IMG/VR virus record: IMGVR_UViG_3300027749_000034
Source of the DNA: a virus
Lineage: Duplodnaviria; Caudoviricetes
Reading direction: 5' to 3' (one strand)
DNA: 64,000 bases
Notes under the pieces: model-generated
Told to the model about the DNA's origin: nothing
The model's input: only the letters and a program-made list of their open reading frames with translations
Database searches by the model: none
In this document: positions 1 through 64,000 of the stretch, piece after piece
How the letters are laid out: the number at the start of each line of letters is the position of its first letter
Position numbering within the stretch: position 1 is the first letter of the stretch
Position numbers and translations under genes: made by a program

Positions 1-1
1 A

Positions 2-619
2 GTCTACAACTACATGGCTCTGGCAGTAGTCAATTCCATGTTGGTCAGTTTCTTAATCAGTTCTAGTCCAGCACTGATGGCAGTTTTGTTTACAGGTGTA
101 ATGAAGTGGATTGTAATGCTGGCACCTGTTGCGGCAATTTTTGCAGTTGGTATGTTTATTGACAAGGTGTCCAAAGGTGGCGCATTGTTAATGCTACATG
201 GATTTGCCGCACTGATGGGACTGAGTTTTGGATTTATTTTTGCAGTATATTCACTGGGATCTATTGTTGGAGCATTCATGGGAGCCGCAGTATTATTTGG
301 TTCAATGAGTCTGTATGGATACTTTACCAAGCGAAGTCTTGAGAGTATGGGCCAGTTTATGTTCATTGGATTAATTGCAATCTTGATTGCCAGTGTAGTC
401 AATATCTTTATCGGTAGTACAGTAATGCAGATGGTGATCAGTGCCCTGGCAATCATTATCTTCTTAGGATTGACTGCATACGACACACAAAATATTCGAG
501 AAGCTGTCAGTGTGATTCATGAAGGCAACGAAGAAGTAAAAGGTGCGCTGACATTGTACATGGACTTTATCAACATCTTTATTAATCTATTGCAATTGTT
601 TGGAGATAGGAAAGAGTAA
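2..619 (+). CDS. Bax inhibitor-1/YccA family membrane protein (5'-truncated by window edge)
   Basis: Multi-TM hydrophobic protein with LTAYDTQ and LYMDFINIFINLL motifs typical of BI-1/YccA; frame is open to the window start (VYNYMAL...). Confidence 0.85.
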   Translation, partial: VYNYMALAVVNSMLVSFLISSSPALMAVLFTGVMKWIVMLAPVAAIFAVGMFIDKVSKGGALLMLHGFAALMGLSFGFIFAVYSLGSIVGAFMGAAVLFGSMSLYGYFTKRSLESMGQFMFIGLIAILIASVVNIFIGSTVMQMVISALAIIIFLGLTAYDTQNIREAVSVIHEGNEEVKGALTLYMDFINIFINLLQLFGDRKE

Positions 620-620
620 T

Positions 621-1157
621 ATGGAAAATACAAAATTTATACCTAATGTGACCTTTGCATTCCGCGAAGGCGATGAAGCACCTGCTGACGGCGGATGCCC
701 GATTGGCGGAGAATTTGTGTTTAAAACAGCCAATGAGTTGTTTGACAACAAGCGAGTAATTATTTTTAGTTTACCAGGCGCATTTACACCAACTTGCAGT
801 ACATTTCAGTTACCCGGCTTTGAACAGCACTACATCGACTTCAAAGCACAGGGCATTGATGAAATCTATTGCATCAGTGTCAACGATGCCTTTGTAATGA
901 ACGAGTGGGCCCGTAGCCTTGGCATCAAAAATGTAAAAGTTATTCCAGATGGTGCTGGCAAATTTACCAAACTGATGGACATGTTGGTTGATATGAGTGA
1001 CATTGGATTTGGTTCTCGCAGTCATCGTTATGCCGCAATTATAAGTAATGGCAAGGTAGAACGAATGTTCAAAGAACCAGATTCATCCAAAGATGATGCA
1101 GATCCGTACGGGGTATCTAGTCCTGAAAATGTAATGAAATACCTGCAAGGAGAATAA
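621..1157 (+). CDS. Peroxiredoxin (Prx5/PrxV-like)
   Basis: FSLPGAFTPTCS active-site motif and SVNDAFVM; start at ATG 621 after the upstream stop. Confidence 0.9.
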   Translation: MENTKFIPNVTFAFREGDEAPADGGCPIGGEFVFKTANELFDNKRVIIFSLPGAFTPTCSTFQLPGFEQHYIDFKAQGIDEIYCISVNDAFVMNEWARSLGIKNVKVIPDGAGKFTKLMDMLVDMSDIGFGSRSHRYAAIISNGKVERMFKEPDSSKDDADPYGVSSPENVMKYLQGE

Positions 1158-1158
1158 C

Positions 1159-1359
1159 ATGGAAGCAGTCAATCGTGCCGCACAAGATGCCAGTAGAATC
1201 TATGATCAAATGCAACTTAAAAAATTAGATCAGCGGCATGAAGAACTCAGGTTAGAAGCTCAGCGTGTCAAAGAAAACCAAGTAGAAAATGAGCGCAAGC
1301 GAATTGAAATGAATCGACAGATGAATCGTGCAGGACAGAATGTAGACAAGATGGCATAA
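1159..1359 (+). CDS. Hypothetical protein (charged, coiled-coil-like)
   Basis: ORF track; GGAG SD; packed in operon. Confidence 0.6.
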   Translation: MEAVNRAAQDASRIYDQMQLKKLDQRHEELRLEAQRVKENQVENERKRIEMNRQMNRAGQNVDKMA

Positions 1360-1367
1360 GGAATACA

Positions 1368-1604
1368 ATGGAAACCGCTAAATCAATCTCTGAAAATCTA
1401 ATTACAAGAGCCAAGAACTTGCAAGAGTTTACAGTATTTCGTAACTTGGATAGGTTTCCTTTTTCTGCAGGTCGTATTCCATTTGATGTTCGACACAATG
1501 TAGGCTACCCAATGGAGTTTGATGTGCCGGCCTTGACACAACAAGAGGCCGAAGAGCGGGTTGACACCTGGCTCAATGACATTGAGAATAATGATGAATC
1601 CTAG
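1368..1604 (+). CDS. Hypothetical protein
   Basis: ORF track; AAGGA SD; co-oriented. Confidence 0.6.
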   Translation: METAKSISENLITRAKNLQEFTVFRNLDRFPFSAGRIPFDVRHNVGYPMEFDVPALTQQEAEERVDTWLNDIENNDES

Positions 1605-1755
1605 AGTTGAAATACAATTTTATAAAGAAACAGCCGATGGCTTAATAGTATCTAGAACTGAATTGTGTGACAATGAGTTTGAAGCAGACGCAATTATAGA
1701 AGCCGAAGAAGGCCACTATGACAAGGTACTAATAATCGATCTTAGAGAGAAATAA
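1591..1755 (+). CDS. Hypothetical protein
   Basis: Acidic small ORF overlapping the upstream stop; start uncertain (1591 or 1594). Confidence 0.5.
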   Translation: MMNPRVEIQFYKETADGLIVSRTELCDNEFEADAIIEAEEGHYDKVLIIDLREK

Positions 1756-1756
1756 C

Positions 1757-2116
1757 ATGTTATTATTTGAAGCCGCATTGCTAATGCTTTTTATCAAGCA
1801 TTGGTTATGCGATTTTGTTTGGCAAACCCAACAGATGATGCAAGACAAAGGCACCTATGGAGCCAAGCATGGGCTATTGCATTCTGCATACCACGGCCTT
1901 GGTACCTTTGTAGTATTTGCAGTATCGGGTATGGTGTTTGCATTGTTTTTGGCAATCATTGATTTTGTACTTCATTATCATATTGATTGGGCAAAAATGA
2001 ATTATGGTATCAAAGACAATACTACCTCACGGTACTGGGCCGAGTTTGGCCTTGACCAACTTGCTCATAGTGCAACATACCTAATCATTGTTGCAATATT
2101 TGTAAGATCAGTATAA
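1757..2116 (+). CDS. DUF3307-like membrane protein
   Basis: HWLCDF..Q, H..YH, HYHIDWAK and DQLAH pattern of His/Asp residues in TM helices. Confidence 0.7.
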   Translation: MLLFEAALLMLFIKHWLCDFVWQTQQMMQDKGTYGAKHGLLHSAYHGLGTFVVFAVSGMVFALFLAIIDFVLHYHIDWAKMNYGIKDNTTSRYWAEFGLDQLAHSATYLIIVAIFVRSV

Positions 2117-2131
2117 TCAGTTACATCAATT

Positions 2132-2160
2132 CAAAAGGCCATTCGTGGCCTTTTGTTTTT
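2132..2160 (+). terminator. Intrinsic terminator
   Basis: CAAAAGGCCA-TTCG-TGGCCTTTTG perfect stem with UUCG loop followed by a T-tract. Confidence 0.85.
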
Positions 2161-2168
2161 TATAAGTA
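2161..2168 (+). promoter_or_regulatory. T4-like late promoter motif TATAAGTA
   Basis: Immediately after the terminator, 6 nt before ATG 2175; resembles the T4 gp55 consensus TATAAATA. Confidence 0.6.
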
Positions 2169-2174
2169 GTGTTA

Positions 2175-3833
2175 ATGAATTTCTTTGACAAAATTTCCAA
2201 GCAAGTAAAAGAGCCGCCTAAGAGAAAAGACTTTGGTTATACTGAGTATTTTCAAAAGGCAGAGAACATGCGAGACAACCTGGACAAAATTAGTCCAACA
2301 ATGTGTCTGGCCAAGTGGTTACAAGTCAGTATCAATCTGGCCAACGGTACCACACAAAGTTGTTATCATCCGCCTCCGCATGCTATTCCACTACTAGAGC
2401 TCAAAGAAAATCCCAGCGCATTGCATAACACCAAGTTCAAAAAACAAGAACGAGAACTAATGTTGACTGGCAAGCGGCCAGAAGGTTGTAGTTACTGTTG
2501 GCGTGTGGAAGATGCACCTGGTGGTGGCCCACAAGGACACCTTAGTGATAGACATTACAAGTCCAGCGAAGACTGGGCCGCCCCTGACTTTCGCAATGTA
2601 GTTCTAAAGGAGGCCGATTTCGATATTGTTCCACGATATGTCGAAGTGAATTTTAATCAGGCTTGTAATTTCAAATGCATGTACTGTAGTCCTCATATCA
2701 GTACAGCATGGGAAGAAGAAATCAAACAGCATGGACCTTACAACTTTGACTTGCCGGGCAAAAACAAGGTTGATCATAACAATCTACGCAATTTAAAAGT
2801 TTCAGGATACATGCCGCTAGAAGTTGCTGTCAAAGATAATCCTTATGTGACAGCATTTTGGAAATGGTGGCCAGACATTTATCGTACACTACGAGTATTT
2901 CGTATGACTGGCGGCGAACCATTGATGGATCGGAATACCTTTAAGGTGTTGGACTATGTGAATGAGAATCCACATGGACAATTAGAACTAAGCATTACCA
3001 GCAACATGTGTCCGCCGGATCAAAAGTTATTTGACAAGTTTATTAGCAAAGTACAGGCCATTGAAGTCATACGCACTTATGAAGATACTGAAAACTTCAA
3101 CAAGTTCAGTGGCAATCATTGGTATGTGGACAAGGGCTTTAAACATTTCTGGTTATACATCAGCTTGGACGGAGTAGGTCAGCAAGCAGAATATATGCGT
3201 ACTGGTTTAGACTATGCAAGATTAATGTCCAACACTAGAAAGTTCTTAGCTGAAACTAAGTACACCACTGTCAGTTTCATCAACACCTTTAACATACTGT
3301 CAATTCCAAGTTTAAAAAGTTGGTTGCAAATGATATTAGATTTGCGAGTAGAATTCGGCGGCCGGAATCAAACTGAGTTTGAAATTGCTCCAGAACCAAC
3401 AGAGCACGAAAAAGAACATGGCATTGAACACAAGAAGTATTTCCAAAAGAAGTTCCAAAGAATATTTTTAGACATACCATTGCTAAAATACCCCAACTGG
3501 TTTGATCCACAAAATGCAACGCCAACCTTGATTGCAACCATTGAAGATTGCTTGGAGTTTATGCGTAGCAATGCACAGCAAGAAGATTACAGAGAAACAT
3601 TTGAAGGTTTCAAGCCACATGAGATATTGAAACTTGAAAGAAATCTAGCTATAATTAAAGAAGGCAAAGACCCTGCCGCTGTTCAAACGAATAGATTACA
3701 ATTTTATCAATACATAAATGAGTATGATAGACGCAGAGATACTGCCTTCTTAGAAGTTTTTCCGGAGATGAACTCCTACTACAATGAATGTAAGTTGTTA
3801 CAAATGAGAATAGACGATGCCAAAGAAACATAA
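2175..3833 (+). CDS. Radical SAM protein with N-terminal twitch-like domain (#1)
   Basis: CLAKW..SCYH..CSYCW N-terminal Cys set; CNFKCMYC (CX3CX2C); TGGEP. Confidence 0.9.
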   Translation: MNFFDKISKQVKEPPKRKDFGYTEYFQKAENMRDNLDKISPTMCLAKWLQVSINLANGTTQSCYHPPPHAIPLLELKENPSALHNTKFKKQERELMLTGKRPEGCSYCWRVEDAPGGGPQGHLSDRHYKSSEDWAAPDFRNVVLKEADFDIVPRYVEVNFNQACNFKCMYCSPHISTAWEEEIKQHGPYNFDLPGKNKVDHNNLRNLKVSGYMPLEVAVKDNPYVTAFWKWWPDIYRTLRVFRMTGGEPLMDRNTFKVLDYVNENPHGQLELSITSNMCPPDQKLFDKFISKVQAIEVIRTYEDTENFNKFSGNHWYVDKGFKHFWLYISLDGVGQQAEYMRTGLDYARLMSNTRKFLAETKYTTVSFINTFNILSIPSLKSWLQMILDLRVEFGGRNQTEFEIAPEPTEHEKEHGIEHKKYFQKKFQRIFLDIPLLKYPNWFDPQNATPTLIATIEDCLEFMRSNAQQEDYRETFEGFKPHEILKLERNLAIIKEGKDPAAVQTNRLQFYQYINEYDRRRDTAFLEVFPEMNSYYNECKLLQMRIDDAKET

Positions 3834-5355
3834 TGAATCCTTTGCCGAATACAAAATTCGGATGGTTGACAGCACTAGCGACAGCTTCTGTGCCGCCAAA
3901 TGGCTCAATGCCACAATTTGGTTGGGCAATGGACAAACAACCAGTTGCCACCATCCACTTGGACATCAAATTGATGCAAGTGAACTCGACGCCAATCCCA
4001 CTGCCATTCACAATACACCGCACAAGAAACTCATGCGTAAGATGATGCAGGAAGGTACTCGTCCACAAGAATGTGAGTACTGCTGGAAGATTGAAGACTT
4101 GGGTCGCAACAGCATATCGGATCGTGTGTACAAAACTGCGGTGTTCTCGGACAAAGACATCATTGCGGCCGCTACCACACATTGGCAACACGATACAATG
4201 TTAAAGACATTGGAAATTTCGTTTGACCGTACTTGCAATTTTTCTTGCAGTTATTGCAACCCCAGCTTTAGTACCAGTTGGGTCAAAGACATTAAAAAGT
4301 TTGGCCCATATCGTAACATTGATGGTGATGCCCGTAGCCACTTTATCAATGCGGCTGACCATGCTATTCCAATTGCAGACGAAACCAATCCTTACATCAA
4401 AGCGTTTTGGCGCTGGTGGGATGAAGGGCTAGCCGACAACTTAGAAGAGATTCGAATCACTGGTGGCGAGCCATTGATGGCTCCGGGCGTTTGGAAACTG
4501 ATGCAATGGTTCAAAGACAATCAAGAACGAGCAACCAAACGAGCCGACGGCGGTGTATTGCGTTATGCCATCAACAGTAACCTGGTGCCCAAAGATGACT
4601 TGATGGACAAGTTTATTGAGTTGAGTAAGTTTGTTCCGCACCTGGAAGTTTATACCAGCAATGAAAGTGTGGGCGCACACAGCGAATACATTCGTGATGG
4701 TATGGTCTACAGCAAATGGAAAGACAATTTGCATCGCTTGCACACTGAAGGCAATATTAAAAAGACACACATGATGATGACCATCAATAGTTTGTGTCTT
4801 GCCAGTATCACCGAATTCATGGATGAGATACTGGAATTCAAGCGTGAGCATAAAACTGTATATCCCACAATGAGTTTGAATATTCTGCGTTTTCCCAGCT
4901 TCCAGAGTTGCGCCATGTTGCCAACCAGCATTAGACAAAAGTATCGCGACAAGTTACAAGCATGGTTGGATAATATAATTGCCCAGGATGAACGAGTACA
5001 AATGGGAACTGGCCCACATGGTTGGCCTATCATGACTCCAATTGAGCGTGAACAAACACAACGACTGATTGACTATCTTGATGTCATCAAGACACCGCAC
5101 AAGAATGTCAAGGATATGGGTCAACAGCACTTGGACTTTAAAAACTTCTACACACAATATGATGTGCGTAGAGGCAAGGACTTCCGTGCAACATTTCCAC
5201 AGGAGTTTGTTGATTGGTATGACAGCATTGATACACCAACTCCGTCAAGAGAAGAAATCCTAAGCGGAACATACAGCGATGAAACTGGACATATTCCAGA
5301 CCATCCGCCCGAAGACCCCAGCAAGGAAGAATTTTTCAATCCGGACTTACAATGA
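3817..5355 (+). CDS. Radical SAM protein with N-terminal twitch-like domain (#2)
   Basis: CAAKW..SCHH..CEYCW; CNFSCSYC; TGGEP. Confidence 0.9.
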   Translation: MPKKHNESFAEYKIRMVDSTSDSFCAAKWLNATIWLGNGQTTSCHHPLGHQIDASELDANPTAIHNTPHKKLMRKMMQEGTRPQECEYCWKIEDLGRNSISDRVYKTAVFSDKDIIAAATTHWQHDTMLKTLEISFDRTCNFSCSYCNPSFSTSWVKDIKKFGPYRNIDGDARSHFINAADHAIPIADETNPYIKAFWRWWDEGLADNLEEIRITGGEPLMAPGVWKLMQWFKDNQERATKRADGGVLRYAINSNLVPKDDLMDKFIELSKFVPHLEVYTSNESVGAHSEYIRDGMVYSKWKDNLHRLHTEGNIKKTHMMMTINSLCLASITEFMDEILEFKREHKTVYPTMSLNILRFPSFQSCAMLPTSIRQKYRDKLQAWLDNIIAQDERVQMGTGPHGWPIMTPIEREQTQRLIDYLDVIKTPHKNVKDMGQQHLDFKNFYTQYDVRRGKDFRATFPQEFVDWYDSIDTPTPSREEILSGTYSDETGHIPDHPPEDPSKEEFFNPDLQ

Positions 5356-6737
5356 AACGAGTAATACCAATTTGGGAACCAGGTAAGCCAGCCAAGGACA
5401 ATCCTAACCCTTATTTCTGTATGGCACCTTGGCGCCACACTTACATCAGTCCGCAAAGTGAGCGCAGACTCTGTTGTGCCAGTAGAGAAGAGCACAGCTT
5501 CCAGAAGCAATACATTGACAGTAGCAATGACAAGGCCTACGGAGCAGTGACTGAAAGCAAGACAGCATTGTCAGATTACCAGCCAGTCAGTTTAAAGGAA
5601 CACTGGAACAGCGACTACATGAAAGATATTCGGGTCAAGCTGATGGCTGGTGAAGAAATTCCACAATGTGATGTGTGCAATCATAATTTACTAATGGAAG
5701 GCAGTTACAAGGGTTGGTTTACAGGTAATCTATTTCGCGAACAGATTCAACAGGCGTTTGATGCAACAGATGAAACAGGCCATACCACAATGGAACCTGT
5801 CAGCTTTGACTACAGGTTCAGTAACCTATGCAATTTCAAATGCCGCATGTGTGGAGAACAATTGAGCAGTAGTTGGGAAGTTGAAAAGAAACAGCATGAC
5901 CTATGGACACCCAAAGACCAACCCTTTATGGTTCCTGAAATCAAGTCTGCCATGCAAGACTTCCAAGCTCGTGTGGTAGAACCTGAATTTCGAGATGCAG
6001 TACAGCGTGGTATCATTGAAGAAATGTATTGGGTAGGTGGCGAGCCATTGATGTATGATATACATTGGTGGACGCTTGAAGAAATGCTTCGCAATGGCAG
6101 TGCAAAAGATTGTTACATGCGCTACAACAGCAATCTAAGTCGTGTGGTGTTTGGTAAAAAGAATCTGTTTGATTACTTGCCGCAATTCAAAGACTGGATG
6201 ATGTGTGCCAGCATAGATGGCACAGGTGAAATTGTAGAATATATTCGTACAGGCATCAAGTGGAACGAGTGGCTGGCCAACTTTAAAGAAGGGGTGAGCT
6301 TGCCTGGCGGTCGAGAGCGCATGAAACTGGATTTGACCATCACAGCACCGGGCATGTTCTCTCTCAAAGATCTATTTGAACTAAGCTTGGAATTAGATGT
6401 TGAAATCATCACAAAGATTACATTTGCGTTCCATGCAGATATCATGTGGACACCAATGAGCTGGCCCAGACATATTTTAAATCGTCACATTGAGGAACTT
6501 GTTGCTTACATGCGACCTTTAGCAGGACCAAAGCAATGGAGTGTAATCTCTACCTTAGAGTCCATGCGTGATAGTAGACAAACACATGAAGAAGCCTTTC
6601 CAGAAACTTATAAGTCAGCGGCCCGCAACGGAATGAATTGGGTCAAGCGGTTGGAAACAATCCGCAAAGATAAAACAACCATGGCCACAATCTATTCTGC
6701 AGATCCAGAACTGCTGGCTTGGTGGGAGAGTCTATGA
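5352..6737 (+). CDS. Radical SAM protein with N-terminal twitch-like domain (#3)
   Basis: CMAPW..LCC..CDVC; CNFKCRMC; VGGEP. Confidence 0.9.
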   Translation: MKRVIPIWEPGKPAKDNPNPYFCMAPWRHTYISPQSERRLCCASREEHSFQKQYIDSSNDKAYGAVTESKTALSDYQPVSLKEHWNSDYMKDIRVKLMAGEEIPQCDVCNHNLLMEGSYKGWFTGNLFREQIQQAFDATDETGHTTMEPVSFDYRFSNLCNFKCRMCGEQLSSSWEVEKKQHDLWTPKDQPFMVPEIKSAMQDFQARVVEPEFRDAVQRGIIEEMYWVGGEPLMYDIHWWTLEEMLRNGSAKDCYMRYNSNLSRVVFGKKNLFDYLPQFKDWMMCASIDGTGEIVEYIRTGIKWNEWLANFKEGVSLPGGRERMKLDLTITAPGMFSLKDLFELSLELDVEIITKITFAFHADIMWTPMSWPRHILNRHIEELVAYMRPLAGPKQWSVISTLESMRDSRQTHEEAFPETYKSAARNGMNWVKRLETIRKDKTTMATIYSADPELLAWWESL

Positions 6738-7927
6738 AAGACACAAGATGCGTGTTACCCTGGATGCATCTGGCCAGCCATCCCAATGGCGGCGTTAGTC
6801 TATGCTGTCGTAGCAATCACACTGATGCAGTCAGTTGGGCAATGAAGCCACGCACAACACAATTACAGACCTTTGACAATACCAACATCTTGACCATTGC
6901 CAACAGCGACAACTTTGTTCGTGTACGGCAAGACATGATTGATGGCAAGGAACCTGTTGAATGTGAAGGTTGCTGGCAGGATGAGGCCGCTGGCCTGGTC
7001 AGCAAGCGCATGTACGAAAATGAACGCTGGGCACATATTGTACCAGAGCTGGAACAAACAGCACGATTGACCAAGCCAAACTATCGTTATGTTGAGCTGA
7101 GACTTGGCAATGTATGCAACAATGCCTGCGTGACCTGCAACAGTTTCAGCAGTAGCAAGTGGTACGGAGATGAAGTCAAGATTGCCAAGGATCTGCCTTG
7201 GTTTACATTGCGACCAATGGAAAACTTCAAATGGCATGACCGACCAGAGTTTTATTCTGAGCTGGCCACATTGAGCACAGATGTAGAAGAGATTTACATC
7301 AACGGTGGTGAACCAACACTGATAAAAGCACACTTTGGTTACCTTGAAAAGCTGATAGCCACAGGGCAAGCACAACAGGTACACTTGGTGTACAGTCTTA
7401 ACATGATGGATATTCCAGACAGACTTGCTGACTTATGGAAACACTTTAAACGGGTCACTGTCAACTGTAGTGTCGACGACTACGGTGCTAGAAATTATTA
7501 CATTCGTTGGCCCAGTGTATGGGTTGACACAGTCAACAGCATCAAGAAATTGGATGCAATTCACACTGTGGACTGGCATGTGACACAAACTGTCAGCATA
7601 TTCAATGTGTTTAATCTAGACAAACTGGATGACTGGATGCGATATTCATTTGATAAAAACACAACTCATAACTATGTGTTGTATCCAGACTATCTCAGTT
7701 TACAGGCTGTTCCAACAGCACTTAAAGCACAATTAAAATCCAAGTATGAATACAAGTTTGATGATGCCAAAAGAAATGAATTGTATGCCAAGCTTGACAG
7801 ACCTTGGATTCCTGAATTGACTGTCAAGGCCAGGGAGTTTGTTACAGCGTTGGATAAGAGTCGTGAGTTAAACTATAAAACTTATGTGCCTGAACTAGAA
7901 GAAATTATAAATGCAGATACCAATTAA
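6734..7927 (+). CDS. Radical SAM protein with N-terminal twitch-like domain (#4)
   Basis: CVLPW..LCC..CEGCW; CNNACVTC; NGGEP; ATGA overlap with #3. Confidence 0.9.
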   Translation: MKDTRCVLPWMHLASHPNGGVSLCCRSNHTDAVSWAMKPRTTQLQTFDNTNILTIANSDNFVRVRQDMIDGKEPVECEGCWQDEAAGLVSKRMYENERWAHIVPELEQTARLTKPNYRYVELRLGNVCNNACVTCNSFSSSKWYGDEVKIAKDLPWFTLRPMENFKWHDRPEFYSELATLSTDVEEIYINGGEPTLIKAHFGYLEKLIATGQAQQVHLVYSLNMMDIPDRLADLWKHFKRVTVNCSVDDYGARNYYIRWPSVWVDTVNSIKKLDAIHTVDWHVTQTVSIFNVFNLDKLDDWMRYSFDKNTTHNYVLYPDYLSLQAVPTALKAQLKSKYEYKFDDAKRNELYAKLDRPWIPELTVKAREFVTALDKSRELNYKTYVPELEEIINADTN

Positions 7928-9188
7928 CATTGAACACAGCTTTTGTGCGGCCAAGTGGCTGATGGTCACCATGCACTTTGGCATGGGTGAGAATCACTCC
8001 TGCTATCATCCACCGATACACCGTTGGGACTTGGCGGATGTAAACACGAACCCAGGTGCATTGCACAACAGCAAGCACAAGATCAAACAGCGAGAAATGA
8101 TGCTGAACGGCATCCGTCCCAAAGAGTGTAGCTATTGTTGGGACATGGAAGACATTGATGCCACAGCAGTCAGTGATCGTAAGCGTTTTACCAATGAAAC
8201 CTGGGCTATTGAACGCAGACAAGAGATATTATCTGCGCCAGCTGACCAGCCTGTTGGTCCAGCACACTTGGAAATTTCATTTGCCAACACCTGCAACTTT
8301 GCCTGTAGCTATTGCAGTCCTGGGCAAAGCTCAACATGGGAACACGAAATAAGCAAGTACGGTTCATACCCAATTGAAGATCCAACTGTGCATCGAGACA
8401 AGATGCACGATATGATACCCGAGGATAACAATCCTTACATTGATGCATTTTGGAAGTGGTTACCTGAAATATATTCTGGCCTGCGTTATCTACGCATAAC
8501 AGGTGGAGAGCCTTTGGCCACCCGTAACTTCATGAAGCTGTTGGATTATGTGGCAGAGAATCATAATCCTGAGCTGACACTGGTTGTCAACACCAACCTG
8601 TGTGTACCTGAAAAGAACTTGGATCTATTCTTTACCAAAGCAACAGCATTGCTTGAAGCAAAGACTATTAAAGGACTCGAAGTTTACACCAGCATGGACA
8701 CATGGGGACCACAAGCAGAATACATTCGTGACGGACTTGACATTGTCAAGTGGGAAGCAACAGTACGCAAGGTCAGCACAACATTTGGAGTGCCTATTCG
8801 TGTAATGGTCACATTTGGCCTGATGAGTGTGTTTAACTTCAGTGTGTTTGTACAGAAAGTAATTGACATGCGAGCCGACGGCATTGATATCATGTTCAAT
8901 TGCTGTCGTCTTGTTGACCCCAAGCAGTTTGACCTACGCATCTTGCCAGACAGTTGCGATCAATACTTTGATACAGTCAATGACTTTGTGCTGACCAATC
9001 CTACTGTGAGTGTTGAAAGAGAAACATGGGAAATGGTCTATCAGTTCTGGAAGTCTAGACACACTGCAATGAATGTGATTGAGCGCGATCATCGCCGAGA
9101 TCAATTTGCTCGATTCACAGCAGAGTATGATAAACGCAGAAGCTTAAACTTTGCCGCGACCTTTCCGGAATTGGCAGGATGGATTTAA
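7911..9188 (+). CDS. Radical SAM protein with N-terminal twitch-like domain (#5)
   Basis: CAAKW..SCYH..CSYCW; CNFACSYC; TGGEP. Confidence 0.9.
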   Translation: MQIPINIEHSFCAAKWLMVTMHFGMGENHSCYHPPIHRWDLADVNTNPGALHNSKHKIKQREMMLNGIRPKECSYCWDMEDIDATAVSDRKRFTNETWAIERRQEILSAPADQPVGPAHLEISFANTCNFACSYCSPGQSSTWEHEISKYGSYPIEDPTVHRDKMHDMIPEDNNPYIDAFWKWLPEIYSGLRYLRITGGEPLATRNFMKLLDYVAENHNPELTLVVNTNLCVPEKNLDLFFTKATALLEAKTIKGLEVYTSMDTWGPQAEYIRDGLDIVKWEATVRKVSTTFGVPIRVMVTFGLMSVFNFSVFVQKVIDMRADGIDIMFNCCRLVDPKQFDLRILPDSCDQYFDTVNDFVLTNPTVSVERETWEMVYQFWKSRHTAMNVIERDHRRDQFARFTAEYDKRRSLNFAATFPELAGWI

Positions 9189-10294
9189 CACCTTTTAAAA
9201 ACTGTCTGGCGCATCGGCACGGCCTGTACATATCAAATGAAACCAAGCCATACATGCCTTGCTGTTGGTTCAAGCCCGGAGTCAGTGCCAGTACCTACAG
9301 CGAATATCAAAGTAAATTGAGTGAAATTGATATTGCCGCCGGCTGTCGACATTGTATTGATCAAGAAAGTGCAGGCGCAACATGGAGCCATCGTCAGTTG
9401 TTTAAAGATGTAAATGAGTTGGTCATTGGTGTATGCTTTGACAATCTTTGCAATATCAAATGTATCACTTGTAATCCCTATTATAGTAGTCAGCACATAA
9501 GCGAGTGGGAAAAGTTGGACAAGTTCAATACTCGTGGGCTTACCAAGAAATACTTTAACACCATGCTGGATCAGGGCAGTAGCAAGCTTGCAATGATTGA
9601 AGATACTATATCAAACTCAAGTTTTAATAAGTTACGCTTAGAAATTTTTGGTGGTGAACCATTGATCAATCCAGTGGTGTTGAAGTTCATTGCCTGGCTG
9701 GCCGCCAGTGACCATGCCGATATAACTGAACTGGTTATAACAACAAATGGTACTACCTCACTGACAGTGATTGAATCTGAATTAAAAAACTTCAAGCGAG
9801 TATTGATTCAATTCAGTGTAGATGGAGTTGACGAGGCATTTGATTCAATGCGTTACGGCGCTGACTTTGACAAAATGAAAGTCAATGTTGATTACTTCCG
9901 GGCGTTGACACAGTTGCACAACAATCTAAATTACGGGTTTAATTTTACTTTGTCCTGGCTAAATGCTGATTCATTCCTGCCCTATTACAATTGGTTGCTG
10001 TTAAATTATATTGATGCGGACAGTTTACATTTGACAAAACTAGATAGGCCAGAATATTATGCAGTTAATTTACTGCCAGAGTCTCGACGAGACAGCTTGT
10101 TGTCATTGTTGCCACAGTTGGCACCTAATCAACAGTTTCAAAGACTGTTGGATCTATATAAAGAATCTTTACAATTTACAACCAATATTGACACAGCTCT
10201 GTTGAGTCAAGGCATTAACGAATTGAAAAAGCTAGTGACTGTTCGCAACCATAATGAACATATACAAAGATTGATTGACGAATACCAGACATAA
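9179..10294 (+). CDS. Radical SAM protein with N-terminal twitch-like domain (#6)
   Basis: CLAH..PCCW..CRHC; CNIKCITC; FGGEP. Confidence 0.88.
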   Translation: MDLTPFKNCLAHRHGLYISNETKPYMPCCWFKPGVSASTYSEYQSKLSEIDIAAGCRHCIDQESAGATWSHRQLFKDVNELVIGVCFDNLCNIKCITCNPYYSSQHISEWEKLDKFNTRGLTKKYFNTMLDQGSSKLAMIEDTISNSSFNKLRLEIFGGEPLINPVVLKFIAWLAASDHADITELVITTNGTTSLTVIESELKNFKRVLIQFSVDGVDEAFDSMRYGADFDKMKVNVDYFRALTQLHNNLNYGFNFTLSWLNADSFLPYYNWLLLNYIDADSLHLTKLDRPEYYAVNLLPESRRDSLLSLLPQLAPNQQFQRLLDLYKESLQFTTNIDTALLSQGINELKKLVTVRNHNEHIQRLIDEYQT

Positions 10295-10301
10295 CCTGTT
10301 G

Positions 10302-10309
10302 AATAAATA
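10302..10309 (+). promoter_or_regulatory. Late promoter-like motif AATAAATA
   Basis: 5 nt upstream of ATG 10315; no SD. Confidence 0.5.
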
Positions 10310-10314
10310 TCGCT

Positions 10315-11634
10315 ATGAACACTGAATTTAACCCGCTAGAATTGGCCAAGAAAAGTAGAACCTTCTGTATCCTGCCTTGGATCCATCAATATGTAGGACC
10401 ACCTGGAGATGTCAAGCCCTGCTGTGTATACGAACACAAGGAACAAATTGGCAGTCTCAAACAAAATACACTAAAAGAAATTTGGAACAATGACGCTACG
10501 CGGACCATGCGCCTGAAATTTCTAAACGGTGAAGAAGATGCCAACTGTGGTCGTTGCAACAGCAGAGTTGAATTGGAAGCTGAATTTAAAAATAAATTTA
10601 ACGATGACTTCTTTAAGAACAATCAAGCTGTACACTCAATTGTGGCCGCAACCAATCCTGATGGTAGCCTAGACGAACACAAGTTGATCTACATGGATGT
10701 GCGTTTTAACAATCTATGTAATCTAGGGTGCCGCAGTTGTGGTCCACACTTTAGCACCAGTTGGATTGTGGATAGTCGCAAGCTGTACAACAAGAAGACC
10801 AAAGAATCAATCAATGATGAATTCCAGTTTCCAGGGCAAACAGAAGAACAAGCACTAGAAGAAATGATGCCGCATCTGCCCACAATGAAAAGCATTTATT
10901 TTGCCGGTGGCGAACCATTGATGCAAAAAGAACACTACGAAACACTGAACAAGCTGGTAGAGCTGGGTAATTCGCAATGCGGTATTAGATACAATACAAA
11001 CTTCAGTAAACTGACCCTGGGCAAACATGATGTGATTGAATATTGGAAAAACTTCAAGGATATCAATGTCAATGCCAGTCTGGATGGCAGTTATGCCAAA
11101 GCAGAATACTGGCGTCACGGTACTGTATGGAAGGATGTTGTGGCCAACAGATTGCGAATGCGCGAACAAGCGCCACATGTTAGATTCAACATTGGCTTTA
11201 CGCTCAGTTGGCCCAACGCTCACAACCTGATTGAATTCCACAGAGAATGGGTAGAGCTGGGTTATATTCACCCAGATAACATCTTATTAAATGTTCTAGA
11301 TGGACCAAGCTATTACTCGTTAAAGAATATTCCAGACTGGAAGAAGCATCAAATTGAAAAGCTTTTTAGAGAACAAATGACATGGCTACAGGAACGAGGA
11401 TGCAACAAACAAACCCTGTTCATGTACGAAACAGCTATTGGGTTTATGTGGCAAGTACGCTCACTTGAAACTTATAAGATTACAAACCTGCACGACAGTT
11501 TGAAGAACTTTAGTCGCATTACCAAGAAGCTGGATACAATTCGCGGAGAAGATTTTTGGAAAACATTTCCAGAGCATGCTGATATGCGAGACTACATGAC
11601 CGAGCATGATCTACACGACGAATTTGATTACTAA
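10315..11634 (+). CDS. Radical SAM protein with N-terminal twitch-like domain (#7)
   Basis: CILPW..PCC..CGRC; CNLGCRSC; AGGEP. Confidence 0.9.
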   Translation: MNTEFNPLELAKKSRTFCILPWIHQYVGPPGDVKPCCVYEHKEQIGSLKQNTLKEIWNNDATRTMRLKFLNGEEDANCGRCNSRVELEAEFKNKFNDDFFKNNQAVHSIVAATNPDGSLDEHKLIYMDVRFNNLCNLGCRSCGPHFSTSWIVDSRKLYNKKTKESINDEFQFPGQTEEQALEEMMPHLPTMKSIYFAGGEPLMQKEHYETLNKLVELGNSQCGIRYNTNFSKLTLGKHDVIEYWKNFKDINVNASLDGSYAKAEYWRHGTVWKDVVANRLRMREQAPHVRFNIGFTLSWPNAHNLIEFHREWVELGYIHPDNILLNVLDGPSYYSLKNIPDWKKHQIEKLFREQMTWLQERGCNKQTLFMYETAIGFMWQVRSLETYKITNLHDSLKNFSRITKKLDTIRGEDFWKTFPEHADMRDYMTEHDLHDEFDY

Positions 11635-12887
11635 TGAATGAGCAAAAACTATTTAAAATTCGTCAGGCAACAAGTCCAACATTTTGCTTGGCCAAGTTTC
11701 ACGAAGCAAGTATCTGGGTATACTCAGGCAAGATAGCCAGCTGTCATTATACGCCATTCCTACAGGTTGGCACCACAGTTGACACATTCTACAATCCGCC
11801 AGAAAAACGCAGTCACCAACAGAGTATGCTGGCCGGAGAACAGCCGCCTGCATGCAACAGTTGCTGGCATTTTGAGAATCTTGGCTTGACCAGTGATCGT
11901 ACTCGCAAAAGCCTGGCATTTACGGATCACTTGACAGCAGAGGAATACTTTGATCCTGCTTACAACTTTAAACCAAAAGCATTGGAGTTGGCATTTCAAA
12001 ACACCTGCAACCTGGCCTGTAGCTATTGCAGTCCACAGTTCAGCACCAGCTGGATCAATGATATTCGAACTCGAGGTGTATACACTGGAATCATCACAGA
12101 CGACCGCAAGCACTATCAAAAGGATCTGAGTGAACTGGATGAAATGATTGCGCCCCCAGATATGACATTGTTCTGGCAGTGGTTTGAAACAGTTGCTCCA
12201 GGACTAGAAAGTATTCGTGTCAGTGGTGGTGAACCACTCATGCACGAAGAAGTATTCAAACTGTTTGACCGGATGACCGAAATAAATCCCAATATTGAAT
12301 GTGTCGTACACACTAACCTTTGTCAAAAGCCCGTGGTAATTGAACGCTTCTTAGAAAAAGCCAAGCGATTAAACAACCTGCGTGTCAATGTCAGCAATGA
12401 AAGTGCAGGTGCTGTGGCAGAGTTTATTCGCGAAGGCATGGTCTACGATGAATGGTTGCATAATATGGAATTATTATGCAACAGCAATGTCAGCGTGGCC
12501 ACAGTCAGCACAACCTGTAGCGCAATTAGCCTACAAGCCCTGGATCGAATGTATATTGACATCATTAAAATGCGAGAGCGCACTCGTATTAAACCAGCTG
12601 TCACTATTAATATGGTAGACAAACCAGACTTCCAGGGCTTTGGTTGTTTAAGCAGAGCAGACAGAGACTTTTATATCAAAAAATACACTGCCTTCTATGC
12701 CACGATTCAAAATGATTTACTTCCATTTGAAGTAGAGTACGCTGAACGATTGATTAAAATGTTAGATGCGGGGCTTATTAAAGATAACCAAGCGGCATTG
12801 CGTAAGGATAGCGATACATTCTTTGAACAGTACACACAGCGAAGAAACAAGCCTGTTAACTTTGCACAATTTATAGGCAAAGTATGA
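11634..12887 (+). CDS. Radical SAM protein with N-terminal twitch-like domain (#8)
   Basis: CLAKF..SCHY..CNSCW; CNLACSYC; SGGEP; TAATG coupling. Confidence 0.9.
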   Translation: MNEQKLFKIRQATSPTFCLAKFHEASIWVYSGKIASCHYTPFLQVGTTVDTFYNPPEKRSHQQSMLAGEQPPACNSCWHFENLGLTSDRTRKSLAFTDHLTAEEYFDPAYNFKPKALELAFQNTCNLACSYCSPQFSTSWINDIRTRGVYTGIITDDRKHYQKDLSELDEMIAPPDMTLFWQWFETVAPGLESIRVSGGEPLMHEEVFKLFDRMTEINPNIECVVHTNLCQKPVVIERFLEKAKRLNNLRVNVSNESAGAVAEFIREGMVYDEWLHNMELLCNSNVSVATVSTTCSAISLQALDRMYIDIIKMRERTRIKPAVTINMVDKPDFQGFGCLSRADRDFYIKKYTAFYATIQNDLLPFEVEYAERLIKMLDAGLIKDNQAALRKDSDTFFEQYTQRRNKPVNFAQFIGKV

Positions 12888-13447
12888 TAACAAAATTAGT
12901 TGATCAGTTTCCTAATTTGCTAATCATGGAAGTGCATGATGTTGCCCTTCCGGAGATTAAGTTTGAAGAGTTAGTATACACAGAACCAGACCATCATACC
13001 AATAAAATGTATCCAGGTAAACGATACTATGAGGATTACAAGAATCCTGTTGGTTACAAGGTTAGTTGCCTCTTTAGAGATATAGTGTTTAATTTTATCA
13101 TTCAACCAATGAGAGATGACATGAGATTTAAACCCTATGAACAGTATCTTGGTAACCTTACATTTGGAACACAAATATGTAGAGATGATCCAGGCTGGCA
13201 ACAGCAAATGCACATTGACCAGCCTGTAATATTGTTATCTGGGGTAGTGCATATAACTGATACAATTACACCTACCCATTTTTATGCCAACAGTAATGAT
13301 ACAACGCCAATTTATACAGCACCATCAAAGGCTGGTTCGGGCGCATTCTGGTTAAACCTGCCAAACAGTTGGCATAATGTACCACCTGTAACAGAACAAA
13401 GAAATCACATTATTACATTCGTACAGGTATCAAGAGAAATATGTTAA
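12884..13447 (+). CDS. 2OG-Fe(II) oxygenase-like protein
   Basis: HID...WHNV...R facial-triad-like pattern (HxD...H...R). Confidence 0.65.
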   Translation: MITKLVDQFPNLLIMEVHDVALPEIKFEELVYTEPDHHTNKMYPGKRYYEDYKNPVGYKVSCLFRDIVFNFIIQPMRDDMRFKPYEQYLGNLTFGTQICRDDPGWQQQMHIDQPVILLSGVVHITDTITPTHFYANSNDTTPIYTAPSKAGSGAFWLNLPNSWHNVPPVTEQRNHIITFVQVSREIC

Positions 13448-14367
13448 TTTACAAATACACAGCACCACAGGGCGAAATAAAACAAATTGAAGTTGAATTA
13501 TTAGATAATAAATTTGTCAATGAATGGCAACAATACCTGACTCGTACTGCCGCTAGATTGCCAAGCATATTGTGGAATTTTAGTAGTCATGGTATGGCCA
13601 AACAGTACAAGGCCAATCCAATTCCTTTACTAACTGATTTACATAAGTCATTTGTGTTTTTACAAACTCATCTTGGTATTGACTTTGCTAAAGAAATTGC
13701 AGATTTGGTACACTTACTAGAAGTACCCAACGATTTAACACAGGCACATCTTAATACATGGCATAGACACTTTACCACTGTGGCAACAGAATACTACAGC
13801 GGTCGCATGAAAATACCAGCAGAGGTTAGAGTAGATGAAATGTTCGAACGATTCCATGCATTAAATCAGAATGTACACGATTTAGAGTTTATGACATACC
13901 CGACACTAAGTCGCCGAACAGCCATTGGTGATAAACAACAGTATAGCGCATTCTGTGCCGACGCTAGAGCACTTGAAGGCAGTAATGCGTTGTGGGCCAG
14001 CGGCCACGCAGAAAGTATCACAGACTCGTTTGATCCGGCCACTGAAGAATATCACTATGATGTATGGATCAATGAAGATATACAGGGCAAAGATCATATG
14101 AAGGCCTGGCTAGACGAAGATGACCTATTGGAAACAGATGTGTGGGGCAACAGTTTTATGACTCCGAATGTCATGTTTGATCCTCACATGATATATGCCA
14201 GCATAATTGACAATCCAGCGTTCATGGCCGACTATCAAGCCAGTGCCAAGAAACTGAATCGCTGGCCCTTGGGCAAGATAGTTAACACAGTCGATTGGCC
14301 AAAATTAACCAAGAGCAGGATTAGCTCTATCGTATTAGATAATATTACATTATGGAAAATTCAATGA
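13441..14367 (+). CDS. Hypothetical protein inside the radical SAM operon
   Basis: 308-aa ORF overlapping both neighbours; no family recognised. Confidence 0.75.
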   Translation: MLIYKYTAPQGEIKQIEVELLDNKFVNEWQQYLTRTAARLPSILWNFSSHGMAKQYKANPIPLLTDLHKSFVFLQTHLGIDFAKEIADLVHLLEVPNDLTQAHLNTWHRHFTTVATEYYSGRMKIPAEVRVDEMFERFHALNQNVHDLEFMTYPTLSRRTAIGDKQQYSAFCADARALEGSNALWASGHAESITDSFDPATEEYHYDVWINEDIQGKDHMKAWLDEDDLLETDVWGNSFMTPNVMFDPHMIYASIIDNPAFMADYQASAKKLNRWPLGKIVNTVDWPKLTKSRISSIVLDNITLWKIQ

Positions 14368-15803
14368 AAACAGTGGCATTTGCATTGTATGATCAACTTG
14401 ATCACAAGAATAAAACATACAGAGACCATGTCAGAGCTATTTCTACCTTTGATATTCGTGTCACAATGAACAGGCGCGGTCTAAACAAGCATTCAATTCT
14501 AGAAGGCAACAACATTGATGCATTGATATCACAAGCGTTTGACGCCGGTTACGATTATATCTACCTAATGAACATTGGTTATATCACCAGCGATCATGAC
14601 CTGATCGCAAACATATTGAATTTCGCAGAAGAAAATGAGTATGGATTAGTTGGACATCTATTAGAAGACCAAAAATATTTTAAAGGCCAATCCGAGGGAT
14701 TTTTCCATTTACACACACAAAGCTTTCTTTTAAATCTGCATATATGGAACAATTTTGGTTGTCCACGCTTTGGTGACAAAGGCACAGTACACGATATTAA
14801 AATTGCAGATTACAACAGAAGCGATGAAAACATACACGATGATTATACCCCATTGTGGCTGACACCTGTGGGTGGCCCGCGACCACCAAATTTACAATCA
14901 AATGCCAAAACATACTCGGGCCCGGTCGGGCCCGGTTGGAACTTGATTAATACTTTCCTGACAAATCAATGTGCTGTTGGTAATTTTGATGAATATATTA
15001 GAAGAAAGAAGTCATATCTATATCCAGAAATTGATGACGACAGGTTTGAGCGCATACTGGGTGGCGAGCAAGGAATTACTGTAGAACCCACTGGTCCAAC
15101 TTATGCTCAATGCCATTATCTTAAAGAAACAGACTTTACCAATGTGACAGGCGCAGTATTTGTTTTTAATAACGACAGCATGGAATTAGAAAGAATTAAG
15201 TATTCTCCGACGACACGACTGGGCACATTGTATGCTGTGGCCGCTGGTTTTAAACCTTTACAGTTGCTAAGCCAAGTTGATTGTGATACGGCCCGAGTAG
15301 TGTACATTGACTACAGCCAAGACGCATTAAACTATCGCCAATGGTTAGTTGATAACTGGGACGGTGTTGATTATATGCAGGCCATAGAACAGTACCGACA
15401 AGTAAATCCCAACTTTGATCCAATTTGGCTGCCTGGTCGTCAACAACAGTATCCACAAGAATGGGCAAATACACTTGATTTATTTGGTGGCCAACAACAA
15501 TGGTTAAAGTTTTGGAACAAGTACAAGGCACTGGAGCATGGGTATATTAAAACCAATTTAATAAATGAATATTCGGCCATGCTTGCGGACATGAAACAAA
15601 ATCCTGGTAATAATATGATTTGGATCAGCAACAGCTTCCACACTCCTGCGACAATTAGAAACTTTGCACCAGGCTTATTACAGGACAGCTGGGACGACTT
15701 TCTAAAATCTGTAGTTGACAACAATGTATGTGTACAAATGGTTGGATATGATCACATCGGCGGATATCAAACTCGATTACATGGTAAAATACAATATGAA
15801 TGA
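14364..15803 (+). CDS. Hypothetical two-domain protein (possible GT-A-like N-terminus, Rossmann/methyltransferase-like C-terminus)
   Basis: ORF is solid; the domain guess rests on GYDYIYLMNIG and on LYAVAAGFKP...VVYIDYS, and is weak. Confidence 0.55.
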   Translation: MKTVAFALYDQLDHKNKTYRDHVRAISTFDIRVTMNRRGLNKHSILEGNNIDALISQAFDAGYDYIYLMNIGYITSDHDLIANILNFAEENEYGLVGHLLEDQKYFKGQSEGFFHLHTQSFLLNLHIWNNFGCPRFGDKGTVHDIKIADYNRSDENIHDDYTPLWLTPVGGPRPPNLQSNAKTYSGPVGPGWNLINTFLTNQCAVGNFDEYIRRKKSYLYPEIDDDRFERILGGEQGITVEPTGPTYAQCHYLKETDFTNVTGAVFVFNNDSMELERIKYSPTTRLGTLYAVAAGFKPLQLLSQVDCDTARVVYIDYSQDALNYRQWLVDNWDGVDYMQAIEQYRQVNPNFDPIWLPGRQQQYPQEWANTLDLFGGQQQWLKFWNKYKALEHGYIKTNLINEYSAMLADMKQNPGNNMIWISNSFHTPATIRNFAPGLLQDSWDDFLKSVVDNNVCVQMVGYDHIGGYQTRLHGKIQYE

Positions 15804-16509
15804 ACAGATTGTTGAATTTTTTGCTGACACGCCCTGGACTTTTAATTTTAAAGAACAGGCAGTTCCTGCATTCGATTCCGACAGGGAACTGGTGCAGTGG
15901 CTGATATACAAAAGCGGCTGGCCATACCTGCCATTGGAATTGCCCGGCGCACCTTATGCAGATATGCTGGCAGAAGCCGCGGCATTAGAGGACTTGTATA
16001 TTGCACATAGAAGTTATGGCAGTCCTGGCTGGAGAAGCATTTGCTTACACGGCGAAGCTTGGGACAAGACTGATTATTATACTGCCTACCCTGAAAATGC
16101 AGGCCGTAATGCTAATGAAATTATATATAAATGGACAGAAATTGCAGAACGCTGTCCTGTCACTACCAAATACTTTAAAGACGAATTTCCCAACCACAAT
16201 TATCAGCGATTACGATACATGTGGCTGGATCCGCAGGGCTACATTGAACCACATCAAGACAGGACAGAACATTTCTTATCCCCAATCAATGTGGCATTAA
16301 ACAATCCAGACGGGTGTGTTTTTAGAATGAAAGGTCATGGTGATGTCCCTTTTAAAGATTCGGGCAATGCTTGCCTAGTAGACGTTGGTCGCATACATAG
16401 TGTATGGAACAACAGTTCCGAGCCCAGGATACACATGATATCGCATGGTGCACCTTCCGCTACATTTGACAAAATAGTAGCAGACAGCCTGAGAGCCGCA
16501 CTTAAATGA
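15796..16509 (+). CDS. Aspartyl/asparaginyl beta-hydroxylase-like 2OG-Fe(II) oxygenase
   Basis: RLRYMWLDPQGYIEPHQD...PINVAL...IHSVWNNSSEPRIHMI. Confidence 0.8.
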   Translation: MNEQIVEFFADTPWTFNFKEQAVPAFDSDRELVQWLIYKSGWPYLPLELPGAPYADMLAEAAALEDLYIAHRSYGSPGWRSICLHGEAWDKTDYYTAYPENAGRNANEIIYKWTEIAERCPVTTKYFKDEFPNHNYQRLRYMWLDPQGYIEPHQDRTEHFLSPINVALNNPDGCVFRMKGHGDVPFKDSGNACLVDVGRIHSVWNNSSEPRIHMISHGAPSATFDKIVADSLRAALK

Positions 16510-17672
16510 TATATGACCTGACAAAGATACGCAGAGTACAGATAGAATTATCCAGCAGGTGCAATGCCAGCTGTCCTGCATGCAGTCGCAACTACAGCGG
16601 CGGTCCAGTTGTAGCTGGTTTTGAACAGGTTGATCTAAGTACCAACGACATGCGGACATTTTTCTCTCCAGAAATAATTAAAAATATAGAACACATCAAC
16701 TATTGTGGCAATTTAGGTGATCCGGGCATAGTCAAAGACTTACCCGACACTTTATTGTATTTTAAAGTGCATGGCAATAAAAATTTAAAGCAGGTGGTGC
16801 GGACCAACGGTGGCATGCGTGGCACCGAGCATTGGGCCAAGATTGCCCAACTGTTGCCCAAGCCCAATATCAAGCCAGAATTTGCATTCACCAACAGCGG
16901 AGTGGTGTTTGGAGTCGACGGATTAGAAGACACCAATCACATTTATCGACGCGGTGTTGTGTGGAACAAGGTCTGGGCCAATATGAAAGCATACAGCGAA
17001 GCAGGTGGGTATGGTATTTGGGAGTATTTGATTTTTGATCACAATAAACATCAAGTTGATGAAGCTCGAGCATTGGCCGACACACTGGGCTTTACTTTTA
17101 TTCTTAAAACTCCACTGGGGTTCGGCGAAAATGAGGGAATTCAACGAGCACTGAATGTGCATGACAAAAATGGAGATTACGAATATTCTATTTGGCCGCA
17201 TGACTTTGCAGGCGAAAAAATAATACCCAAAGCGCATAAGACATTTAAGATCAGTTCTATTGTTGGAACAGTTCCGATACTAAGCGAATACAGTAGACAA
17301 TTGGGCAAGGAATCTATAATCAAATGTAAATCATTTGAATATCCAGAACATCAGGAAATTTTTATATCGGCCAGCGGGCATTTGTTGCCCTGCTGTTACC
17401 TTGGCGGCGCATTTGGTCAAAAAAATACCAGTTATGCAAGATATCAATTCAATGAAAAAATTGATAAAACAGGATTAGATGAATTTGACCTTAGAAAACA
17501 CAGCCTGGTTGACATATTGTCCGGCCCCAAATTCAACAACTTCTTCGACGAAGCTTGGAACAAAGATACTGTGGAAAATGGTAAAATGTTATTTTGTGCT
17601 GAAGTATGTGGTCAAAAGAGTTCGCATGATAAAATATACACAAAAGGAACAACTAATGGTCCAACAGTATAA
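16506..17672 (+). CDS. Radical SAM protein with C-terminal SPASM/twitch-like domain (#9)
   Basis: CNASCPAC near the N-terminus; C-terminal C...ISASGHLLPCCY...CAEVC. Confidence 0.88.
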   Translation: MIYDLTKIRRVQIELSSRCNASCPACSRNYSGGPVVAGFEQVDLSTNDMRTFFSPEIIKNIEHINYCGNLGDPGIVKDLPDTLLYFKVHGNKNLKQVVRTNGGMRGTEHWAKIAQLLPKPNIKPEFAFTNSGVVFGVDGLEDTNHIYRRGVVWNKVWANMKAYSEAGGYGIWEYLIFDHNKHQVDEARALADTLGFTFILKTPLGFGENEGIQRALNVHDKNGDYEYSIWPHDFAGEKIIPKAHKTFKISSIVGTVPILSEYSRQLGKESIIKCKSFEYPEHQEIFISASGHLLPCCYLGGAFGQKNTSYARYQFNEKIDKTGLDEFDLRKHSLVDILSGPKFNNFFDEAWNKDTVENGKMLFCAEVCGQKSSHDKIYTKGTTNGPTV

Positions 17673-17675
17673 ATA
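17668..17675 (+). promoter_or_regulatory. T4-type late promoter TATAAATA
   Basis: Exact T4 late consensus upstream of the nuclease gene. Confidence 0.55.
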
Positions 17676-17696
17676 TAGCTTTAAAGAACCTTATAA

Positions 17697-18512
17697 ATGA
17701 AAAAAATTATTATATCAGCATTGTTTCTTTGCTCCACATTGAGTCACGCTTGGGAACAAAGACCACCACTACCACCACAGGCATGTGCAGTACATGCACC
17801 CTATGGATTCCCACAAACAGCAGGTGTACAACCCATTTGCCGCCAGGCTTACCTGGTAGGTTATGATGCCGCTGCCAAACTACCAAAATATGTCACATAT
17901 GAACTGTTGCCGCAGAATGCACTAGGTTGCGTTGCCCGCACAAATGCATTTGTGCAAGATCAAAGCATACAAAATGGACCACGCCCAGATGACTATGCGG
18001 CCACCGGTTACGACAAAGGACACATGAGTCCTGACGGTGATTTGTCGTGGGATGTGCAAGTTGAGTTTGAGTCATTCCTAATGACCAACATGAGTCCACA
18101 AGCAGGAAGTTTAAATCGCGGAATTTGGAAACTATTAGAAACTAGTGTGCGTGGATGGGCAGTTCAACTTAATCAACCCTTTACAATTTATGTTGGCGGC
18201 GTTTACAATGCTCAAGACAAGAAGATTGGTAATGGTGTAGTTGTTCCGCACGGCTTCTACAAAATTGTCATCAACAATGCCACAAAACAAACAGCAGGAT
18301 GGGCATTTCCCCATGTTGCACCTTACCCAAATTTAGGAAATGATTTGACTAAATATCGTATGCCTGTAGCACAGATAATGCAAACGGCAGGGGTAAATTT
18401 TGCTTTCCCACCAGGGGCAGTCGAACTTGCACCCGGACAGGAATGGCCAGTTGATTTTGGTATGTTAACCAATGCGAAACGGGCAAAATGTGGTGCTAGC
18501 GCATCACCTTAA
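17697..18512 (+). CDS. DNA/RNA non-specific endonuclease (NucA/EndoG-like) with signal peptide
   Basis: YDKGHM motif, MTNMSPQ..LNRGIWKLLE, VVVPHGFYK; hydrophobic N-terminus ending SHA. Confidence 0.9.
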   Translation: MKKIIISALFLCSTLSHAWEQRPPLPPQACAVHAPYGFPQTAGVQPICRQAYLVGYDAAAKLPKYVTYELLPQNALGCVARTNAFVQDQSIQNGPRPDDYAATGYDKGHMSPDGDLSWDVQVEFESFLMTNMSPQAGSLNRGIWKLLETSVRGWAVQLNQPFTIYVGGVYNAQDKKIGNGVVVPHGFYKIVINNATKQTAGWAFPHVAPYPNLGNDLTKYRMPVAQIMQTAGVNFAFPPGAVELAPGQEWPVDFGMLTNAKRAKCGASASP

Positions 18513-18528
18513 CTTAAGGATTAATAAA

Positions 18529-18768
18529 ATGTCAAATTGGACCAAAAACGGTGAACCAACAACTTACGAAGCATTGCTTTCTGTATTCTTAGTATACGAA
18601 GAAAACATGCCCGAAGATGATAGAGAAAAATGCAGAGCCGCCAAAGATGCTGTGATGGCAGTTGAAGGCGATGGCAAGGCAATTATGCCACAAGATGACC
18701 CGGCCAAACAAGTTTGGCAAATGTACTTTGGCAGTTGGATGGACGCCAATGGCGTTAAATTTGAATAA
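18529..18768 (+). CDS. Hypothetical protein
   Basis: TAAGGA SD; ATG at 18529. Confidence 0.6.
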   Translation: MSNWTKNGEPTTYEALLSVFLVYEENMPEDDREKCRAAKDAVMAVEGDGKAIMPQDDPAKQVWQMYFGSWMDANGVKFE

Positions 18769-18784
18769 GATTTAATTTAATAAA

Positions 18785-18812
18785 AAGAAATGGGCTTCGG
18801 CCCATTTCTTTT
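18785..18812 (+). terminator. Intrinsic terminator (possibly bidirectional)
   Basis: AAAGAAATGGGC-TTCG-GCCCATTTCTTT. Confidence 0.85.
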
Positions 18813-18816
18813 GACC

Positions 18817-18824
18817 TATAAGTA
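18817..18824 (+). promoter_or_regulatory. Late promoter-like motif TATAAGTA
   Basis: Follows the terminator, 5 nt before ATG 18830; same layout as 2161. Confidence 0.55.
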
Positions 18825-18829
18825 GTTGC

Positions 18830-19555
18830 ATGGATGCATACATTTTACTACATGGCAAACACAGCGGCAATAGAGAAAATCATACACTTTTTCAGCTGAG
18901 CAATGAGTTATTAGAACATGGGCTGGTTGATTATCAGGCCTACGCCTGGAGTGAATTGGATAACAAATGCTATCATAATAGATTTGAAACTTGTAAAGAT
19001 CAAATTGATTCGGCCATTGTTGATTTAAAATCTCAAGGTGCTACCAGAATATTTTTAATTGGGCACAGCATGGGAGCCAATGCGGCTCTGTATTATATTT
19101 CTCAACAGGTCAATTCAGTTGACGGTGTTGTGCTATTATCGCCTGCACACAATGTGCATTTGCCCATGTTTGCCAAAATACACAGTTGGAGTGTAGCACA
19201 TGCCAAAAACATGATTGACGCCGAGTCGGGCGATGTTGAATCACATTTTGCAGACTACGACAGCAACGGATCCATTGTGGTATTAAAATGCACAGCGGCA
19301 AATTATTATTCGATGCTGAATCCTGAAGGTCCTGCCAACATGCGAACCAGTGTGGAAAATCTAAATTGGCCTGCCAATGTGTTGGTCATCAGTGGCGAAA
19401 GAGATATCACACAAAAACTTTTCTTTGAATCAATTTATTTGAATTTAAAAATCAAATCAAACAAAAACAAATATGTGCTGATTCCCGACGGCACACATGT
19501 TGGTGTGGCCAGAACCAAACTCACAAAAATTCTAAATTGGATCGACACTTTGTAA
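18830..19555 (+). CDS. Alpha/beta hydrolase
   Basis: GHSMG nucleophile elbow; late Asp (ERD) and His (GTH). Confidence 0.8.
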   Translation: MDAYILLHGKHSGNRENHTLFQLSNELLEHGLVDYQAYAWSELDNKCYHNRFETCKDQIDSAIVDLKSQGATRIFLIGHSMGANAALYYISQQVNSVDGVVLLSPAHNVHLPMFAKIHSWSVAHAKNMIDAESGDVESHFADYDSNGSIVVLKCTAANYYSMLNPEGPANMRTSVENLNWPANVLVISGERDITQKLFFESIYLNLKIKSNKNKYVLIPDGTHVGVARTKLTKILNWIDTL

Positions 19556-19659
19556 TCCTTTAAATTGGGTTATTTCTCTATCAAAAGTCATTTAAAGTAC
19601 CACTTAACTGGTAGTTTAGAAGTATAAAAATCAGAATCGCCGCATACGGTATCGCTAGA

Positions 19660-19684
19660 CAGGGCACATTGGTTGCCCTGTTTT
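19660..19684 (+). terminator. Intrinsic terminator
   Basis: CAGGGCA-CATTGGT-TGCCCTG followed by TTTT. Confidence 0.7.
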
Positions 19685-19685
19685 C

Positions 19686-19714
19686 TTGACTTGTTATAAG
19701 TATTTTGCTACAAT
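19686..19714 (+). promoter_or_regulatory. Sigma70-type promoter with nested late motif
   Basis: TTGACT-17 bp-TACAAT; TATAAGTA lies in the spacer (19695-19702). Confidence 0.65.
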
Positions 19715-19720
19715 AACATA

Positions 19721-20236
19721 ATGAAAGTAATTAATGTCATTGCAGGCCCAGGTGCAGGTAAAAGCACTCTAGCGTCAGGACTTTATCATGAAGCCAAACG
19801 CCGAGGGTGGAATGTAGAATTGGTCACGGAAGTGGCCAAAGACCTAGTCTGGGAAGGCCGCACAGTTGCGCTTAGTAATCAAGCGTATGTGTTTGGTAGG
19901 CAGATTCAACGCCTACATAGACTTAATGGACATGTCGATTATGTAATAACCGACAGTCCAGTGTTATTGAGTGCTATCTATGCTCCGGAGGATTACCCTG
20001 TAGAGTGGGAGCAGGTAGTAGTAGAACTCTGGAAGCGTTACAACAATGTTGTAGCATTTCTAGGGCGCGGCCCGTGGTTCGATGATCATGGCCGTGTGCA
20101 TAATCTCAATGCAAGCATTGAGATCGATCGGCGGATTGCGGTGCTCTTGGCCAAGCATGATATAACCTACACCCAGGTTGATCATGGATACCAGAGCCCA
20201 GGTGAAGTCTTAGACACTTTGTTGTCAAAGGCCTGA
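19721..20236 (+). CDS. P-loop NadR/AAA_28-like nucleotide kinase/ATPase
   Basis: Walker A GPGAGKST; EVAK; VITDSP. Confidence 0.75.
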   Translation: MKVINVIAGPGAGKSTLASGLYHEAKRRGWNVELVTEVAKDLVWEGRTVALSNQAYVFGRQIQRLHRLNGHVDYVITDSPVLLSAIYAPEDYPVEWEQVVVELWKRYNNVVAFLGRGPWFDDHGRVHNLNASIEIDRRIAVLLAKHDITYTQVDHGYQSPGEVLDTLLSKA

Positions 20237-20268
20237 CTGGAGGTAATCCAAATGAAAGGAGGTGTAAA

Positions 20269-20955
20269 ATGCACATGAACCATAAATTTTTATTGGGCAT
20301 GTCTAAGCAAAGAGTAGAATCTTTGCTAGTTAAAGTGACGCTGTCACTTTTAACTGTATTTGTAATTTTTGCGACAGCAATAGCACAGCCATCGCAAGCG
20401 CAGAGTCGTGCATACACAAACAGTATGACGTCAGTTACTGACTGGGTATCTGGTCAGCTTCACAGTTATGAAAATGAAACCTGGGAACACCGGGTTCGCA
20501 GACTAATGAACTCACAACTTGAAGAGATAGGTGGTATTCGCAAAGCAGTCAGTGACAAGCAAGTTCGTTGCCTTGCGGAAAATATCTATTATGAAAGCAG
20601 AGGTGAGTCATTGGAAGGACAGATTGCAGTTGCCAAGGTAACGCTCACCCGTCTAGAAGAAGGCTATGCTCGCACAGTATGTGGAGTAGTCAAACAGCGC
20701 AATCCCAACGGCTGTCAATTTGAGTGGGTATGCGCTGGCGCTGGAAATCCAGTGGGCTTTCATTGGAACCAAGCAGTTGGACTAGCAGTTGTTTTGATCA
20801 ATGAACCCAGCGCCATTGAGGATCCGACTAACGGTGCTACCCACTTCCATGCTACATATATAAACTGGCAACCAGGTTGGCAACGAGTCAAAGATTCGGT
20901 TCAACGCATTGGCAACCATGTTTTTTATAGAACTAAACCAAAAGAGGAAAAATGA
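20269..20955 (+). CDS. SleB-like cell wall hydrolase
   Basis: CLAENIYYESRGE..GQIAVA...TVCGVV...CQFEW...GATHFHA...IGNHVFY; N-terminal hydrophobic segment. Confidence 0.9.
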   Translation: MHMNHKFLLGMSKQRVESLLVKVTLSLLTVFVIFATAIAQPSQAQSRAYTNSMTSVTDWVSGQLHSYENETWEHRVRRLMNSQLEEIGGIRKAVSDKQVRCLAENIYYESRGESLEGQIAVAKVTLTRLEEGYARTVCGVVKQRNPNGCQFEWVCAGAGNPVGFHWNQAVGLAVVLINEPSAIEDPTNGATHFHATYINWQPGWQRVKDSVQRIGNHVFYRTKPKEEK

Positions 20956-21296
20956 GAAAATTATACTCGGCTAGATTATTAGAAGTACGGGGAACTGATA
21001 CCCTAGAAGTAGAACTAGATCTAGGTTTCAATGTGTACACACGTCAAAAGATTAGACTGTTTGGCGTATCGTCATGCGGTAAAGATGGCGATGTACGCAT
21101 TGTGCTCACAGAGCTTTGCAAGGATGGACTAATAGTAGAACCCATCATTACCAAACGAGCCAAATTAGGCCGTGTGCTTGGTTGGGCCTACATTGCAAAT
21201 GAAACCGGTGAACCTACATTAAATATCAACGAGGCACTAGTGGAACAAAACTTGGCTACAAGTTTCCAAGCCCCGGAAGAAGAGGAAGATGATTAA
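20952..21296 (+). CDS. Thermonuclease (SNase)-like protein, possibly degenerate
   Basis: GTDTLEVELDLGF...KIRLFGV...GRVLG...INEALVEQ pattern; canonical DGDT altered. Confidence 0.6.
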   Translation: MRKLYSARLLEVRGTDTLEVELDLGFNVYTRQKIRLFGVSSCGKDGDVRIVLTELCKDGLIVEPIITKRAKLGRVLGWAYIANETGEPTLNINEALVEQNLATSFQAPEEEEDD

Positions 21297-22048
21297 TGTA
21301 CGAACCAGGACTAACTGCTAGAAAAATAGCAGAGTTTGATACAGCCATATTTGACAAGTACCGTGAATGGGAACGGGCATTTGACTGGGAGCCAGCGGTT
21401 GACCCAAAAAGATATCTGCGGGCCGACGGCACTCATCTAATATATTTGCCCATCAATGATCTTCGTAATAAAATATCTGGATCTAATAACTTTGGACTTT
21501 TGACTAGAAACTATCAACCTAGTGTTCAAATACTTTGGAATAAGATTCTAAAGCCCATATGCGAGTATCTGGCAAGCCTTACTGGTATTGCAGATCCTGT
21601 AATTGTGCAAGCAGACCTTGCACGAATGCGACCTGTAACAGGTGACACAGTACTGCACACTGACACCAGATACAATCAACGATACGCAAGAAGATATAAT
21701 GTTGCAATCAGTACCAATGACGATTGTTGGCTGTACTACCAATCATATGATTTAACAACTGGTGGCACACGAAATCACATCAGCGAAGGTGAAGTTTGGG
21801 AACTGAATAACAAAATAATTCATACTGCTGTAAACTATGGCAACACCTGGAGAACACATTTGATCATTGATATTATGCCGCAAAACTATTACGACCGTAT
21901 GCTAGAGCTTTACAATCCCTATGCAACTGTTCCAAACCCACAAAATAAAAATACAACCTATGATTATGACATCAATGGTAATTTAGTACACGAGCCTTTA
22001 TTTGAAGACTTGCCACATTGCTTTTTAGCAAGGACACACTCACTATGA
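21296..22048 (+). CDS. Asp/Asn beta-hydroxylase-like 2OG-Fe(II) oxygenase
   Basis: LHTD...YNVAI...GEVWELNNKIIHTAVN...RTHLIID. Confidence 0.75.
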   Translation: MYEPGLTARKIAEFDTAIFDKYREWERAFDWEPAVDPKRYLRADGTHLIYLPINDLRNKISGSNNFGLLTRNYQPSVQILWNKILKPICEYLASLTGIADPVIVQADLARMRPVTGDTVLHTDTRYNQRYARRYNVAISTNDDCWLYYQSYDLTTGGTRNHISEGEVWELNNKIIHTAVNYGNTWRTHLIIDIMPQNYYDRMLELYNPYATVPNPQNKNTTYDYDINGNLVHEPLFEDLPHCFLARTHSL

Positions 22049-23373
22049 ACAAGACAATCACATTTGCAGACAAACTAACTGCATGGTTTGCACTATTAAG
22101 CGGATTAAGTATTTCCGCAGTTGCAGTATGGTATTCAGTTGCAGGACTGGTTGCAATCTTTGCGGCCAGTGTTATTCCTATTATTGTTATGGGTGTAGTA
22201 CTTGAACTAGGCAAGCTGGTGGCAACAGTTTGGTTAAAACAGAATTGGAGTATTGCCCCCAAGTTGATTCGACTGTATCTGTTTATTGCAGTGATCATCC
22301 TCATGATGATCACCAGCATGGGCATCTTTGGATACCTCAGCAAAGCACACTTGGACCAAGCAGTACCAACAGGCAATGTTGTTGCACAGGTTGCAATTTT
22401 TGATGAGAAAATTAAAACTGCAAAAGAAAACATTGAATCTGGCCGCAGGGCACTCAAGCAAATGGATGCTACCATTGACGAAACAATTGCCCGTAGCAAA
22501 GGCGAACAAGGTGCAATGAATGCAAATGCCATGCGTACTCGTCAGGCCAAAGAAAGAACACAGATCCAAGCAGACATTGCCAGGTCACAGGTTGAAATTG
22601 CCAAGCTCAATGAACAACGGGCTCCTATTGCGGCAGAGTTGCGTAAGGTTGAAGCTGAAGTAGGACCTATCAAATACATTGCCGCTTTGTTGTACAATGA
22701 CGACCCAGACACAAATACATTAGAAAAGGCAGTTCGCTTTGTTATTATTTTAATAGTTGTAATCTTTGATCCTTTGGCAGTCGTGCTATTGTTGGCAAGT
22801 CAGTATAGTTTTGCTTGGTTCCGCAAACAAGACGAAGAACAGCCTGCAGTCGTTGCAGTACCTGCGGCGGAATCTGTTGAGGCAAAAAAGAAGGAACCAA
22901 CCATAACAATGGTAGACTCAGATGAGACAGCAAACCTACCACAAGAGGTTGCCAACCCATATCCTGCCAACGAACAAGACATTGCTGAATTTGCAACAGC
23001 CATAGAGCAAGCCAAGGAAAAAGTTTGGGCTCAGCCTATAGAAGTTGTACAAGCACCAGTGGTAGAAACAACTGACAGCTGGCCACCGTTTGAAGGCATT
23101 AAAAATCCTGACAGTGGCAGTTGGGAACAAACAGGACCAGCGTTTGAAGAAACCAAAACAGCTACGGCTGTGGCAGAAGTCAAGGTGCCACCAATGGAAG
23201 CACCTCCAGGCACTCCTGGTGAAGTATGGGATACTCCTATTAAAGAAGGTTCCGAGCAACAGTCGGAAGATAACTTGGATAAAATATATAAGGCCAGTAC
23301 TGAAAAGCTGGCCAAAGAGCATCGCACCAAGGGTTGGTTTCAAGCAACATTCCCCAAGCGCGATGACAAATAA
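22045..23373 (+). CDS. Membrane-anchored coiled-coil phage protein
   Basis: N-terminal TM segments, coiled coil, further TM, acidic Pro-rich tail. Confidence 0.7.
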   Translation: MNKTITFADKLTAWFALLSGLSISAVAVWYSVAGLVAIFAASVIPIIVMGVVLELGKLVATVWLKQNWSIAPKLIRLYLFIAVIILMMITSMGIFGYLSKAHLDQAVPTGNVVAQVAIFDEKIKTAKENIESGRRALKQMDATIDETIARSKGEQGAMNANAMRTRQAKERTQIQADIARSQVEIAKLNEQRAPIAAELRKVEAEVGPIKYIAALLYNDDPDTNTLEKAVRFVIILIVVIFDPLAVVLLLASQYSFAWFRKQDEEQPAVVAVPAAESVEAKKKEPTITMVDSDETANLPQEVANPYPANEQDIAEFATAIEQAKEKVWAQPIEVVQAPVVETTDSWPPFEGIKNPDSGSWEQTGPAFEETKTATAVAEVKVPPMEAPPGTPGEVWDTPIKEGSEQQSEDNLDKIYKASTEKLAKEHRTKGWFQATFPKRDDK

Positions 23374-23385
23374 CAAAGGTTTATC

Positions 23386-23811
23386 TTGAACGATTCAAAT
23401 GTGTATGTGGTCAGTCCTCCAACATTGTACATGCCCGGTGGTGGACTTGCCTTTTGTCTTATTGGCAATGATAAGACATGGCAAGACTCTATTATAGAGT
23501 TATTAGAAAAAGGAATTCAAGATAATCAATTGACTTTTTATGTCAATGATTCGACCAATGTAGATCCTAAGACTTGGGTTTGGTATTGGCACATTGCAAC
23601 TAACTGTAGCATGATCATATGCGAACTGGCACATGCCAGCGAACAAGAAGTCAGGATGGCATTGGCCATGTGTAAAGAAAACATGCCAGTTATATTTTAT
23701 GTCAAGCCAGGCAATGATGAATTTATTGCACTACTCAATGCCATTGATATTCCCTGGGTTGAAGACCATGATGAACTAATAAAAATCATGGAGTCAGCTT
23801 TTGGCGGATAA
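23386..23811 (+). CDS. Hypothetical protein
   Basis: ORF track; TTG start; overlaps the clpX start. Confidence 0.6.
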
Positions 23812-25030
23812 ATCACCAACATTAAACTGTAGTTTCTGTAACAAACACAGAGATGCTGTAAAAGCATTGATTGCAGGAGATAAGGCATACATTTGCAATG
23901 AATGTATTCACCTGTGCCTAGAAGCAATGAATGAAGAAGTCAATGAAGAAAAATCTGAATTTGACGATGCTACTACTCCCAGAGACATCAAAGAGTACTT
24001 GGATAGATATGTGATTGGACAACATGAAGCCAAGCGCCAACTCAGTGTGGCAGTACGCAATCATTACAAACGACTCGGCCAAGTTGATACTGATCTTATT
24101 AAGAAAAGCAATGTATTGCTAATAGGTCCCACTGGCAGTGGCAAAACTTTGTTGGCCAAGAAACTGGCAGAACGGATCAATGTACCATTTGCAATTGCAG
24201 ATGCCACTACACTAACTGAAAGTGGATATGTTGGCGATGATGTTGAAAATGTCATCCATCGACTTTTGCAAAATGCAGGTGGCGACATTAAACGAGCTGA
24301 ACAAGGCATTATCTACATTGACGAAATAGACAAGAAAGGTCGCAAGAGTGAAAGCGCAAGCATCACCCGCGATGTATCAGGTGAAGGCGTACAACAAGCC
24401 TTGCTCAAGTTAATTGAAGGAACTGAATGTCGTGTACCAGTAGGCGGTGGCCGTAAGCATCCTGGACATGATGCAAATGTAATCAACACAAAAAATATTC
24501 TGTTCATCCTAGGTGGATCCTTTGTTGGTCTAGACGAGCAAGTGAAGAAAAGAATAACTGGTGGTACACGGATTGGCTTTGGTGCCAGCATAGACAAAGC
24601 AGAAGCTGATACTGGTCACTGGTTGCATTCGGTGGAGCCCGAAGACTTTGTCAAGTTTGGAATGATTCCAGAATTTATGGGCAGAGTACCAATCGTTGCC
24701 AGCTTGGATCCATTGGGCATCGACGAGTTGGTAAAAATTATGTCCGAACCCGAGGACAGTATTGAACGAGAATACAAGTCCATTTTTATGATGGATCAAG
24801 TGGAATTGGAATTTACTCCAGAATCCAAAAGTGCCATTGCTAATTTATGTGTTACTAAGAAAACTGGTGCCCGTGGATTACGCAGTATAATCGAGCAAAT
24901 TTTGCTGGATATACAGTTTAATCTACCTGAATTGGCTCTAGAAGGATTAAGTAAAGTTATAATTACTGAACAAAGTGTGGTAGACCACACGCCTGTTACT
25001 GTATACAAAAATTTAGAAATAGTGGCATAA
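23801..25030 (+). CDS. clpX: ATP-dependent Clp protease ATP-binding subunit ClpX
   Basis: CSFC..ICNEC zinc finger, [12 protein letters not shown] pore loop, RKH loop, IGF loop, GARGLR. Confidence 0.97.
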
Positions 25031-25039
25031 AAGGACACA

Positions 25040-25318
25040 ATGAGTAGAGACACACCAAAAAGAGAATCGCAATTTAATGGATCAATAGTTTACATCAACG
25101 ACGGCAATGTTGAAAAAGCTCTTCGTAAATTTAAAAAGAAAATCCAAGACAGCGGCAAGCTGGAAGAAGTAAAAGCCCGCATGGAATATGTCAAGCCAAA
25201 CATTGTCAAAACACAGACAAAAAATAAAGCTCGACGCAGACACCTAAAACAAGTTGAAGCAGATGAATTAGCAGGACGCAGGCCAGCCAAAGACGGTGGC
25301 AGAAAACGGCTATATTAA
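25040..25318 (+). CDS. rpsU: 30S ribosomal protein bS21
   Basis: VYINDGNVEKALRKFKKK...EEVKARMEYVKP...KARRR. Confidence 0.88.
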   Translation: MSRDTPKRESQFNGSIVYINDGNVEKALRKFKKKIQDSGKLEEVKARMEYVKPNIVKTQTKNKARRRHLKQVEADELAGRRPAKDGGRKRLY

Positions 25319-25320
25319 AT

Positions 25321-25349
25321 TTGACTTTGGTTTAGAAGATAAGTATAAT
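25321..25349 (+). promoter_or_regulatory. Sigma70-type promoter of hsp20
   Basis: TTGACT-17 bp-TATAAT; overlapping GATAAGTA late-like motif. Confidence 0.75.
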
Positions 25350-25356
25350 TGTGTTA

Positions 25357-25441
25357 TGCCAGTGCCAAGAGGGCTGGCAACGCACAGTGAGGCTCATGAA
25401 GAGCTCACAATGTTTAGACTCGCTATAAGGAGACTATTATG
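25357..25441 (+). promoter_or_regulatory. ROSE-like RNA thermometer 5' UTR
   Basis: Three hairpins; the last is CTC-G-CT-ata-AG-GAG, with the U(U/C)GCU motif and bulged G opposite the SD. Confidence 0.65.
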
Positions 25442-25867
25442 ACTAATCTAACACTTCATCACCCTTACCAACGCTTCGGCTTAGGTTTCGATCGTATGTT
25501 CAACGAACTGGATCGTTTGCTACAAGCCAGCAATGGTAACAATACAGGGTATCCCCCTTTCAATATTGAAAAACTACAAGACCATGCATATCGTATTACG
25601 ATGGCAGTTGCTGGCTTTGCAGAAAAAGATATTGAAGTAACCCTGCAAGAAAATACCCTGACTGTAAACGGCAACAAGCAAGAAGATGATACCAAAGAGT
25701 ATCTGCATCGTGGCATTGCCAATCGCAGTTTTAAGCGTGAGTTCGTTATTGGTGACCGAGTTGAAATCAATACTGCAAGCCTCAAAGACGGCATGTTGGT
25801 AATTGATCTAACCGAGGTAGTACCAGAAGAAATCAAGCCTAAGAAAATTCCTTTAATTACGGAATAA
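25439..25867 (+). CDS. Small heat shock protein Hsp20 (IbpA-like)
   Basis: GYPPFNIEK...YRITMAVAGF...YLHRGIANRSFKREF...DGMLVIDL. Confidence 0.95.
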   Translation: MTNLTLHHPYQRFGLGFDRMFNELDRLLQASNGNNTGYPPFNIEKLQDHAYRITMAVAGFAEKDIEVTLQENTLTVNGNKQEDDTKEYLHRGIANRSFKREFVIGDRVEINTASLKDGMLVIDLTEVVPEEIKPKKIPLITE

Positions 25868-25874
25868 TAAAAAT

Positions 25875-25904
25875 GTGTGGGCAAGTGCAAAAGCTTGCTC
25901 ACAC
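25875..25904 (+). terminator. Hairpin downstream of hsp20
   Basis: GTGTGGGCAAG...CTTGCTCACAC stem; no U-tract; followed by TAAATA. Confidence 0.45.
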
Positions 25905-25936
25905 TAAATATAGTGACTTAAACGGAACATAAAAAA

Positions 25937-26248
25937 ATGTCAGATACTGCTACCGAAACTATTAACAAGACAGATAACATCATTGGTGTCAAAGAACCAG
26001 AAAAATTTCGCGTGGTTATTTTAAACGACAACAGCACACCAATGGAATTTGTTATAGAACTACTCAAAGTTATATTTCATCATTCACAAGAAGGTGCAGT
26101 TGCAATCATGTTGCAGGTGCATCAGCTGGGCAAGGGCACAGCCGGAATTTATTCGTTTGAAGTAGCTGAACAAAAGGCCATGGAATCTACGCAAATAGCC
26201 CGTACCAATGGTCACCCGCTTGGGGTCAGTGTTGAACTTGCAGGATGA
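25937..26248 (+). CDS. clpS: Clp protease adaptor ClpS
   Basis: FRVVILNDNSTPMEFVIELL...MLQVH..GKGTAGIYSFEVAEQK. Confidence 0.93.
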   Translation: MSDTATETINKTDNIIGVKEPEKFRVVILNDNSTPMEFVIELLKVIFHHSQEGAVAIMLQVHQLGKGTAGIYSFEVAEQKAMESTQIARTNGHPLGVSVELAG

Positions 26249-26843
26249 AGAATTACCTCGCAAACTGATCATCGACATTGATGATACTTGCCTTGACACA
26301 TTAACAGCATTTGTCCGCTGGCTTGCTGTACTAGGTCGACTCAAAGGCGTCGAAGGCAATCGAATTACAAATAGAGAAACACTGGGTCACTGGTTAAACA
26401 TTCCAGATGATTTGGCAGATCTTTGGATGGGCGAATTTTGCGAACAAACTTGGCAATGGGGCGCACTATATCCAATGCTGGGTTCAGAACAAATACTACC
26501 AAAATTGGCCACAGCAGGTTGGGTCATCATTGGGTATACAAAGTCTAGCAATGAAATGAATCGCGCAATATTGCGTAGAGCAAACTTGGAATTGATCATG
26601 CCGGGTGTGTTCAAAGAACTGTATGTGGTTGGTAGAACTGCTAACCTGTATCCCCTGTTCAAAGAACACGAATATGCAGTCTGCGTTACCAGTACAGAAT
26701 CCACAGCCCGTATCAGTGCTCAAGCTGGGCATGCAACATACATGATCAAACAACCGTGGAATCTAGACTTTTCTGACATATCTGTCAGAAAATTCAACGA
26801 TTGGGTTGAGATAGAACAAGCACTGAGCAACGCAGTCACCTAA
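26208..26843 (+). CDS. HAD-family 5'-nucleotidase-like protein
   Basis: IDIDDT DxD motif; true start uncertain (possibly GTG 26229). Confidence 0.55.
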   Translation: MVTRLGSVLNLQDEELPRKLIIDIDDTCLDTLTAFVRWLAVLGRLKGVEGNRITNRETLGHWLNIPDDLADLWMGEFCEQTWQWGALYPMLGSEQILPKLATAGWVIIGYTKSSNEMNRAILRRANLELIMPGVFKELYVVGRTANLYPLFKEHEYAVCVTSTESTARISAQAGHATYMIKQPWNLDFSDISVRKFNDWVEIEQALSNAVT

Positions 26844-26849
26844 ATCTAT

Positions 26850-26857
26850 CATAACTA
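26850..26857 (+). promoter_or_regulatory. Late promoter-like motif CATAACTA
   Basis: 5 nt before ATG 26863; no SD. Confidence 0.4.
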
Positions 26858-26862
26858 TTGTT

Positions 26863-27855
26863 ATGATAAACAACATTGCCCCTATGCCCAGATTGCTCTG
26901 GGCTGAATCTAATCCTAGCACTTCTCGATTAAATGGAAACACGCAATTCACGGTACCCGGTGTTACACTCAAAGGTAATATGGATAATTGGGTGGCGTTG
27001 GATCCTGCGGTGGGATTTCTACTGATGAATGGCAGTGAACCCTGGAGCAATTATGCTAAAATTGGCAACAAAGTGTTACGGGTCGATCAAGATCTAGATC
27101 TAGGTTTCTTGTCGCATATTAGTCCCAAGGCCTGGCCAGAGATTGCCACAGCACTGGATCCCAAGTGGACCAGCATTCCTTATGTTCCATTGGATGTTCC
27201 TCGCATTGAACCCGACAACTGGGATTTGTTTTGGGAACTATGGAATGCAAAAAATTCTGACATCAGTCGCGGCCTAAATGAAACGCAGTATTGGAAAGGC
27301 CTTTGCATTTGGTTGAATCCAGCCATTGATCATACCAAATTCAACTACAACAATACTGTGATTGACGATTGGTCAATGCACTTTCCCAAGATGTTTGCAC
27401 AAATTAAAAATTGTTTGCCTTTTCACAGCTTAGAAAAAGTGGTGCTTTGGTCAAACATCAACGAAGTAGGTCCGCATTTTGATCCGGATGCAGTGATATA
27501 TCCTTGGCCAGACAGCTTGCGGATCATGCTGTGGGACACCAATGAGCGAGCAACATTTTGGATGAGTCGCTGGCCCAAACGAACAGATGATTTTAATCCA
27601 GAACCAATTGTAGTTCGTAACAAAGGCAAATACGGATGTGATCCAAAGCTTATTCCACAGGAAAAAAGAATGTATGTTGATCTGCCGCCAGAAACAAATA
27701 CATTTGTATTCAACAATGGCGCATACTTGCACGGTGCTGACATGGCAAAACCAAAAATTATCATGGCAGTCAAAGGACGACCAAAACTCTATCAGTGGAT
27801 CAAAGCCATTGAGCCCAGTTACAACAAGTATCGATCTATTATTCCAAACCTATAA
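26863..27855 (+). CDS. 2OG-Fe(II) oxygenase-like protein
   Basis: GPHFD...SLRIML...TFVFNNGAYLHGA (HxD...H). Confidence 0.6.
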   Translation: MINNIAPMPRLLWAESNPSTSRLNGNTQFTVPGVTLKGNMDNWVALDPAVGFLLMNGSEPWSNYAKIGNKVLRVDQDLDLGFLSHISPKAWPEIATALDPKWTSIPYVPLDVPRIEPDNWDLFWELWNAKNSDISRGLNETQYWKGLCIWLNPAIDHTKFNYNNTVIDDWSMHFPKMFAQIKNCLPFHSLEKVVLWSNINEVGPHFDPDAVIYPWPDSLRIMLWDTNERATFWMSRWPKRTDDFNPEPIVVRNKGKYGCDPKLIPQEKRMYVDLPPETNTFVFNNGAYLHGADMAKPKIIMAVKGRPKLYQWIKAIEPSYNKYRSIIPNL

Positions 27856-28760
27856 TGTCTACTATTAAAATTAAATCAATTCCTTCGCGTATGACAATAC
27901 ATGATTATGTTGACCAATATGTTACCAAGTTTAATACTTTTGGCAAAGCAGTGACTGAACCATCAAAGGATTACGGAACTTTTTTAAAATTTAAATTACC
28001 AGAAGATTTAAATTTTAAATTACTGGTTGAAGATACAAAACTGGCAATGGAAACATATGGCGCTTGGAATTACAGATTAAATGGTGGCGAAGGTGATCGC
28101 AAAGATCAAAGCTATGGTGGCATTGGACTGACATATAATGTCAATTACACTGATGGTGATATACATGAACAAATACAAGGAACCCATACACCAGGTACTG
28201 CAGATAATGTACCTAATCCATATTCACTTCTGAACAAAGAAGAAATGCCCAGAAATAAAAGAAATACACATTATGACACATATGGTTTTGTGTATAGAAC
28301 TCCGGCCAGTCGCGTTGGAGAACTTGGTAGATTTATAGATACTTTTAAGTGTCCACTGGTACGAACAGCAGTTCGAATCATTTATGCTGAAAATGAAGGG
28401 CCAGTTGGTGATGACAAGTTTGCTGGAGTAACTTGGCACATTGACGAAAGAATGCCAATTAATCTAAGAGTCAATATACCACTGGTGACACATCCTGATT
28501 ATGTACTAGAGCAAAAGGAGCATACTCCAATTCACCTGGAACAAGGCCATGCCTATACCTGGGATACAAATTTATTACATAGAGCCTATGCAAAAACACG
28601 CACCGCACCACCAAGAATACACTTGATGTTGGGATTCAGTTGCTGGTGGGACTTTAATGAAACAGCACAGACCTGGAGTTCAAACAAATTTACCGGTCGC
28701 AAACACCCGCTAGATATGTTGGTTGACGGTGATGTAATTCCAGGCTTAGAATTAACATAG
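27855..28760 (+). CDS. Asp/Asn beta-hydroxylase-like 2OG-Fe(II) oxygenase
   Basis: WHID...RVNIPLVTHP...GHAYTWDTNLLHRAY...RIHLMLG. Confidence 0.72.
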   Translation: MSTIKIKSIPSRMTIHDYVDQYVTKFNTFGKAVTEPSKDYGTFLKFKLPEDLNFKLLVEDTKLAMETYGAWNYRLNGGEGDRKDQSYGGIGLTYNVNYTDGDIHEQIQGTHTPGTADNVPNPYSLLNKEEMPRNKRNTHYDTYGFVYRTPASRVGELGRFIDTFKCPLVRTAVRIIYAENEGPVGDDKFAGVTWHIDERMPINLRVNIPLVTHPDYVLEQKEHTPIHLEQGHAYTWDTNLLHRAYAKTRTAPPRIHLMLGFSCWWDFNETAQTWSSNKFTGRKHPLDMLVDGDVIPGLELT

Positions 28761-28766
28761 ACTTAT

Positions 28767-29495
28767 TCAATAAGTCAAATAGTTTGATGTTTTAAATGGC
28801 TTGCCGTGGTAAGCATTTTCCAATTGAGTCATAATTTTATGTTTCATTTGGCGTACTTTTGGATGGGTATGATCGTATTCAAAAGATTTCATAAATCGCC
28901 CCCAACTGTTGGGGCAAACTCGTTTTGGAACTTTTGAATCCAGGTATTCTCGTATGGCTGTTGGATCAAATTCAAACTTATCAATCATGTCCTGTGCAAG
29001 ATTAAATGAGTGGGCACCTATTTCGTCTCTGTGGCCATAGTACTCTTGCCATGCACGATCCTTGGCATAATAGGCTGTGCTTTCATAACCTGGGAGATCT
29101 TTGAAGTTTCTAGCACGATATTGACGTGTGTGTATAATTTCGTGTAATATTGTATCTGCAAAAAGTCTGCAAATGCGCTCCCAACGATATGAACTGGTTT
29201 TCATAGTTTTAGCATCAGTGGGGAACGCCAATTCAACTTCAATAAATCGTTTCTTTCCTTGTTTATCGTCGTCACTGTAATAGGCGCCACCTATCCAAAT
29301 TTCACCTGATTTAACAAGCTTATGCTTATGACTGACCACTTTGATTGGAAGGTGTGTTTTAATATGCTTACTTAACTGACGACTAATTTCGCCTATAGGC
29401 AAGCGTTTGTCTACAATCTCTGGTTTGAGGCTGTAAAGCATTGAGTATAATGTATCTCGATCCAACGCGGACCAATTAAAAGCCTGACGTGTCAT
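28767..29495 (-). CDS. Hypothetical protein with HExxH zincin-like motif
   Basis: ILHEIIH...DEIGAHS; GGGAGG SD; start at ATG 29495. Confidence 0.7.
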   Translation of the reverse strand: MTRQAFNWSALDRDTLYSMLYSLKPEIVDKRLPIGEISRQLSKHIKTHLPIKVVSHKHKLVKSGEIWIGGAYYSDDDKQGKKRFIEVELAFPTDAKTMKTSSYRWERICRLFADTILHEIIHTRQYRARNFKDLPGYESTAYYAKDRAWQEYYGHRDEIGAHSFNLAQDMIDKFEFDPTAIREYLDSKVPKRVCPNSWGRFMKSFEYDHTHPKVRQMKHKIMTQLENAYHGKPFKTSNYLTY

Positions 29496-29514
29496 AAAAG
29501 CCTCCCAACAGTAG

Positions 29515-29522
29515 TATTTATA
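29515..29522 (-). promoter_or_regulatory. T4-type late promoter TATAAATA
   Basis: Exact consensus on the minus strand upstream of the SD of 28767-29495. Confidence 0.55.
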
Positions 29523-29557
29523 GTAGACATTTAGATCTTGCATGGTTGTGCAGAATA

Positions 29558-29565
29558 GATAACTA
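29558..29565 (+). promoter_or_regulatory. Late promoter-like motif GATAACTA
   Basis: 5 nt before ATG 29571; no SD. Confidence 0.4.
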
Positions 29566-29570
29566 TTTAC

Positions 29571-30311
29571 ATGAGCTTTAATCAAAATAATCCAAACGCA
29601 GTTGTTGGAGACGGAGTTAGTGGAAGCCGTCAAGGACTAGGAATAATGCGCCCTGATACAATGGCCGCAGAACTGGCACTATTGCAACTTGGCGACTTTG
29701 AACCACTTGACTGGCACCTAGATGCACACAGTATTGATCGTGTCATTACTGAAAAATACAGCAACGACTGGGTAGATTACCTTCCAAGGACAGATCGTCC
29801 AAATAATCGTCGGTCAATGTCATTGACAACTATTCCAGGGTGGAACCACCAGAGTCCTCCCAGCATTCCAGAAGCAACAAACAAATTAGGCCGTGTGCCC
29901 TTTGAGCATGAGTTTTGTGTTCCTACGCAATTGTACCAAGATTGTGATCAAGCACATCCTGGACTTGATAGTTTAAAAGATTTCTTAGATGAATGGAATC
30001 CATTGGGTAGAACATTTATTGTCAATGCAGGAATTGGCGGATATTTTGTGCCACATCGCGACCATCCTGGCATGCCTCGCCCTTGCTTTCGTCTTGTTGC
30101 ATTCTTAAAGAATTGTGGACCATTGGAATATGATTGGTGGCAGGATGATAAAAAATTAAATATTGAATTAGGAAGAGTTTACTATGTAAACACTCGTAAA
30201 ACACACAGAACAATTTCATGGGCCAACGATTCGTGGCACCTGATACTTAATGTACCGTTTACAGCGGAAAATGTAAACCGGGTATTAAAACATTTACAGC
30301 ATAGACATTGA
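29571..30311 (+). CDS. Asp/Asn beta-hydroxylase-like 2OG-Fe(II) oxygenase
   Basis: GGYFVPHRD...GRVYYVNTRKTH...HLILNV. Confidence 0.72.
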   Translation: MSFNQNNPNAVVGDGVSGSRQGLGIMRPDTMAAELALLQLGDFEPLDWHLDAHSIDRVITEKYSNDWVDYLPRTDRPNNRRSMSLTTIPGWNHQSPPSIPEATNKLGRVPFEHEFCVPTQLYQDCDQAHPGLDSLKDFLDEWNPLGRTFIVNAGIGGYFVPHRDHPGMPRPCFRLVAFLKNCGPLEYDWWQDDKKLNIELGRVYYVNTRKTHRTISWANDSWHLILNVPFTAENVNRVLKHLQHRH

Positions 30312-30312
30312 T

Positions 30313-30960
30313 ATGATTATAACAGCAGGCCCCAAAGACGACAAGCGTGAGATTAAAATTGAATTGCCACCACAGCATCAACGCATTGGTGTCATGGTAT
30401 CAGGTGGTGCAGATAGTGCTATTTTACTGTATCTGTTGGCAACAGAATGGAAGCTGGCAAAAAGCAAACATGAGTTAATTACTCTATGTGTGCCACGCAC
30501 AGATGGAGCCTGGGATTACGCAGGTCCAATTGTTACTCGTGTTAACGAAATGCTGGGCTTAGACATTCCTCAGCCAATTATGGTAGGCGATCCAACAGTA
30601 CACCACAGCGAACAAACAAATACTGGTGAACGAGATGCTAGAATTAAACATGGCATTGAACATATCTTTTATGGTAGTCAACGGCATCCGCCTGTACCTA
30701 TGCCCGGTGAATATCCAGGCAGACCGGATCGGATTGAATACACTAATAAAGTTGGCATAGTTACAACAACCTGTCCATTTGCCTTGTTGGACAAGCGACA
30801 TACATTGGCATTATATGAAGCATTTGATGTATGGTCACTGATTGAAATTACACATAGTTGCACAGCATTGACCAAAGGTCGCTGTGGTGAATGTTACAAT
30901 TGTGTAGAGCGTGCCTGGGCTTTGGCAGACATGGGTTTCACTGACCCTGGAACAATGTAA
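30313..30960 (+). CDS. QueC-like PP-loop ATPase (7-cyano-7-deazaguanine synthase-like)
   Basis: VMVSGGADS PP-loop and C-terminal THSC-x7-CGECYNC zinc motif. Confidence 0.75.
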   Translation: MIITAGPKDDKREIKIELPPQHQRIGVMVSGGADSAILLYLLATEWKLAKSKHELITLCVPRTDGAWDYAGPIVTRVNEMLGLDIPQPIMVGDPTVHHSEQTNTGERDARIKHGIEHIFYGSQRHPPVPMPGEYPGRPDRIEYTNKVGIVTTTCPFALLDKRHTLALYEAFDVWSLIEITHSCTALTKGRCGECYNCVERAWALADMGFTDPGTM

Positions 30961-31900
30961 CTTTCTTTTTGTTTATTGCGATGTCAGCTGGACATTTGCA
31001 AAAAGGAATTTTGCATTTGACCGGGTCTTCCAAAATGCTAAAACTATCAATGAGTCCCAAGAACTTGGTTGCACAAAGTCCGGCCCAAATTTTTCCATCT
31101 GGCTCAATCATAAATCCAGTCTGTCCAGCTGTACATTCCCAACCATAAAATTTATGATTGTTGTTTGCTGTTAAACGATTTGGATTTAAATTAAATGAAG
31201 AACCGTCATCGTAATACCCAACAGAATTGTCTCCGGGATGCCGTTGTTCTCTTTGATATGCACTTCTTTTCTTGATAAAATCCATTTGTTCAGCGGTATA
31301 ATCATACAGCTGACCTTCAACAAATTGTGGATCAACTTCGTTCCTGTGTCTTGTCAAGATTTTACAAATAACAGCGTCATGCAGGGATGGATCAAGATGG
31401 TCGTAGACAGATTTGACCCAATCCCAATTTGCAGGATCAGCACATAAATTAAATCTCAACGATACTTTTTGACTGTCAAGGTACAATGCCAACTCATTAA
31501 TTTTTGCCAAGTCTGTAAATTCTGGGTGTAAAGATATAATGTTAAAACCTGGCAGTCTAGGTAATTTTTTCCACCACCCAACTGGTCGACTACCATTTGT
31601 AATCAAATCAACATGTCCACCAATGCTTTGAATTCTTTCAACTATTTCACCAAACAACGGATGCATAGTTGGCTCGCCACCGGTCAAGCAAACAATTAAT
31701 TTTTTGTCTCCCTTGATAGATTCTAGACGGTTTAAAAATACTCTAACACGCAGATCACTGGACAATTGATTGGCATGATAATATTTTCCTTCATGTACTG
31801 TTGGACTACAATAACTGCATGACCAATTGCAATAATCTGTCAGCTTCCAATAGAAAGTAATTGTATCTTCGGTGCGCTTGATTTCGATAAATTTTTTCAT
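30938..31900 (-). CDS. Radical SAM protein with C-terminal SPASM/twitch-like domain (#10)
   Basis: CNWSCSYC; TGGEP; C-terminal CTAG..IEPDG...C...C..PFCKC. Confidence 0.88.
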   Translation of the reverse strand: MKKFIEIKRTEDTITFYWKLTDYCNWSCSYCSPTVHEGKYYHANQLSSDLRVRVFLNRLESIKGDKKLIVCLTGGEPTMHPLFGEIVERIQSIGGHVDLITNGSRPVGWWKKLPRLPGFNIISLHPEFTDLAKINELALYLDSQKVSLRFNLCADPANWDWVKSVYDHLDPSLHDAVICKILTRHRNEVDPQFVEGQLYDYTAEQMDFIKKRSAYQREQRHPGDNSVGYYDDGSSFNLNPNRLTANNNHKFYGWECTAGQTGFMIEPDGKIWAGLCATKFLGLIDSFSILEDPVKCKIPFCKCPADIAINKKKVTLFQGQ

Positions 31901-32562
31901 AGTTTCTTTGATGTAAAAATACTTAGTCCAAGCTTTTTAGCAACACCTTGTCTTGGAAATGCACTACTGACATGAAGTCTGTTGCGTGGGAATGTGATTG
32001 GTACACCCGGTATCCATTGAAAGTTTTTATCTACCGATAGTCCCACAAAGTTACTGGGAATTAGATGTGGGCATTCATTGATCAATATGCCATCAATTGT
32101 CAAGTCGTCATCACGATTACCAACATCTTGATAGTCTTTGACTACAATATTATACTCACTTGGTTCGTCTGGACTGCCACTCAAAAAGAATGCCGCATCA
32201 CCTGACCATGTTTGATTTAGTATAAGCAGTCTAACCCTTTCAAGATTTGGCACAACATCGGGCTTGGCTGTAATGCTCAGGGGAAACACAAAAGTTTGCA
32301 GTACACGATCTGGACCTTCCTTACCTGTGTCTGCATGAACACGATATCCGGTATCTGTTTCAAAAAAGTTGCCACCAGCTGGTTCCCAAGTGCCTGTGCC
32401 CAGTACGCTGTCAATGATCGGTGTAACTATTTCTAGTGCTGGGCCAATGTCTAGTCCAAAGCACCTGCCTGGATATTCAATAAATTGCTTATTGGTTTTA
32501 AAACAATCAATCAGGGCCTGTGTTTGCTCTGCTGTAAGTGCAGGTAAAGTACTGGGATTCAT
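31897..32562 (-). CDS. 2OG-Fe(II) oxygenase-like protein
   Basis: YRVHAD...FVFPL...FPRNRLHVS. Confidence 0.6.
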   Translation of the reverse strand: MNPSTLPALTAEQTQALIDCFKTNKQFIEYPGRCFGLDIGPALEIVTPIIDSVLGTGTWEPAGGNFFETDTGYRVHADTGKEGPDRVLQTFVFPLSITAKPDVVPNLERVRLLILNQTWSGDAAFFLSGSPDEPSEYNIVVKDYQDVGNRDDDLTIDGILINECPHLIPSNFVGLSVDKNFQWIPGVPITFPRNRLHVSSAFPRQGVAKKLGLSIFTSKKL

Positions 32563-32567
32563 AGGGT

Positions 32568-32575
32568 TATTTATT
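32568..32575 (-). promoter_or_regulatory. Late promoter-like motif AATAAATA
   Basis: 5 nt before ATG 32562 on the minus strand. Confidence 0.45.
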
Positions 32576-32624
32576 GCAACTAAAAGTACTACTTTTCCGT
32601 TGTAAAAATACAACACAAAAACGG

Positions 32625-32653
32625 TTGACAAGTGGACCAGAGTTTGCTACAAT
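32625..32653 (+). promoter_or_regulatory. Strong sigma70-type early promoter
   Basis: TTGACA-17 bp-TACAAT with A-rich UP region. Confidence 0.8.
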
Positions 32654-32659
32654 AGTGGC

Positions 32660-33136
32660 ATGAAACAAAAAAACAAGGATCACGATATGAATTATGACAA
32701 TATAGTAAACACCCAAAAGGGCATGGCACAGATGGTGGGTCGGACCTTTGTCCGTGTCACTGGTGCTGTGGGTGGCAATGAGATGCTGTTTGAAACAGCC
32801 TCAGGCGAGCGATTCATGTTTGCTCATTGCCAGGATTGTTGCGAGACTGTGGATATCAATGACATTGTTGGTGACCTGCAGGACCTGGTTGGCTCTCCTT
32901 TGTTGATGGCCGAAGAAGTGGCTGGCGCTACAGAGCCAGACGAAGAGCACTATGAGAGCTATTCTTATACTTTCTACAAGTTCGCTACCCGCCGGGGTTA
33001 TGTGGATGTGCGTTGGTTGGGCGAGAGCAACGGCTACTACAGCGAGAGCGTGGACCTGTTCGTGGAGGGCGTGACTGTGGCAGAAAACCCACAGTTGAGC
33101 CTGGGAGAGTTGTTAAAAGCCAAACTAAACGGTTGA
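32660..33136 (+). CDS. Hypothetical phage protein (HCQDCCE motif)
   Basis: ORF track; stop codon lies inside the next -35 box. Confidence 0.7.
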   Translation: MKQKNKDHDMNYDNIVNTQKGMAQMVGRTFVRVTGAVGGNEMLFETASGERFMFAHCQDCCETVDINDIVGDLQDLVGSPLLMAEEVAGATEPDEEHYESYSYTFYKFATRRGYVDVRWLGESNGYYSESVDLFVEGVTVAENPQLSLGELLKAKLNG

Positions 33137-33161
33137 CAAGTGGTCCAATAGGCCGTATAAT
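33133..33161 (+). promoter_or_regulatory. Strong sigma70-type early promoter
   Basis: TTGACA-17 bp-TATAAT (perfect consensus). Confidence 0.85.
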
Positions 33162-33191
33162 AAACACATAAACAGTAAAAAGGAGCTCAGA

Positions 33192-33518
33192 ATGTTTGCA
33201 CTAGACAATATCGAATCCATCCATAACACCGCTACTGCGGCGGCCCAAAAAGCCGAAGCTGACTTTCGTACTCGTCACGGTGAGCCCGGCTACTGCGGTT
33301 TTGCCTGGGTGCATGTGAGCGAAAAGGCATCAACCAAATTGGGCCGTGCGCTGAAAACTGTGGGCTTCAAGCCTGCTTATGGTGGCGGACTTCAACTTTG
33401 GAATCCTGGTGGTAGCTTCACGCAAAGCATGGACATCAAAGAAACCGGCGCACAGGCCTACGCTGATGTTCTCAAGTCACATGGCATCACTGCCTACATG
33501 AGTTCAAGAGCAGACTAA
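33192..33518 (+). CDS. Hypothetical phage protein (CGFAWV motif)
   Basis: AAGGAG SD; ORF track. Confidence 0.7.
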   Translation: MFALDNIESIHNTATAAAQKAEADFRTRHGEPGYCGFAWVHVSEKASTKLGRALKTVGFKPAYGGGLQLWNPGGSFTQSMDIKETGAQAYADVLKSHGITAYMSSRAD

Positions 33519-33527
33519 GGAGCGACC

Positions 33528-33803
33528 ATGCGTACAAAAACAATCATTGACGGTTTTAAGAACAGCCAGAAGTTTCGAGTAATTTGGAATACTGCTGGCG
33601 GTAGCGAAACTGATGTTGGCCTTTATATGACAATCCAGCAGATGTCAGAATCAATGGCCACTACCAATGCTCGTGTGGCAGTTTGGACTGCTCTGGAAAG
33701 ATTAAGTTACGATCGTCAAATGGCATTGGCCACGCACAAGCCTGAACCAACGGGCATTGGCATCACAGTAAATAAGTTTCAAGTTCAAGTCAGTCTTGCC
33801 TAA
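33528..33803 (+). CDS. Hypothetical protein
   Basis: AAGGAG SD. Confidence 0.65.
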   Translation: MRTKTIIDGFKNSQKFRVIWNTAGGSETDVGLYMTIQQMSESMATTNARVAVWTALERLSYDRQMALATHKPEPTGIGITVNKFQVQVSLA

Positions 33804-33812
33804 GGAATTATC

Positions 33813-33896
33813 ATGTCAGACTTGGAAATTCTTATAACAGTGGCAGTGGTGGCAATTATTTTTGCTGTCAAGGTTTGGATTCTTACTAAAATTTAA
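33813..33896 (+). CDS. Small single-TM protein (27 aa)
   Basis: TAAGGA SD; MSDLEILITVAVVAIIFAVKVWILTKI; below the ORF-track cutoff. Confidence 0.55.
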   Translation: MSDLEILITVAVVAIIFAVKVWILTKI

Positions 33897-33905
33897 GGAA
33901 CTGCA

Positions 33906-34109
33906 ATGAAAGATTTTTTTAAAAGATTCGTAAATTTACTAGTAATCCTAGGTACTTGTATAGGTATTGGACTCTTGGTATTACCGAGATATGATTATAA
34001 AATTGAATGTGTTGGATTAATGGTTGTTGGGTATGCATGTATTGCCGGATTAAATTACTTATTTTTTGGCAAGCCTGCTATTTGGAATACAACTGGAGTA
34101 TTAAAATGA
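33906..34109 (+). CDS. Small membrane protein
   Basis: AAGGA SD; two hydrophobic segments. Confidence 0.6.
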   Translation: MKDFFKRFVNLLVILGTCIGIGLLVLPRYDYKIECVGLMVVGYACIAGLNYLFFGKPAIWNTTGVLK

Positions 34110-34246
34110 AAGTCGTCTACAACGGTATTTTGGGTGGTTGGTACATTGTGCGAGGCGCACATCAAACACCCATCTCGGGTCGCTTTGATTCAAAGGAAGC
34201 CGCACTGGCTCACCTGCGTCGACGCAATCCTTTGCATACAATCTAA
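34106..34246 (+). CDS. Hypothetical protein
   Basis: GGAG SD; ATGA overlap. Confidence 0.6.
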   Translation: MKVVYNGILGGWYIVRGAHQTPISGRFDSKEAALAHLRRRNPLHTI

Positions 34247-34255
34247 GGAGTTGAT

Positions 34256-34474
34256 ATGGGCTATGCCGTGCTAGCAGACAAGACGCAGATGGATCAGATG
34301 CGTGTCAAGTATGGACCTAGAAAAGGACTAGAGGGGCCTTTTAATTTCAGCGGTCGTGTGTTATACTATGACAATGCAGAAGGTGCATACTATGACCCAA
34401 CCACAGACTTTTATATGGAACAAGATGAAATGGATCTTATCCAACAACGAATTGTTGACCGACTTTCAAGGTAG
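34256..34474 (+). CDS. Hypothetical protein
   Basis: AAGGAG SD. Confidence 0.65.
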   Translation: MGYAVLADKTQMDQMRVKYGPRKGLEGPFNFSGRVLYYDNAEGAYYDPTTDFYMEQDEMDLIQQRIVDRLSR

Positions 34475-34477
34475 TAT

Positions 34478-34750
34478 ATGAACGAACGAATTCGACAACT
34501 ACTGGTTGAGGCTCAGGCCTTGGCCCGTGAGCAAGTCAAGAACACGCCCGAACTTGCAAAGTATGCGCCTAGTTATGCCATACCCGGCACACAGATTCAT
34601 GTGGGACTTGGACTCAGTTATGAAAAGTTCGCCGAGTTGATTGTGGCGGAATGTATGAAGTTGAATTCGAAAGAATTGTCAATCACGGCCATTGAACGCC
34701 TGCTACCATTGTATCGAGAACATTTTGGAGTTGAAGATGTGGGCTCGTGA
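34478..34750 (+). CDS. MNERI...KFAELIV.EC...HFGVE repeat-family protein, copy 1
   Basis: Shared terminal motifs with 34930 and 35142. Confidence 0.75.
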   Translation: MNERIRQLLVEAQALAREQVKNTPELAKYAPSYAIPGTQIHVGLGLSYEKFAELIVAECMKLNSKELSITAIERLLPLYREHFGVEDVGS

Positions 34751-34958
34751 ACAAAGTTATGTTTATCTCAAGCAGTACATACAATGTCGCAACAACACAC
34801 CCTGGCCCATGGCTGTACCGCAAGCACATGACCGTGCCAGATGGACCTTACAACATCTGGGTGGCCTAGCCAGCAGTTGGGACATACGCCGTAGTGACTG
34901 TACATATTATTATCCACAAAGGACAAACAATGAACGAACGAATTCTAGAACTTGCTGA
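34737..34958 (+). CDS. Possible hypothetical protein between copies 1 and 2
   Basis: ATG preceded by GGAG supplied by the end of copy 1; overlaps copy 2 by 29 nt. Confidence 0.35.
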   Translation: MWAREQSYVYLKQYIQCRNNTPWPMAVPQAHDRARWTLQHLGGLASSWDIRRSDCTYYYPQRTNNERTNSRTC

Positions 34959-35145
34959 TAAGGCTGTTGAAGACATGCCCTCTGGTCCTTGGAACATTCC
35001 TGATGAATTTTGTAAAAAGTTCGCCGAGTTGATTGTTCGGGAATGTGCCCAAATATGTCGGAACCAGCCCAATGTCTATGCATTAAAAGTAGATAGAGAT
35101 AATTGTGCCATTGCCATCGAACAACATTTCGGAGTTGAAGAATGA
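34930..35145 (+). CDS. MNERI repeat-family protein, copy 2
   Basis: MNERILEL...KFAELIVREC...HFGVEE. Confidence 0.75.
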   Translation: MNERILELADKAVEDMPSGPWNIPDEFCKKFAELIVRECAQICRNQPNVYALKVDRDNCAIAIEQHFGVEE

Positions 35146-35354
35146 ACGAACGAATTAATGAACTATTTGAACAGGCTTCTAACGAATTCTCAGCCGAACA
35201 CAAATACGCTACCTTCATTGTTCCCAATCCTTTGAAAGAAAAGTTCGCCGAGTTGATTGTTCAGGAATGTGCTGAACAGGTTGATTGGATAATGGCTGAA
35301 GGTGGAAAGACACAAGGTGATTTGATTAAAAAACATTTCGGAGTTGAACCGTGA
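35142..35354 (+). CDS. MNERI repeat-family protein, copy 3
   Basis: MNERINEL...KFAELIVQEC...HFGVEP. Confidence 0.75.
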   Translation: MNERINELFEQASNEFSAEHKYATFIVPNPLKEKFAELIVQECAEQVDWIMAEGGKTQGDLIKKHFGVEP

Positions 35355-36049
35355 ACAATGAAGAGCGGAAAAACTTTATCAAAAAGAAAAAGCTTCCTCT
35401 CGCCGAGGCATGGGCTCTTGTGGCCATGGCTGATCGTGTCAACGAAGGACAGTATATCAAGTTTCCTGAATTTGACCAAGACACCGGCGTTGTAGCAAAG
35501 CATCCAAATAGAGAACTTATCAAAACTCAACTGGCACTTGGATGCCCCAATGTGACCGAAACAGATCGTCAATTTGGCCAGTCCATGGGCGAGCACTTTC
35601 AAGGTATTGCGTTCAAAGCATTATCAGAGCGCCTGAATGAGTTTGATCAAAAGATCATGAACTTCATCACTCAAGACGAAGTTGATACCACCATGGGCAT
35701 GGCCTACTTGGCCTGCATGGCAGTTCGTTACCGGCGTGAACTGGCCAAGGAAATCAAAAATGAAGTACTGCTACGAGTTGGTGGCACCAGCATACATCAA
35801 GGCAGTATAGATCAGCATCTGCGTCTTCGAGTGCAAGTGATGAGCAAGTTCGAAGGCAAGGCATTTCCTGGATCTGTTGTTCGTGCCACAGACGGTACCA
35901 ACCTGTATTTTTGGACCAGTAGCAAAATGATTGACATGTGGCCTGATGCTCCAGAAGAATTTGAAATTGTTGGCGTGGTTAAAACACATCAAACAGACAG
36001 AGATGGCAATGCCGAAACCCGATTGACCAGAGTTAAATTGACAATGTGA
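35351..36049 (+). CDS. Hypothetical protein (possible C-terminal OB-fold)
   Basis: GTG start overlapping the copy 3 stop; beta-rich C-terminus. Confidence 0.65.
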   Translation: MNNEERKNFIKKKKLPLAEAWALVAMADRVNEGQYIKFPEFDQDTGVVAKHPNRELIKTQLALGCPNVTETDRQFGQSMGEHFQGIAFKALSERLNEFDQKIMNFITQDEVDTTMGMAYLACMAVRYRRELAKEIKNEVLLRVGGTSIHQGSIDQHLRLRVQVMSKFEGKAFPGSVVRATDGTNLYFWTSSKMIDMWPDAPEEFEIVGVVKTHQTDRDGNAETRLTRVKLTM

Positions 36050-36071
36050 CCAACATACAACAGCATAGTCC

Positions 36072-36079
36072 ATTAAATA
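36072..36079 (+). promoter_or_regulatory. Late promoter-like motif ATTAAATA
   Basis: 5 nt before ATG 36085. Confidence 0.4.
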
Positions 36080-36084
36080 ACAGC

Positions 36085-36708
36085 ATGCGAAATAATACAA
36101 CTGCCACTGGATATGCTGAAATGTTTGAATGGGCTGATGGCAACCCAGACTGTGAGGACAGGGCCGCCTATTCTGTAGTAATTGATCATGACGATAAAAT
36201 TCGAATCGCAGGCCACGGCGATATTCCGTTTGGAATTGTGGCAGGTGATAATACCAGTGTGCATCATATCAGTGGAGCAAACACAGACGAATGGCATGGC
36301 AAACATGTTCGAGACTCGGCAAAAAGATTAGTCTGGGAAAAGCAATACATGGTTGAGTGGATAGAAAAAGGTTACCGCCATTGGTATGAACAGGATAGAA
36401 TTCCAGCCGGAATAACGGTGCCAGCAGATGCCAAAGTATACGATCATTACCCCACCAAACAGGGAGAATTTACTGTGATGATTCCATTGCGAAGGCAAGT
36501 GCAGACCAAAGAATACAGTGAAAATACAAGATCGCTACTGCCATATCTTCCAAGGTTTGAAAGAAAAGAATGGGCAATTGTTGTCATAATGGGCAGAGCT
36601 CTGTTACGGGGACAGCAACCTTTTCACCCCAATTGGATTGATTTAGGATTGCAAGATTTGACCATTGGTGAGTTTGAAAATAATTTGTACGAATTTTTAG
36701 TAAAATGA
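36085..36708 (+). CDS. Peptidase G2-like (intramolecular chaperone) domain protein
   Basis: GYAEMFEWADGN..EDR...PFGIV...YLPRFERKEWAIV. Confidence 0.7.
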   Translation: MRNNTTATGYAEMFEWADGNPDCEDRAAYSVVIDHDDKIRIAGHGDIPFGIVAGDNTSVHHISGANTDEWHGKHVRDSAKRLVWEKQYMVEWIEKGYRHWYEQDRIPAGITVPADAKVYDHYPTKQGEFTVMIPLRRQVQTKEYSENTRSLLPYLPRFERKEWAIVVIMGRALLRGQQPFHPNWIDLGLQDLTIGEFENNLYEFLVK

Positions 36709-36998
36709 GTGTCTGGACTCGGTTTAAAAGGAAATATATGAGTAATACAAAAAGCATTGAGGCCATCGAACTTGATGCACAGGTCAGTAATATGATCATG
36801 GGTGGCCTAAAAGAGATGCTCAACAACAAAGAGTACTGTTACATCAGTTCAAATCCCAGGTACAGTGAATTGCAAGAACCGGGCGAACGCTATGTTGTTT
36901 CATTGATACAAAGTATTTTGCCCAAGCTAATAGAATCTCGCAACGAATCCTTAAAGGATTTTGCTGAAAAACACATGCTTGACCAGCTGTCACGATGA
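36705..36998 (+). CDS. Hypothetical protein
   Basis: ORF track; ATGA overlap. Confidence 0.6.
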   Translation: MSVWTRFKRKYMSNTKSIEAIELDAQVSNMIMGGLKEMLNNKEYCYISSNPRYSELQEPGERYVVSLIQSILPKLIESRNESLKDFAEKHMLDQLSR

Positions 36999-37000
36999 TA

Positions 37001-37008
37001 CATAAATA
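37001..37008 (+). promoter_or_regulatory. Late promoter-like motif CATAAATA
   Basis: 4 nt before ATG 37013. Confidence 0.5.
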
Positions 37009-37012
37009 GAAC

Positions 37013-37885
37013 ATGGAAATAAAGAATATATTTGATGCATGGGGAACAGAGTTTACAGACATGAGTGATCTGTCTGCACAAGATCCTCAAGCACTAAAAA
37101 AACTGTTGTACGATCGTAAGATGTTGGTATTTCATGCTCCAAATTGGACCAAGTTGGAATATTGGAATTTCCTGGCCTTATGGGGTCAGCCGTGGAATGC
37201 CCTAGATTATCAAAAGAGCACAGAGAAGTGGGAACCAATTAGAGACCCTGCTACCGGTTCTATCAGATATATCACTCAAATGAGTAATAAAATCAGCAAG
37301 CGACTGGTAGACTACGAAATGCCTTGGCATGCTGATATTGCCAACAGAGTCGATGGCAAGACAAATTTCCCGCATCGTTGCATTTATATGAAAACAGTCC
37401 CAAATGCCCAGGCTGGTTTTACCTATTGGTTAGATATGGAATTGGCCTACCCAGAAGTGCATCCGACTCTACGAAAACGCTGGGAAAGCATTACAATCAT
37501 GCAACAAAACTGGCACCACCCTGGTCGAGACATAATTGAATGGCCGTCAATGAAACAGCACCCAGTCACACAACGATGGAGTCCTCGTTGCAACTATCAC
37601 GGAATAAAAGATTCCTGGATCTTGGATACCATGCGTGATGGTGTTAGCATGGGCACAGGTATTGTAGAAGAATTAATGGAAGCCATGGCAGAAATACCAG
37701 AGTGTGTGTACGAACATCACTGGACACCTAATGACATTGTTTTATATGACAACTGGCCGTTTGTGCACCGCCGCGGTGAACTAGGATTAGATACAGGTGC
37801 AATCAGATTGATGTGGAGAGCAAATGTCGAGCACGATCTAGACCTGGCCACAGAGTATCAGGCTTCCAGTTCAGCATCCCAATAA
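37013..37885 (+). CDS. TauD/TfdA-family 2OG-Fe(II) dioxygenase
   Basis: PWHAD...T.W.DM...HHWTPNDIVLYDN..FVHRR...RLMWR. Confidence 0.88.
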   Translation: MEIKNIFDAWGTEFTDMSDLSAQDPQALKKLLYDRKMLVFHAPNWTKLEYWNFLALWGQPWNALDYQKSTEKWEPIRDPATGSIRYITQMSNKISKRLVDYEMPWHADIANRVDGKTNFPHRCIYMKTVPNAQAGFTYWLDMELAYPEVHPTLRKRWESITIMQQNWHHPGRDIIEWPSMKQHPVTQRWSPRCNYHGIKDSWILDTMRDGVSMGTGIVEELMEAMAEIPECVYEHHWTPNDIVLYDNWPFVHRRGELGLDTGAIRLMWRANVEHDLDLATEYQASSSASQ

Positions 37886-38415
37886 AGATAATCTCTCCAA
37901 GTTTCGTGCAGGTACTTTTGAGGAATTCTTTTTCCTCGAGCATGTAAATCCCAACTGGTTGGTTGCTTGGGTTTGATCATTGGAAACATTTTAGCTTCAG
38001 CTGGTAACTTACTGCCCTTTCGATGATTGCATGGGCTACAAGCGGCCACCACATTGGTCCATGAACTAACACCACCGTGATGCCTTGGAATCACATGGTC
38101 AAAGGTCAGCGCACGAGTTTCAAATTCACAACCGCAATATTGGCAAGTGAAATTGTCACGAAGGTAAACATTGTACCTGCTGAATGTTGGCGTTTGGTCT
38201 CGCTTGACATAGTCTTTGAGCGCAATCACACTGGGCAATCGCCAGGCGCGGTTTGCACTATGTATTTCATATTCGTATTCTTCAACTATGGTAACTCGGT
38301 CCGACACAATGGCTTTGATTGCATCTTGCCAATTGACCGTGCTCAATGGATGGATATGAAATGGTTGAAAGTCTGCGTTTAATAACAGCGCAGGATATTG
38401 GTTGTCGAGTAGCAT
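37858..38415 (-). CDS. HNH endonuclease (McrA-like)
   Basis: NVYLRDNFTCQYCG...TFDHVIPRHHGG...WTNVVAACSPCNHRKG. Confidence 0.92.
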   Translation of the reverse strand: MLLDNQYPALLLNADFQPFHIHPLSTVNWQDAIKAIVSDRVTIVEEYEYEIHSANRAWRLPSVIALKDYVKRDQTPTFSRYNVYLRDNFTCQYCGCEFETRALTFDHVIPRHHGGVSSWTNVVAACSPCNHRKGSKLPAEAKMFPMIKPKQPTSWDLHARGKRIPQKYLHETWRDYLYWDAELEA

Positions 38416-38419
38416 GGTA

Positions 38420-38427
38420 TATTTATA
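38420..38427 (-). promoter_or_regulatory. T4-type late promoter TATAAATA
   Basis: Exact consensus 4 nt before the HNH ATG. Confidence 0.55.
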
Positions 38428-38436
38428 GTAACAAGA

Positions 38437-38465
38437 TTGACATTTGTACTAGTATAGCGTAAAAT
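38437..38465 (+). promoter_or_regulatory. Sigma70-type promoter
   Basis: TTGACA-17 bp-TAAAAT. Confidence 0.7.
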
Positions 38466-38471
38466 TGCACA

Positions 38472-38672
38472 ATGAGCAAGATAAAAAGACAACATGATCA
38501 GGTTTGTATGGACACTATAAATTCGTGGCTGTTGACTCTGCACGAGGCCATTGAAAACGACACCAGTTTAACGCCTGAACAGCAAGAGCACATTGACGCA
38601 ATAATCTATGGAAATATCAGCAATTATTTAGAGCAGTTTTTTAACTATCCGGACTACAACAATCACAACTGA
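38472..38672 (+). CDS. Hypothetical protein
   Basis: ORF directly after the promoter. Confidence 0.6.
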   Translation: MSKIKRQHDQVCMDTINSWLLTLHEAIENDTSLTPEQQEHIDAIIYGNISNYLEQFFNYPDYNNHN

Positions 38673-38749
38673 AGCTAAATAACTGTAGAACATTATATTG
38701 TTTGACTAAATAGTCAAGAGCGTTTTTAAGTCAAATAATCGGAGAACAC

Positions 38750-39073
38750 ATGCTAATTACAACAGTAACATTTATGAGACCAAGTGCAACAACCGCTTGG
38801 TATTGTCTGACAGACCAATTTAGAGATAGAAACTTCACTGCTTACCAGGATACAGGAAAGCTTATGGCTGTCTATTCCACTTTAAGTGATGATGGTTTGA
38901 CTTTAAATTTGGTAAATCGTTGGAAATCAAAAGCAGATTTTGATTTATTTGCGGCTGATGCAGTCGCAATTGACATGAAAGAAGATAGGTTATTATATTG
39001 TATCAATCATAATATCACACTTGATTATCACGGCGAACTTATTGCCGATGAAAACGATCCAATTCCAGCATAA
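38750..39073 (+). CDS. Hypothetical protein, paralog A
   Basis: GGAG SD; aligns by eye with 39089-39385. Confidence 0.7.
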   Translation: MLITTVTFMRPSATTAWYCLTDQFRDRNFTAYQDTGKLMAVYSTLSDDGLTLNLVNRWKSKADFDLFAADAVAIDMKEDRLLYCINHNITLDYHGELIADENDPIPA

Positions 39074-39088
39074 AGGACATTAAATAAA

Positions 39089-39385
39089 ATGATAACATTA
39101 ACCAGACTTCAAACAAGAACAGACACTACAACTCCGTTTTATTATAATATGCCGTTCGCGGCCAGACAAGTTATTATTGAAAAATATCAAGGTGCAAATG
39201 CAACTTTATTGCAATCCAACTTGGAATTTTCAGCAGACCGATTGGTGTTTGCTCAAATATTTGTTTTTACAACTCCAGAAGCATGTGCGGCTTTTCAAGC
39301 CGAAGCCTTGGTAATTGCAGACCAGGACGCAAAAGTAGCACATTGTTTAGCCAATGGTATCACAGCGGCCGAATCCGTAGTTTAA
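39089..39385 (+). CDS. Hypothetical protein, paralog B
   Basis: AAGGA SD; shares the T..R..T..(W/F)Y...S.D.L...F.A(D/E)A...C..(H/N).IT pattern. Confidence 0.7.
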   Translation: MITLTRLQTRTDTTTPFYYNMPFAARQVIIEKYQGANATLLQSNLEFSADRLVFAQIFVFTTPEACAAFQAEALVIADQDAKVAHCLANGITAAESVV

Positions 39386-39402
39386 TCTAAAACTGCTAAT
39401 AC

Positions 39403-39433
39403 AAAATAAGGAACCTCGGTTCCTTATTTTTTT
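39403..39433 (+). terminator. Intrinsic terminator
   Basis: AAAATAAGGAACC-TC-GGTTCCTTATTTT plus further T residues. Confidence 0.8.
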
Positions 39434-39434
39434 C

Positions 39435-39442
39435 AATAAATA
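39435..39442 (+). promoter_or_regulatory. Late promoter-like motif AATAAATA
   Basis: Directly after the terminator, 5 nt before ATG 39448. Confidence 0.5.
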
Positions 39443-39447
39443 TCTAC

Positions 39448-40326
39448 ATGTTCCTAAGCCATGTTTCCGACGTCAAATACAATCATTGGAGAGTATACCC
39501 GCAATTGCCAAATTGGGCGTTGATTAACAACGAGCACAAATTATCGCTGGTCAGTAATGTATGTCGACATCAGGGCAGTAGGTTGCGGGGTGAGTCTGGT
39601 CGAGGCGATAGGATGTGCCCATTTCACGGATGGCGGTATGATTTGCAAGGTACTCCATTGGGCAGTGGCAATACTAAATGTGCAAATGTTGCACAGCTAG
39701 ATGCAAAGGATGTGACTGTTACAAACAATTTTGTATTTTCAGAATCTGTAGATCTCACCGAGCTAAATTTTGTTGACAATCGAAATTTAGTGTTAGTTGA
39801 AAACAGAATAGACATTGTAAATACCCATTGGAAAAATGTAATTGATTTATTTCTAGACGTGGATCATATTCCAATTGTACATCCCGGTGTCTATCAGGAA
39901 ATTGGTGCTCCCAATGTCAACAATATCAAATGGCATTACAAAGACAATGCCAGCATTCAGTTGGTGCCGCGTGTTGAAATAGACAATGAATTTAATAGCA
40001 CACTATTGGATGCAGATAAGTCACTGCCTTATTCTGCGGCTTGGACCACTGTGTTCCCATATACCATGATAGAATGGCAACCAGGTGCTTGGTTTATTAC
40101 TGTATGCGTACCGGTCTCTGACTCATTGACCAAGGTCAATGTATACAAGTACAAAGATACTCGTTACGGTTCACAAAATTGGGAAATCAATTCCAAAGTT
40201 TGGGAAACTGCCTGGGCACAGGATAAAAATCAAGCAGAACAATTGACCAATATTGAAATTGATCCTGCCCATCTAGAAGCGCAAAAATTGCATTTCCGCA
40301 CTTGGTTAGATCAAGTTACGATATAA
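39448..40326 (+). CDS. Rieske non-heme iron oxygenase, alpha-subunit-like
   Basis: CRH...CPFHGW Rieske motif; WKNVIDLFLDVDHIPIVH mononuclear-iron motif. Confidence 0.9.
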   Translation: MFLSHVSDVKYNHWRVYPQLPNWALINNEHKLSLVSNVCRHQGSRLRGESGRGDRMCPFHGWRYDLQGTPLGSGNTKCANVAQLDAKDVTVTNNFVFSESVDLTELNFVDNRNLVLVENRIDIVNTHWKNVIDLFLDVDHIPIVHPGVYQEIGAPNVNNIKWHYKDNASIQLVPRVEIDNEFNSTLLDADKSLPYSAAWTTVFPYTMIEWQPGAWFITVCVPVSDSLTKVNVYKYKDTRYGSQNWEINSKVWETAWAQDKNQAEQLTNIEIDPAHLEAQKLHFRTWLDQVTI

Positions 40327-40854
40327 CCAATGACTAATAGGCGTAGTAAAATTCAATTTAAATGTGCCCGGAACAGTTATTGTGTATGGCCGTTCTAAGT
40401 TAGAAAACTTTATGGTTTCACCTGATACAAATTCAAAGGTACCAAACTTTTTCAAATAACCAGGTGCTGGCCCCATAAAATAATCTAGGTCTATATTTTG
40501 TGATCGTTGAATCAGTTGTTCTTGTTTTTTGGTTGCGTCTGGATCTGTATAATTCCAAATCTCATTTGGGCTAGAGGCCCGCCAGCCTGGAGTAAACTGT
40601 CGATTATCGTCAACCCATTTTAAATTTAAATTATTGAGATTTATCCTACTTGGTTTATTGATAGATAAAACTTTAAAGCCCAGGCAATACTTTTTGTTGT
40701 CTTCCAATGAAATTTTATAATTGATACTGTTACTGTTACCAGTCAATTCTAGCTCATTTATTACAGCATCGTTCAAAGTAAGTTGAACAGGCACAGGATT
40801 ATAAATGTTAACCAACCCCAATTTAAATGTAAACACAATGCTTTCAGACTGCAT
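40306..40854 (-). CDS. Hypothetical protein
   Basis: GGAG SD; coupled to the upstream minus-strand gene. Confidence 0.6.
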   Translation of the reverse strand: MQSESIVFTFKLGLVNIYNPVPVQLTLNDAVINELELTGNSNSINYKISLEDNKKYCLGFKVLSINKPSRINLNNLNLKWVDDNRQFTPGWRASSPNEIWNYTDPDATKKQEQLIQRSQNIDLDYFMGPAPGYLKKFGTFEFVSGETIKFSNLERPYTITVPGTFKLNFTTPISHWLYRNLI

Positions 40855-41797
40855 TGATGTCTCCGGTGGTCAAAATTGCCTTTAATTGTTCCGTAGTACC
40901 GAGATAGTCTACTTCGCTTTTACCGCAACGATTTCTAATTTTTGTCCACTTTTCTATTAGAGGAAATTTTGCTCTCCAGAAGATGTCTGGAACACCAGTA
41001 CTTTTTGGCCTGGGCAAGCAATCAAATATCTTGGCTTTATTAAATGCAGTACTGCCATCAGTTCTCAATGCCATGTAAGATAAAACAATATCCGGGCGCC
41101 AGCTTAAAAAATTCCAAGGATGATTTCCACAATATCTATTAATTGTAAAATCTGCTTCGTGTAGCAACCATCCAGCATGCTTTAAAGAACCATCTGGATT
41201 CATAAACTTATTGTCAAAGAATCGTCCTGCAATGTATTCAATATTGGGATCTGGAAATACTTCTGGAAATCCGGCTCCCATTACCAATACTCCACCTTGA
41301 TCTTCTGCATATCTAGCCAGCCTACCACTGATATATGGGCCGCCAACTGTACGCAAACAGTCACGGCTTCCTAGTTGTGTAATACCAAGCATGTATTGTG
41401 AAATATATTCTTTATATGTAATTTCTTTAACATTGTTATCTGCACACCATTTGTGTGCCCACCAGGTATCTTCAGCCTGTAAATCTTCCGCTTCGTATAT
41501 GATTGGTGTAAACGGAATTCCCTGTCTATGGAAACTTTTTGCAACCCATTCACTGTCAATGCCGCCGCTCATTCCAACAAATATCTTGCCGTATGTTTCA
41601 TATAATTCTTGGGCAATTTCATTGCTGACAGTTGTAATGTCTCGTATCTCACTTGGTCCATTGGGTACCAGATATGCATCCATATCGCTTTCAATAGTCG
41701 GGTCATCATAGGTTCGATTATATCGCATTTTGATCCAACCATCCTTGCCAGCGCCAGGCCAGGCGGATAGTTCTTCGCGAGTTAAATACTGTTTCAT
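40844..41797 (-). CDS. PP-loop (adenine nucleotide alpha-hydrolase-like) protein
   Basis: IFVGMSGGIDSE PP-loop motif; TAAGGA SD before ATG 41797. Confidence 0.65.
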   Translation of the reverse strand: MKQYLTREELSAWPGAGKDGWIKMRYNRTYDDPTIESDMDAYLVPNGPSEIRDITTVSNEIAQELYETYGKIFVGMSGGIDSEWVAKSFHRQGIPFTPIIYEAEDLQAEDTWWAHKWCADNNVKEITYKEYISQYMLGITQLGSRDCLRTVGGPYISGRLARYAEDQGGVLVMGAGFPEVFPDPNIEYIAGRFFDNKFMNPDGSLKHAGWLLHEADFTINRYCGNHPWNFLSWRPDIVLSYMALRTDGSTAFNKAKIFDCLPRPKSTGVPDIFWRAKFPLIEKWTKIRNRCGKSEVDYLGTTEQLKAILTTGDINAV

Positions 41798-41836
41798 ATC
41801 CTTAGTTAGCATACTTTTTTTGGATGTCTTAACCAA

Positions 41837-41865
41837 TTGACATTTAGATAAATTTGTGGTATACT
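41837..41865 (+). promoter_or_regulatory. Sigma70-type promoter
   Basis: TTGACA-17 bp-TATACT. Confidence 0.75.
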
Positions 41866-41895
41866 AGTAGAACTAACACTATCAGGAGACATTTA

Positions 41896-42180
41896 ATGTT
41901 ACGATCATTTGTATTGCGGTCTAGGCCTTTTATAATTTTTGATGCAACCAAAGCAGAGCATCGAGATATTTTCCATACATTTCAAAAGACCAAATCTTGG
42001 CAACATAGTCCGTACCAATGGGCCTTAGATGACGACAGCACATCAGTGGTACATTCAATCGCCAACAAAGTAATTGCCTACTACTTGGCCAAAGAATTTG
42101 ACCGTCCTGTAAAGACTGCCAAAGTTACAAAAGCCGTACTCAAAATCAAAGACATTAAAACTGTAAACGGCAGACATTAA
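41896..42180 (+). CDS. Hypothetical protein
   Basis: AGGAG SD; ATG 41896. Confidence 0.65.
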   Translation: MLRSFVLRSRPFIIFDATKAEHRDIFHTFQKTKSWQHSPYQWALDDDSTSVVHSIANKVIAYYLAKEFDRPVKTAKVTKAVLKIKDIKTVNGRH

Positions 42181-43041
42181 ATGAAAAAGACAGTTATCAC
42201 CTGTGCCATTACCGGTGGTCAGACTACACCTGAACAGACACCTTATCTACCTGTTACTCCAAAACAGATTGCTGATTCGGCACTAGAAGCCGCAGAAGCT
42301 GGTGCCAGCGTAGTTCATATACATGTGCGCGACCCAGAGTCGGGCCGCCCAAGTATGGATCTAAAATTGTATGATGAAGTGGTTGCACGAATCAAAGATA
42401 TCAATGACCAATTGATTATTAATTTAACCACCGGTGCAGGCGCTACTGGTCCTGCAGATCGTGTAGGGAGCAGTCCAGCATTTGCCAGCGCCGAAGCTCG
42501 TGTAGAACATATCTTGGCTCTAAGGCCTGATATCTGTAGTTTAGATTTAAACACAATGAATCGTGGCGCAGAAAATATCACAATCAATACCTTGACCACT
42601 GCCCGCACCATGGCCCGTTTGATTCGAGAAGCAGGTGTCAAACCCGAAATTGAATTATTTGATTCTGGTGACTTTCATATTGCTCAACAATTAATTCGAG
42701 AAGGTCTAATTACTGAGCCAGCAATTTGGCAAATTGCCGCAGGTGTCAGATGGGGATGGAGTGCCACATCTGAAACATTAAATTATGCTCGTAATCTGTT
42801 GCCCCGAGATGCAACATGGTATGCCTTTGGTATTGGTGCCCAGCAAATGCCGTTTGTTGCACTCAGTACAATTGCTGGTGGTCATGCTCGTGTAGGGCTC
42901 GAAGATAACATCTATTTAGAACGAGGTGTGCTGGCAAAAACCAATTGCGAACTGGTAGAAAAAGCCGTCAAAATTATTGAACTTTTGGGCGGCGCAATTG
43001 CTACACCCGCAGAAACTCGTCAAATTTTTGGGCTAATTTAG
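42181..43041 (+). CDS. Beta-keto acid cleavage enzyme (BKACE/DUF849, Kce-like)
   Basis: ITCAITGG...AAEAGASVVHIHVRDP...GGHARVGLEDNIY. Confidence 0.92.
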   Translation: MKKTVITCAITGGQTTPEQTPYLPVTPKQIADSALEAAEAGASVVHIHVRDPESGRPSMDLKLYDEVVARIKDINDQLIINLTTGAGATGPADRVGSSPAFASAEARVEHILALRPDICSLDLNTMNRGAENITINTLTTARTMARLIREAGVKPEIELFDSGDFHIAQQLIREGLITEPAIWQIAAGVRWGWSATSETLNYARNLLPRDATWYAFGIGAQQMPFVALSTIAGGHARVGLEDNIYLERGVLAKTNCELVEKAVKIIELLGGAIATPAETRQIFGLI

Positions 43042-43116
43042 AACTGTTGCTAAAAAACAACAAAAATAGCCCAAAATCTCCTTAGAAATCAACGACTTAG
43101 CGACTCAAAATAACGG

Positions 43117-43145
43117 TTGACAGCAGGCTCAAGATCGCTTATACT
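43117..43145 (+). promoter_or_regulatory. Sigma70-type early promoter
   Basis: CGG-TTGACA-17 bp-TATACT. Confidence 0.8.
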
Positions 43146-43175
43146 GTATGTACAGTAAACGAAAAGGAGTTAAAG

Positions 43176-43415
43176 ATGACAGAATTTGAAAAGAACTGCT
43201 ACGGTATGTCCGAGCAAGCCATCCGTGAACAGTACATGAACAGCATCACTGCCAAGTTCTCCGGACTTGAAATGGTTGCTATGGGCATCCTAAGCGATTG
43301 CCAAGAAATGATGTCGATGGGCACAGGTCCTCGCTCAGTTGAGTATGTTCGTAAACAGATGAACATTGCCAAGTTCATACTGTCTGAGATGATGGAAGCT
43401 CGGCAAACCGCTTAA
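43176..43415 (+). CDS. Hypothetical protein
   Basis: AAGGAG SD. Confidence 0.7.
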   Translation: MTEFEKNCYGMSEQAIREQYMNSITAKFSGLEMVAMGILSDCQEMMSMGTGPRSVEYVRKQMNIAKFILSEMMEARQTA

Positions 43416-43436
43416 ATATTTTCTAAGGAGAAAATC

Positions 43437-43715
43437 ATGCGTAAATTAACACTTGCTCTTGCAGTAGTCGTAAGTCTTAGCACCACAGCCTGTGCTCATA
43501 ATCCAGTAGGCTCAGCCCTGCTGGGTGGCGTGATTGGCTACTCATTGGCCCAACCGCGAGTGGTGTATGCACAACCTGCTCCGGCTCCGTACTACGGATA
43601 TCATCAGTATAACAGCGGTCCAACTCGTGACTTGGGTCATGTTTGTCCAGGGTACTCAACACCGGTGTATCAAATGAATCATACTGGTGCGTATGTTTAC
43701 CAAGGTTGCAGATAA
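43437..43715 (+). CDS. Putative exported or lipoprotein-like small protein
   Basis: Signal-like N-terminus ending TTAC; glycine-zipper-like segment. Confidence 0.6.
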   Translation: MRKLTLALAVVVSLSTTACAHNPVGSALLGGVIGYSLAQPRVVYAQPAPAPYYGYHQYNSGPTRDLGHVCPGYSTPVYQMNHTGAYVYQGCR

Positions 43716-43737
43716 ACAACACCAATAACCCGACCGG

Positions 43738-43766
43738 TTGACAGGGTATTGGTTCTGCGTTATAAT
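43738..43766 (+). promoter_or_regulatory. Sigma70-type early promoter
   Basis: CGG-TTGACA-17 bp-TATAAT. Confidence 0.85.
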
Positions 43767-43796
43767 TGTGGCATAGTAAGTAAAAAGGAGTTGGCG

Positions 43797-44024
43797 ATGT
43801 TTGATACAGATTTTTCCAAAGATTTTGGTATGTTTACTGTTGCAGGCAACAAGCGGGTGGCAACCATTGTGAAACGAGCCCATGCCAAACGCTGGACTTG
43901 GCCTGAGACTTACAAGGCTCTCGAAGCACTGAGTAACGAAGACAAATTTGGCGAAGCAATGGACACAGAAGTCCGCGAGGTTGTTTACAGTCGTTGTAAT
44001 TTTAAAACCACCTTTTATATCTAA
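43797..44024 (+). CDS. Hypothetical protein
   Basis: AAGGAG SD; ATG 43797. Confidence 0.7.
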   Translation: MFDTDFSKDFGMFTVAGNKRVATIVKRAHAKRWTWPETYKALEALSNEDKFGEAMDTEVREVVYSRCNFKTTFYI

Positions 44025-44033
44025 GGACCACAA

Positions 44034-44195
44034 ATGAGTAAAATGGCAGAACTGGCATACGACATCGAGCAACTGTACATTGAAGGGTGCCACCCTACAA
44101 AGATTGCTCGACTTTTGGATTGCCCTTTGGGCATAGTTTACGATTGGTTGGAAGACCAAAATGTAGCAGAAGATACAACAGGAGTAACGGTATGA
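44034..44195 (+). CDS. Small HTH-like hypothetical protein (53 aa)
   Basis: AAGGA SD; PTKIARLLDCPLGIVYDWL resembles a helix-turn-helix; below the ORF-track cutoff. Confidence 0.55.
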   Translation: MSKMAELAYDIEQLYIEGCHPTKIARLLDCPLGIVYDWLEDQNVAEDTTGVTV

Positions 44196-44464
44196 CTATA
44201 CAAGAAATCAACTCAGCCATCATGTCTGGCTCTTTTACAAATGATCAATTGACCAGCATTGGTGATGCAATCCGCTTTGCTCGTGCCCGTCTAGTAGAAC
44301 AGACCAAGCGTTCGATTACCTTGGGTTCCAGAGTCAAGTTCACCAGCAACCGAAATGGTATGACTTACACCGGCACAGTTGATAAAATCAAAATCAAATT
44401 TGTGCTGGTAAACACACCACAAGGTCGTTACAATGTGCCTGCTTCAATGTTGGAGAATGCATAA
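44192..44464 (+). CDS. Hypothetical protein (SH3/KOW-like C-terminus)
   Basis: AGGAG SD; ATGA overlap. Confidence 0.65.
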   Translation: MTIQEINSAIMSGSFTNDQLTSIGDAIRFARARLVEQTKRSITLGSRVKFTSNRNGMTYTGTVDKIKIKFVLVNTPQGRYNVPASMLENA

Positions 44465-44688
44465 TGTTCACAGTCAATGGTAAAGCACAAACTGTAGGAT
44501 TCGTCGGCGGTATGGTTGTTGTTGGTGTGCTGTTTGGCCTACTAGCAAGTCTGCCAGTTATGTGGCTATGGAATGCCTGCCTGGTTGGTGCCATAGATGG
44601 CGTACATGAAATTGGTTGGCTACAGTCCTGGGGACTGTTGGTACTGGTCAATATATTTTTTAAACTTTCTCTTTCTACCAAGGATTAA
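44464..44688 (+). CDS. Small membrane protein
   Basis: TAATG coupling; hydrophobic. Confidence 0.65.
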   Translation: MFTVNGKAQTVGFVGGMVVVGVLFGLLASLPVMWLWNACLVGAIDGVHEIGWLQSWGLLVLVNIFFKLSLSTKD

Positions 44689-44690
44689 TC

Positions 44691-45137
44691 ATGGCAACTC
44701 GTTCAGCAATTGGCGTCATGCACGGTAATGTGATCAAGGCAGTATACTGTCATTGGGACGGCTACCTTGAACACAATGGTGCTATTTTACAACAGCACTA
44801 TGACAGCGGCAAGGCCAACAACCTAGTGGCCCTGGGAGACATCAGTGCCTTGCGCGAAGAAATTGGCGAAAAACATTCGTTCAGTCCTCTTGACAGTGGC
44901 ATGACCACTGCAGAATACGATCGCTTGTACGGCAACATGACTACCTTTTATGGTCGTGATCGCGGCGAAGAAAATGTCAGCTGGAAGGTATTCCACGACT
45001 ATGATTCGTTCTATGATTACTTTGATGGTGCTGGTGCCGAATATTACTATATCATGCGAGATAGTGTGTGGTACTACAGCACCTGTCGTGACAAGACTCT
45101 TCGCTTGCTGAGCGAAGGCCTAAAGGTGGCGGCATGA
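44691..45137 (+). CDS. Hypothetical phage protein (TRS.IG...YCHWDGY motif)
   Basis: AAGGA SD. Confidence 0.75.
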   Translation: MATRSAIGVMHGNVIKAVYCHWDGYLEHNGAILQQHYDSGKANNLVALGDISALREEIGEKHSFSPLDSGMTTAEYDRLYGNMTTFYGRDRGEENVSWKVFHDYDSFYDYFDGAGAEYYYIMRDSVWYYSTCRDKTLRLLSEGLKVAA

Positions 45138-45334
45138 GCGGATTCCGTTCTAAACGCCTACTGGCGCAGGCCCGTTGGACACAACCATGGCCAGGCACTA
45201 CCAAAATTGACACTGAACTGATTGCACAACGAATGATAGCAGAAATGCTTGACATCATGCAATTAGAAGAAAGTCAATACAAAGAAGCAAACCAAGTTAT
45301 CAATCACATTAAATCACTCAAGGACTCCAAATGA
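45134..45334 (+). CDS. Hypothetical protein
   Basis: ATGA overlap. Confidence 0.6.
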   Translation: MSGFRSKRLLAQARWTQPWPGTTKIDTELIAQRMIAEMLDIMQLEESQYKEANQVINHIKSLKDSK

Positions 45335-45504
45335 AAACCAATCGCAAATTGAACACTGAATATGATCGCAAGCAGTCAGAGGCTCTGCGTCCAGCCAATA
45401 AAACTTATGAGTATGCTGAACTTCAGCGTGTTATGAACAACTGGATTTTGACCACTTGCTTAGGTGGTGAACAGTACAGTCCGTTTGAAACTGTAAATTC
45501 ATAA
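45331..45504 (+). CDS. Hypothetical protein (57 aa)
   Basis: AAGGA SD; ATGA overlap; read manually. Confidence 0.5.
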   Translation: MKTNRKLNTEYDRKQSEALRPANKTYEYAELQRVMNNWILTTCLGGEQYSPFETVNS

Positions 45505-45596
45505 TGGCCTGGATTGCTGTACTGATGTTGGTGATGGTAGGTCATCCCGGTATGGCACTATTCCTGGCATTTTTAATTTTATTTTTTGGAGCATAA
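45504..45596 (+). CDS. Small hydrophobic protein (30 aa)
   Basis: TAATG coupling; MAWIAVLMLVMVGHPGMALFLAFLILFFGA. Confidence 0.45.
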   Translation: MAWIAVLMLVMVGHPGMALFLAFLILFFGA

Positions 45597-45597
45597 C

Positions 45598-45942
45598 ATG
45601 GGTTTGGATATGTACGCATACTCTAAGGTCAAGGACAATGAGCAAGAGAAAGAACTTGCATATTGGCGCAAGCATCCTAACCTGCATGGTTGGATGGAAC
45701 AACTGGCCGAGGACAGAAATCTAGAATACAGCTCGTTCAATGGCATTGAGTTAGAACTGTTTGAAGAAGATCTAGCTGACTTGGAAGATGCCGTTATTAA
45801 CGGTCACTTGCCGCCGACTTCGGGATTCTTCTTTGGCAACGAAGCAGATGAACATTACAAGCAACAGGATTTAGACTTTGTTGCTCATGCTCGTGCAGAC
45901 TTGTTCTGTGGGCTACGAGTGTTTTACAATTCCAGTTGGTAA
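45598..45942 (+). CDS. Hypothetical phage protein (MGLDMY...WRKHPNLHGWM)
   Basis: GGAG SD. Confidence 0.75.
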   Translation: MGLDMYAYSKVKDNEQEKELAYWRKHPNLHGWMEQLAEDRNLEYSSFNGIELELFEEDLADLEDAVINGHLPPTSGFFFGNEADEHYKQQDLDFVAHARADLFCGLRVFYNSSW

Positions 45943-45956
45943 TACAGGAGGCTGGC

Positions 45957-46721
45957 ATGCGCTTATATACGAGCATGTCCAGACAACAATACTACGAAGG
46001 TCGAGATTACGAAAGTAACGAAGATCTTAAACAATTATTAAGCACAAGATTTAACATACAAAATTTTGATACACTAGGTGGTACCGGTACCAAGGTAGAT
46101 CTAGTGGGTTACGGTGATCGCACTTTTTATTTTAGTATTAAAAATGCCAGTGGTGGAAATACACAGGTACACGGCACAACGCACAAGGCCATGTGTAGTA
46201 CTTTAAATGCACCTGTGACAGTGATAGAAAAATTAGAGAAATGGTTTGGTACATCGGATCTGACCAAGTTCAATACATGGGCCATGGGAATTGATCTGCA
46301 TGCCAACAGTGAACAACGCAGACAACGGTTTGGTAGTCATCATATTCCAGCATGGGACGAAGTTTTGACCTGGTTGAATGAAGTTACCGCCGCAGGGGTC
46401 CTGCCAAAGTTGTTGTTGCAATCGTTGAATGATCGGCATACTGTAGACTATCTTATATGGCGCAATAAAAGAACCAACTATATTGAAATCGTTGATGTGA
46501 ATCAGTATGTGACCTGGATCACTGCCAACTGTCACTGGATCATGAGCCGGAGCAGGATTGGCCACAACTACAACATATGGTGCGTAGGACCAGAGGATCA
46601 AAAGATTTTTAGTTTACAAATGAAAGGGTCCGGAGATGGTGAACTTTATCACACACCACAGTTTCATACCTATCGAAACTGGCCTAGAGAATTTGTAGCA
46701 TTTCCGCAACAACCTGTTTGA
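45957..46721 (+). CDS. Putative PD-(D/E)xK restriction endonuclease-like nuclease
   Basis: GTKVD...FSIKN...TQVH resembles the KxD...SxK...Q core of MspI/HinP1I-type enzymes; AGGAGG SD. Confidence 0.55.
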   Translation: MRLYTSMSRQQYYEGRDYESNEDLKQLLSTRFNIQNFDTLGGTGTKVDLVGYGDRTFYFSIKNASGGNTQVHGTTHKAMCSTLNAPVTVIEKLEKWFGTSDLTKFNTWAMGIDLHANSEQRRQRFGSHHIPAWDEVLTWLNEVTAAGVLPKLLLQSLNDRHTVDYLIWRNKRTNYIEIVDVNQYVTWITANCHWIMSRSRIGHNYNIWCVGPEDQKIFSLQMKGSGDGELYHTPQFHTYRNWPREFVAFPQQPV

Positions 46722-46746
46722 CACTTTGACCATTTTGTAGTATAAT
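46718..46746 (+). promoter_or_regulatory. Sigma70-type promoter
   Basis: TTGACA-17 bp-TATAAT. Confidence 0.8.
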
Positions 46747-46752
46747 TAGATT

Positions 46753-47295
46753 ATGCTAAAAGAAACCATTGCCAACTATGTGGCCACGCCGTACACAAAA
46801 GTTCGGCGAGGCCCAGACAGTTACACAGAGTCCATTGAGATTACTGTGATTGAATTGAACCGACTGATCGATTTGTATCGGACAACCTCAGGCGCTCAAC
46901 GACTGCGTTTGATCCGAGATGCAATTGATCATTGGTTACGCAGGTACCATGGTTATGCAATTCGTGGTAGCATTGGTAGCCATTATGCTACCAAGGAAAG
47001 TGCCAGTTCAAAGGCCAAAATCTTTGAGCATGTGATTCCAGCCAGCAAGACTCGGGACCTGTTGTTGCAAGGCATACTGACAGCAGAACAGGCAATTAAT
47101 ATGCCCACTTGTTTTGTTTCTAAGAAACAAGACTTGACGCTTAACAAGAGCGGCAGGGTAAGTTCAACATCAAACTTGTGGATATTCTTTGAACGCTACA
47201 ATATTTTCACAGATGCAATTACCACGCACGATGGACAAGCAATTGATCCTACTGCATGGACATTACAAGATCACTTTGACTATTTTAAATCATGA
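46753..47295 (+). CDS. Hypothetical protein (EHVIP, HNH-like motif)
   Basis: KIFEHVIPAS motif only; weak functional call. Confidence 0.6.
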   Translation: MLKETIANYVATPYTKVRRGPDSYTESIEITVIELNRLIDLYRTTSGAQRLRLIRDAIDHWLRRYHGYAIRGSIGSHYATKESASSKAKIFEHVIPASKTRDLLLQGILTAEQAINMPTCFVSKKQDLTLNKSGRVSSTSNLWIFFERYNIFTDAITTHDGQAIDPTAWTLQDHFDYFKS

Positions 47296-47615
47296 TTGAT
47301 AATATTGTAAGTTCAGATCCAGATATCATTGCGGTGTCATATTACAACAACGGTGCCTACACCAGTGGAGCACTTTATTGGGATGCAAACGCTAGACAAC
47401 ACAAGATTGTTGATGTTAATGGCAATGCTCAGTCTGTGCCACAAAGCTCGGCCAGCATCACAGTTGGATCTAAATTACAAGAAATGGTTGCTTGGTTTGA
47501 ACTCAAACGAGCAGAGGAGCAACAGGTTGCTGAATTGTGCAAAAACTATCCAAATCTTGCAGAAGCAAAACGAGAGTTTGATGTATTGTATAACATTGTA
47601 AAGGAACAGAAATGA
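47292..47615 (+). CDS. Hypothetical protein
   Basis: ATGA overlap. Confidence 0.65.
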   Translation: MIDNIVSSDPDIIAVSYYNNGAYTSGALYWDANARQHKIVDVNGNAQSVPQSSASITVGSKLQEMVAWFELKRAEEQQVAELCKNYPNLAEAKREFDVLYNIVKEQK

Positions 47616-47926
47616 TTGAATTTGACAAAGAAAGTTTACAGCAACGCAGAGATATGCTGACTGAGGCCTTGGGTAAAGGTATCTCAGAAATTACCTTTAC
47701 CAAGGTTGACGGTACCTTACGCACAATGCCTTGTACCTTGGATGCAACAATTTTGCCGCCGGCACCTGTGCATGAAACCAATACAGATAATCCTGTGGAC
47801 TTTCCCAAAGTTAAAAAATTCAATCCTACGGTTATGAGTGTATTTTGCACAGACAAGCAGGAGTGGAGAAGCTTCCGTGTTGAGAATGTTATCAGTGTAG
47901 TACCATTGCCATTGGTTGGAGAGTAA
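47612..47926 (+). CDS. SH3/WYL-like beta-barrel phage protein
   Basis: FTKVDGTLRTMPCTL...EWRSFR motif. Confidence 0.65.
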   Translation: MIEFDKESLQQRRDMLTEALGKGISEITFTKVDGTLRTMPCTLDATILPPAPVHETNTDNPVDFPKVKKFNPTVMSVFCTDKQEWRSFRVENVISVVPLPLVGE

Positions 47927-47927
47927 T

Positions 47928-48221
47928 ATGGAAGATGTCTACTTGATAGTTGGTGTTGCCCTGCTATTAGTAGTGTGGCTATGGAGTAGGAAAGTGTCAA
48001 AGGAAATAAATGAAGTACATAAAGATGTACAGCAGTTGTTGTCTAAAATTGTTTTTATGAAAATTGAAACACATAACAATAAAGTCTTTGCTTACAATGC
48101 AGTCAATGAAGAATTCATTTGCCAAGGCAAGGACATGGATGAATTAAATCAGCAATTTGGACTTCGTTTCCCAAATTGCAAAGGTATCATAGTTAAACCA
48201 GACGAGGAGAATGTAGCATGA
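47928..48221 (+). CDS. Hypothetical protein with N-terminal TM segment
   Basis: GGAG SD; ATG 47928. Confidence 0.6.
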   Translation: MEDVYLIVGVALLLVVWLWSRKVSKEINEVHKDVQQLLSKIVFMKIETHNNKVFAYNAVNEEFICQGKDMDELNQQFGLRFPNCKGIIVKPDEENVA

Positions 48222-48418
48222 CCAGTTATACTGTATATAAAGTAGTAGCGCATAACGATAAACAATTGCTGTTGATCACACAGGCCGACGGCAGTTTTGG
48301 CCTTGCAATCTACAACGAGCACACTGGAAATACATTGATGCGTATGACTGATCCAACACTGGAAAATCTTGAGCGGGCAATTGATATTTTAAAAGATCAA
48401 CGCACAGGAGATTTTTAA
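48218..48418 (+). CDS. Hypothetical protein
   Basis: GAGGAG SD. Confidence 0.6.
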   Translation: MTSYTVYKVVAHNDKQLLLITQADGSFGLAIYNEHTGNTLMRMTDPTLENLERAIDILKDQRTGDF

Positions 48419-48748
48419 ATGGCCAAGCAATGGGTAGTCTTATTTGATACATTGGGGGTTGACACACTATTACCTTGGGATGACCTCAGGGGAGAAGATA
48501 TGTTGACTGTGCTGTCGGGTAAAAAGCCAAAGGACCGTGTCGGTCAGCGTGTCAGTCTTATGGTGATACGAGCACAGGCCAACCACCAACGCTTTCCAGA
48601 AGTATGGGCATATGATACTGCTGAGGATTATGAATACGAAGAAATGAGAAAGATGTGGGAGGATTCACCGCAAGTGGTTGCTGACTCAGTCAGAGAGCGA
48701 GGAACCAGTCTTTTTAAATACGCGAAGGAAAAGGCGATAATTGTCTAG
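48419..48748 (+). CDS. Hypothetical protein
   Basis: AGGAG SD. Confidence 0.65.
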   Translation: MAKQWVVLFDTLGVDTLLPWDDLRGEDMLTVLSGKKPKDRVGQRVSLMVIRAQANHQRFPEVWAYDTAEDYEYEEMRKMWEDSPQVVADSVRERGTSLFKYAKEKAIIV

Positions 48749-49304
48749 TTCGTTCTTTAATAATGTCAACTACACGATTGCTAATAACAACTTCGTAATG
48801 GTTTAGGTCAATTTCAATCAGTTCCATATCTGTTTTTGAACGCATACTTTCAATTGTAACCACACCATCGTTTGGTTCGTGAATCCAAGGACTGTCACCC
48901 ACTGTGGTAACAATGTTGGTCCAGTTCCGCGGTGCTGGTATTTTAGCCGCATCAGTCATGGGCTTGCTCATTGTACCAACATCACGCATTAGTCTGCTGA
49001 ATGGCAAGAAGTATTTGGCATAGTCGGCCTGTATGCAACCACCATATGGAGTGCTAAGAGTTACTCCACCCTGCACTCGATTTCGATAATGGTTGGCCAG
49101 ATGTAAGGCATAGATGCCACCCAGGCTATGAGCCACAAAAAATAACCGGTCCACAGTCTCAAGTTCTTCCATCATCATTTCCAGGTTGTTAGAAAATCCG
49201 TTGGCACTTGAATATTCCAAAACTCGGTCAGGACCTCCAACATGCTCTCTAATGTGAGTGAAACTTTCACCGGTGGCACTGGCACCGTGAATATAAATTA
49301 TCAT
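48714..49304 (-). CDS. Alpha/beta hydrolase (esterase/lipase-like)
   Basis: YIHG, AHSLGG nucleophile motif, NDGVV, late His (NHY). Confidence 0.82.
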   Translation of the reverse strand: MIIYIHGASATGESFTHIREHVGGPDRVLEYSSANGFSNNLEMMMEELETVDRLFFVAHSLGGIYALHLANHYRNRVQGGVTLSTPYGGCIQADYAKYFLPFSRLMRDVGTMSKPMTDAAKIPAPRNWTNIVTTVGDSPWIHEPNDGVVTIESMRSKTDMELIEIDLNHYEVVISNRVVDIIKERTRQLSPFPSRI

Positions 49305-49314
49305 AATTTTCCTA

Positions 49315-49343
49315 TTGACACTTGTTAATCATTATGTTATACT
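49315..49343 (+). promoter_or_regulatory. Sigma70-type promoter
   Basis: TTGACA-17 bp-TATACT. Confidence 0.75.
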
Positions 49344-49349
49344 TATATC

Positions 49350-49835
49350 ATGAAACCAAAGTATATTAAGGCCCACATGCAGGTTGCAGAGACCTATGCC
49401 AAGTTAAGCACAGCTCGTAGACTGCAAGTTGGTGCCCTTATTGTGAAAGAGGACCGTATCATCAGCATTGGCTATAATGGTATGCCTGGTGGTTGGGACA
49501 ACAACTGCGAAGATATTGAAACTACATTTGATGAAAGAGATACATATCATTCACCAGATTGGAAATTTGATGAAGTAAAGAAACAGTACTCTCGATTGAA
49601 AACCAAACCTGAAGTACTTCACGCAGAGGCCAATGCCATTGCCAAGGTGGCCCGCAGTCCAGAAAGTTCAGAAGGTGCTGTAATTTTTATTACTCATGCA
49701 CCCTGTATTGAGTGTGCCAAATTGGTATTCCAAAGCGGTATTAAACAAGTGTTTTATCGTGATAACTATAGAAATACAGCAGGAACTGATTTCCTAAAAC
49801 AAGCTGGTGTAATTGTTAACCAAATAGAAGAATGA
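49350..49835 (+). CDS. dCMP deaminase
   Basis: IISIGYNG...HAEANAI...THAPCIECAK zinc deaminase motifs. Confidence 0.92.
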   Translation: MKPKYIKAHMQVAETYAKLSTARRLQVGALIVKEDRIISIGYNGMPGGWDNNCEDIETTFDERDTYHSPDWKFDEVKKQYSRLKTKPEVLHAEANAIAKVARSPESSEGAVIFITHAPCIECAKLVFQSGIKQVFYRDNYRNTAGTDFLKQAGVIVNQIEE

Positions 49836-49978
49836 ACAAAGATATTGTGTACTCTGAAGAATACGATGCTTATTACAATGCCAAAACCAATGAATGGGTG
49901 GAAGACAAGTGTGACGATCCTGCTTGCGAGTACTGTATCGACAGACCCAGCAAACCATTAACCGGAGTTGAAGAATGA
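49832..49978 (+). CDS. Small hypothetical protein (48 aa; C..C..C; ends GVEE)
   Basis: ATGA overlaps at both ends; read manually. Confidence 0.55.
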   Translation: MNKDIVYSEEYDAYYNAKTNEWVEDKCDDPACEYCIDRPSKPLTGVEE

Positions 49979-50808
49979 GAAGTCATTATTGGACATGTAG
50001 CAAATTTGCCGATTGGATTCGAGGAACTGCCAAGCTTGGTGCAGGTACCAGCGAAGAATGGGATGAGTGGACCACTCAAGCTCAAATGAAACACAACTTC
50101 CGCTACTGGTTGGCTGAAGAAGGACTAGACATCCTGCAAACAATTGTCTACTACCCCACCGATAGAATCCATGATCTTAAGTACTATATTAATAATCGCT
50201 ATGTTACTCGTAGCCATGCTCTTACTGCTCATGCCAGGGACATTAAGCCTGGACAGTGGCAGGATGTTGGTAATCGCTTTTTACCTTGCCTCTTCAATGA
50301 GCTTGTTGATTTCGTTGAGATTGAAACCGCTTGGTCCCATGTCGCTTGGGGATCTGCAGAAGACCGTGCAAAGTACAACCCACCCTTCTGGGCCTCAGGA
50401 TGGTGGCGTTGGAGAACCTGGCGCAGTCCGGCCGCCGGGCTCGACCATCTTGATTGGGCAATGACTCTGACCAACGAAGAGTTCTTGGAAGAAGATAAAA
50501 AAGGTGAAGCAGTACCAACCCGTCAAGCCCTGGCCGCAAAAGAAATCAAAGAGCTGTACACATGGTGGACTGTGACCTATCCTGCTCGTCCTGATGCATA
50601 TGATGCCAGCGGTTGGACCGAATACTGTGAAGCCAGCCGTATTGCCAATGGTGGTAAACTAAGTTTCAGTGCTGACAAGACACCCGAAATGAAAAAGCAG
50701 AGTGACAAGGCTCACAAGCTGTTGCAGAAAATAGAAGCCGCTTACGAAAAAGAAGATGAAGCGATGATGATCCGTCTTATTAAGATTCGTCAATCACTTT
50801 GGACATAA
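49975..50808 (+). CDS. Hypothetical Trp-rich phage protein
   Basis: GGAG SD; ORF track. Confidence 0.75.
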   Translation: MRSHYWTCSKFADWIRGTAKLGAGTSEEWDEWTTQAQMKHNFRYWLAEEGLDILQTIVYYPTDRIHDLKYYINNRYVTRSHALTAHARDIKPGQWQDVGNRFLPCLFNELVDFVEIETAWSHVAWGSAEDRAKYNPPFWASGWWRWRTWRSPAAGLDHLDWAMTLTNEEFLEEDKKGEAVPTRQALAAKEIKELYTWWTVTYPARPDAYDASGWTEYCEASRIANGGKLSFSADKTPEMKKQSDKAHKLLQKIEAAYEKEDEAMMIRLIKIRQSLWT

Positions 50809-50862
50809 CAGTGGTTGCATTTACTTCTAAGAGATGTTAAAATTTGAATATGGAACAAAATT

Positions 50863-51084
50863 ATGACAATGCCTGATGAGAGATACCGTGCCCTGGTCGA
50901 AGGCATGCGTCTTATCGAAGACCTTTTAATACCGCAGGTGACACCGAGGGTACCTGGACCTATTAGGGAACGGGCTCGTTGGATCATGCGCCATTATCCA
51001 GATGCATCTGACTTTGAGCGACTAGCACAAAAAGCACCAGATCAACTTTCAACTAAAGATTTTAACGGAAACAAAATAAAATGA
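50863..51084 (+). CDS. Hypothetical protein (MTMPDERYRA...RHYP family)
   Basis: ORF track. Confidence 0.65.
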   Translation: MTMPDERYRALVEGMRLIEDLLIPQVTPRVPGPIRERARWIMRHYPDASDFERLAQKAPDQLSTKDFNGNKIK

Positions 51085-51320
51085 GTAATACTTTACACCC
51101 TGACCTTGAAGTCAAAGAATTTGTTGCAAAAGAAGACACCGGTTATCGCTTGCGTATTCGAAGCTGGAAGCCGTTGTCTCCCAAGGATATCAATTCGATT
51201 GAGTTTATCAATGAATCATTGCGGGCAGATGGTACAGTGGCAGACACCAGCACTTACAACTTCTTTTTATCTGACAAAGATATCAAATCTCTTTCAGCAC
51301 AACTATTAAGCCTAGTGTAA
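51081..51320 (+). CDS. Hypothetical protein
   Basis: ATGA overlap. Confidence 0.6.
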   Translation: MSNTLHPDLEVKEFVAKEDTGYRLRIRSWKPLSPKDINSIEFINESLRADGTVADTSTYNFFLSDKDIKSLSAQLLSLV

Positions 51321-51502
51321 TGACAACCTGGACATTAACAGTTCAAGAAGATCCTGCCACAGGCGAATGCATTCTGCAGTTCCCTGAGGATCTGTTGGCA
51401 CAGGCTGGTTGGAAAGAAGGTGACACACTTGAGTGGCACGACAACAAAGACGGTTCTTGGGTTTTAAAGAAAAAGGAAGTTACCGATGGCAACAGCATTT
51501 AA
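51320..51502 (+). CDS. AbrB/MazE-like DNA-binding protein
   Basis: ILQFPEDLL..AGWKEGDTLEW swapped-hairpin pattern. Confidence 0.7.
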   Translation: MTTWTLTVQEDPATGECILQFPEDLLAQAGWKEGDTLEWHDNKDGSWVLKKKEVTDGNSI

Positions 51503-52070
51503 CTACAATACCCCAGGTAACCACATCATGGTTGACCTTGAGACACTTGGCACCAAGCCAAACAGCCTAATGCTTACCATTGGCGCAATACGATTTAATC
51601 CTTGGGCCGACGACATTGACAACCCAATGGAAAAAATGGACACATTCTATCGTCGTGTCAGCTTAGAAAGCTTTGAAGGTCTTGACCACATTGTGGATGA
51701 CGCTACCTTAGCATGGTGGGGTCAACAAAACGAAGAAGTTCGTGCTGAAGCATTTGCAGAAGATGACAGGCATGATATTCGTGATGTGCTACGAGACTTC
51801 CACAAATGGTGTGGTGGTGTTGACGCCATCTGGGCCAACGGAACAGGCTTTGACTTGAACATACTTGAACACTTTAGTCGTGAACTCAAGCGAGGAGTGG
51901 CCTGGAGTTACTGGCAGGCTCGTGACGCTCGTACACTATACGCATTGGTACCCGGACTTGAGAGACCACAGGGTGCGGCACACCATGCGCTATGGGATTG
52001 TTGGAGTCAACTCATTGGAGTACAACGATCCTTTTCCAAACTAGGTATTAAAGAGTTGAAGACACGATAA
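51486..52070 (+). CDS. DEDD 3'-5' exonuclease (exonuclease VIII N-terminal/DUF5051-like)
   Basis: MVDLETLG...WANG..FD...HHALWDC. Confidence 0.82.
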   Translation: MATAFNYNTPGNHIMVDLETLGTKPNSLMLTIGAIRFNPWADDIDNPMEKMDTFYRRVSLESFEGLDHIVDDATLAWWGQQNEEVRAEAFAEDDRHDIRDVLRDFHKWCGGVDAIWANGTGFDLNILEHFSRELKRGVAWSYWQARDARTLYALVPGLERPQGAAHHALWDCWSQLIGVQRSFSKLGIKELKTR

Positions 52071-52159
52071 CGCTTTGATAAGTATAGTTAGAGGACTTTT
52101 CGGCATTCATCCCTCTTTAAATATTCTGCATGTCATTGCTAAATCTAAAGGAGATAACA

Positions 52160-52669
52160 ATGGCAAATTTATTACAACCCGTACTGTACAAGTACACCAG
52201 CACCAAAGAGTATCATGACGCATTTCCATGTGCGTACAGACAGTGGAGGAGTGACAGCCATTGTAATTTGATTCATGGCTACTCATTCTCAATGAAGTTC
52301 TATTTTGGAACTAACGAACTGGATGTGCGTAACTGGGCCGCAGACTATGGTGGTCTCAAAGAACTTAAAAAGACATTAGAAGACCAATTCGACCATACAC
52401 TTATTGTGGCACAAGATGATCCAGAAATGGCCACATTCAAACTGCTACAAGAAAAGAACATGGCCAAGATTGTAGTGCTACCCAAGTTAGGATGCGAAGG
52501 GCTCAGTGACATGCTGTACAAGTATGTGAATGCTGTGTACATTCCAGAGATGTGGGGCCCCGGTGAAGCGGCCAGACTTTGGTGCTATCGTGTAGAGGTT
52601 AGAGAAACACAGGCTAACATGGCGTTCCGTGAAGGACACCGTGAATGGAATGAGGACTTGTTTGCATAA
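52160..52669 (+). CDS. queD: 6-carboxytetrahydropterin synthase (QueD/PTPS family)
   Basis: CAYRQW..DSHCNLIHGY...DFGG-like DYGGLK...FDHT...VEVRET. Confidence 0.8.
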   Translation: MANLLQPVLYKYTSTKEYHDAFPCAYRQWRSDSHCNLIHGYSFSMKFYFGTNELDVRNWAADYGGLKELKKTLEDQFDHTLIVAQDDPEMATFKLLQEKNMAKIVVLPKLGCEGLSDMLYKYVNAVYIPEMWGPGEAARLWCYRVEVRETQANMAFREGHREWNEDLFA

Positions 52670-52712
52670 TGTTAAAAGACAGAAGAGTACTGGCATCACG
52701 ATCACATTTGTA

Positions 52713-53003
52713 ATGCGTCTACTAACACATGCTGATCTTCATCAAGTTTACAGTCATAGTCAGGACAAAAAACCTGAACAGTTTTGGGCAATCCCAGTGC
52801 TAAGAGAAGACGGACAGTTGGAAGCAGTACAAGGCATTCCACATGATGTATTGAATAAAATGGTAGAGTTATCAAATTATTGGTGTGGTTGGGGATTTGG
52901 AATGATTGGTCGAGAACGGGCCTTTTTACTATTTGAGGACAAGGAAGATGCTCTATTTGCAAAAATACATGTTGGAGAAAATGTCAGCAATGAGTACAAT
53001 TAA
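52713..53003 (+). CDS. Hypothetical protein
   Basis: Likely start ATG 52713 (MRLLTH). Confidence 0.5.
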   Translation: MRLLTHADLHQVYSHSQDKKPEQFWAIPVLREDGQLEAVQGIPHDVLNKMVELSNYWCGWGFGMIGRERAFLLFEDKEDALFAKIHVGENVSNEYN

Positions 53004-53199
53004 ATCATTTTTAGGCAAGCAAGTGGATGAAAACGCATCGTTGATCAGCGAGCCATTGATTGTGTCTGCACGGCATCACAGGGAAGAGCTAGATCAGCTA
53101 ACTAAAAGACAAGTGGTAGCTTATGCTCAAAAGCATAATATTTCCATCAATTCTAGGAAGAAGAAGGAAGAGCTAATCGAACTCATTGTGAGGTCATAA
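52981..53199 (+). CDS. Rho-N/SAP-like small nucleic-acid-binding protein
   Basis: [18 protein letters not shown]....[10 protein letters not shown]. Confidence 0.55.
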
Positions 53200-53200
53200 T

Positions 53201-53539
53201 ATGGAACAAGTTAATATTACAGATGATGCTTATGCAAAGATCAAGGACATCATGCTAGAAACAGCAGATGTCAGTGAAAATGTGGCATTGCGAGTATTTG
53301 TACAAGGTGGTGGTTGCAGTGGAATGCAGTATGGATTTACATTCGACGAAGAACAGAATGAGGACGATTTCCAATTTGAAAAGAACGGAGTCAAGGTACT
53401 AATTGACTCAATGAGTATTTCTTATCTGTCTGGTGCCACCATCAACTACAAAGAAGATCTTGCTGGTTCAAGTTTTGTAATTGATAATCCAGCGGCCCAG
53501 TCCACTTGTGGTTGTGGTAGCAGTTTCAATCCAGGTTAA
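53201..53539 (+). CDS. erpA: A-type Fe-S carrier ErpA/IscA
   Basis: [17 protein letters not shown]...[14 protein letters not shown]. Confidence 0.9.
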
Positions 53540-53543
53540 TAGC

Positions 53544-53774
53544 ATGTATTCCAAATACTATTCTATGAAATTTGAAGAGCTTATGGTTCAACAAACTTTG
53601 ATTAGTAAAAAATACAACTCTGCCTACCAGGGCGGAGCAAGTCAAGAAGTCCTATCGCAACTACTGGGTCACATGGAAGCAATCAAACAGGCAATCTGGG
53701 AAATGGGTTACAAACAAAGCTACGCGGCCAGTGAAAACAAAGACAATGATCAATTCAAAGACAGCATTGCTTGA
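53544..53774 (+). CDS. Hypothetical protein
   Basis: ATG 53544; coiled-coil-like. Confidence 0.55.
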   Translation: MYSKYYSMKFEELMVQQTLISKKYNSAYQGGASQEVLSQLLGHMEAIKQAIWEMGYKQSYAASENKDNDQFKDSIA

Positions 53775-53775
53775 C

Positions 53776-54252
53776 ATGCCCACTACAACCATCAACGAAC
53801 AAGATTTGGTAGAATTACTGTACCAAGACAAGGCTGGACAGTTGACTGTAAATTCCAGCATACTCGATCGCTACATAAACGGATGTAACGATCTTGGACA
53901 AGCACCATCATTTTATTCTCAACCATTGCCAATGACAGTAGAAGAAGCATTAAAAAATTGGAACCTTCCTGGTAATATCACCAATTTGGATTTAGATATA
54001 TACTTTGCTGAAAAGATTAGTACAATTGAAGAAGCGCATAGGGTAATGGAAGAATTAGAATTATTTAGAAGTCGTGGTTTAGAACCTATGCTTCGTTTTA
54101 TGATTTATCTGGTTCAAGTAATGAAAGAGAATAACATTATTTGGGGAGTAGGCAGAGGCAGTTCCGTCAGTTCGTTCTTGTTGTACTTGGTCGAACTGCA
54201 CCAGATCAATCCAATTAAGTACAATTTAGATATTAAGGAGTTTATTAGATGA
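53776..54252 (+). CDS. DNA polymerase III alpha (DnaE)-like fragment
   Basis: EELELF...MLRFMIYLV...GVGRGSSVSSFLLYL...INPIKYNL matches the DnaE GRGS region. Confidence 0.75.
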   Translation: MPTTTINEQDLVELLYQDKAGQLTVNSSILDRYINGCNDLGQAPSFYSQPLPMTVEEALKNWNLPGNITNLDLDIYFAEKISTIEEAHRVMEELELFRSRGLEPMLRFMIYLVQVMKENNIIWGVGRGSSVSSFLLYLVELHQINPIKYNLDIKEFIR

Positions 54253-54647
54253 GTCAACACACGCCAAGATACAAGACCCACAAGGGTCGAGAGTTTAACA
54301 TGAGTGCTTTTGCAGACAAGCACGGTGATACTCCAGCAGTTGGCAACGGTAATTTAAATGGGCGTGGCGATGTTGTCGACTCCAGAGGCAATATAAAAAT
54401 ACCAAGCCAGAGTATTTCAAGAGCAGTATCAAACCTACAAAATAACCAAGAAAAGCAGGTCAGCCTAAAAGCTGACGATACCATCAATCCGGTTAGGAAT
54501 TCACCAGTGACAGCCGACTATACACCAACAGTAGTTGGCACTAGAAATATTACATCAATTGACGGATTTGAATCAGTTGAAACTGAATACAGTGACGGAA
54601 GTATACAGGTAACTCCAAAAGCACAACCAACTCCAACAAGCCTATAA
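54249..54647 (+). CDS. Hypothetical protein
   Basis: AAGGAG SD; ATGA overlap. Confidence 0.65.
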   Translation: MSQHTPRYKTHKGREFNMSAFADKHGDTPAVGNGNLNGRGDVVDSRGNIKIPSQSISRAVSNLQNNQEKQVSLKADDTINPVRNSPVTADYTPTVVGTRNITSIDGFESVETEYSDGSIQVTPKAQPTPTSL

Positions 54648-55021
54648 TGAAAACTATTAGACCATTGAAAGAACGCATCTTGGCCGAGTTGCTGGGATTG
54701 GAACAACGAGTAACTGCTAGTGGCATTATTATTCAAGGTGAAAATGGCAAGGACCGAGGCATCCGTCCTCGCTGGGCTAGAGTTCGTTTAGTGGGTGAAG
54801 GTATTGATTGGGTCTCACCCGGACAGTATGTATTGGTGTCACATGGCAGATGGAGCCGACAGTTCGAATGTGAGCACAACGGTGAAACAATGAAATTGGT
54901 CCACTTGGACAACAAAGAAGTTTTGCTAGTGTCCGATGAAGATCCACAAGATGAATTTGTTGGAGTTGGAATCGATACTGCTCCAACCATGCACCGCGCA
55001 GAAGATTTCGGCGCAAATTAA
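54647..55021 (+). CDS. groES: Co-chaperonin GroES-like protein
   Basis: IRPLKERIL...TASGIII...ARVRLVGEG...VSPGQYVL. Confidence 0.75.
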   Translation: MKTIRPLKERILAELLGLEQRVTASGIIIQGENGKDRGIRPRWARVRLVGEGIDWVSPGQYVLVSHGRWSRQFECEHNGETMKLVHLDNKEVLLVSDEDPQDEFVGVGIDTAPTMHRAEDFGAN

Positions 55022-55059
55022 AGTTGACATCAGTTTAGTATCTGTGTTATACTGTTAAC

Positions 55060-55242
55060 ATGGATACTAAAACTACTCGTTGTACAACATGCGGTGACAT
55101 ATATTCGCCGCAATGCAATTGGCGGCAAGGACGCTGTCCCCATCACCCTAGTCTAGCAGATCAAATTATAAACGATCCTTACAAGGCCAGGTTTCTTAAT
55201 CTTTTCAATTCATTTAAAAATGTCTTCAGAAGTAAGCCTTAA
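55060..55242 (+). CDS. Small Cys-rich hypothetical protein
   Basis: CTTC..C..C; upstream TTGACA-18 bp-TATACT. Confidence 0.55.
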   Translation: MDTKTTRCTTCGDIYSPQCNWRQGRCPHHPSLADQIINDPYKARFLNLFNSFKNVFRSKP

Positions 55243-55453
55243 TGACATAATCTGGGATATCCAGAAACTCGGATGCAGGTGTACAGATCCACATATGGAT
55301 GGTTATTACCAATGGGGACAAAAACAAAAACTATACGAGATACTTTGGGAAGCACAGCGACAGTTAAACAAGTGTTCGGAGTTCTATGGTGAGGATGTCT
55401 GGTTGCAAGAACACAAAGAAACTGTTATACTAAACAAGTTACAGGGATACTAA
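55220..55453 (+). CDS. Hypothetical protein
   Basis: ORF track. Confidence 0.55.
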   Translation: MSSEVSLNDIIWDIQKLGCRCTDPHMDGYYQWGQKQKLYEILWEAQRQLNKCSEFYGEDVWLQEHKETVILNKLQGY

Positions 55454-55457
55454 TTCA

Positions 55458-55682
55458 ATGTTTGATTTTTTTAAAAAGCCAGAATATATCATGCCAGAGA
55501 TCAAGCCAGTTGAACCGCCCAAGTCTGACGAAGGCCCGGTATACCAAGTTGGTAAAACACTTGATGGTTCTGTCACCCTGCGTGTTGGATATACCACATT
55601 GACCATGTCAGATTCTGGCGTAGACTCGCTTATCCGCATGCTAGAGGCCGCAAAAGAAAACAACAATAAGGAGACATTATGA
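55458..55682 (+). CDS. Hypothetical protein
   Basis: ORF track. Confidence 0.6.
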   Translation: MFDFFKKPEYIMPEIKPVEPPKSDEGPVYQVGKTLDGSVTLRVGYTTLTMSDSGVDSLIRMLEAAKENNNKETL

Positions 55683-55882
55683 GCATGAGAGACTCAATTG
55701 TTTTGACTAGAGAACAAATTGAAAAGTTAAACGAATTATTGCAGTTGCATCCAGCGGTTCAAGATTTTAAACTTAGTTGGATGCATGAACAATCTGGAAT
55801 TGGATTGGGCCTGTTAGTAAAATTTCAAACCTTTGATCCAGAGGACACAGTAATTGATATTACAGATGTGAGCAATTGGTAA
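55679..55882 (+). CDS. Hypothetical protein
   Basis: AAGGAG SD. Confidence 0.6.
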   Translation: MSMRDSIVLTREQIEKLNELLQLHPAVQDFKLSWMHEQSGIGLGLLVKFQTFDPEDTVIDITDVSNW

Positions 55883-55903
55883 TCAACAAAGAAAGAGACT
55901 AAT

Positions 55904-56143
55904 ATGACAGTAGAATCAGCAGGCGTATTTTTAGCGTGTACAATTCTAACAGGAATTGGCTTAATTTTAATTGTAATGACCATCTTGGTAGTTAACAATT
56001 TATTTGCAAAGTACTGGAAACCAGTTACTTTCACACAATACTTGTTTCCATCAATGACTGGGTCAAGTCCAACTTTCATCGAGCCGTCGATTGAAGAACC
56101 GTTAAAGACTACAGTGACCAAGGTACCAAAGGAAACCAAATGA
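55904..56143 (+). CDS. Single-TM hypothetical protein
   Basis: Hydrophobic N-terminus. Confidence 0.55.
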   Translation: MTVESAGVFLACTILTGIGLILIVMTILVVNNLFAKYWKPVTFTQYLFPSMTGSSPTFIEPSIEEPLKTTVTKVPKETK

Positions 56144-57066
56144 AAGAATTATGGGTAGAGAAATACCGACCAGTATCAATCAAAGACTATGTATGGATCG
56201 ATCGAGATACCAAGCACATGGTAGAGACCTGGGTCAAAGATCAGTATATCCCGCATTTGTTGTTGGCAGGCAATGCTGGCGCAGGCAAGACCACACTGGC
56301 AAAAGTTTTAGTCAATGAGCTAGGTGTAGATCCCAGTGAGTTCATGCACATTAACGCAAGTAGAGACAATGGTGTTGACTTCTTAAGAAACAAGATTGCC
56401 AATTTCTGTAGCACAATGGCCAATGGTCCATTCAAGGTTGTGTTGTTGGATGAAGCTGATTACATTACGCCACCAGCACAGGGCATCTTGCGTGGCATGC
56501 TAGAACAGTATCATGAAGGCGTTAGATTTATTCTAACCTGCAACTATCCCAACAAGATTATTCCAGCCCTGCACAGTCGCTTGCAAACAATTACATTTAG
56601 AACACTGGATGAAACGCAATTTACTCGTAGACTGGCAGAGATTCTAGTGGGTGAGGGTGTTGAACTAGATGCGGAAACTTTGCAAACTTATGTAAAGACC
56701 TGCTATCCAGATTTGCGTAAGGCAATTAATACTGTACAGATGCGTAGTACCAGTGGTCGTCTTGAATCACCCAAACAAGAAGATGCAGAGAGTGATTACA
56801 AAATTGCAATGGTTGATCTGTTCCGACAGGGCAGGATCAAAGAAGCTCGTCAACTGATCATTAAACAAATTAGTTTAGAAGAGTATCAGGACATGTATCG
56901 CTTCATGTACCGCAACTTGGACTTCTGGGGCAACGATGTAGACACACAAGATGAAGCGTTGTTGTTAATTCGCAAAGGCCTGGTCAATCACGGATTAGTT
57001 GCTGATCCAGAGATCAACTTGAGCGCAACATTTGTAGAACTAGAGAGATTGTCGAGACGTGGATAA
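56140..57066 (+). CDS. Clamp loader subunit (RFC-small/T4 gp44-like)
   Basis: LWVEKYRP, GNAGAGKTT, NASRDNG, DEAD, LTCNYPNKIIPALHSR. Confidence 0.93.
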   Translation: MKELWVEKYRPVSIKDYVWIDRDTKHMVETWVKDQYIPHLLLAGNAGAGKTTLAKVLVNELGVDPSEFMHINASRDNGVDFLRNKIANFCSTMANGPFKVVLLDEADYITPPAQGILRGMLEQYHEGVRFILTCNYPNKIIPALHSRLQTITFRTLDETQFTRRLAEILVGEGVELDAETLQTYVKTCYPDLRKAINTVQMRSTSGRLESPKQEDAESDYKIAMVDLFRQGRIKEARQLIIKQISLEEYQDMYRFMYRNLDFWGNDVDTQDEALLLIRKGLVNHGLVADPEINLSATFVELERLSRRG

Positions 57067-57643
57067 GATACTGCTGACAGACTGTGATGGTGTGCTGTTA
57101 GACTGGGAAACCAAGTTTAGAGCATTTGCAAAAAGACTAGGCTATCAATTGAGAGATACTGCGGTCAATGCTTACAGTACCAGTGAGCAGTACAACATTA
57201 GTCCAGCGGCAGGATCTGCATTGATTGCCAAGTTCAATGCTTCCAGTGACTTTGAGGCATTGACTCCATTCAAAGATAGTGTTGAATATATTACACAATT
57301 GAAAAATGAGAATTGGAAGATCGTTGTGATTACAACCGCCGGCGACCATCCTTGGACTTATGGCCTTCGGAAGAGTAATTTAGACCGTGTATTTGGACAA
57401 GATGCCGTTGACGAGCTACACATTTTACCTTTACATGGCGATAAGGGTCTAAAGTTGGTTGACTATGCGGATTCAAACTTGCATTGGATTGAAGACAAAC
57501 CCAGCAATGCTGAGCTTGGATTTAAGTATGGATTACGCCCGTTAATCATGACAAACAATCATAATATGTCTTACATAGGATCAGTAGTCAGGGTAAATAC
57601 TTGGAACGAGGTATACAAAATTATAAATGGCACAACAGTTTAG
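57059..57643 (+). CDS. HAD-family nucleotidase/phosphatase
   Basis: LTDCDGVLLDW; WIEDK. Confidence 0.8.
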   Translation: MDKILLTDCDGVLLDWETKFRAFAKRLGYQLRDTAVNAYSTSEQYNISPAAGSALIAKFNASSDFEALTPFKDSVEYITQLKNENWKIVVITTAGDHPWTYGLRKSNLDRVFGQDAVDELHILPLHGDKGLKLVDYADSNLHWIEDKPSNAELGFKYGLRPLIMTNNHNMSYIGSVVRVNTWNEVYKIINGTTV

Positions 57644-58442
57644 AGACCCATCGCTACTGCAAGAGTTTCCAGCAGAACTTGAACCCTACAAGGGCTTGAT
57701 CTTTTGTCCGCTAGACTTGCCACCACCTCCAGAAATTGATGAGGCACGCCTGTTTGCGTATATTGCCATGCGTGACGAAAGAGATCGGGGCACACTGGCT
57801 GGATCTGTGTCTGGAGCAACCGGTCCTATTCCTTTAGATCACCCTTGGCTAAGATATACAGCAAGTTGGAGTAAAGAAAAAGACACCTACCCATGGCGCC
57901 TGTTGCATTTGATGCGTAGTGACTTTGCCAATGATGGATGGGAATACTACCCAGAGTTCAAAGAATGGTTGCCAGAATTGGCCGCCTACTTTGAAAGTTT
58001 ACCTGTTAGTGAATTTTACACAATGAGCTTGCTGAATCAAAAAGCAGGAACAGATGTTGGCATACACACCGATCCAGATGTATGGTTTGGTTTGCGATTC
58101 TACGCAGTCAATCGTAGCAATGCTAAAATCTTCTTTCAGAAAGCAAAGAATCCATCAGCAAAACGCCTGCTTAACTTGACCAGGAACAAGGACGGATCTG
58201 TCAAGCAGTTGCCATGGTCAGACTTTGTAGAAGATGAAAAAATCTATGCAAAATATCCACAACCTTGCTTTCCATTCCACTTAACAACTACCCATGCCGC
58301 ACACGGTGTTGAAGCAGTTCCAGAAGGATCCATTGATAGTAGGGTAACTGGATTTGTTATTTGCCGAGTTCGTCCAAAAGAATACGCAGAGCTACTGGCC
58401 CGTAGTGTAGAAAAGTACAAAGACTACGCTATCTGGTGGTAA
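57627..58442 (+). CDS. 2OG-Fe(II) oxygenase-like protein
   Basis: VGIHTD...FHLTTTHAAHGV...R; PLDLP motif shared with 15796 and 26863. Confidence 0.55.
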   Translation: MAQQFRDPSLLQEFPAELEPYKGLIFCPLDLPPPPEIDEARLFAYIAMRDERDRGTLAGSVSGATGPIPLDHPWLRYTASWSKEKDTYPWRLLHLMRSDFANDGWEYYPEFKEWLPELAAYFESLPVSEFYTMSLLNQKAGTDVGIHTDPDVWFGLRFYAVNRSNAKIFFQKAKNPSAKRLLNLTRNKDGSVKQLPWSDFVEDEKIYAKYPQPCFPFHLTTTHAAHGVEAVPEGSIDSRVTGFVICRVRPKEYAELLARSVEKYKDYAIWW

Positions 58443-58459
58443 GGGGGATTTCTCCCCCT
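58442..58459. terminator. Hairpin between convergent genes
   Basis: AGGGGGA-TTTC-TCCCCCT. Confidence 0.65.
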
Positions 58460-58463
58460 ATTC

Positions 58464-59225
58464 TTAATCTCCGTATATTCTTAATACTTGAGCAACAGCC
58501 GGATGTCTTTCAACATGGCCAATCTCAAATTTAACGATGGCAAGCCTATTGGATTTGTTACCGTCAAGTATCTTTTCCATAAAGTCTTTTAGACCATTGT
58601 TTTCATAACCACGATCGTGTTGTTCAAGATCTCCGGTTATTACAAACTTACTATTATCTCCGATACGAGTCAACAGCATTTTCATCTGGCTTTGTGTAGC
58701 GTTTTGCATTTCGTCTGCAATGATAACGCTATCTTTAAATGTACGACCACGCATGTAGGCTAGAGGAGCAACTTCTATTGTGCCTTCGTTTATCATACCT
58801 TCTATTTGTTTTGTATTCCAATACTCTCGAAACACATCAAACACAGGACGGGTCCATGGTGCCATTTTGCTCATCAAATCACCTGGTAAGAAGCCGTGTT
58901 GTTCATCAACACTAACCGCTGGTCTGGTAATAACTATGCGCTCTACTGCACCTGCCTTCAACTGCTTAACTGCCCACAATGTAGCAATAAGTGTTTTGCC
59001 AGTGCCCGCAGGCCCTAATGCAAATACCATATCTTTACCGGGGTTTTCTAAGTGTGCTAGATAATCTTCTTGTCGTAAATTTCGAGGTACTATTTCAACT
59101 CGTTTATACTTGGAAGGTTTCAAATCTCTCGGATCTGTATCTCTATAATGATTTAAATCGATGACAGCGTTACCATCAAACGCCGCTTTACGGTCCTGGT
59201 GGACTCGTTTTTGCTGTTTTCTCAT
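58464..59225 (-). CDS. phoH: PhoH family ATPase
   Basis: GPAGTGKT, TRP, GFLPG, YMRGRTF, DEMQN, TRIG, GDLEQ. Confidence 0.95.
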   Translation of the reverse strand: MRKQQKRVHQDRKAAFDGNAVIDLNHYRDTDPRDLKPSKYKRVEIVPRNLRQEDYLAHLENPGKDMVFALGPAGTGKTLIATLWAVKQLKAGAVERIVITRPAVSVDEQHGFLPGDLMSKMAPWTRPVFDVFREYWNTKQIEGMINEGTIEVAPLAYMRGRTFKDSVIIADEMQNATQSQMKMLLTRIGDNSKFVITGDLEQHDRGYENNGLKDFMEKILDGNKSNRLAIVKFEIGHVERHPAVAQVLRIYGD

Positions 59226-59380
59226 CTTGCTCCTTTACAATATATGTTGTATTGTCGGGCTGATTTCATTGATTTTTGTGAAAATTTAGTTTTCAGCCCG
59301 GGTTAGTCAGGCTGATTCATCGCTGAACCAAAGTTATTTAATGATGATCGGCAAGTTGGGTAGGGTAATGGCAATAATAG

Positions 59381-59388
59381 ACTAAATA
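59381..59388 (+). promoter_or_regulatory. Late promoter-like motif ACTAAATA
   Basis: 7 nt before ATG 59396. Confidence 0.4.
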
Positions 59389-59395
59389 TCTATCT

Positions 59396-59950
59396 ATGCA
59401 AACACAAGACGCAATTTATAAAAACCTGGGTAATATCCACAACAGCCCCAATGTCATCGATACACTAGTCGAAGTAGATCGTGTATTGGATCGCATGGAT
59501 GTATATGCCTATGAAAATTGGATCAACGGTGAAATTGTTGACGGGCCTTTTGTAGAACGCCATTGGGTGGAACTAACACTGATGTACCCTGCAAAGATGA
59601 TGCCAAACCCCGATGCCGCCATGCGCCTGATTAAAAATGGTTGCAAAGTATCTTTTGGCAAGAGCAAATTTAAAACTTTTGTCAAAGTTAAAAATCCTGA
59701 AGATGTTATCACAACAGAAGATGGACAACGAATTCCTAGACCAGTGGAAAAAACAGTCTGGTTGGTCACCTTGCGTATTCCAAAGCAATTGCTTGATGTA
59801 AGCGAAGACATCAAAGACATGGATGATGTGGACTATGAGAGTGTAGAAGCCGCATATGATGAAGAGTTAGATGGTGAGCAGGGTCTACAGCAAGATGATG
59901 CAGATAGTTCAGAGGTAGAAGGCCAAGATGATCAAAAAGTACAAGCTTAA
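59396..59950 (+). CDS. Hypothetical phage protein
   Basis: ORF track; acidic tail. Confidence 0.75.
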   Translation: MQTQDAIYKNLGNIHNSPNVIDTLVEVDRVLDRMDVYAYENWINGEIVDGPFVERHWVELTLMYPAKMMPNPDAAMRLIKNGCKVSFGKSKFKTFVKVKNPEDVITTEDGQRIPRPVEKTVWLVTLRIPKQLLDVSEDIKDMDDVDYESVEAAYDEELDGEQGLQQDDADSSEVEGQDDQKVQA

Positions 59951-60410
59951 AGAAAGTCTTCGCTCAGGCGACCTAAGAGACACAATCGACAGTCTCATTG
60001 AGATTGATCGTTACAAGCCCAAAATTGGTGATGATGCAGATACTGTTGTAGTTGCACTCAAGGCCAATACCAAAGACGCCGCTGGAGATTTAGGTGCATA
60101 CTTGGAGTGGAGTTCGCAAAAGATTGAAGATGTAGAAGTCAGTGATGCAAGTGATAAAGATGGCAAGTTTCATGTTTATATTGAAATAAAAAGAATGCCA
60201 GGCATAAACGAAAAGATTATTGAAATTATCAAAGATGTCGAGCATGCAACAGGTAAGCTAGAATGGAAGTTTGTGGGTATGGACGGACTTAGAAAAGATC
60301 TTGATATTGGAAATTTAAACCAAGAAATCGTACAAGATCCAAAGATGTATGCACTACCGCCAGAGAGCCGTGCATATTATTTGCGAATGAAAAATTTAAC
60401 AAATTATTAA
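59928..60410 (+). CDS. Hypothetical phage protein
   Basis: ORF track; overlaps the upstream gene. Confidence 0.7.
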   Translation: MIKKYKLKESLRSGDLRDTIDSLIEIDRYKPKIGDDADTVVVALKANTKDAAGDLGAYLEWSSQKIEDVEVSDASDKDGKFHVYIEIKRMPGINEKIIEIIKDVEHATGKLEWKFVGMDGLRKDLDIGNLNQEIVQDPKMYALPPESRAYYLRMKNLTNY

Positions 60411-60413
60411 TCA

Positions 60414-60635
60414 GTGGCCCGAGAAGATAGTTTTACAGTAGCCGGTGTTGTTACCGAGACTCTACCAAATGCAATGTTTAGAATAACCCTTGATTCTGGG
60501 CAAATGTTAATGGGTCACTTGGCAGGTCGACTGCGTGTGAATAGAATCACCATAATTATTGGTGATAAAGTTGATGTAGAAGTAAGTGTGTACGACACAA
60601 CAAAAGGAAGGATCGTATACAGGCACAAGGGATAA
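60414..60635 (+). CDS. infA: Translation initiation factor IF-1
   Basis: GVVTETLPNAMFRITLD...HLAGRLR...I..GDKVDVEVS.YDTTKGRIVYR; GTG start. Confidence 0.93.
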   Translation: MAREDSFTVAGVVTETLPNAMFRITLDSGQMLMGHLAGRLRVNRITIIIGDKVDVEVSVYDTTKGRIVYRHKG

Positions 60636-60643
60636 ACAATTAT

Positions 60644-61120
60644 ATGTGGATACTAAGTTTTATACCTGATTCGTTTTTACATTTTTCAATATTGGTGATA
60701 TTGTTTGCTGGTGCTGGCCTTTATGCTCTCACCTTTTTCTTTAGGTTTATTCCACCTCCCCTCATTTATCAACTGGCACCTTACAAGGGTGCCATAAGTG
60801 TACTATCAGTTGTGCTCATGGTAGCCGGCGTATATTTCTATGGCGCATATGACACTGAAATGACTTGGCGTAAACGGGTTGAAGAAACAGAAGCCAAAGT
60901 AGCAGAAGCTGAAAAGAAGTCGGTGGATGCCAATGTGCTGTTGGTGGCTGAACGCAAGAAGAAGCAGAAGGTAATCACTGAGTATGCAGTCACCGTCAAA
61001 GAGCGTATTGTAGTGAAGGAAAAAATAATCGATGCAGAGTGCAAATTATCACCGGATGCTGTGCAATTGTTCAATGACGCGGCCACCAATCCAATCAAAG
61101 CCACAGGGGTTAAGAAATGA
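60644..61120 (+). CDS. Putative inner-membrane spanin (Rz-like)
   Basis: N-terminal TM segments then coiled coil, followed by an overlapping lipoprotein gene. Confidence 0.55.
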   Translation: MWILSFIPDSFLHFSILVILFAGAGLYALTFFFRFIPPPLIYQLAPYKGAISVLSVVLMVAGVYFYGAYDTEMTWRKRVEETEAKVAEAEKKSVDANVLLVAERKKKQKVITEYAVTVKERIVVKEKIIDAECKLSPDAVQLFNDAATNPIKATGVKK

Positions 61121-61404
61121 GATTGCCGTCAATATTAGCCATGCTTCTCATTTTGTTATTTTTAATAGTAATCTCCGGTTGTTCAACTACTACACCAGTG
61201 GTTGCAAAGTTTCCAAATGCTCCAGCAGAACTAATGGAAGCATGTCCAGATTTAAAATTAATTGAACCAGGTACAACCAAACTGAGTTCAGCACTGGCAG
61301 TTGTTGCAGACAACTACAGTCTATTCTATCAATGCCAACTCAAAGTCGAAAATTGGATTGAGTGGCACAATACTCAAAAGAAGATCTTCGACAGCATTAA
61401 ATAA
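61117..61404 (+). CDS. Putative outer-membrane spanin lipoprotein (Rz1-like)
   Basis: Lipobox ISG-C; FP..PAELM..CP Pro-rich segment. Confidence 0.65.
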   Translation: MRLPSILAMLLILLFLIVISGCSTTTPVVAKFPNAPAELMEACPDLKLIEPGTTKLSSALAVVADNYSLFYQCQLKVENWIEWHNTQKKIFDSIK

Positions 61405-61408
61405 ACAC

Positions 61409-61437
61409 TTGACAGCGACCCAAAAAGGTGTTAAACT
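61409..61437 (+). promoter_or_regulatory. Sigma70-type promoter
   Basis: TTGACA-17 bp-TAAACT. Confidence 0.65.
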
Positions 61438-61444
61438 GTAAGTG

Positions 61445-62263
61445 ATGAATCCCTATCAAATTTTAGGCCTTAAACCCGGTGCCAGCGATGACGATATTAA
61501 AAAGTCCTATCGCAAACTGGCAATGAAGCACCATCCTGATCGCGGTGGTGACGAAGCTGAATTTAAAAAAATAAAAGAAGCCTACGAAACTTTGATCAAC
61601 AGCGGTGGATCAACACCCTTTGGATTCAATGATCAACACTTTGATCCAGACAGCACAGGTTTTCGTGACTTTGGCAACATGTTCAGCAACATGAGGAGAG
61701 GTCCTGGAGGCTTCAACTTTAATTTTGAACCAGGCGCTGTAAAAAATCCAGATATAACAGTTGGCATGCCATGCACACTGGAAGAGGCCTTTCATGGATT
61801 TACCAAGGTCATCAACTTTCAAGCGCCAAGTGGAGAGTTTAGAGAATTACAAGTGACATTTCCGCCAGGCTGTACAAAAGATGTCAAGATTCGTTTCACT
61901 GGTGAAGGCGGTCGAATATCTGATAGGTTGCCTGCCGGTGACTTGTATGTTAAACTAAACATCAATGATCATGCATTTTGGAGATTGGATAGGGTTGATT
62001 TGATTGGAACTATCAAAATTTCAGTCTGGCAAGCAATGTTTGGCACTACTATCAACTTGACGGAAATTGACGGAACTGCCATTGAAGTTACAGTTCCTGC
62101 TGGTACACAACCTGGATCGCAATTGCGCTTACGAGGCAAGGGATTTAGAGCCAGAGGCACAGATGCAAGAGGCAATGCTTTTATTGAAATAAAGGTTGAG
62201 CTACCTAAGTTAAACGAAGATGATAAACAACGACCCATCGTTGACTTTATTAATAAAACATAG
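61445..62263 (+). CDS. J-domain co-chaperone (class B DnaJ/CbpA-like, no zinc finger)
   Basis: NPYQILG...YRKLAMKHHPD; DnaJ C-terminal domain (GDLYV, PAGTQPG). Confidence 0.9.
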   Translation: MNPYQILGLKPGASDDDIKKSYRKLAMKHHPDRGGDEAEFKKIKEAYETLINSGGSTPFGFNDQHFDPDSTGFRDFGNMFSNMRRGPGGFNFNFEPGAVKNPDITVGMPCTLEEAFHGFTKVINFQAPSGEFRELQVTFPPGCTKDVKIRFTGEGGRISDRLPAGDLYVKLNINDHAFWRLDRVDLIGTIKISVWQAMFGTTINLTEIDGTAIEVTVPAGTQPGSQLRLRGKGFRARGTDARGNAFIEIKVELPKLNEDDKQRPIVDFINKT

Positions 62264-62275
62264 TAAAATAATCAT

Positions 62276-62773
62276 ATGATAGAATTAGTAAATGATGACC
62301 ATCCAATTTTGGCAGTTTTAATGCCAAAAGTCAGTGACGAATTAAATTTAGAATCACTCAGCAAAGACATGTTCTTACTGATGTGGAGCAGTGGCGGTAT
62401 CGGACTAGCGGCTCCACAAGTTGGCATGGCTGTACGAATGTTTGTAATGGGCTCACAGCAGGGCCCAAATTATGTTTGTATCAATCCTGAAATTGTCGAG
62501 CATGGTCCAGATGTTATGAGTCCAGAAGGGTGTTTATCTTTCCCCGGATTGTGGTTAAATATAAAGAGACCAGCGTGGGTGCATGCTAGATACCGTACAC
62601 TCAATGGGGAAACAGTGGAACAACGGTTCGATGGACTGCTGGCAAGATGTTATATACATGAGTTAGACCATTTAAATGGTGTGACATTTGTAAGCAAGGC
62701 CAAGCCACTCAGCTTGCGGCTTGCCAAAGAAAGACAGCGAAAAGAATTGCGTAAACAAAAAAGGGTATTATGA
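62276..62773 (+). CDS. def: Peptide deformylase
   Basis: GIGLAAPQVG, EGCLS, HELDH. Confidence 0.95.
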   Translation: MIELVNDDHPILAVLMPKVSDELNLESLSKDMFLLMWSSGGIGLAAPQVGMAVRMFVMGSQQGPNYVCINPEIVEHGPDVMSPEGCLSFPGLWLNIKRPAWVHARYRTLNGETVEQRFDGLLARCYIHELDHLNGVTFVSKAKPLSLRLAKERQRKELRKQKRVL

Positions 62774-64000
62774 GTCAAGAAGAGAACAACAGTCGCATTA
62801 ACGAAGTCATTGCTCGTGCATTTCAAGAAGCACTGAGTCGTGAGCATGAGTATGTTACATTAGAACATATTCTTCGTGTGATGCTGGATGAAGACGAAGT
62901 TCGAGATATCCTTAGCGAATTGCAAATGGATGTTCCTGCATTGAAAGAAGAAATTGATCTTTGGCTAAGAGACCAAGAAGATATTCGTGTGGATGGAATT
63001 ACCAAGCCACGCAAAACTGCAACCTTAGAGCGTTGTTTTAATCGTGCATACACACAGGCCATCTTCACAGGCCGAGGCCATATGGAGCCAATTGATCTGT
63101 TGATCAGTATTACCAGTGAAAAGAACAGCCATGCCAACTTCTTCCTAGCCAAGAATGGCATCAACAAAGAAGCCCTAATTGGATATGTTGGGCGCCTTAA
63201 AGATGGCAGAAGCAAAGAAAGTAAAGTTGCAAAGAAGCGTGACGGTGAAAAGATTCTAACCAAGTACACCACCAACTTGAACAAGAGTGCCGAGAAGCAA
63301 CTGATTGATCCCTTAATTGGTCGAGAGAAAGAAGTGTTCCGTTTGGCACAGACACTTACTCGTAAAAAGAAAAACAATGCTATCATGGTAGGTGAGCCTG
63401 GTGTAGGTAAAACTGCCATTGTAGAAGGTCTTGCAGTGGCCATAATTCGCAACGAAGTGCCAGAAGTATTAAAGAAAAAAACAATTTACAGTTTAGACCT
63501 TGGCAAGTTGTTGGCAGGTACACGCTACCGAGGTGACTTTGAAGAACGCATGCAACATGTGCTAGAAGCCCTGGAAGAACGAGACGATGCCATTTTGTTC
63601 ATTGATGAAATACACATGATCATGGGTGCAGGTGCAGGTGGCCAAGGTAGCATGGATGTGGCAAACATGCTCAAGCCCAGTTTAGAAAAAGGCAAACTGC
63701 GTTGTATTGGTAGTACGACATATGAAGAGTTCCGTGAGAACTTTGAGAAAGATCGTGCCCTACTGCGCCGCTTTACCAAAGTTGACATTAACGAACCTTC
63801 AGTGGAAGAAACCAAACTGATGTTGCGTCGAGTTGCGCCATTGTATGCCAAATACCATAAACTTGATATCAATGAAGGTGCAATTGATTTGGCAATTGAT
63901 TTGTCAATGAAATACATGCTGGACAAGAAACTGCCTGACAAAGCAATTGATATCATTGATGCCGCCATGGCACGACTGCGTGTTACAAATACGCCAGAAG
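62770..64000 (+). CDS. clpA: ClpA ATP-binding subunit (3'-truncated by window; absent from the ORF track)
   Basis: Manual translation from ATG 62770: HEYVTLEHIL N-domain, DPLIGRE, NNAIMVGEPGVGKTAIVEG, AGTRYRGDFEER, LFIDEIH, LPDKAID. Confidence 0.92.
   Translation, partial: MSQEENNSRINEVIARAFQEALSREHEYVTLEHILRVMLDEDEVRDILSELQMDVPALKEEIDLWLRDQEDIRVDGITKPRKTATLERCFNRAYTQAIFTGRGHMEPIDLLISITSEKNSHANFFLAKNGINKEALIGYVGRLKDGRSKESKVAKKRDGEKILTKYTTNLNKSAEKQLIDPLIGREKEVFRLAQTLTRKKKNNAIMVGEPGVGKTAIVEGLAVAIIRNEVPEVLKKKTIYSLDLGKLLAGTRYRGDFEERMQHVLEALEERDDAILFIDEIHMIMGAGAGGQGSMDVANMLKPSLEKGKLRCIGSTTYEEFRENFEKDRALLRRFTKVDINEPSVEETKLMLRRVAPLYAKYHKLDINEGAIDLAIDLSMKYMLDKKLPDKAIDIIDAAMARLRVTNTPE

What the first reader, a model, noticed from the sequence alone, without database searches (positions are those of the whole stretch)
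2175..12887. Eight tandem, translationally coupled radical SAM genes with N-terminal twitch-like domains in a phage-like genome
Seen in sequence: eight consecutive ORFs (371-552 aa) each carry an N-terminal Cys cluster, a CX3CX2C motif followed by an S..S(T/S).W-like segment, and GGEP. They are intact, highly diverged and mostly overlapping, and the array starts at a terminator plus late-promoter motif. Established: SPASM/twitch domains normally lie C-terminal to the radical SAM core, in enzymes that modify peptides or proteins (AnSME, RiPP maturases), amino sugars (BtrN) or GTP (MoaA). N-terminal-twitch radical SAMs are a family of unknown function. Inference: about 11 kb of retained, diverged paralogs suggests a multi-step radical-chemistry assembly line, e.g. 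hypermodifying virion proteins, glycans or DNA. This is the strongest candidate for an undescribed system in the window.
Basis: partly seen in the sequence, partly recalled or inferred. Interest (0 to 1): 0.92.

Follow-up and report, generated by a model that had tools for sequence, protein, structure and literature searches.

The report
Phage radical-SAM array, likely glycan-tailoring
A large freshwater phage carries eight old, individually conserved copies of an untested radical-SAM enzyme family. They are an enlarged version of a five-enzyme set found in hundreds of uncultured phages among sugar-handling genes, so they most likely edit a sugar structure by unknown chemistry.

Summary
Eight consecutive same-strand genes (2175-12887) encode radical SAM proteins with a four-Cys N-terminal twitch-like domain, CX3CX2C and GGEP. 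Seven pass the NCBIfam NF033640 cut-off. They form the front of a 13-gene operon that runs to 17672.

The copies are not recent duplicates. Each falls in its own orthogroup. Five of these (R1, R2, R3, R6, R7) co-occur in 54 of 80 related viral loci. There they usually follow tail-fibre-like and glycosyltransferase-like genes and precede SGNH, carbamoyltransferase and amidinotransferase genes.

Against an 80%-identical relative, dN is 0.08-0.19 while synonymous sites are saturated.

Bacterial relatives of R7 mostly sit in polysaccharide-type clusters. A few sit in a peptide-maturation-like cluster.

In this window the array has lost the glycosyltransferase/fibre context. It keeps a GT-A plus methyltransferase-like protein, an Asp/Asn-hydroxylase-type cupin and a ninth radical SAM/SPASM enzyme.

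Best reading, at about 0.5: a multi-enzyme cassette that tailors a glycan, on the virion or on the host surface. The reaction is unknown. Protein modification is the main rival.

No family member has been characterised. The literature mentions such cassettes only in passing. This scan reached the same reading on other phage DNA (e1-5338036, e1-5367861).

The parts
2132..2155 (+). Terminator-like hairpin (10-bp stem, T-run) that closes the upstream DUF3307 gene
2161..2168 (+). TATAAGTA, a late-promoter-like octamer 7 nt before the first ATG. It recurs upstream of ORFs at 18817 and 19695.
   Evidence: Function not shown. RNA-library contigs start covering after about 2067 and none lies on 1500-2066.
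2175..3833 (+). R1, N-twitch radical SAM (552 aa). Core orthogroup, first gene of the array in most phages.
   Evidence: NF033640 290 bits. Clade of 64 leaves in 64 loci, support 0.999.
3817..5355 (+). R2, N-twitch radical SAM (512 aa). Core orthogroup.
   Evidence: NF033640 299 bits. Clade 69 leaves/69 loci, support 0.915. 51.5% identical ortholog in Ralstonia phage RsoM2USA.
5352..6737 (+). R3, N-twitch radical SAM (461 aa). Core orthogroup.
   Evidence: NF033640 299 bits, N-terminal Pfam SPASM. Clade 62 leaves/62 loci, support 1.0.
6734..7927 (+). R4, N-twitch radical SAM (397 aa; alternative TTG start at 6719). Accessory orthogroup shared with bacterial loci.
   Evidence: NF033640 325 bits. 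Present in 14 of 80 viral loci.
7911..9188 (+). R5, N-twitch radical SAM (425 aa). Accessory orthogroup found only in the nearest relatives.
   Evidence: NF033640 283 bits. Clade 7 leaves/7 loci, support 1.0.
9179..10294 (+). R6, shortened N-twitch radical SAM (371 aa). Core orthogroup, loosely defined.
   Evidence: NF033640 148 bits, below the 170 cut-off. Keeps all seven Cys. Replaced by a methyltransferase gene in the 80% relative L172.
10315..11634 (+). R7, N-twitch radical SAM (439 aa). Core orthogroup and the one shared with most bacterial relatives.
   Evidence: NF033640 356 bits. AlphaFold2 model pLDDT 93.9. Clade 85 leaves/72 loci, support 0.957.
11634..12887 (+). R8, N-twitch radical SAM (417 aa). 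Accessory orthogroup.
   Evidence: NF033640 242 bits, Pfam Radical_SAM 44.8 bits. Clade 9 leaves/9 loci, support 1.0.
12884..13447 (+). Unknown 187-aa protein in the same operon. An H-x-D ... H pattern hints at a small cupin oxygenase (my inference only).
   Evidence: No Pfam, NCBIfam, PHROG or PDB hit.
13441..14367 (+). Unknown 308-aa protein, conserved after the array in relatives (67% identical in L172).
   Evidence: Only a weak, non-significant profile resemblance to the companion protein c5 that follows R3 in most phages (E 0.047).
14352..15803 (+). 483-aa two-domain protein: GT-A glycosyltransferase-like fold (1-260) plus class I methyltransferase-like fold (260-479).
   Evidence: Model pLDDT 92.3. 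Z 12.2 to the LH3 GT-A-like accessory domain, Z about 11 to Mimivirus R699, COLGALT1 and TarP, Z 9.7-11.4 to methyltransferases. AFDB 'glycosyltransferase 2-like' cluster at E 9e-22. Homologues occur fused to Asp_Arg_Hydrox.
15781..16509 (+). Asp/Asn beta-hydroxylase-type cupin (Fe/2-oxoglutarate oxygenase family PF05118)
   Evidence: PF05118 E 3.7e-12. Conserved next to the 483-aa protein in L172 and L145, and fused to it in Bdellovibrionales.
16506..17672 (+). Ninth radical SAM (388 aa) with the usual C-terminal SPASM/twitch region. Last gene of the operon.
   Evidence: Cluster c14 is found in 10 viral and 6 bacterial loci next to N-twitch genes.

Best explanation
The eight genes are the catalytic core of a phage operon (2175-17672) that tailors a carbohydrate structure.

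SHOWN
- They are eight distinct, anciently diverged members of the uncharacterised N-terminal-twitch radical SAM family.
- Five (R1, R2, R3, R6, R7) are the fixed core of a cassette that recurs in hundreds of uncultured phages. R4, R5 and R8 are additions.
- In most phages the core lies directly behind tail-fibre-like genes and GT-A-like glycosyltransferase candidates. It is interleaved with, or followed by, SGNH-type esterases/acyltransferases, an O-carbamoyltransferase, a StrB1-like amidinotransferase and sugar-nucleotide enzymes.
- In bacterial chromosomes the R7 type lies in polysaccharide-type clusters.

INFERRED
- Each enzyme uses its SAM cluster to abstract a hydrogen from a different position or residue of a sugar or glycan.
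- The fully Cys-ligated auxiliary cluster acts as an electron conduit, as in BtrN or anSME. This would give oxidation, epimerisation or a similar C-H functionalisation.
- The products are then decorated, for example by carbamoyl, amidino, acyl or methyl groups. In this window, hydroxylation and glycosyl transfer by the cupin and the GT-A/methyltransferase-like protein would be added.

UNRESOLVED
- Whether the glycan sits on the phage's own fibres or virion or on the host envelope.
- Which reaction each paralog performs.
For: - Family and motifs.
- Tandem arrays: all 80 best IMG/VR loci carry 2-11 tandem copies, most often 5-6. In contrast, 60 of 79 loci from the bacterial/archaeal genome collection have one copy.
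- Orthogroups: R1, R2 and R3 clades have one member per locus in 62-69 loci with support 0.92-1.0. 54 of 80 loci hold all five core groups. Identity is 0.56-0.62 within a group and 0.20-0.36 between groups. R1, R2 and R3 have 23-72 group-specific conserved columns.
- Synteny: fibre-like c9/c4, GT8-like c2 x2, c3, then R1 R2 R7 R6 R3, then c5, SGNH c11, carbamoyltransferase c7, amidinotransferase c12.
- Other sugar enzymes in the same loci: NAD epimerase/dehydratase, UDP-glucose dehydrogenase, DegT aminotransferase, GT4.
- Bacterial chromosomes: in L036, a complete Crocinitomicaceae chromosome, R7-type genes sit among UDP-Glc dehydrogenase, epimerase, carbamoyltransferase, a UbiA-GT4-GDSL fusion, PhyH oxygenases and an ABC ATPase.
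- Cultured phage: Ralstonia phage RsoM2USA keeps a lone R2 ortholog flanked by three SGNH-like genes and the carbamoyltransferase.
- Nearest relative: the 80% relative L172 keeps c3 directly before R1, behind a 1714-aa He_PIG protein.
- In-window companion: GT-A plus methyltransferase-like fold.
- Selection: dN 0.08-0.19 with saturated dS.
- Natural fusions: R7-R6, R1-R2 and R6-R3 fusion proteins follow the gene order of the array.
- Transcription: contigs from four lake RNA libraries lie on the array. Depth over neighbouring genes is very uneven, as expected of transcripts.
Against: - No member of the family has a tested activity, and no substrate is identified.
- In this window the glycosyltransferase, fibre, carbamoyltransferase and amidinotransferase neighbours are absent. 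They are also absent from the 96.6 kb of genome held.
- Several 'glycosyltransferase' calls are weak: c2 has E 0.002 to glycogenin, c3 rests only on automatic Atlas cluster names, and c1 and c5 have no hits.
- The nearest solved folds to R7 include protein and peptide modifiers (anSME, SuiB, SkfB) as well as sugar enzymes (BlsE, DesII), all at low similarity.
- Alphaproteobacterial R7 homologues sit beside a PqqD-like protein, an HprK-like kinase and an ABC exporter, which looks like peptide maturation.
- Other single-copy bacterial homologues have uninformative housekeeping neighbours.
- RNA-library contigs cannot exclude carried-over DNA.
Confidence: 0.5

Rival explanations
1. The enzymes modify a protein post-translationally, most plausibly the phage's own fibre or virion proteins. 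Possible reactions are epimerisation, cross-linking, or oxidation of side chains in the manner of anSME. The cupin hydroxylase and the GT-A protein would then add hydroxyl-linked sugars, in a collagen-like hydroxylate-then-glycosylate logic.
For: - The cassette normally lies directly behind tail-fibre-like genes. Pelagimyophage work places radical SAM cassettes in the 'host recognition cluster' (PMC7029224).
- The nearest solved folds include anSME, SuiB, SkfB and EpeE.
- Alphaproteobacterial R7 homologues lie next to PqqD, an HprK-like kinase, two GT2 genes and an ABC exporter.
- The 483-aa companion best matches the GT-A-like domain of lysyl hydroxylase LH3, Mimivirus R699 and COLGALT1. It is fused to, or adjacent to, an Asp/Asn-hydroxylase cupin.
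Against: - None of the eight has a PqqD/RRE domain.
- The operon has no room for a precursor-peptide gene: the only gap is 20 nt.
- The fibre-like c4 protein has no Cys.
- Sugar-nucleotide enzymes, carbamoyltransferase, amidinotransferase and SGNH genes are hard to explain by pure protein chemistry.
- The GT-A fold matches are nearly tied across many glycosyltransferases.
Confidence: 0.25
2. The cassette makes a diffusible small molecule, such as an aminocyclitol- or aminoglycoside-like or other modified-sugar metabolite, rather than decorating a polymer.
For: - The amidinotransferase matches StrB1 best (E 3.6e-72).
- The NodU/CmcH/TobZ-type carbamoyltransferase, the DegT aminotransferase and the twitch-domain match to BtrN of butirosin synthesis recall aminoglycoside pathways.
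- A cyanophage paper lists a similar trio as 'antibiotic synthesis genes' (PMC12801897).
Against: - The cassette is consistently placed among fibre genes and several glycosyltransferase-like genes.
- Bacterial relatives sit with ABC-transporter and prenyl-phosphate-type polysaccharide genes.
- No cyclitol synthase or exporter was seen in the phage loci.
- The window itself lacks the amidino- and carbamoyltransferases.
Confidence: 0.1
3. The enzymes modify nucleic acid (phage DNA or tRNA).
For: Only this: radical SAM enzymes do act on nucleotides (MoaA, QueE and viperin give weak partial hits), and first-stage notes place a dpdA deazaguanine module elsewhere in this genome (unchecked).
Against: - No nucleic-acid-binding or nucleotide-metabolism gene is conserved with the cassette in 80 viral loci.
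- The dpdA module is about 180 kb away.
- The partial hits cover only the generic GGEP region.
Confidence: 0.03

Closest known systems
NCBIfam NF033640, N_Twi_rSAM (twitch domain-containing radical SAM protein)
   Same: Seven of the eight pass the curated cut-off and the eighth is a shortened member. They share the N-terminal four-Cys domain, CX3CX2C and GGEP.
   Different: The family is only catalogued. I found no paper naming it or an 'N-terminal twitch/SPASM', and no reviewed protein has the whole architecture. Here there are eight members in one operon, belonging to separate orthogroups.
BtrN (butirosin 2-deoxy-scyllo-inosamine dehydrogenase), the founding twitch-domain radical SAM enzyme acting on a sugar-like substrate
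   Same: The single auxiliary-cluster domain has the same Cys spacing (C-x17-18-C ... C-x2-C). The profile match to the BtrN twitch domain has E 1.7e-6. Both have a carbohydrate-type pathway context.
   Different: In BtrN the twitch domain is C-terminal, whereas here it precedes the core. There is no significant similarity over the rest of the protein. The dehydrogenase chemistry is only an analogy.
anSME and peptide-modifying SPASM/twitch maturases (SuiB, SkfB, CteB, EpeE)
   Same: These are among the nearest solved folds to the R7 model over the radical SAM core (E 1e-5 to 1e-3, TM 0.3-0.44).
   Different: Those enzymes have C-terminal SPASM or twitch domains, often with an N-terminal RRE, and lie next to a precursor gene. 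Here there is no RRE and no precursor, and only four conserved auxiliary Cys.
Radical SAM cassettes noted in T4-like marine phages (a T4-like environmental genome with 12 radical SAM genes, PMC5332604; pelagimyophage 'host recognition cluster', PMC7029224)
   Same: Very probably the same kind of cassette: multiple radical SAM genes in the fibre or host-recognition region of T4-like uncultured phages.
   Different: Those papers only count or mention the genes. They define no family, orthogroup structure or function. The present phage is a freshwater jumbo relative in which the cassette is detached from the fibre/glycosyltransferase module.
Collagen-type hydroxylase/glycosyltransferase pairs (human LH3/PLOD3 with COLGALT1; Mimivirus R699)
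   Same: The 483-aa companion has a GT-A fold that matches these best (Z 11-12). It is adjacent to, or elsewhere fused with, a 2-oxoglutarate-type hydroxylase.
   Different: The hydroxylase belongs to the Asp/Asn beta-hydroxylase family, not the lysyl hydroxylases. Sequence identity is 6-11%. Many other GT-A enzymes score within 1-2 Z units. No collagen-like substrate was seen.

Membership tests
NCBIfam NF033640 (N_Twi_rSAM) | Whole-protein score at or above the curated cut-off of 170 bits | tested here: met
   Seven of eight score 242-356 bits. The sixth gene (9179-10294) scores 148 bits, so it fails the cut-off, but it groups inside the family tree.
NCBIfam NF033640 (N_Twi_rSAM) | Auxiliary Cys-rich (twitch) domain placed N-terminal to the radical SAM core | tested here: met
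   Four invariant Cys lie before CX3CX2C in all eight and in 78 relatives. Pfam SPASM hits fall at residues about 10-110. The BtrN twitch domain aligns to residues 7-95.
Radical SAM superfamily | CX3CX2C cluster motif and the GGEP SAM-binding motif | tested here: met
   Both are invariant in all eight. Pfam PF04055 is above its gathering score in only three of eight and below it in the others.
Radical SAM superfamily | Binding of [4Fe-4S] clusters and reductive cleavage of SAM | not testable with these tools
   This needs anaerobic reconstitution and detection of 5'-deoxyadenosine.
SPASM-domain enzymes (two auxiliary clusters) | Seven or eight conserved auxiliary Cys (CX9-15GX4C ... CX2CX5CX3C ... 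C) | tested here: not met
   Only four auxiliary Cys are conserved. This is a twitch-type, single-cluster arrangement.
RiPP radical SAM maturases | RRE (PqqD-like) domain or protein, and a precursor-peptide gene in the cluster | tested here: not met
   None of the eight has a PF05402 hit. Genes overlap or are 20 nt apart, which leaves no room for a precursor. A PqqD neighbour exists only in some alphaproteobacterial homologues.
BtrN-type radical SAM sugar dehydrogenases | Sequence relationship over the catalytic core and demonstrated alcohol oxidation | tested here: inconclusive
   Only the twitch domain matches. BtrN is not among the top core-fold matches. Activity could not be tested.
Phage five-orthogroup N-twitch cassette (defined here) | Presence of R1, R2, R3, R6 and R7 orthologues in one same-strand array | tested here: met
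   The window has one member of each, plus R4, R5 and R8. 54 of 80 viral loci have all five.
Phage five-orthogroup N-twitch cassette (defined here) | Flanking fibre-like genes, c2/c3 glycosyltransferase-like genes, c5 and carbamoyltransferase | tested here: not met
   Cluster profiles find none of these in the window or in the 96.6-kb record. The 80% relative L172 still has c3 before R1.

The most novel reading that the evidence does not exclude
Phages of several T4-like and jumbo lineages encode a dedicated radical-SAM assembly line of five to thirteen non-redundant enzymes, possibly working as a physical complex. It would carry out a series of C-H functionalisations on a glycan attached to their receptor-binding fibres or virion. 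The result would be a virus-made, hypermodified sugar coat that tunes host recognition or hides the particle from defences. This would be a new branch of radical SAM carbohydrate chemistry and a new layer of phage-host specificity.
Probability: 0.3. Interest if true: 0.85.

Novelty: new variant of a known kind. Interest (0 to 1): 0.68.

Why it matters
- The family is large: 9,158 clusters at 50% identity match the profile at E <= 1e-30. It is abundant in aquatic phages and has no characterised member.
- A fixed set of five non-interchangeable paralogs, kept in hundreds of phages next to fibre and sugar genes, points to several unknown enzymatic reactions.
- It may also point to phage-made glycan decoration, which is little studied in tailed phages.
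- Two cultured phages offer a way into experiments. Ralstonia phage RsoM2USA has a single R2 ortholog with SGNH and carbamoyltransferase genes. Vibrio phages K566 and K567 have four family members.

Tried and rejected
- Literature. Searches for NF033640, 'N-terminal twitch' and 'N-terminal SPASM' found nothing. Combined searches on polysaccharide/epimerase terms and on carbamoyl-/amidinotransferase terms gave nothing relevant.
- Locus search with the eight paralogs. The alignment of the eight was too diverged to seed a locus search. An alignment of R7 orthologues was used instead.
- Companion proteins c3, c1 and c5. Profiles gave no usable PDB hit. The Atlas gave nothing for c5.
- Link between window ORFs and companion clusters. 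The 308-aa ORF compared with c5 gave E 0.047, which is not significant. The 483-aa ORF compared with c1 or c3 showed no relation.
- Weak-hit Pfam scan of the remaining unknowns gave nothing. PDB sequence searches with the 187-aa ORF and the cupin gave nothing useful.
- Missing companions. I searched the whole held record for the fibre, GT, carbamoyl- and amidinotransferase companions and found none.
- dN/dS. Ratios could not be computed for most genes because synonymous sites are saturated. I report only dN and the saturation.
- Canonical T4 late motif TATAAATA is not enriched in the window: 3 found, 3.2 expected.
- Recent tandem duplication is rejected by the tree and by 19-36% identity between paralogs.
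- DNA modification is rejected for lack of any supporting neighbour.
- No complex prediction was run.

Full report
**What is there**

The window is part of an IMG/VR virus record (96.6 kb, CheckV estimate 27% complete). Identical proteins occur on freshwater-lake contigs listed at up to 293 kb. A T4-type clamp loader, ClpX and Lon homologues mark it as a large T4-like phage.

Eight + strand ORFs run from 2175 to 12887. They overlap by 1-17 nt, apart from one 20-nt gap. All match NCBIfam NF033640, 'twitch domain-containing radical SAM protein'. Seven score 242-356 bits against a cut-off of 170. The sixth scores 148 bits because its N-terminus is shortened.

The alignment of the eight shows four invariant N-terminal Cys, CX3CX2C, a conserved Ser in the segment that follows, and GGEP. 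Identity to paralog 1 is only 19-36%. Pfam SPASM hits fall at the N-terminus. A family profile aligns residues 7-95 with the C-terminal twitch domain of BtrN (E 1.7e-6). Only four auxiliary Cys are conserved across 78 relatives, so the domain is twitch-like and not SPASM.

**Operon limits**

A terminator-like hairpin (2132-2155) closes the upstream DUF3307 gene. TATAAGTA follows at 2161-2168, 7 nt before the ATG. This octamer occurs five times in the window (1.7 expected; 3 of 100 shuffles reach 5). Two more copies sit directly upstream of ORFs, at 18817 and 19695. The canonical TATAAATA is not enriched, but one copy lies at 17668, just before the next gene.

No + strand terminator-like site with a comparably long stem (10 bp) interrupts 2175-17672; the others have 5-7 bp. 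Five more overlapping genes follow the eight:
- a 187-aa unknown;
- a 308-aa unknown;
- a 483-aa protein;
- an Asp/Asn-hydroxylase-type cupin;
- a ninth radical SAM with a C-terminal SPASM region.

The unit is therefore a 13-gene operon.

**Not a private expansion**

All 80 best loci carry 2-11 tandem family members, most often five or six. Of 79 loci from the bacterial/archaeal genome collection, 60 have a single copy. Several of the multi-copy ones are plainly phage contigs binned into MAGs.

I built a tree of 555 members. Each window paralog falls in its own clade:

| Orthogroup | Leaves | Loci | Support |
|---|---|---|---|
| R1 | 64 | 64 | 0.999 |
| R2 | 69 | 69 | 0.915 |
| R3 | 62 | 62 | 1.0 |
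| R7 | 85 | 72 | 0.957 |
| R4, R5, R8 | 7-10 | 7-10 | about 1.0 |

R6 is only loosely resolved. Fifty-four of the 80 viral loci contain R1, R2, R3, R6 and R7 together. Identity is 0.56-0.62 within R1, R2 and R3, and 0.20-0.36 between groups. R1, R2 and R3 have 23-72 group-specific conserved columns. Only 18 columns are shared by all five core groups: the seven Cys, GGEP, three Arg and a few others. There are two subfamilies, {R1, R2, R5, R8} and {R3, R4, R6, R7}.

**Selection and expression**

I compared the window with a relative of about 80% identity (L172, on a 176-kb contig). dN is 0.08-0.19 while synonymous sites are saturated. That is strong purifying selection on every copy.

Contigs from four independent lake RNA libraries lie on most of the array. 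One 2.3-kb contig spans the R1-R2-R3 junctions, and none covers 1500-2066. On a neighbouring control stretch the same libraries give depths from near 0 to over 40 between adjacent genes. That fits transcripts better than carried-over DNA, but it is not proof.

**Context in other phages**

The usual order is as follows:
1. a tail-fibre-like protein with an intramolecular-chaperone-type C-terminus (c9; phrog_19602);
2. a Thr/Gly-rich protein (c4);
3. c6;
4. two GT8/glycogenin-like proteins (c2; weak, E 0.002);
5. c8;
6. c3, which falls in Atlas clusters automatically named 'glycosyltransferase 2-like';
7. R1 (sometimes followed by c1), R2, R7, R6, R3;
8. c5;
9. SGNH-like c11;
10. a NodU/CmcH-type carbamoyltransferase (c7);
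11. often a cytidylyltransferase-like c15. This is my reading of an HxGH-like motif only; Pfam gave no hit;
12. on the opposite strand, an amidinotransferase closest to StrB1 (c12, E 3.6e-72).

NAD-dependent epimerase/dehydratase, UDP-glucose dehydrogenase, DegT aminotransferase, B12-radical SAM and GDSL genes also occur in these loci. R3 is followed by c5 in 48 of 61 cases. c1 carries a TEK-x-WKP motif that recalls fucosyltransferase-type enzymes. That rests on my own knowledge and was not tested.

Two cultured phages are relevant. Ralstonia phage RsoM2USA has a 51.5% identical R2 ortholog flanked by three c11 genes and the carbamoyltransferase. Vibrio phages K566 and K567 carry four family members.

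**Context in bacteria**

In Crocinitomicaceae, Fluviicola, Saprospiraceae and Chitinophagales, R7-type genes lie among polysaccharide-type genes. One example, L036, is a complete chromosome. The neighbours there are UDP-glucose dehydrogenase, epimerase/dehydratase, carbamoyltransferase, a UbiA-GT4-GDSL fusion, GT4, tandem PhyH oxygenases, a WelO5-like oxygenase and an ABC ATPase.

Bdellovibrionales loci combine R4- and R6-type genes with the amidinotransferase, the c14 radical SAM, and a fusion of the hydroxylase with the homologue of the window's 483-aa protein.

Some alphaproteobacterial homologues instead sit beside PqqD, an HprK-like kinase, two GT2 genes, a nucleotidyltransferase and an ABC exporter. 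That looks like peptide maturation, possibly glycopeptide maturation. Other single-copy homologues have uninformative neighbours.

**This window's version**

The order here is R1 R2 R3 R4 R5 R6 R7 R8. Cluster profiles find no fibre, c2, c3, c5, carbamoyl- or amidinotransferase gene in the window or in the whole held record. The 80% relative L172 still has c3 immediately before R1, behind a 1714-aa He_PIG protein. It has a methyltransferase in place of R6, and NifU and IscA genes downstream. The window thus shows a relocated, enlarged cassette.

The 483-aa companion folds with pLDDT 92.3 into two domains:
- a GT-A domain (residues 1-260), with Z 12.2 to the GT-A-like accessory domain of lysyl hydroxylase LH3 and Z about 11 to Mimivirus R699, COLGALT1 and TarP;
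- a class I methyltransferase-like domain (residues 260-479).

AFDB clusters named 'glycosyltransferase 2-like' match it at E 9e-22. Homologues are fused to the Asp/Asn-hydroxylase domain in bacteria and viruses.

The R7 model (pLDDT 93.9) matches solved and reviewed radical SAM enzymes only over the core. Those matches are GDGT-MAS, anSME, BlsE, SuiB, SkfB and NirJ-like proteins. No match has the N-terminal domain.

**Family size and fusions**

A family profile finds 9,158 50%-identity clusters at E <= 1e-30. Among the best hits are proteins with two or three family modules. Their order mirrors the array: R7-R6 in several independent clusters, R1-R2, and R6-R3. This suggests that neighbouring enzymes act together. 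Some of these 'fusions' may be gene-calling read-through.

**Interpretation**

The conserved one-of-each set, the group-specific conservation and the fusions argue for a pathway or complex in which each enzyme has its own site or step.

The recurrent company argues that the substrate is a carbohydrate structure. That company consists of glycosyltransferase-like, sugar-nucleotide, SGNH, carbamoyl- and amidinotransferase genes in phages, and polysaccharide clusters in bacteria.

The fully Cys-ligated single auxiliary cluster, with BtrN-like spacing, is compatible with an electron-transfer role in oxidation or epimerisation. This is inference from established knowledge of BtrN and anSME.

I cannot tell whether the glycan is on the virion or on the host envelope. 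The position behind fibre genes favours the virion. I put this reading at about 0.5. The rivals are:
- protein modification, about 0.25;
- a diffusible sugar-derived metabolite, about 0.1;
- nucleic-acid modification, about 0.03.

**Prior knowledge**

Two papers mention such genes in passing. One describes a T4-like environmental genome with 12 radical SAM genes (PMC5332604). The other notes radical SAM cassettes in the pelagimyophage host recognition cluster (PMC7029224). Neither defines the family or a function.

Earlier follow-ups in this scan reached the same 'sugar module behind fibre genes' reading on other phage DNA (e1-5338036 and e1-5367861). I reproduced it independently here. This report adds:
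- the orthogroup structure of the eight-gene version;
- the selection test;
- the natural fusions;
- the fold of the GT-A/methyltransferase-like companion;
- the cultured-phage footholds.

Noticed in passing
window 33905-34104: Contigs from all four lake RNA libraries skip exactly this 200-nt stretch (8 nt fit both sides). It lies in an ORF-poor region after ORF 33192-33518. It could be a strain-specific insertion or a spliced-out element.
   Followed up: no
window 30938-31900 (- strand): A tenth radical SAM gene (Pfam Radical_SAM E 1.9e-13), unrelated to the array's family and on the opposite strand.
   Followed up: no
window 53201-53539: IscA/HesB-type Fe-S carrier gene (PF01521, E 1.2e-20). 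The 80% relative L172 has NifU plus two IscA-like genes right after its array. This suggests the phage supports Fe-S cluster supply for its many radical SAM enzymes.
   Followed up: partly
window 14-619, 600-1157, 1757-2116: Just upstream of the array lie a Bax1-inhibitor/YccA-like membrane protein, a redoxin/peroxiredoxin and a DUF3307 membrane protein. The Bax1-I gene also precedes the array in viral locus L145.
   Followed up: no
window 17697-18512, 20269-20955, 21296-22048, 23801-25030, 62770-63999: Downstream genes: a non-specific DNA/RNA endonuclease (preceded by TATAAATA at 17668), a cell-wall hydrolase, a second Asp/Asn-hydroxylase-like cupin, ClpX-like and Lon-like ATPases.
   Followed up: no
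loci L024, L025, L031, L054 (bacterial): Tandem runs of four to eight PhyH-type Fe/2-oxoglutarate oxygenase genes, plus a WelO5-like gene, beside R7-type radical SAM genes in Bacteroidota and Henriciella polysaccharide-type clusters. This is a second, oxygen-dependent set of tailoring paralogs.
   Followed up: partly
proteins P0155-P0157, P0160, P0163, P0166, P0174: Metagenomic proteins of about 790-1000 aa consist of two family modules in the order of the array (R7-R6, R1-R2, R6-R3). They are either true fusions or read-through gene calls.
   Followed up: partly

Follow-up and report, generated by a model that had tools for sequence, protein, structure and literature searches.

The window, by which we mean the whole 64,000-nt stretch of lake-phage DNA that was analysed, carries five intact open reading frames (A-E) on the plus strand at 12884-17672, downstream of the last of eight radical SAM (rSAM) genes labelled r1-r8 (Table 1). 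Each gene overlaps the one before it, by 4 nt at r8/A, 7 nt at A/B, 4 nt at B/C, 8 nt at C/D and 4 nt at D/E, and the ATG codons of C and D open frames of 479 and 237 aa. The five genes make up the last third of a single 13-gene operon with translational coupling. An earlier note on this DNA had described a co-directional, tightly coupled unit of 15.5 kb with overlaps of 4-8 nt among A-E; the overlapping junctions, all five including r8/A, and the hairpin before r1 bear this out. It had also pointed to a mixture of rSAM and O2-dependent oxygenases, and nine rSAM enzymes are indeed combined with two predicted Fe(II)/2OG oxygenases.

Table 1. Features of the operon and its boundaries in the window
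Feature	Position	Strand	Basis or remark
Terminator-like hairpin, 10 pairs plus T run	2132..2155	+	closes the upstream unit, directly before r1
r1-r8, tandem N-terminal-twitch rSAM genes	2169..12887	+	proximal part of the A-E operon; NCBIfam NF033640
A, 187 aa, small 2OG/Fe(II) oxygenase, prolyl-hydroxylase-like (PF13640-type) fold	12884..13447	+	fold, motif
B, 308 aa, cyclophilin-like beta-barrel plus four-helix insert	13441..14367	+	AF2 model, fold comparison, X315 family
C N-terminal domain, residues 1-256, GT-A-fold glycosyltransferase-like	14364..15131	+	AF2, VIA, Foldseek, BFVD
C C-terminal domain, residues 257-479, class-I (Rossmann) methyltransferase-like	15132..15803	+	VIA, invariant columns
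D, 237 aa, AspH/LpxO-type cupin Fe(II)/2OG hydroxylase	15796..16509	+	PF05118, iron triad
E, 388 aa, ninth rSAM, unpermuted paralogue of r1-r8	16506..17672	+	Cys positions, hhalign
TATAAATA, T4 late-promoter consensus	17668..17675	+	overlaps E stop; 22 nt upstream of secreted-nuclease gene

The hairpin is the sole strong terminator-like one on the plus strand in the operon-bounds scan, and no terminator was found inside the operon. At the distal end, TATAAATA is a possible operon boundary; this motif is not enriched in the window (3 matches, with 3.2 expected). Redoxin and DUF3307 genes flank the operon on one side and the nuclease gene on the other, with no structural genes adjoining. One metatranscriptome contig (16339-16555) spans the D/E junction, and further contigs overlap r7, r8, B, C and D, a weak support for the operon since RNA-library contigs can include DNA.

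Proteins encoded by the operon

The array r1-r8 belongs to the NF033640 (N_Twi_rSAM) family. Seven of its members match the model at 242-356 bits (cut-off 170), while r6, which lacks the first 53 model positions, reaches 142 bits; r1, r2 and r8 also have weak MoaA matches. In relatives, r1 orthologues lie directly downstream of tail-fibre-type genes with a Peptidase_G2 IMC domain. E shares the core of this family and fails its cut-off (39-40 bits, over model positions 107-268 only), with an hhalign probability of 98.5% between its core and the N_Twi core and a match to phrog_21308 at 9e-16. The CX3CX2C motif of E is N-terminal (C19, C23, C26) and its auxiliary, twitch/SPASM-like Cys set is C-terminal (C274, C296, C297, C364, C368), so that core and auxiliary-cluster domain stand in the opposite order to r1-r8; the earlier note had called E a conventionally arranged rSAM. 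The SPASM score is 21.3 bits, just under the cut-off of 21.5, and the C-terminal Cys domain of E aligns with the N-terminal domain of r7 at an hhalign probability of 11-30%, with the same C..CC..C..C pattern. Of 45 dereplicated lineages, 6 have an E-type rSAM no more than two genes away from C.

The earlier note had read both A and D as oxygenases, D as Asp/Asn-hydroxylase-like and A as 2OG-Fe(II)-like, and both readings are supported. In a Pfam search D falls into PF05118 (Asp_Arg_Hydrox) with an E-value of 3.7e-12 and 46.8 bits against a cut-off of 22.6, and its Fe(II) ligands and 2OG-binding basic residue (H153-x-D155, H201, R211) are invariant in 27 orthologues. Its nearest solved relatives are the beta-hydroxylase 7v4f (3e-5), L-proline cis-4-hydroxylase 4p7w and human AspH. 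In the AspH/LpxO family, AspH beta-hydroxylates Asp or Asn in proteins and LpxO hydroxylates an acyl chain of lipid A; D clears the family cut-off with metal and 2OG ligands kept, but differs from AspH as a minimal cupin without TPR or membrane parts. A has no Pfam match at E <= 0.1, 2OG oxygenase models included. The ESM Atlas model of a protein identical to A superposes on the PF13640/PF13661 2OG-Fe(II) oxygenase clusters (TM 0.71-0.77), and its double-stranded beta-helix carries the HxD...H triad and the distal Arg (H110-x-D112, H164, R173). With these metal and 2OG motifs intact, D and A are predicted to be catalytically competent. A is missing in two relatives (L001 and L002, 67-79% identical), and a DNA contig from another lake sample (run X4) skips 12874-13483 and with it A, which is an indel-variable accessory add-on, gained and lost independently.

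B and C, both listed as unknown in the earlier note, still have no match in Pfam, NCBIfam or PHROG, but folds can now be proposed for them from models. B is modelled (AF2, pLDDT 95.7) as a cyclophilin-like barrel (about residues 1-50 and 165-303) with a His/Glu-bearing four-helix bundle inserted at about 53-160; in this insert N105, H108 and H146 are invariant in the family, and N142 and E149 nearly so. The likeness to the closed eight-stranded barrel of cyclophilins is middling, both to a 143-aa PPIase in the Atlas (TM 0.70, 138 residues aligned, rmsd 3.4 A) and to many cyclophilins (VIA Z 7.3-8.3 over residues 1-303). The Pro_isomerase signature is absent, Foldseek gave no PDB match at E <= 1e-3, and the B profile found nothing below E 0.07 among PDB sequences. 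Relatives of B form 144 representative clusters at E <= 1e-3, and B belongs with the X315 family (hhalign probability 97.4%, E 1.2e-11), whose members occur alongside D and C.

C is modelled (AF2, pLDDT 91.2) as a GT-A-like domain fused to a class-I methyltransferase-like domain. The first domain resembles GT2-type synthases, TarP, LH3/ColGalT1 and PBCV-1 A64R at VIA Z 10-12 (rmsd 2.7-3.5 A over 140-165 residues for the GT2-type enzymes), ColGalT1, LH3 and AGPase in Foldseek at E of about 1e-4, and GT2/GT25/GT34 proteins in BFVD and the Atlas, those in BFVD being GT25/GT2. H98, H117 and H158 are invariant, and at least 90% of sequences keep D159 and D160. E101-D102 occupies the usual DXD position after the fourth strand and is the majority in the family consensus, but lies outside the 90%-conserved columns. 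Over residues 257-475, the second domain matches 6ulo (VIA Z 11.2), INMT with SAH (9.7), CheR (9.2) and the OvoA methyltransferase domain (8.7). G295, K297 and D316 are invariant there, D316 lying at the end of strand 2, and motif I reads A-A-G295-F-K297, with a single Gly where the canonical motif is GxGxG. Neither the canonical DXD nor GxGxG is strictly conserved in C, which counts against the explanation preferred below.

The B, C and D genes in phages and bacteria

Adjacency of the module was counted over 45 dereplicated phage lineages and linkage to rSAM genes over 22 fully flanked loci. Relatives of C are encoded on 245 viral contigs. D adjoins or is fused to C in 43 of the 45 lineages, and a gene of the B/X315 family lies at most three genes away in 29 of them. 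Fusions join D and C (673 aa, PF05118 at the N-terminus, at L028), B and D (L048, L051, L053), and B, D and C (1062 aa in the Bdellovibrio MAG L131, 1012 aa in P0097), and one 1170-aa protein joins C to a B12-binding rSAM. The same set of B, D and C plus rSAM is present in Bdellovibrionota. PF05118-type genes are listed among the auxiliary genes of cyanomyophages and pelagimyophages, and this literature makes no mention of a fixed D-C-B partnership (PMC3037559, PMC7029224).

The genes behind the array had been taken for its tailoring genes. They are more than an appendix to it: B, C and D make up a conserved unit in their own right, joined elsewhere in single polypeptides. The expected co-location of homologues with rSAM arrays holds in part. 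rSAM genes occur at 15 of the 22 fully flanked loci, 12 of these having four or more, and at the other 7 the module stands without any rSAM gene within 8-10 kb; the module is therefore linked to the arrays yet separable from them. Some of these module-only loci lie in a T4-type replication gene block; at L028, for example, homologues of gp46/47, cobS and gp45/44 and a cobT-like gene surround the module. The cultured Vibrio phage K566 has an N-twitch rSAM array and is without B, C and D.

Elsewhere, the neighbours of the module or of r1 orthologues include a carbamoyltransferase (15 of 83 loci), a PP-loop ATPase, an aminotransferase-like protein, an NAD-dependent epimerase/dehydratase, a B12-rSAM and, in other phages, a GT-A-like family with a DGD motif. 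At six marine loci a QueC/TilS-like PP-loop gene lies upstream of D-C, the match being generic (25 bits, cut-off 150). In non-predatory bacteria, a C paralogue sits in a conserved operon with GTP cyclohydrolase II (RibA), a RibD_C-type pyrimidine reductase, a WD40 protein and a sulfotransferase-like protein, families that occur at 28-40 of the 60 loci. Identity between the phage/Bdellovibrionota C proteins and this bacterial branch is only 22-29%, and the former have D and B as partners rather than RibA/RibD_C, so that function need not transfer from the one branch to the other.

A precursor-like or substrate gene was found neither in the window or the 96.6-kb record nor within 10 kb of 83 related loci; the earlier note, too, had seen no obvious substrate gene in the unit. 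Proteins with CHxS repeats, RGRR ends, poly-Ser stretches, HxS/HxD arrays or other repeats are encoded neither in the window and the record nor at the 83 loci, and collagen-like genes are likewise absent from the 10 kb around each of these loci. The operon does not fit a RiPP-type or protein-maturase cassette that brings its own substrate gene, as neither a precursor nor a tail-bearing substrate gene lies in or beside the cluster or at the 83 loci. The rSAM/SPASM maturase cassettes, HXS included, likewise hold several rSAM paralogues in one operon with oxygenases; in contrast to HXS, no HxS/CHxS repeat substrate accompanies this operon or the 83 loci, and matches to HxsB/HxsC are negligible.

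Proposed pathway and its alternatives

We put at roughly 0.4 the probability that this coupled operon, with B-C-D at its heart, modifies a protein encoded elsewhere, which is hydroxylated and then glycosylated. The chemistry itself is likely to be hydroxylation followed by glycosylation and methylation. D, with the strain-variable A, would place a hydroxyl on the acceptor using O2 and 2-oxoglutarate; the GT-A domain of C would add a sugar on or beside this hydroxyl, and its second domain would methylate. B may hold and present the acceptor, or supply a metal site, and the nine rSAM enzymes, whose radical chemistry needs no O2, may act on the same acceptor or its sugar. Our best guess for the acceptor, by analogy with collagen and EGF-domain maturation, is a virion or host-envelope protein and not a precursor peptide encoded in the operon. 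AspH, P4H/OGFOD1-like, cyclophilin and ColGalT1/LH3-like GT-A enzymes all act on proteins; for this reason, and from the position of r1 orthologues behind tail-fibre-type genes, we lean towards a protein acceptor.

Collagen maturation (LH3/PLOD3, the GT25 enzyme ColGalT1, and P3H1/CRTAP/cyclophilin B) resembles the module in its 2OG hydroxylase fused to a GT-A transferase, its cyclophilin-fold partner and the common logic of hydroxylating and then glycosylating, and chains of LH3 and ColGalT1 (for C) and PPIB (for B) are among the structural matches. The likeness is one of fold only, with no sequence homology: D is an AspH-type cupin and not an LH domain, C carries a methyltransferase domain in addition, and B has the four-helix insert and no Pro_isomerase signature. 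The resemblance is thus an analogy, not membership. In pelagimyophages and cyanomyophages, rSAM gene cassettes are found in the hypervariable host recognition cluster together with tail-fibre genes and glycosyltransferases; no function is assigned to these cassettes there, and the B-C-D module is undescribed (Zaragoza-Solas et al. 2020, PMC7029224). The r1 orthologues behind tail-fibre-type genes recall this cluster, whereas the operon in the window lies outside the structural region.

Several observations weigh against a protein acceptor, namely the lack of a precursor-like ORF, the absence of structural genes beside the operon in the window, the place of L028 in a replication block, the resemblance of relatives' neighbours to sugar or small-molecule tailoring enzymes, the bacterial C paralogues in RibA/pyrimidine-reductase operons, and a free-amino-acid hydroxylase among the nearest solved relatives of D.

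Another reading, somewhat unlikely in our judgement, dispenses with a protein altogether: in a small-molecule or glycan pathway, the N-twitch rSAM enzymes, the hydroxylases and C, joined in relatives by carbamoyltransferase, epimerase and aminotransferase, would build or tailor a sugar, nucleotide-sugar or nucleoside-like compound, which might serve as an antimetabolite or as a building block of surface glycans. The carbamoyltransferase, PP-loop ATPase, aminotransferase-like, DGD GT-A-like and epimerase/dehydratase neighbours speak for it, as do the B12-rSAM-C fusion, the L-proline cis-4-hydroxylase among the nearest solved relatives of D, and the lack of a precursor gene in the window, the 96.6-kb record and the 83 loci. 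Small molecules are the substrates of twitch-type rSAM enzymes like MoaA and BtrN, and r1, r2 and r8 have weak MoaA matches. The bacterial C-paralogue operon also recalls the enzyme set of toxoflavin biosynthesis, its paralogue lying between RibA/RibD_C-type genes and a WD40 protein, the type of protein that we take ToxC to be. The toxoflavin genes comprise ToxB (GTP cyclohydrolase II), ToxE (deaminase-reductase), ToxC, ToxD and the methyltransferase ToxA (PMC13755311). The C family can therefore work in GTP-derived small-molecule pathways. These bacterial operons, however, hold the distant C branch, with neither D/B partner nor rSAM, and the phage operon has no RibA/RibD_C-type genes and no sugar-nucleotide enzymes. 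Module-only phages show no other pathway genes beside the module, and a cyclophilin-like partner with an AspH-type hydroxylase is more typical of protein substrates.

A further reading, which we hold to be improbable, has the module and the rSAM array acting on a base of phage DNA or tRNA; this hypermodified base would be hydroxylated, then glycosylated and methylated. The idea draws on analogy with JBP/JGT base J, where a hydroxylase is paired with a GT-A glycosyltransferase, and with thymidine or deazaguanine hypermodification in phages. It could account for the replication gene block around the module-only loci examined and for the PP-loop gene before D-C at six marine loci, and phage DNA hypermodification clusters do combine rSAM, PLP and transferase enzymes (PMC5889632). 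Against this, D is an AspH-type cupin and not a TET/JBP-type oxygenase, the PP-loop match is generic, and Pfam and NCBIfam found no DNA-binding or base-flipping domain, DpdA/TGT or nucleotide kinase in the module; the flanks examined around the chromosomal module of Bdellovibrionota give no hint of a DNA-modification system.

That A-E are unrelated auxiliary genes downstream of the array, with no common pathway, is very improbable and for B-C-D largely refuted: A comes and goes independently, some loci have the module without rSAM genes and K566 the array without the module, but the C-D adjacency or fusion, the B+D+C fusions, the rSAM genes at 15 of 22 loci and the Bdellovibrionota set are far beyond chance, and A-E are translationally coupled throughout.

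The B-C-D genes are a previously undescribed portable module which, whether adjacent or fused, evolves as a unit, and this unit is found through hundreds of aquatic phages, myophages among them, and in predatory bacteria.

The B-C-D module and its proteins

Five genes, here called A to E (187, 308, 479, 237 and 388 aa), form the distal part of an operon that begins with eight tandem N-twitch radical SAM (rSAM) genes, r1 to r8. The main result of this analysis is that three of them, B, C and D, make up a portable module, tied together by natural fusions. Relatives of C were found by profile search on 245 viral contigs, and the best 80 of these, together with the window, were dereplicated at 90% identity of C into 45 lineages. 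C has D next to it or fused with it in 43 of the 45, and a member of a family of about 315 aa lies no more than three genes away in 29. Judging by an hhalign comparison with an enlarged B alignment (97.4% probability over 240 columns), this accompanying family is the B family, which comprised 144 representative clusters in an exhaustive profile search. The fusions include a D+C protein of 673 aa (e.g., locus L028), B+D proteins at three loci (L048, L051 and L053) and two B+D+C proteins, one of 1062 aa in a Bdellovibrio MAG (L131) and one of 1012 aa (P0097), the latter with domains at residues 8-295, 319-503, 599-768 and 793-961. With each prokaryotic species represented by one genome, a scan placed the set in Bacteriovoracaceae, Halobacteriovoraceae, Pseudobdellovibrionaceae and Bdellovibrionales, in many cases accompanied by rSAM genes and on contigs of up to 3 Mb.

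D belongs clearly to Pfam PF05118 (46.8 bits, cut-off 22.6), its closest solved relatives by profile search being the 182-aa beta-hydroxylase 7v4f, L-proline cis-4-hydroxylase and human AspH. As H153, D155, H201 and R211 are invariant across 27 orthologues, D is expected to be catalytically active as an Fe(II)/2OG hydroxylase. C, predicted with 23 homologues (pLDDT 91.2), is modelled as a GT-A domain at residues 1-256 (Z 10-12 to GT2-type synthases, TarP, LH3/ColGalT1 and PBCV-1 A64R), followed at residues 257-475 by a class-I methyltransferase fold (Z 11.2 to 6ulo, 9.7 to INMT and 9.2 to CheR). C keeps the canonical DXD and GxGxG motifs only in part, and a search of PDB sequences with it gave nothing at E <= 1; the active sites are likely marked by the invariant H98, H117, H158, G295, K297 and D316 with the near-invariant D159 and D160.

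The model of B (80 homologues, pLDDT 95.7) is a cyclophilin-like barrel broken by a four-helix bundle, in which N105, H108 and H146 are invariant and N142 and E149 nearly so, with a predicted His/His/Glu site. B matched no curated family by sequence, the PDB sequence search returned nothing meaningful, and Foldseek against the PDB gave no match at E <= 1e-3. B represents a new protein family, whose domain combination is confident yet unmatched. A predicted D-B complex scored 0.00, which is no evidence either way on binding.

[quoted passage not shown] C, D, the D+C fusion and the module DNA of L028 all remained without a match by tblastn or blastn among GenBank phage records, while the control query r7 matched Vibrio phages K566 and K567 and, more weakly, Ralstonia phage RsoM2USA. 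The conserved, often fused hydroxylase, GT-methyltransferase and cyclophilin-like module is the new, testable point.

Operon layout, borders and expression

The earlier note described a coupled unit of 13 genes and 15.5 kb, in which five intact genes continue the run of eight rSAM genes. Both the continuity and the coupled unit hold, because the junctions overlap, the sole convincing terminator-like hairpin on the + strand stands before r1, and none was found on that strand within the unit. The overlaps at r8/A, A/B, B/C, C/D and D/E measure 4, 7, 4, 8 and 4 nt, taking ATG 14364 as the start of C and ATG 15796 as that of D. The T4-type late-promoter match TATAAATA shows no excess in the window over chance expectation.

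Features of the operon and its borders
Feature	Position	Strand	Remark
Terminator-like hairpin	2132-2155	+	directly 5' of r1
r1 to r8	2169-12887	+	eight-rSAM run
r6	9179-10294		sixth rSAM gene, 371 aa
A to E	12884-17672	+	five distal genes
Metatranscriptome contig	16339-16555		spans D/E junction
TATAAATA	17668-17675	+	T4-type late-promoter consensus; overlaps E stop codon; 22 nt 5' of nuclease gene
Endonuclease_NS gene	17697-18512		DNA/RNA non-specific endonuclease with signal peptide; next gene after E

The note's assignments of A and D to 2OG-Fe(II)-like and Asp/Asn-hydroxylase-like oxygenases agree with the evidence, D through its PF05118 score and retained ligands. A has no match in Pfam; an ESM Atlas model of identical sequence aligns structurally with PF13640/PF13661 oxygenases, OGFOD1-like prolyl hydroxylases among them (TM 0.71-0.77), and H110-x-D112, H164 and R173 are present. 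The gene is a presence/absence polymorphism, tied more loosely than B-C-D to the operon. It is missing from the relatives L001 and L002 (67-79% identical), where r8 runs straight into B, and in a 4.4-kb contig from another lake sample (DNA run X4) position 12874 is joined to 13483, with 54 other letters replacing 608 bases.

E was aptly called a ninth, conventionally arranged rSAM, with CX3CX2C spanning residues 19-26 and five cysteines in its C-terminal part. The core gives 98.5% probability in alignment with the N-twitch core, and the C-terminal pattern C..CC..C..C resembles that of the N-terminal domain of r7, though at only 11-30% probability. The cut-off of NCBIfam NF033640 (N_Twi_rSAM) is passed by seven of r1 to r8 and failed by E. 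Against this model r6 scores 142 bits (cut-off 170), and its N-terminal twitch domain is shortened, since the first 53 model positions are missing.

Two lake metatranscriptome studies yielded contigs that match stretches of r7, r8, B, C and D, the D/E junction and the nuclease gene; they are compatible with transcription and with D-E co-transcription. Such contigs cover fragments only and carry no information on strand, ends or levels, RNA libraries may include DNA, and the parts of the operon outside this cover are not thereby silent.

Association with radical SAM arrays

The association between the module and rSAM genes is strong, not obligatory. Of the dereplicated loci, 22 have a flank of 8 kb or more to either side; rSAM genes occur in 15 of them (four or more in 12) and are lacking in seven. 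By the earlier note's own criterion, a single indivisible cluster is thereby partly refuted. The rSAM-free L028 module sits in a T4-type replication block, between gp46/47-like, cobT-like, cobS, gp45 and gp44/62 homologues. Conversely, in the cultured 255-kb Vibrio phage K566 (OZ196521.1, 160041-168284) four N-twitch rSAM genes are interspersed with genes for hypothetical proteins, and the phage has none of B, C and D. K566 and RsoM2USA are possible laboratory models for the rSAM array alone.

In some marine phages, one polypeptide of 1170 aa combines the GT/MT protein with a B12-binding rSAM enzyme (L052:9866-13378; also L061, L064 and L073). This fusion is a direct physical link from the module to radical chemistry. 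Enzymes that depend on oxygen and enzymes that are sensitive to it are repeatedly co-selected in one operon.

Candidate acceptors and significance

The folds, conserved ligands and fusions suggest that an acceptor would be hydroxylated, then glycosylated and then methylated. Proteins are the substrates of AspH, P4H/OGFOD1-like oxygenases, cyclophilins and ColGalT1/LH3-like GT-A enzymes alike, and orthologues of r1, on 109 viral contigs, usually follow tail-fibre-type genes. We lean slightly towards a protein encoded elsewhere as acceptor, at a probability of about 0.4.

The absence of an obvious substrate gene, noted earlier from the sequence, extends to the operon, the 96.6-kb record containing the window, and up to 10 kb around 83 related loci, where neither a short conserved ORF nor poly-Ser, HxS or HxD repeats were found. 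Three candidates were rejected. A CHxS-RGRR tail protein is absent from the window, the record and the 83 loci. The sole collagen-like ORF lies about 50 kb downstream of the operon, with none within 10 kb of any of the 83 loci; it encodes 1247 aa with five Gly-x-y runs about 3.5-4.5 kb past the window end (~67508-68551), and is probably a fibre protein. Family 1 (317 aa, preceding r1) has a GT-A-like consensus with a DGD motif and is unrelated to the B family. Its domain of about 240 aa ("LIDGDN", DXD-type) stands directly 5' of the first rSAM gene in 65 of 80 r1-related loci, recurs as the C-terminal part of giant proteins that reach 1942 aa (e.g., L147:7045-7992; L192:11088-16916), and is absent from the window and the record.

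A sugar, nucleotide or other small molecule as acceptor is the second reading, somewhat less likely than a protein. It draws on the neighbours of related loci, which include a carbamoyltransferase, an NAD-dependent epimerase/dehydratase, aminotransferase-like and PP-loop ATPase proteins, a GT-A-like family and the B12-rSAM-C fusion. It also draws on distant C paralogues in Planctomycetota, Gammaproteobacteria, Actinomycetota and others (some 30 bacterial loci, L088-L140, besides L105:8274-14229), whose conserved operon holds GTP cyclohydrolase II (RibA), a RibD_C-type pyrimidine reductase, GT/MT, a WD40 protein of 620-630 aa and a sulfotransferase-like protein, with Wzz next in line in some cases. 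The GT/MT, WD40 and sulfotransferase-like parts are nameless in Pfam and NCBIfam, and the operon, as a putative GTP-derived pathway, is reminiscent of toxoflavin-type chemistry (PMC13755311). Nucleic-acid modification is a minor rival that we consider improbable.

Returning to a protein acceptor, B-C-D could be a self-contained machine that hydroxylates, glycosylates and methylates proteins and brings its own cyclophilin-like handler for the substrate, a counterpart of collagen/EGF-type maturation in bacterial viruses and predatory bacteria. With up to ten N-twitch rSAM enzymes it would add a hitherto unseen and heavily tailored modification to a virion or prey-contact protein whose gene lies elsewhere in the genome; this fuller picture is tentative and rather unlikely. 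The observation of the earlier note stands as a whole, and its interpretation is partly supported. Large aquatic phages devote at least 15 kb to rSAM arrays. The B+D+C core is small, conserved and often one polypeptide, and can be expressed and assayed alone, turning an opaque 13-gene cluster into a tractable one. That this core is shared with predatory Bdellovibrionota suggests a role in attacking Gram-negative cells.
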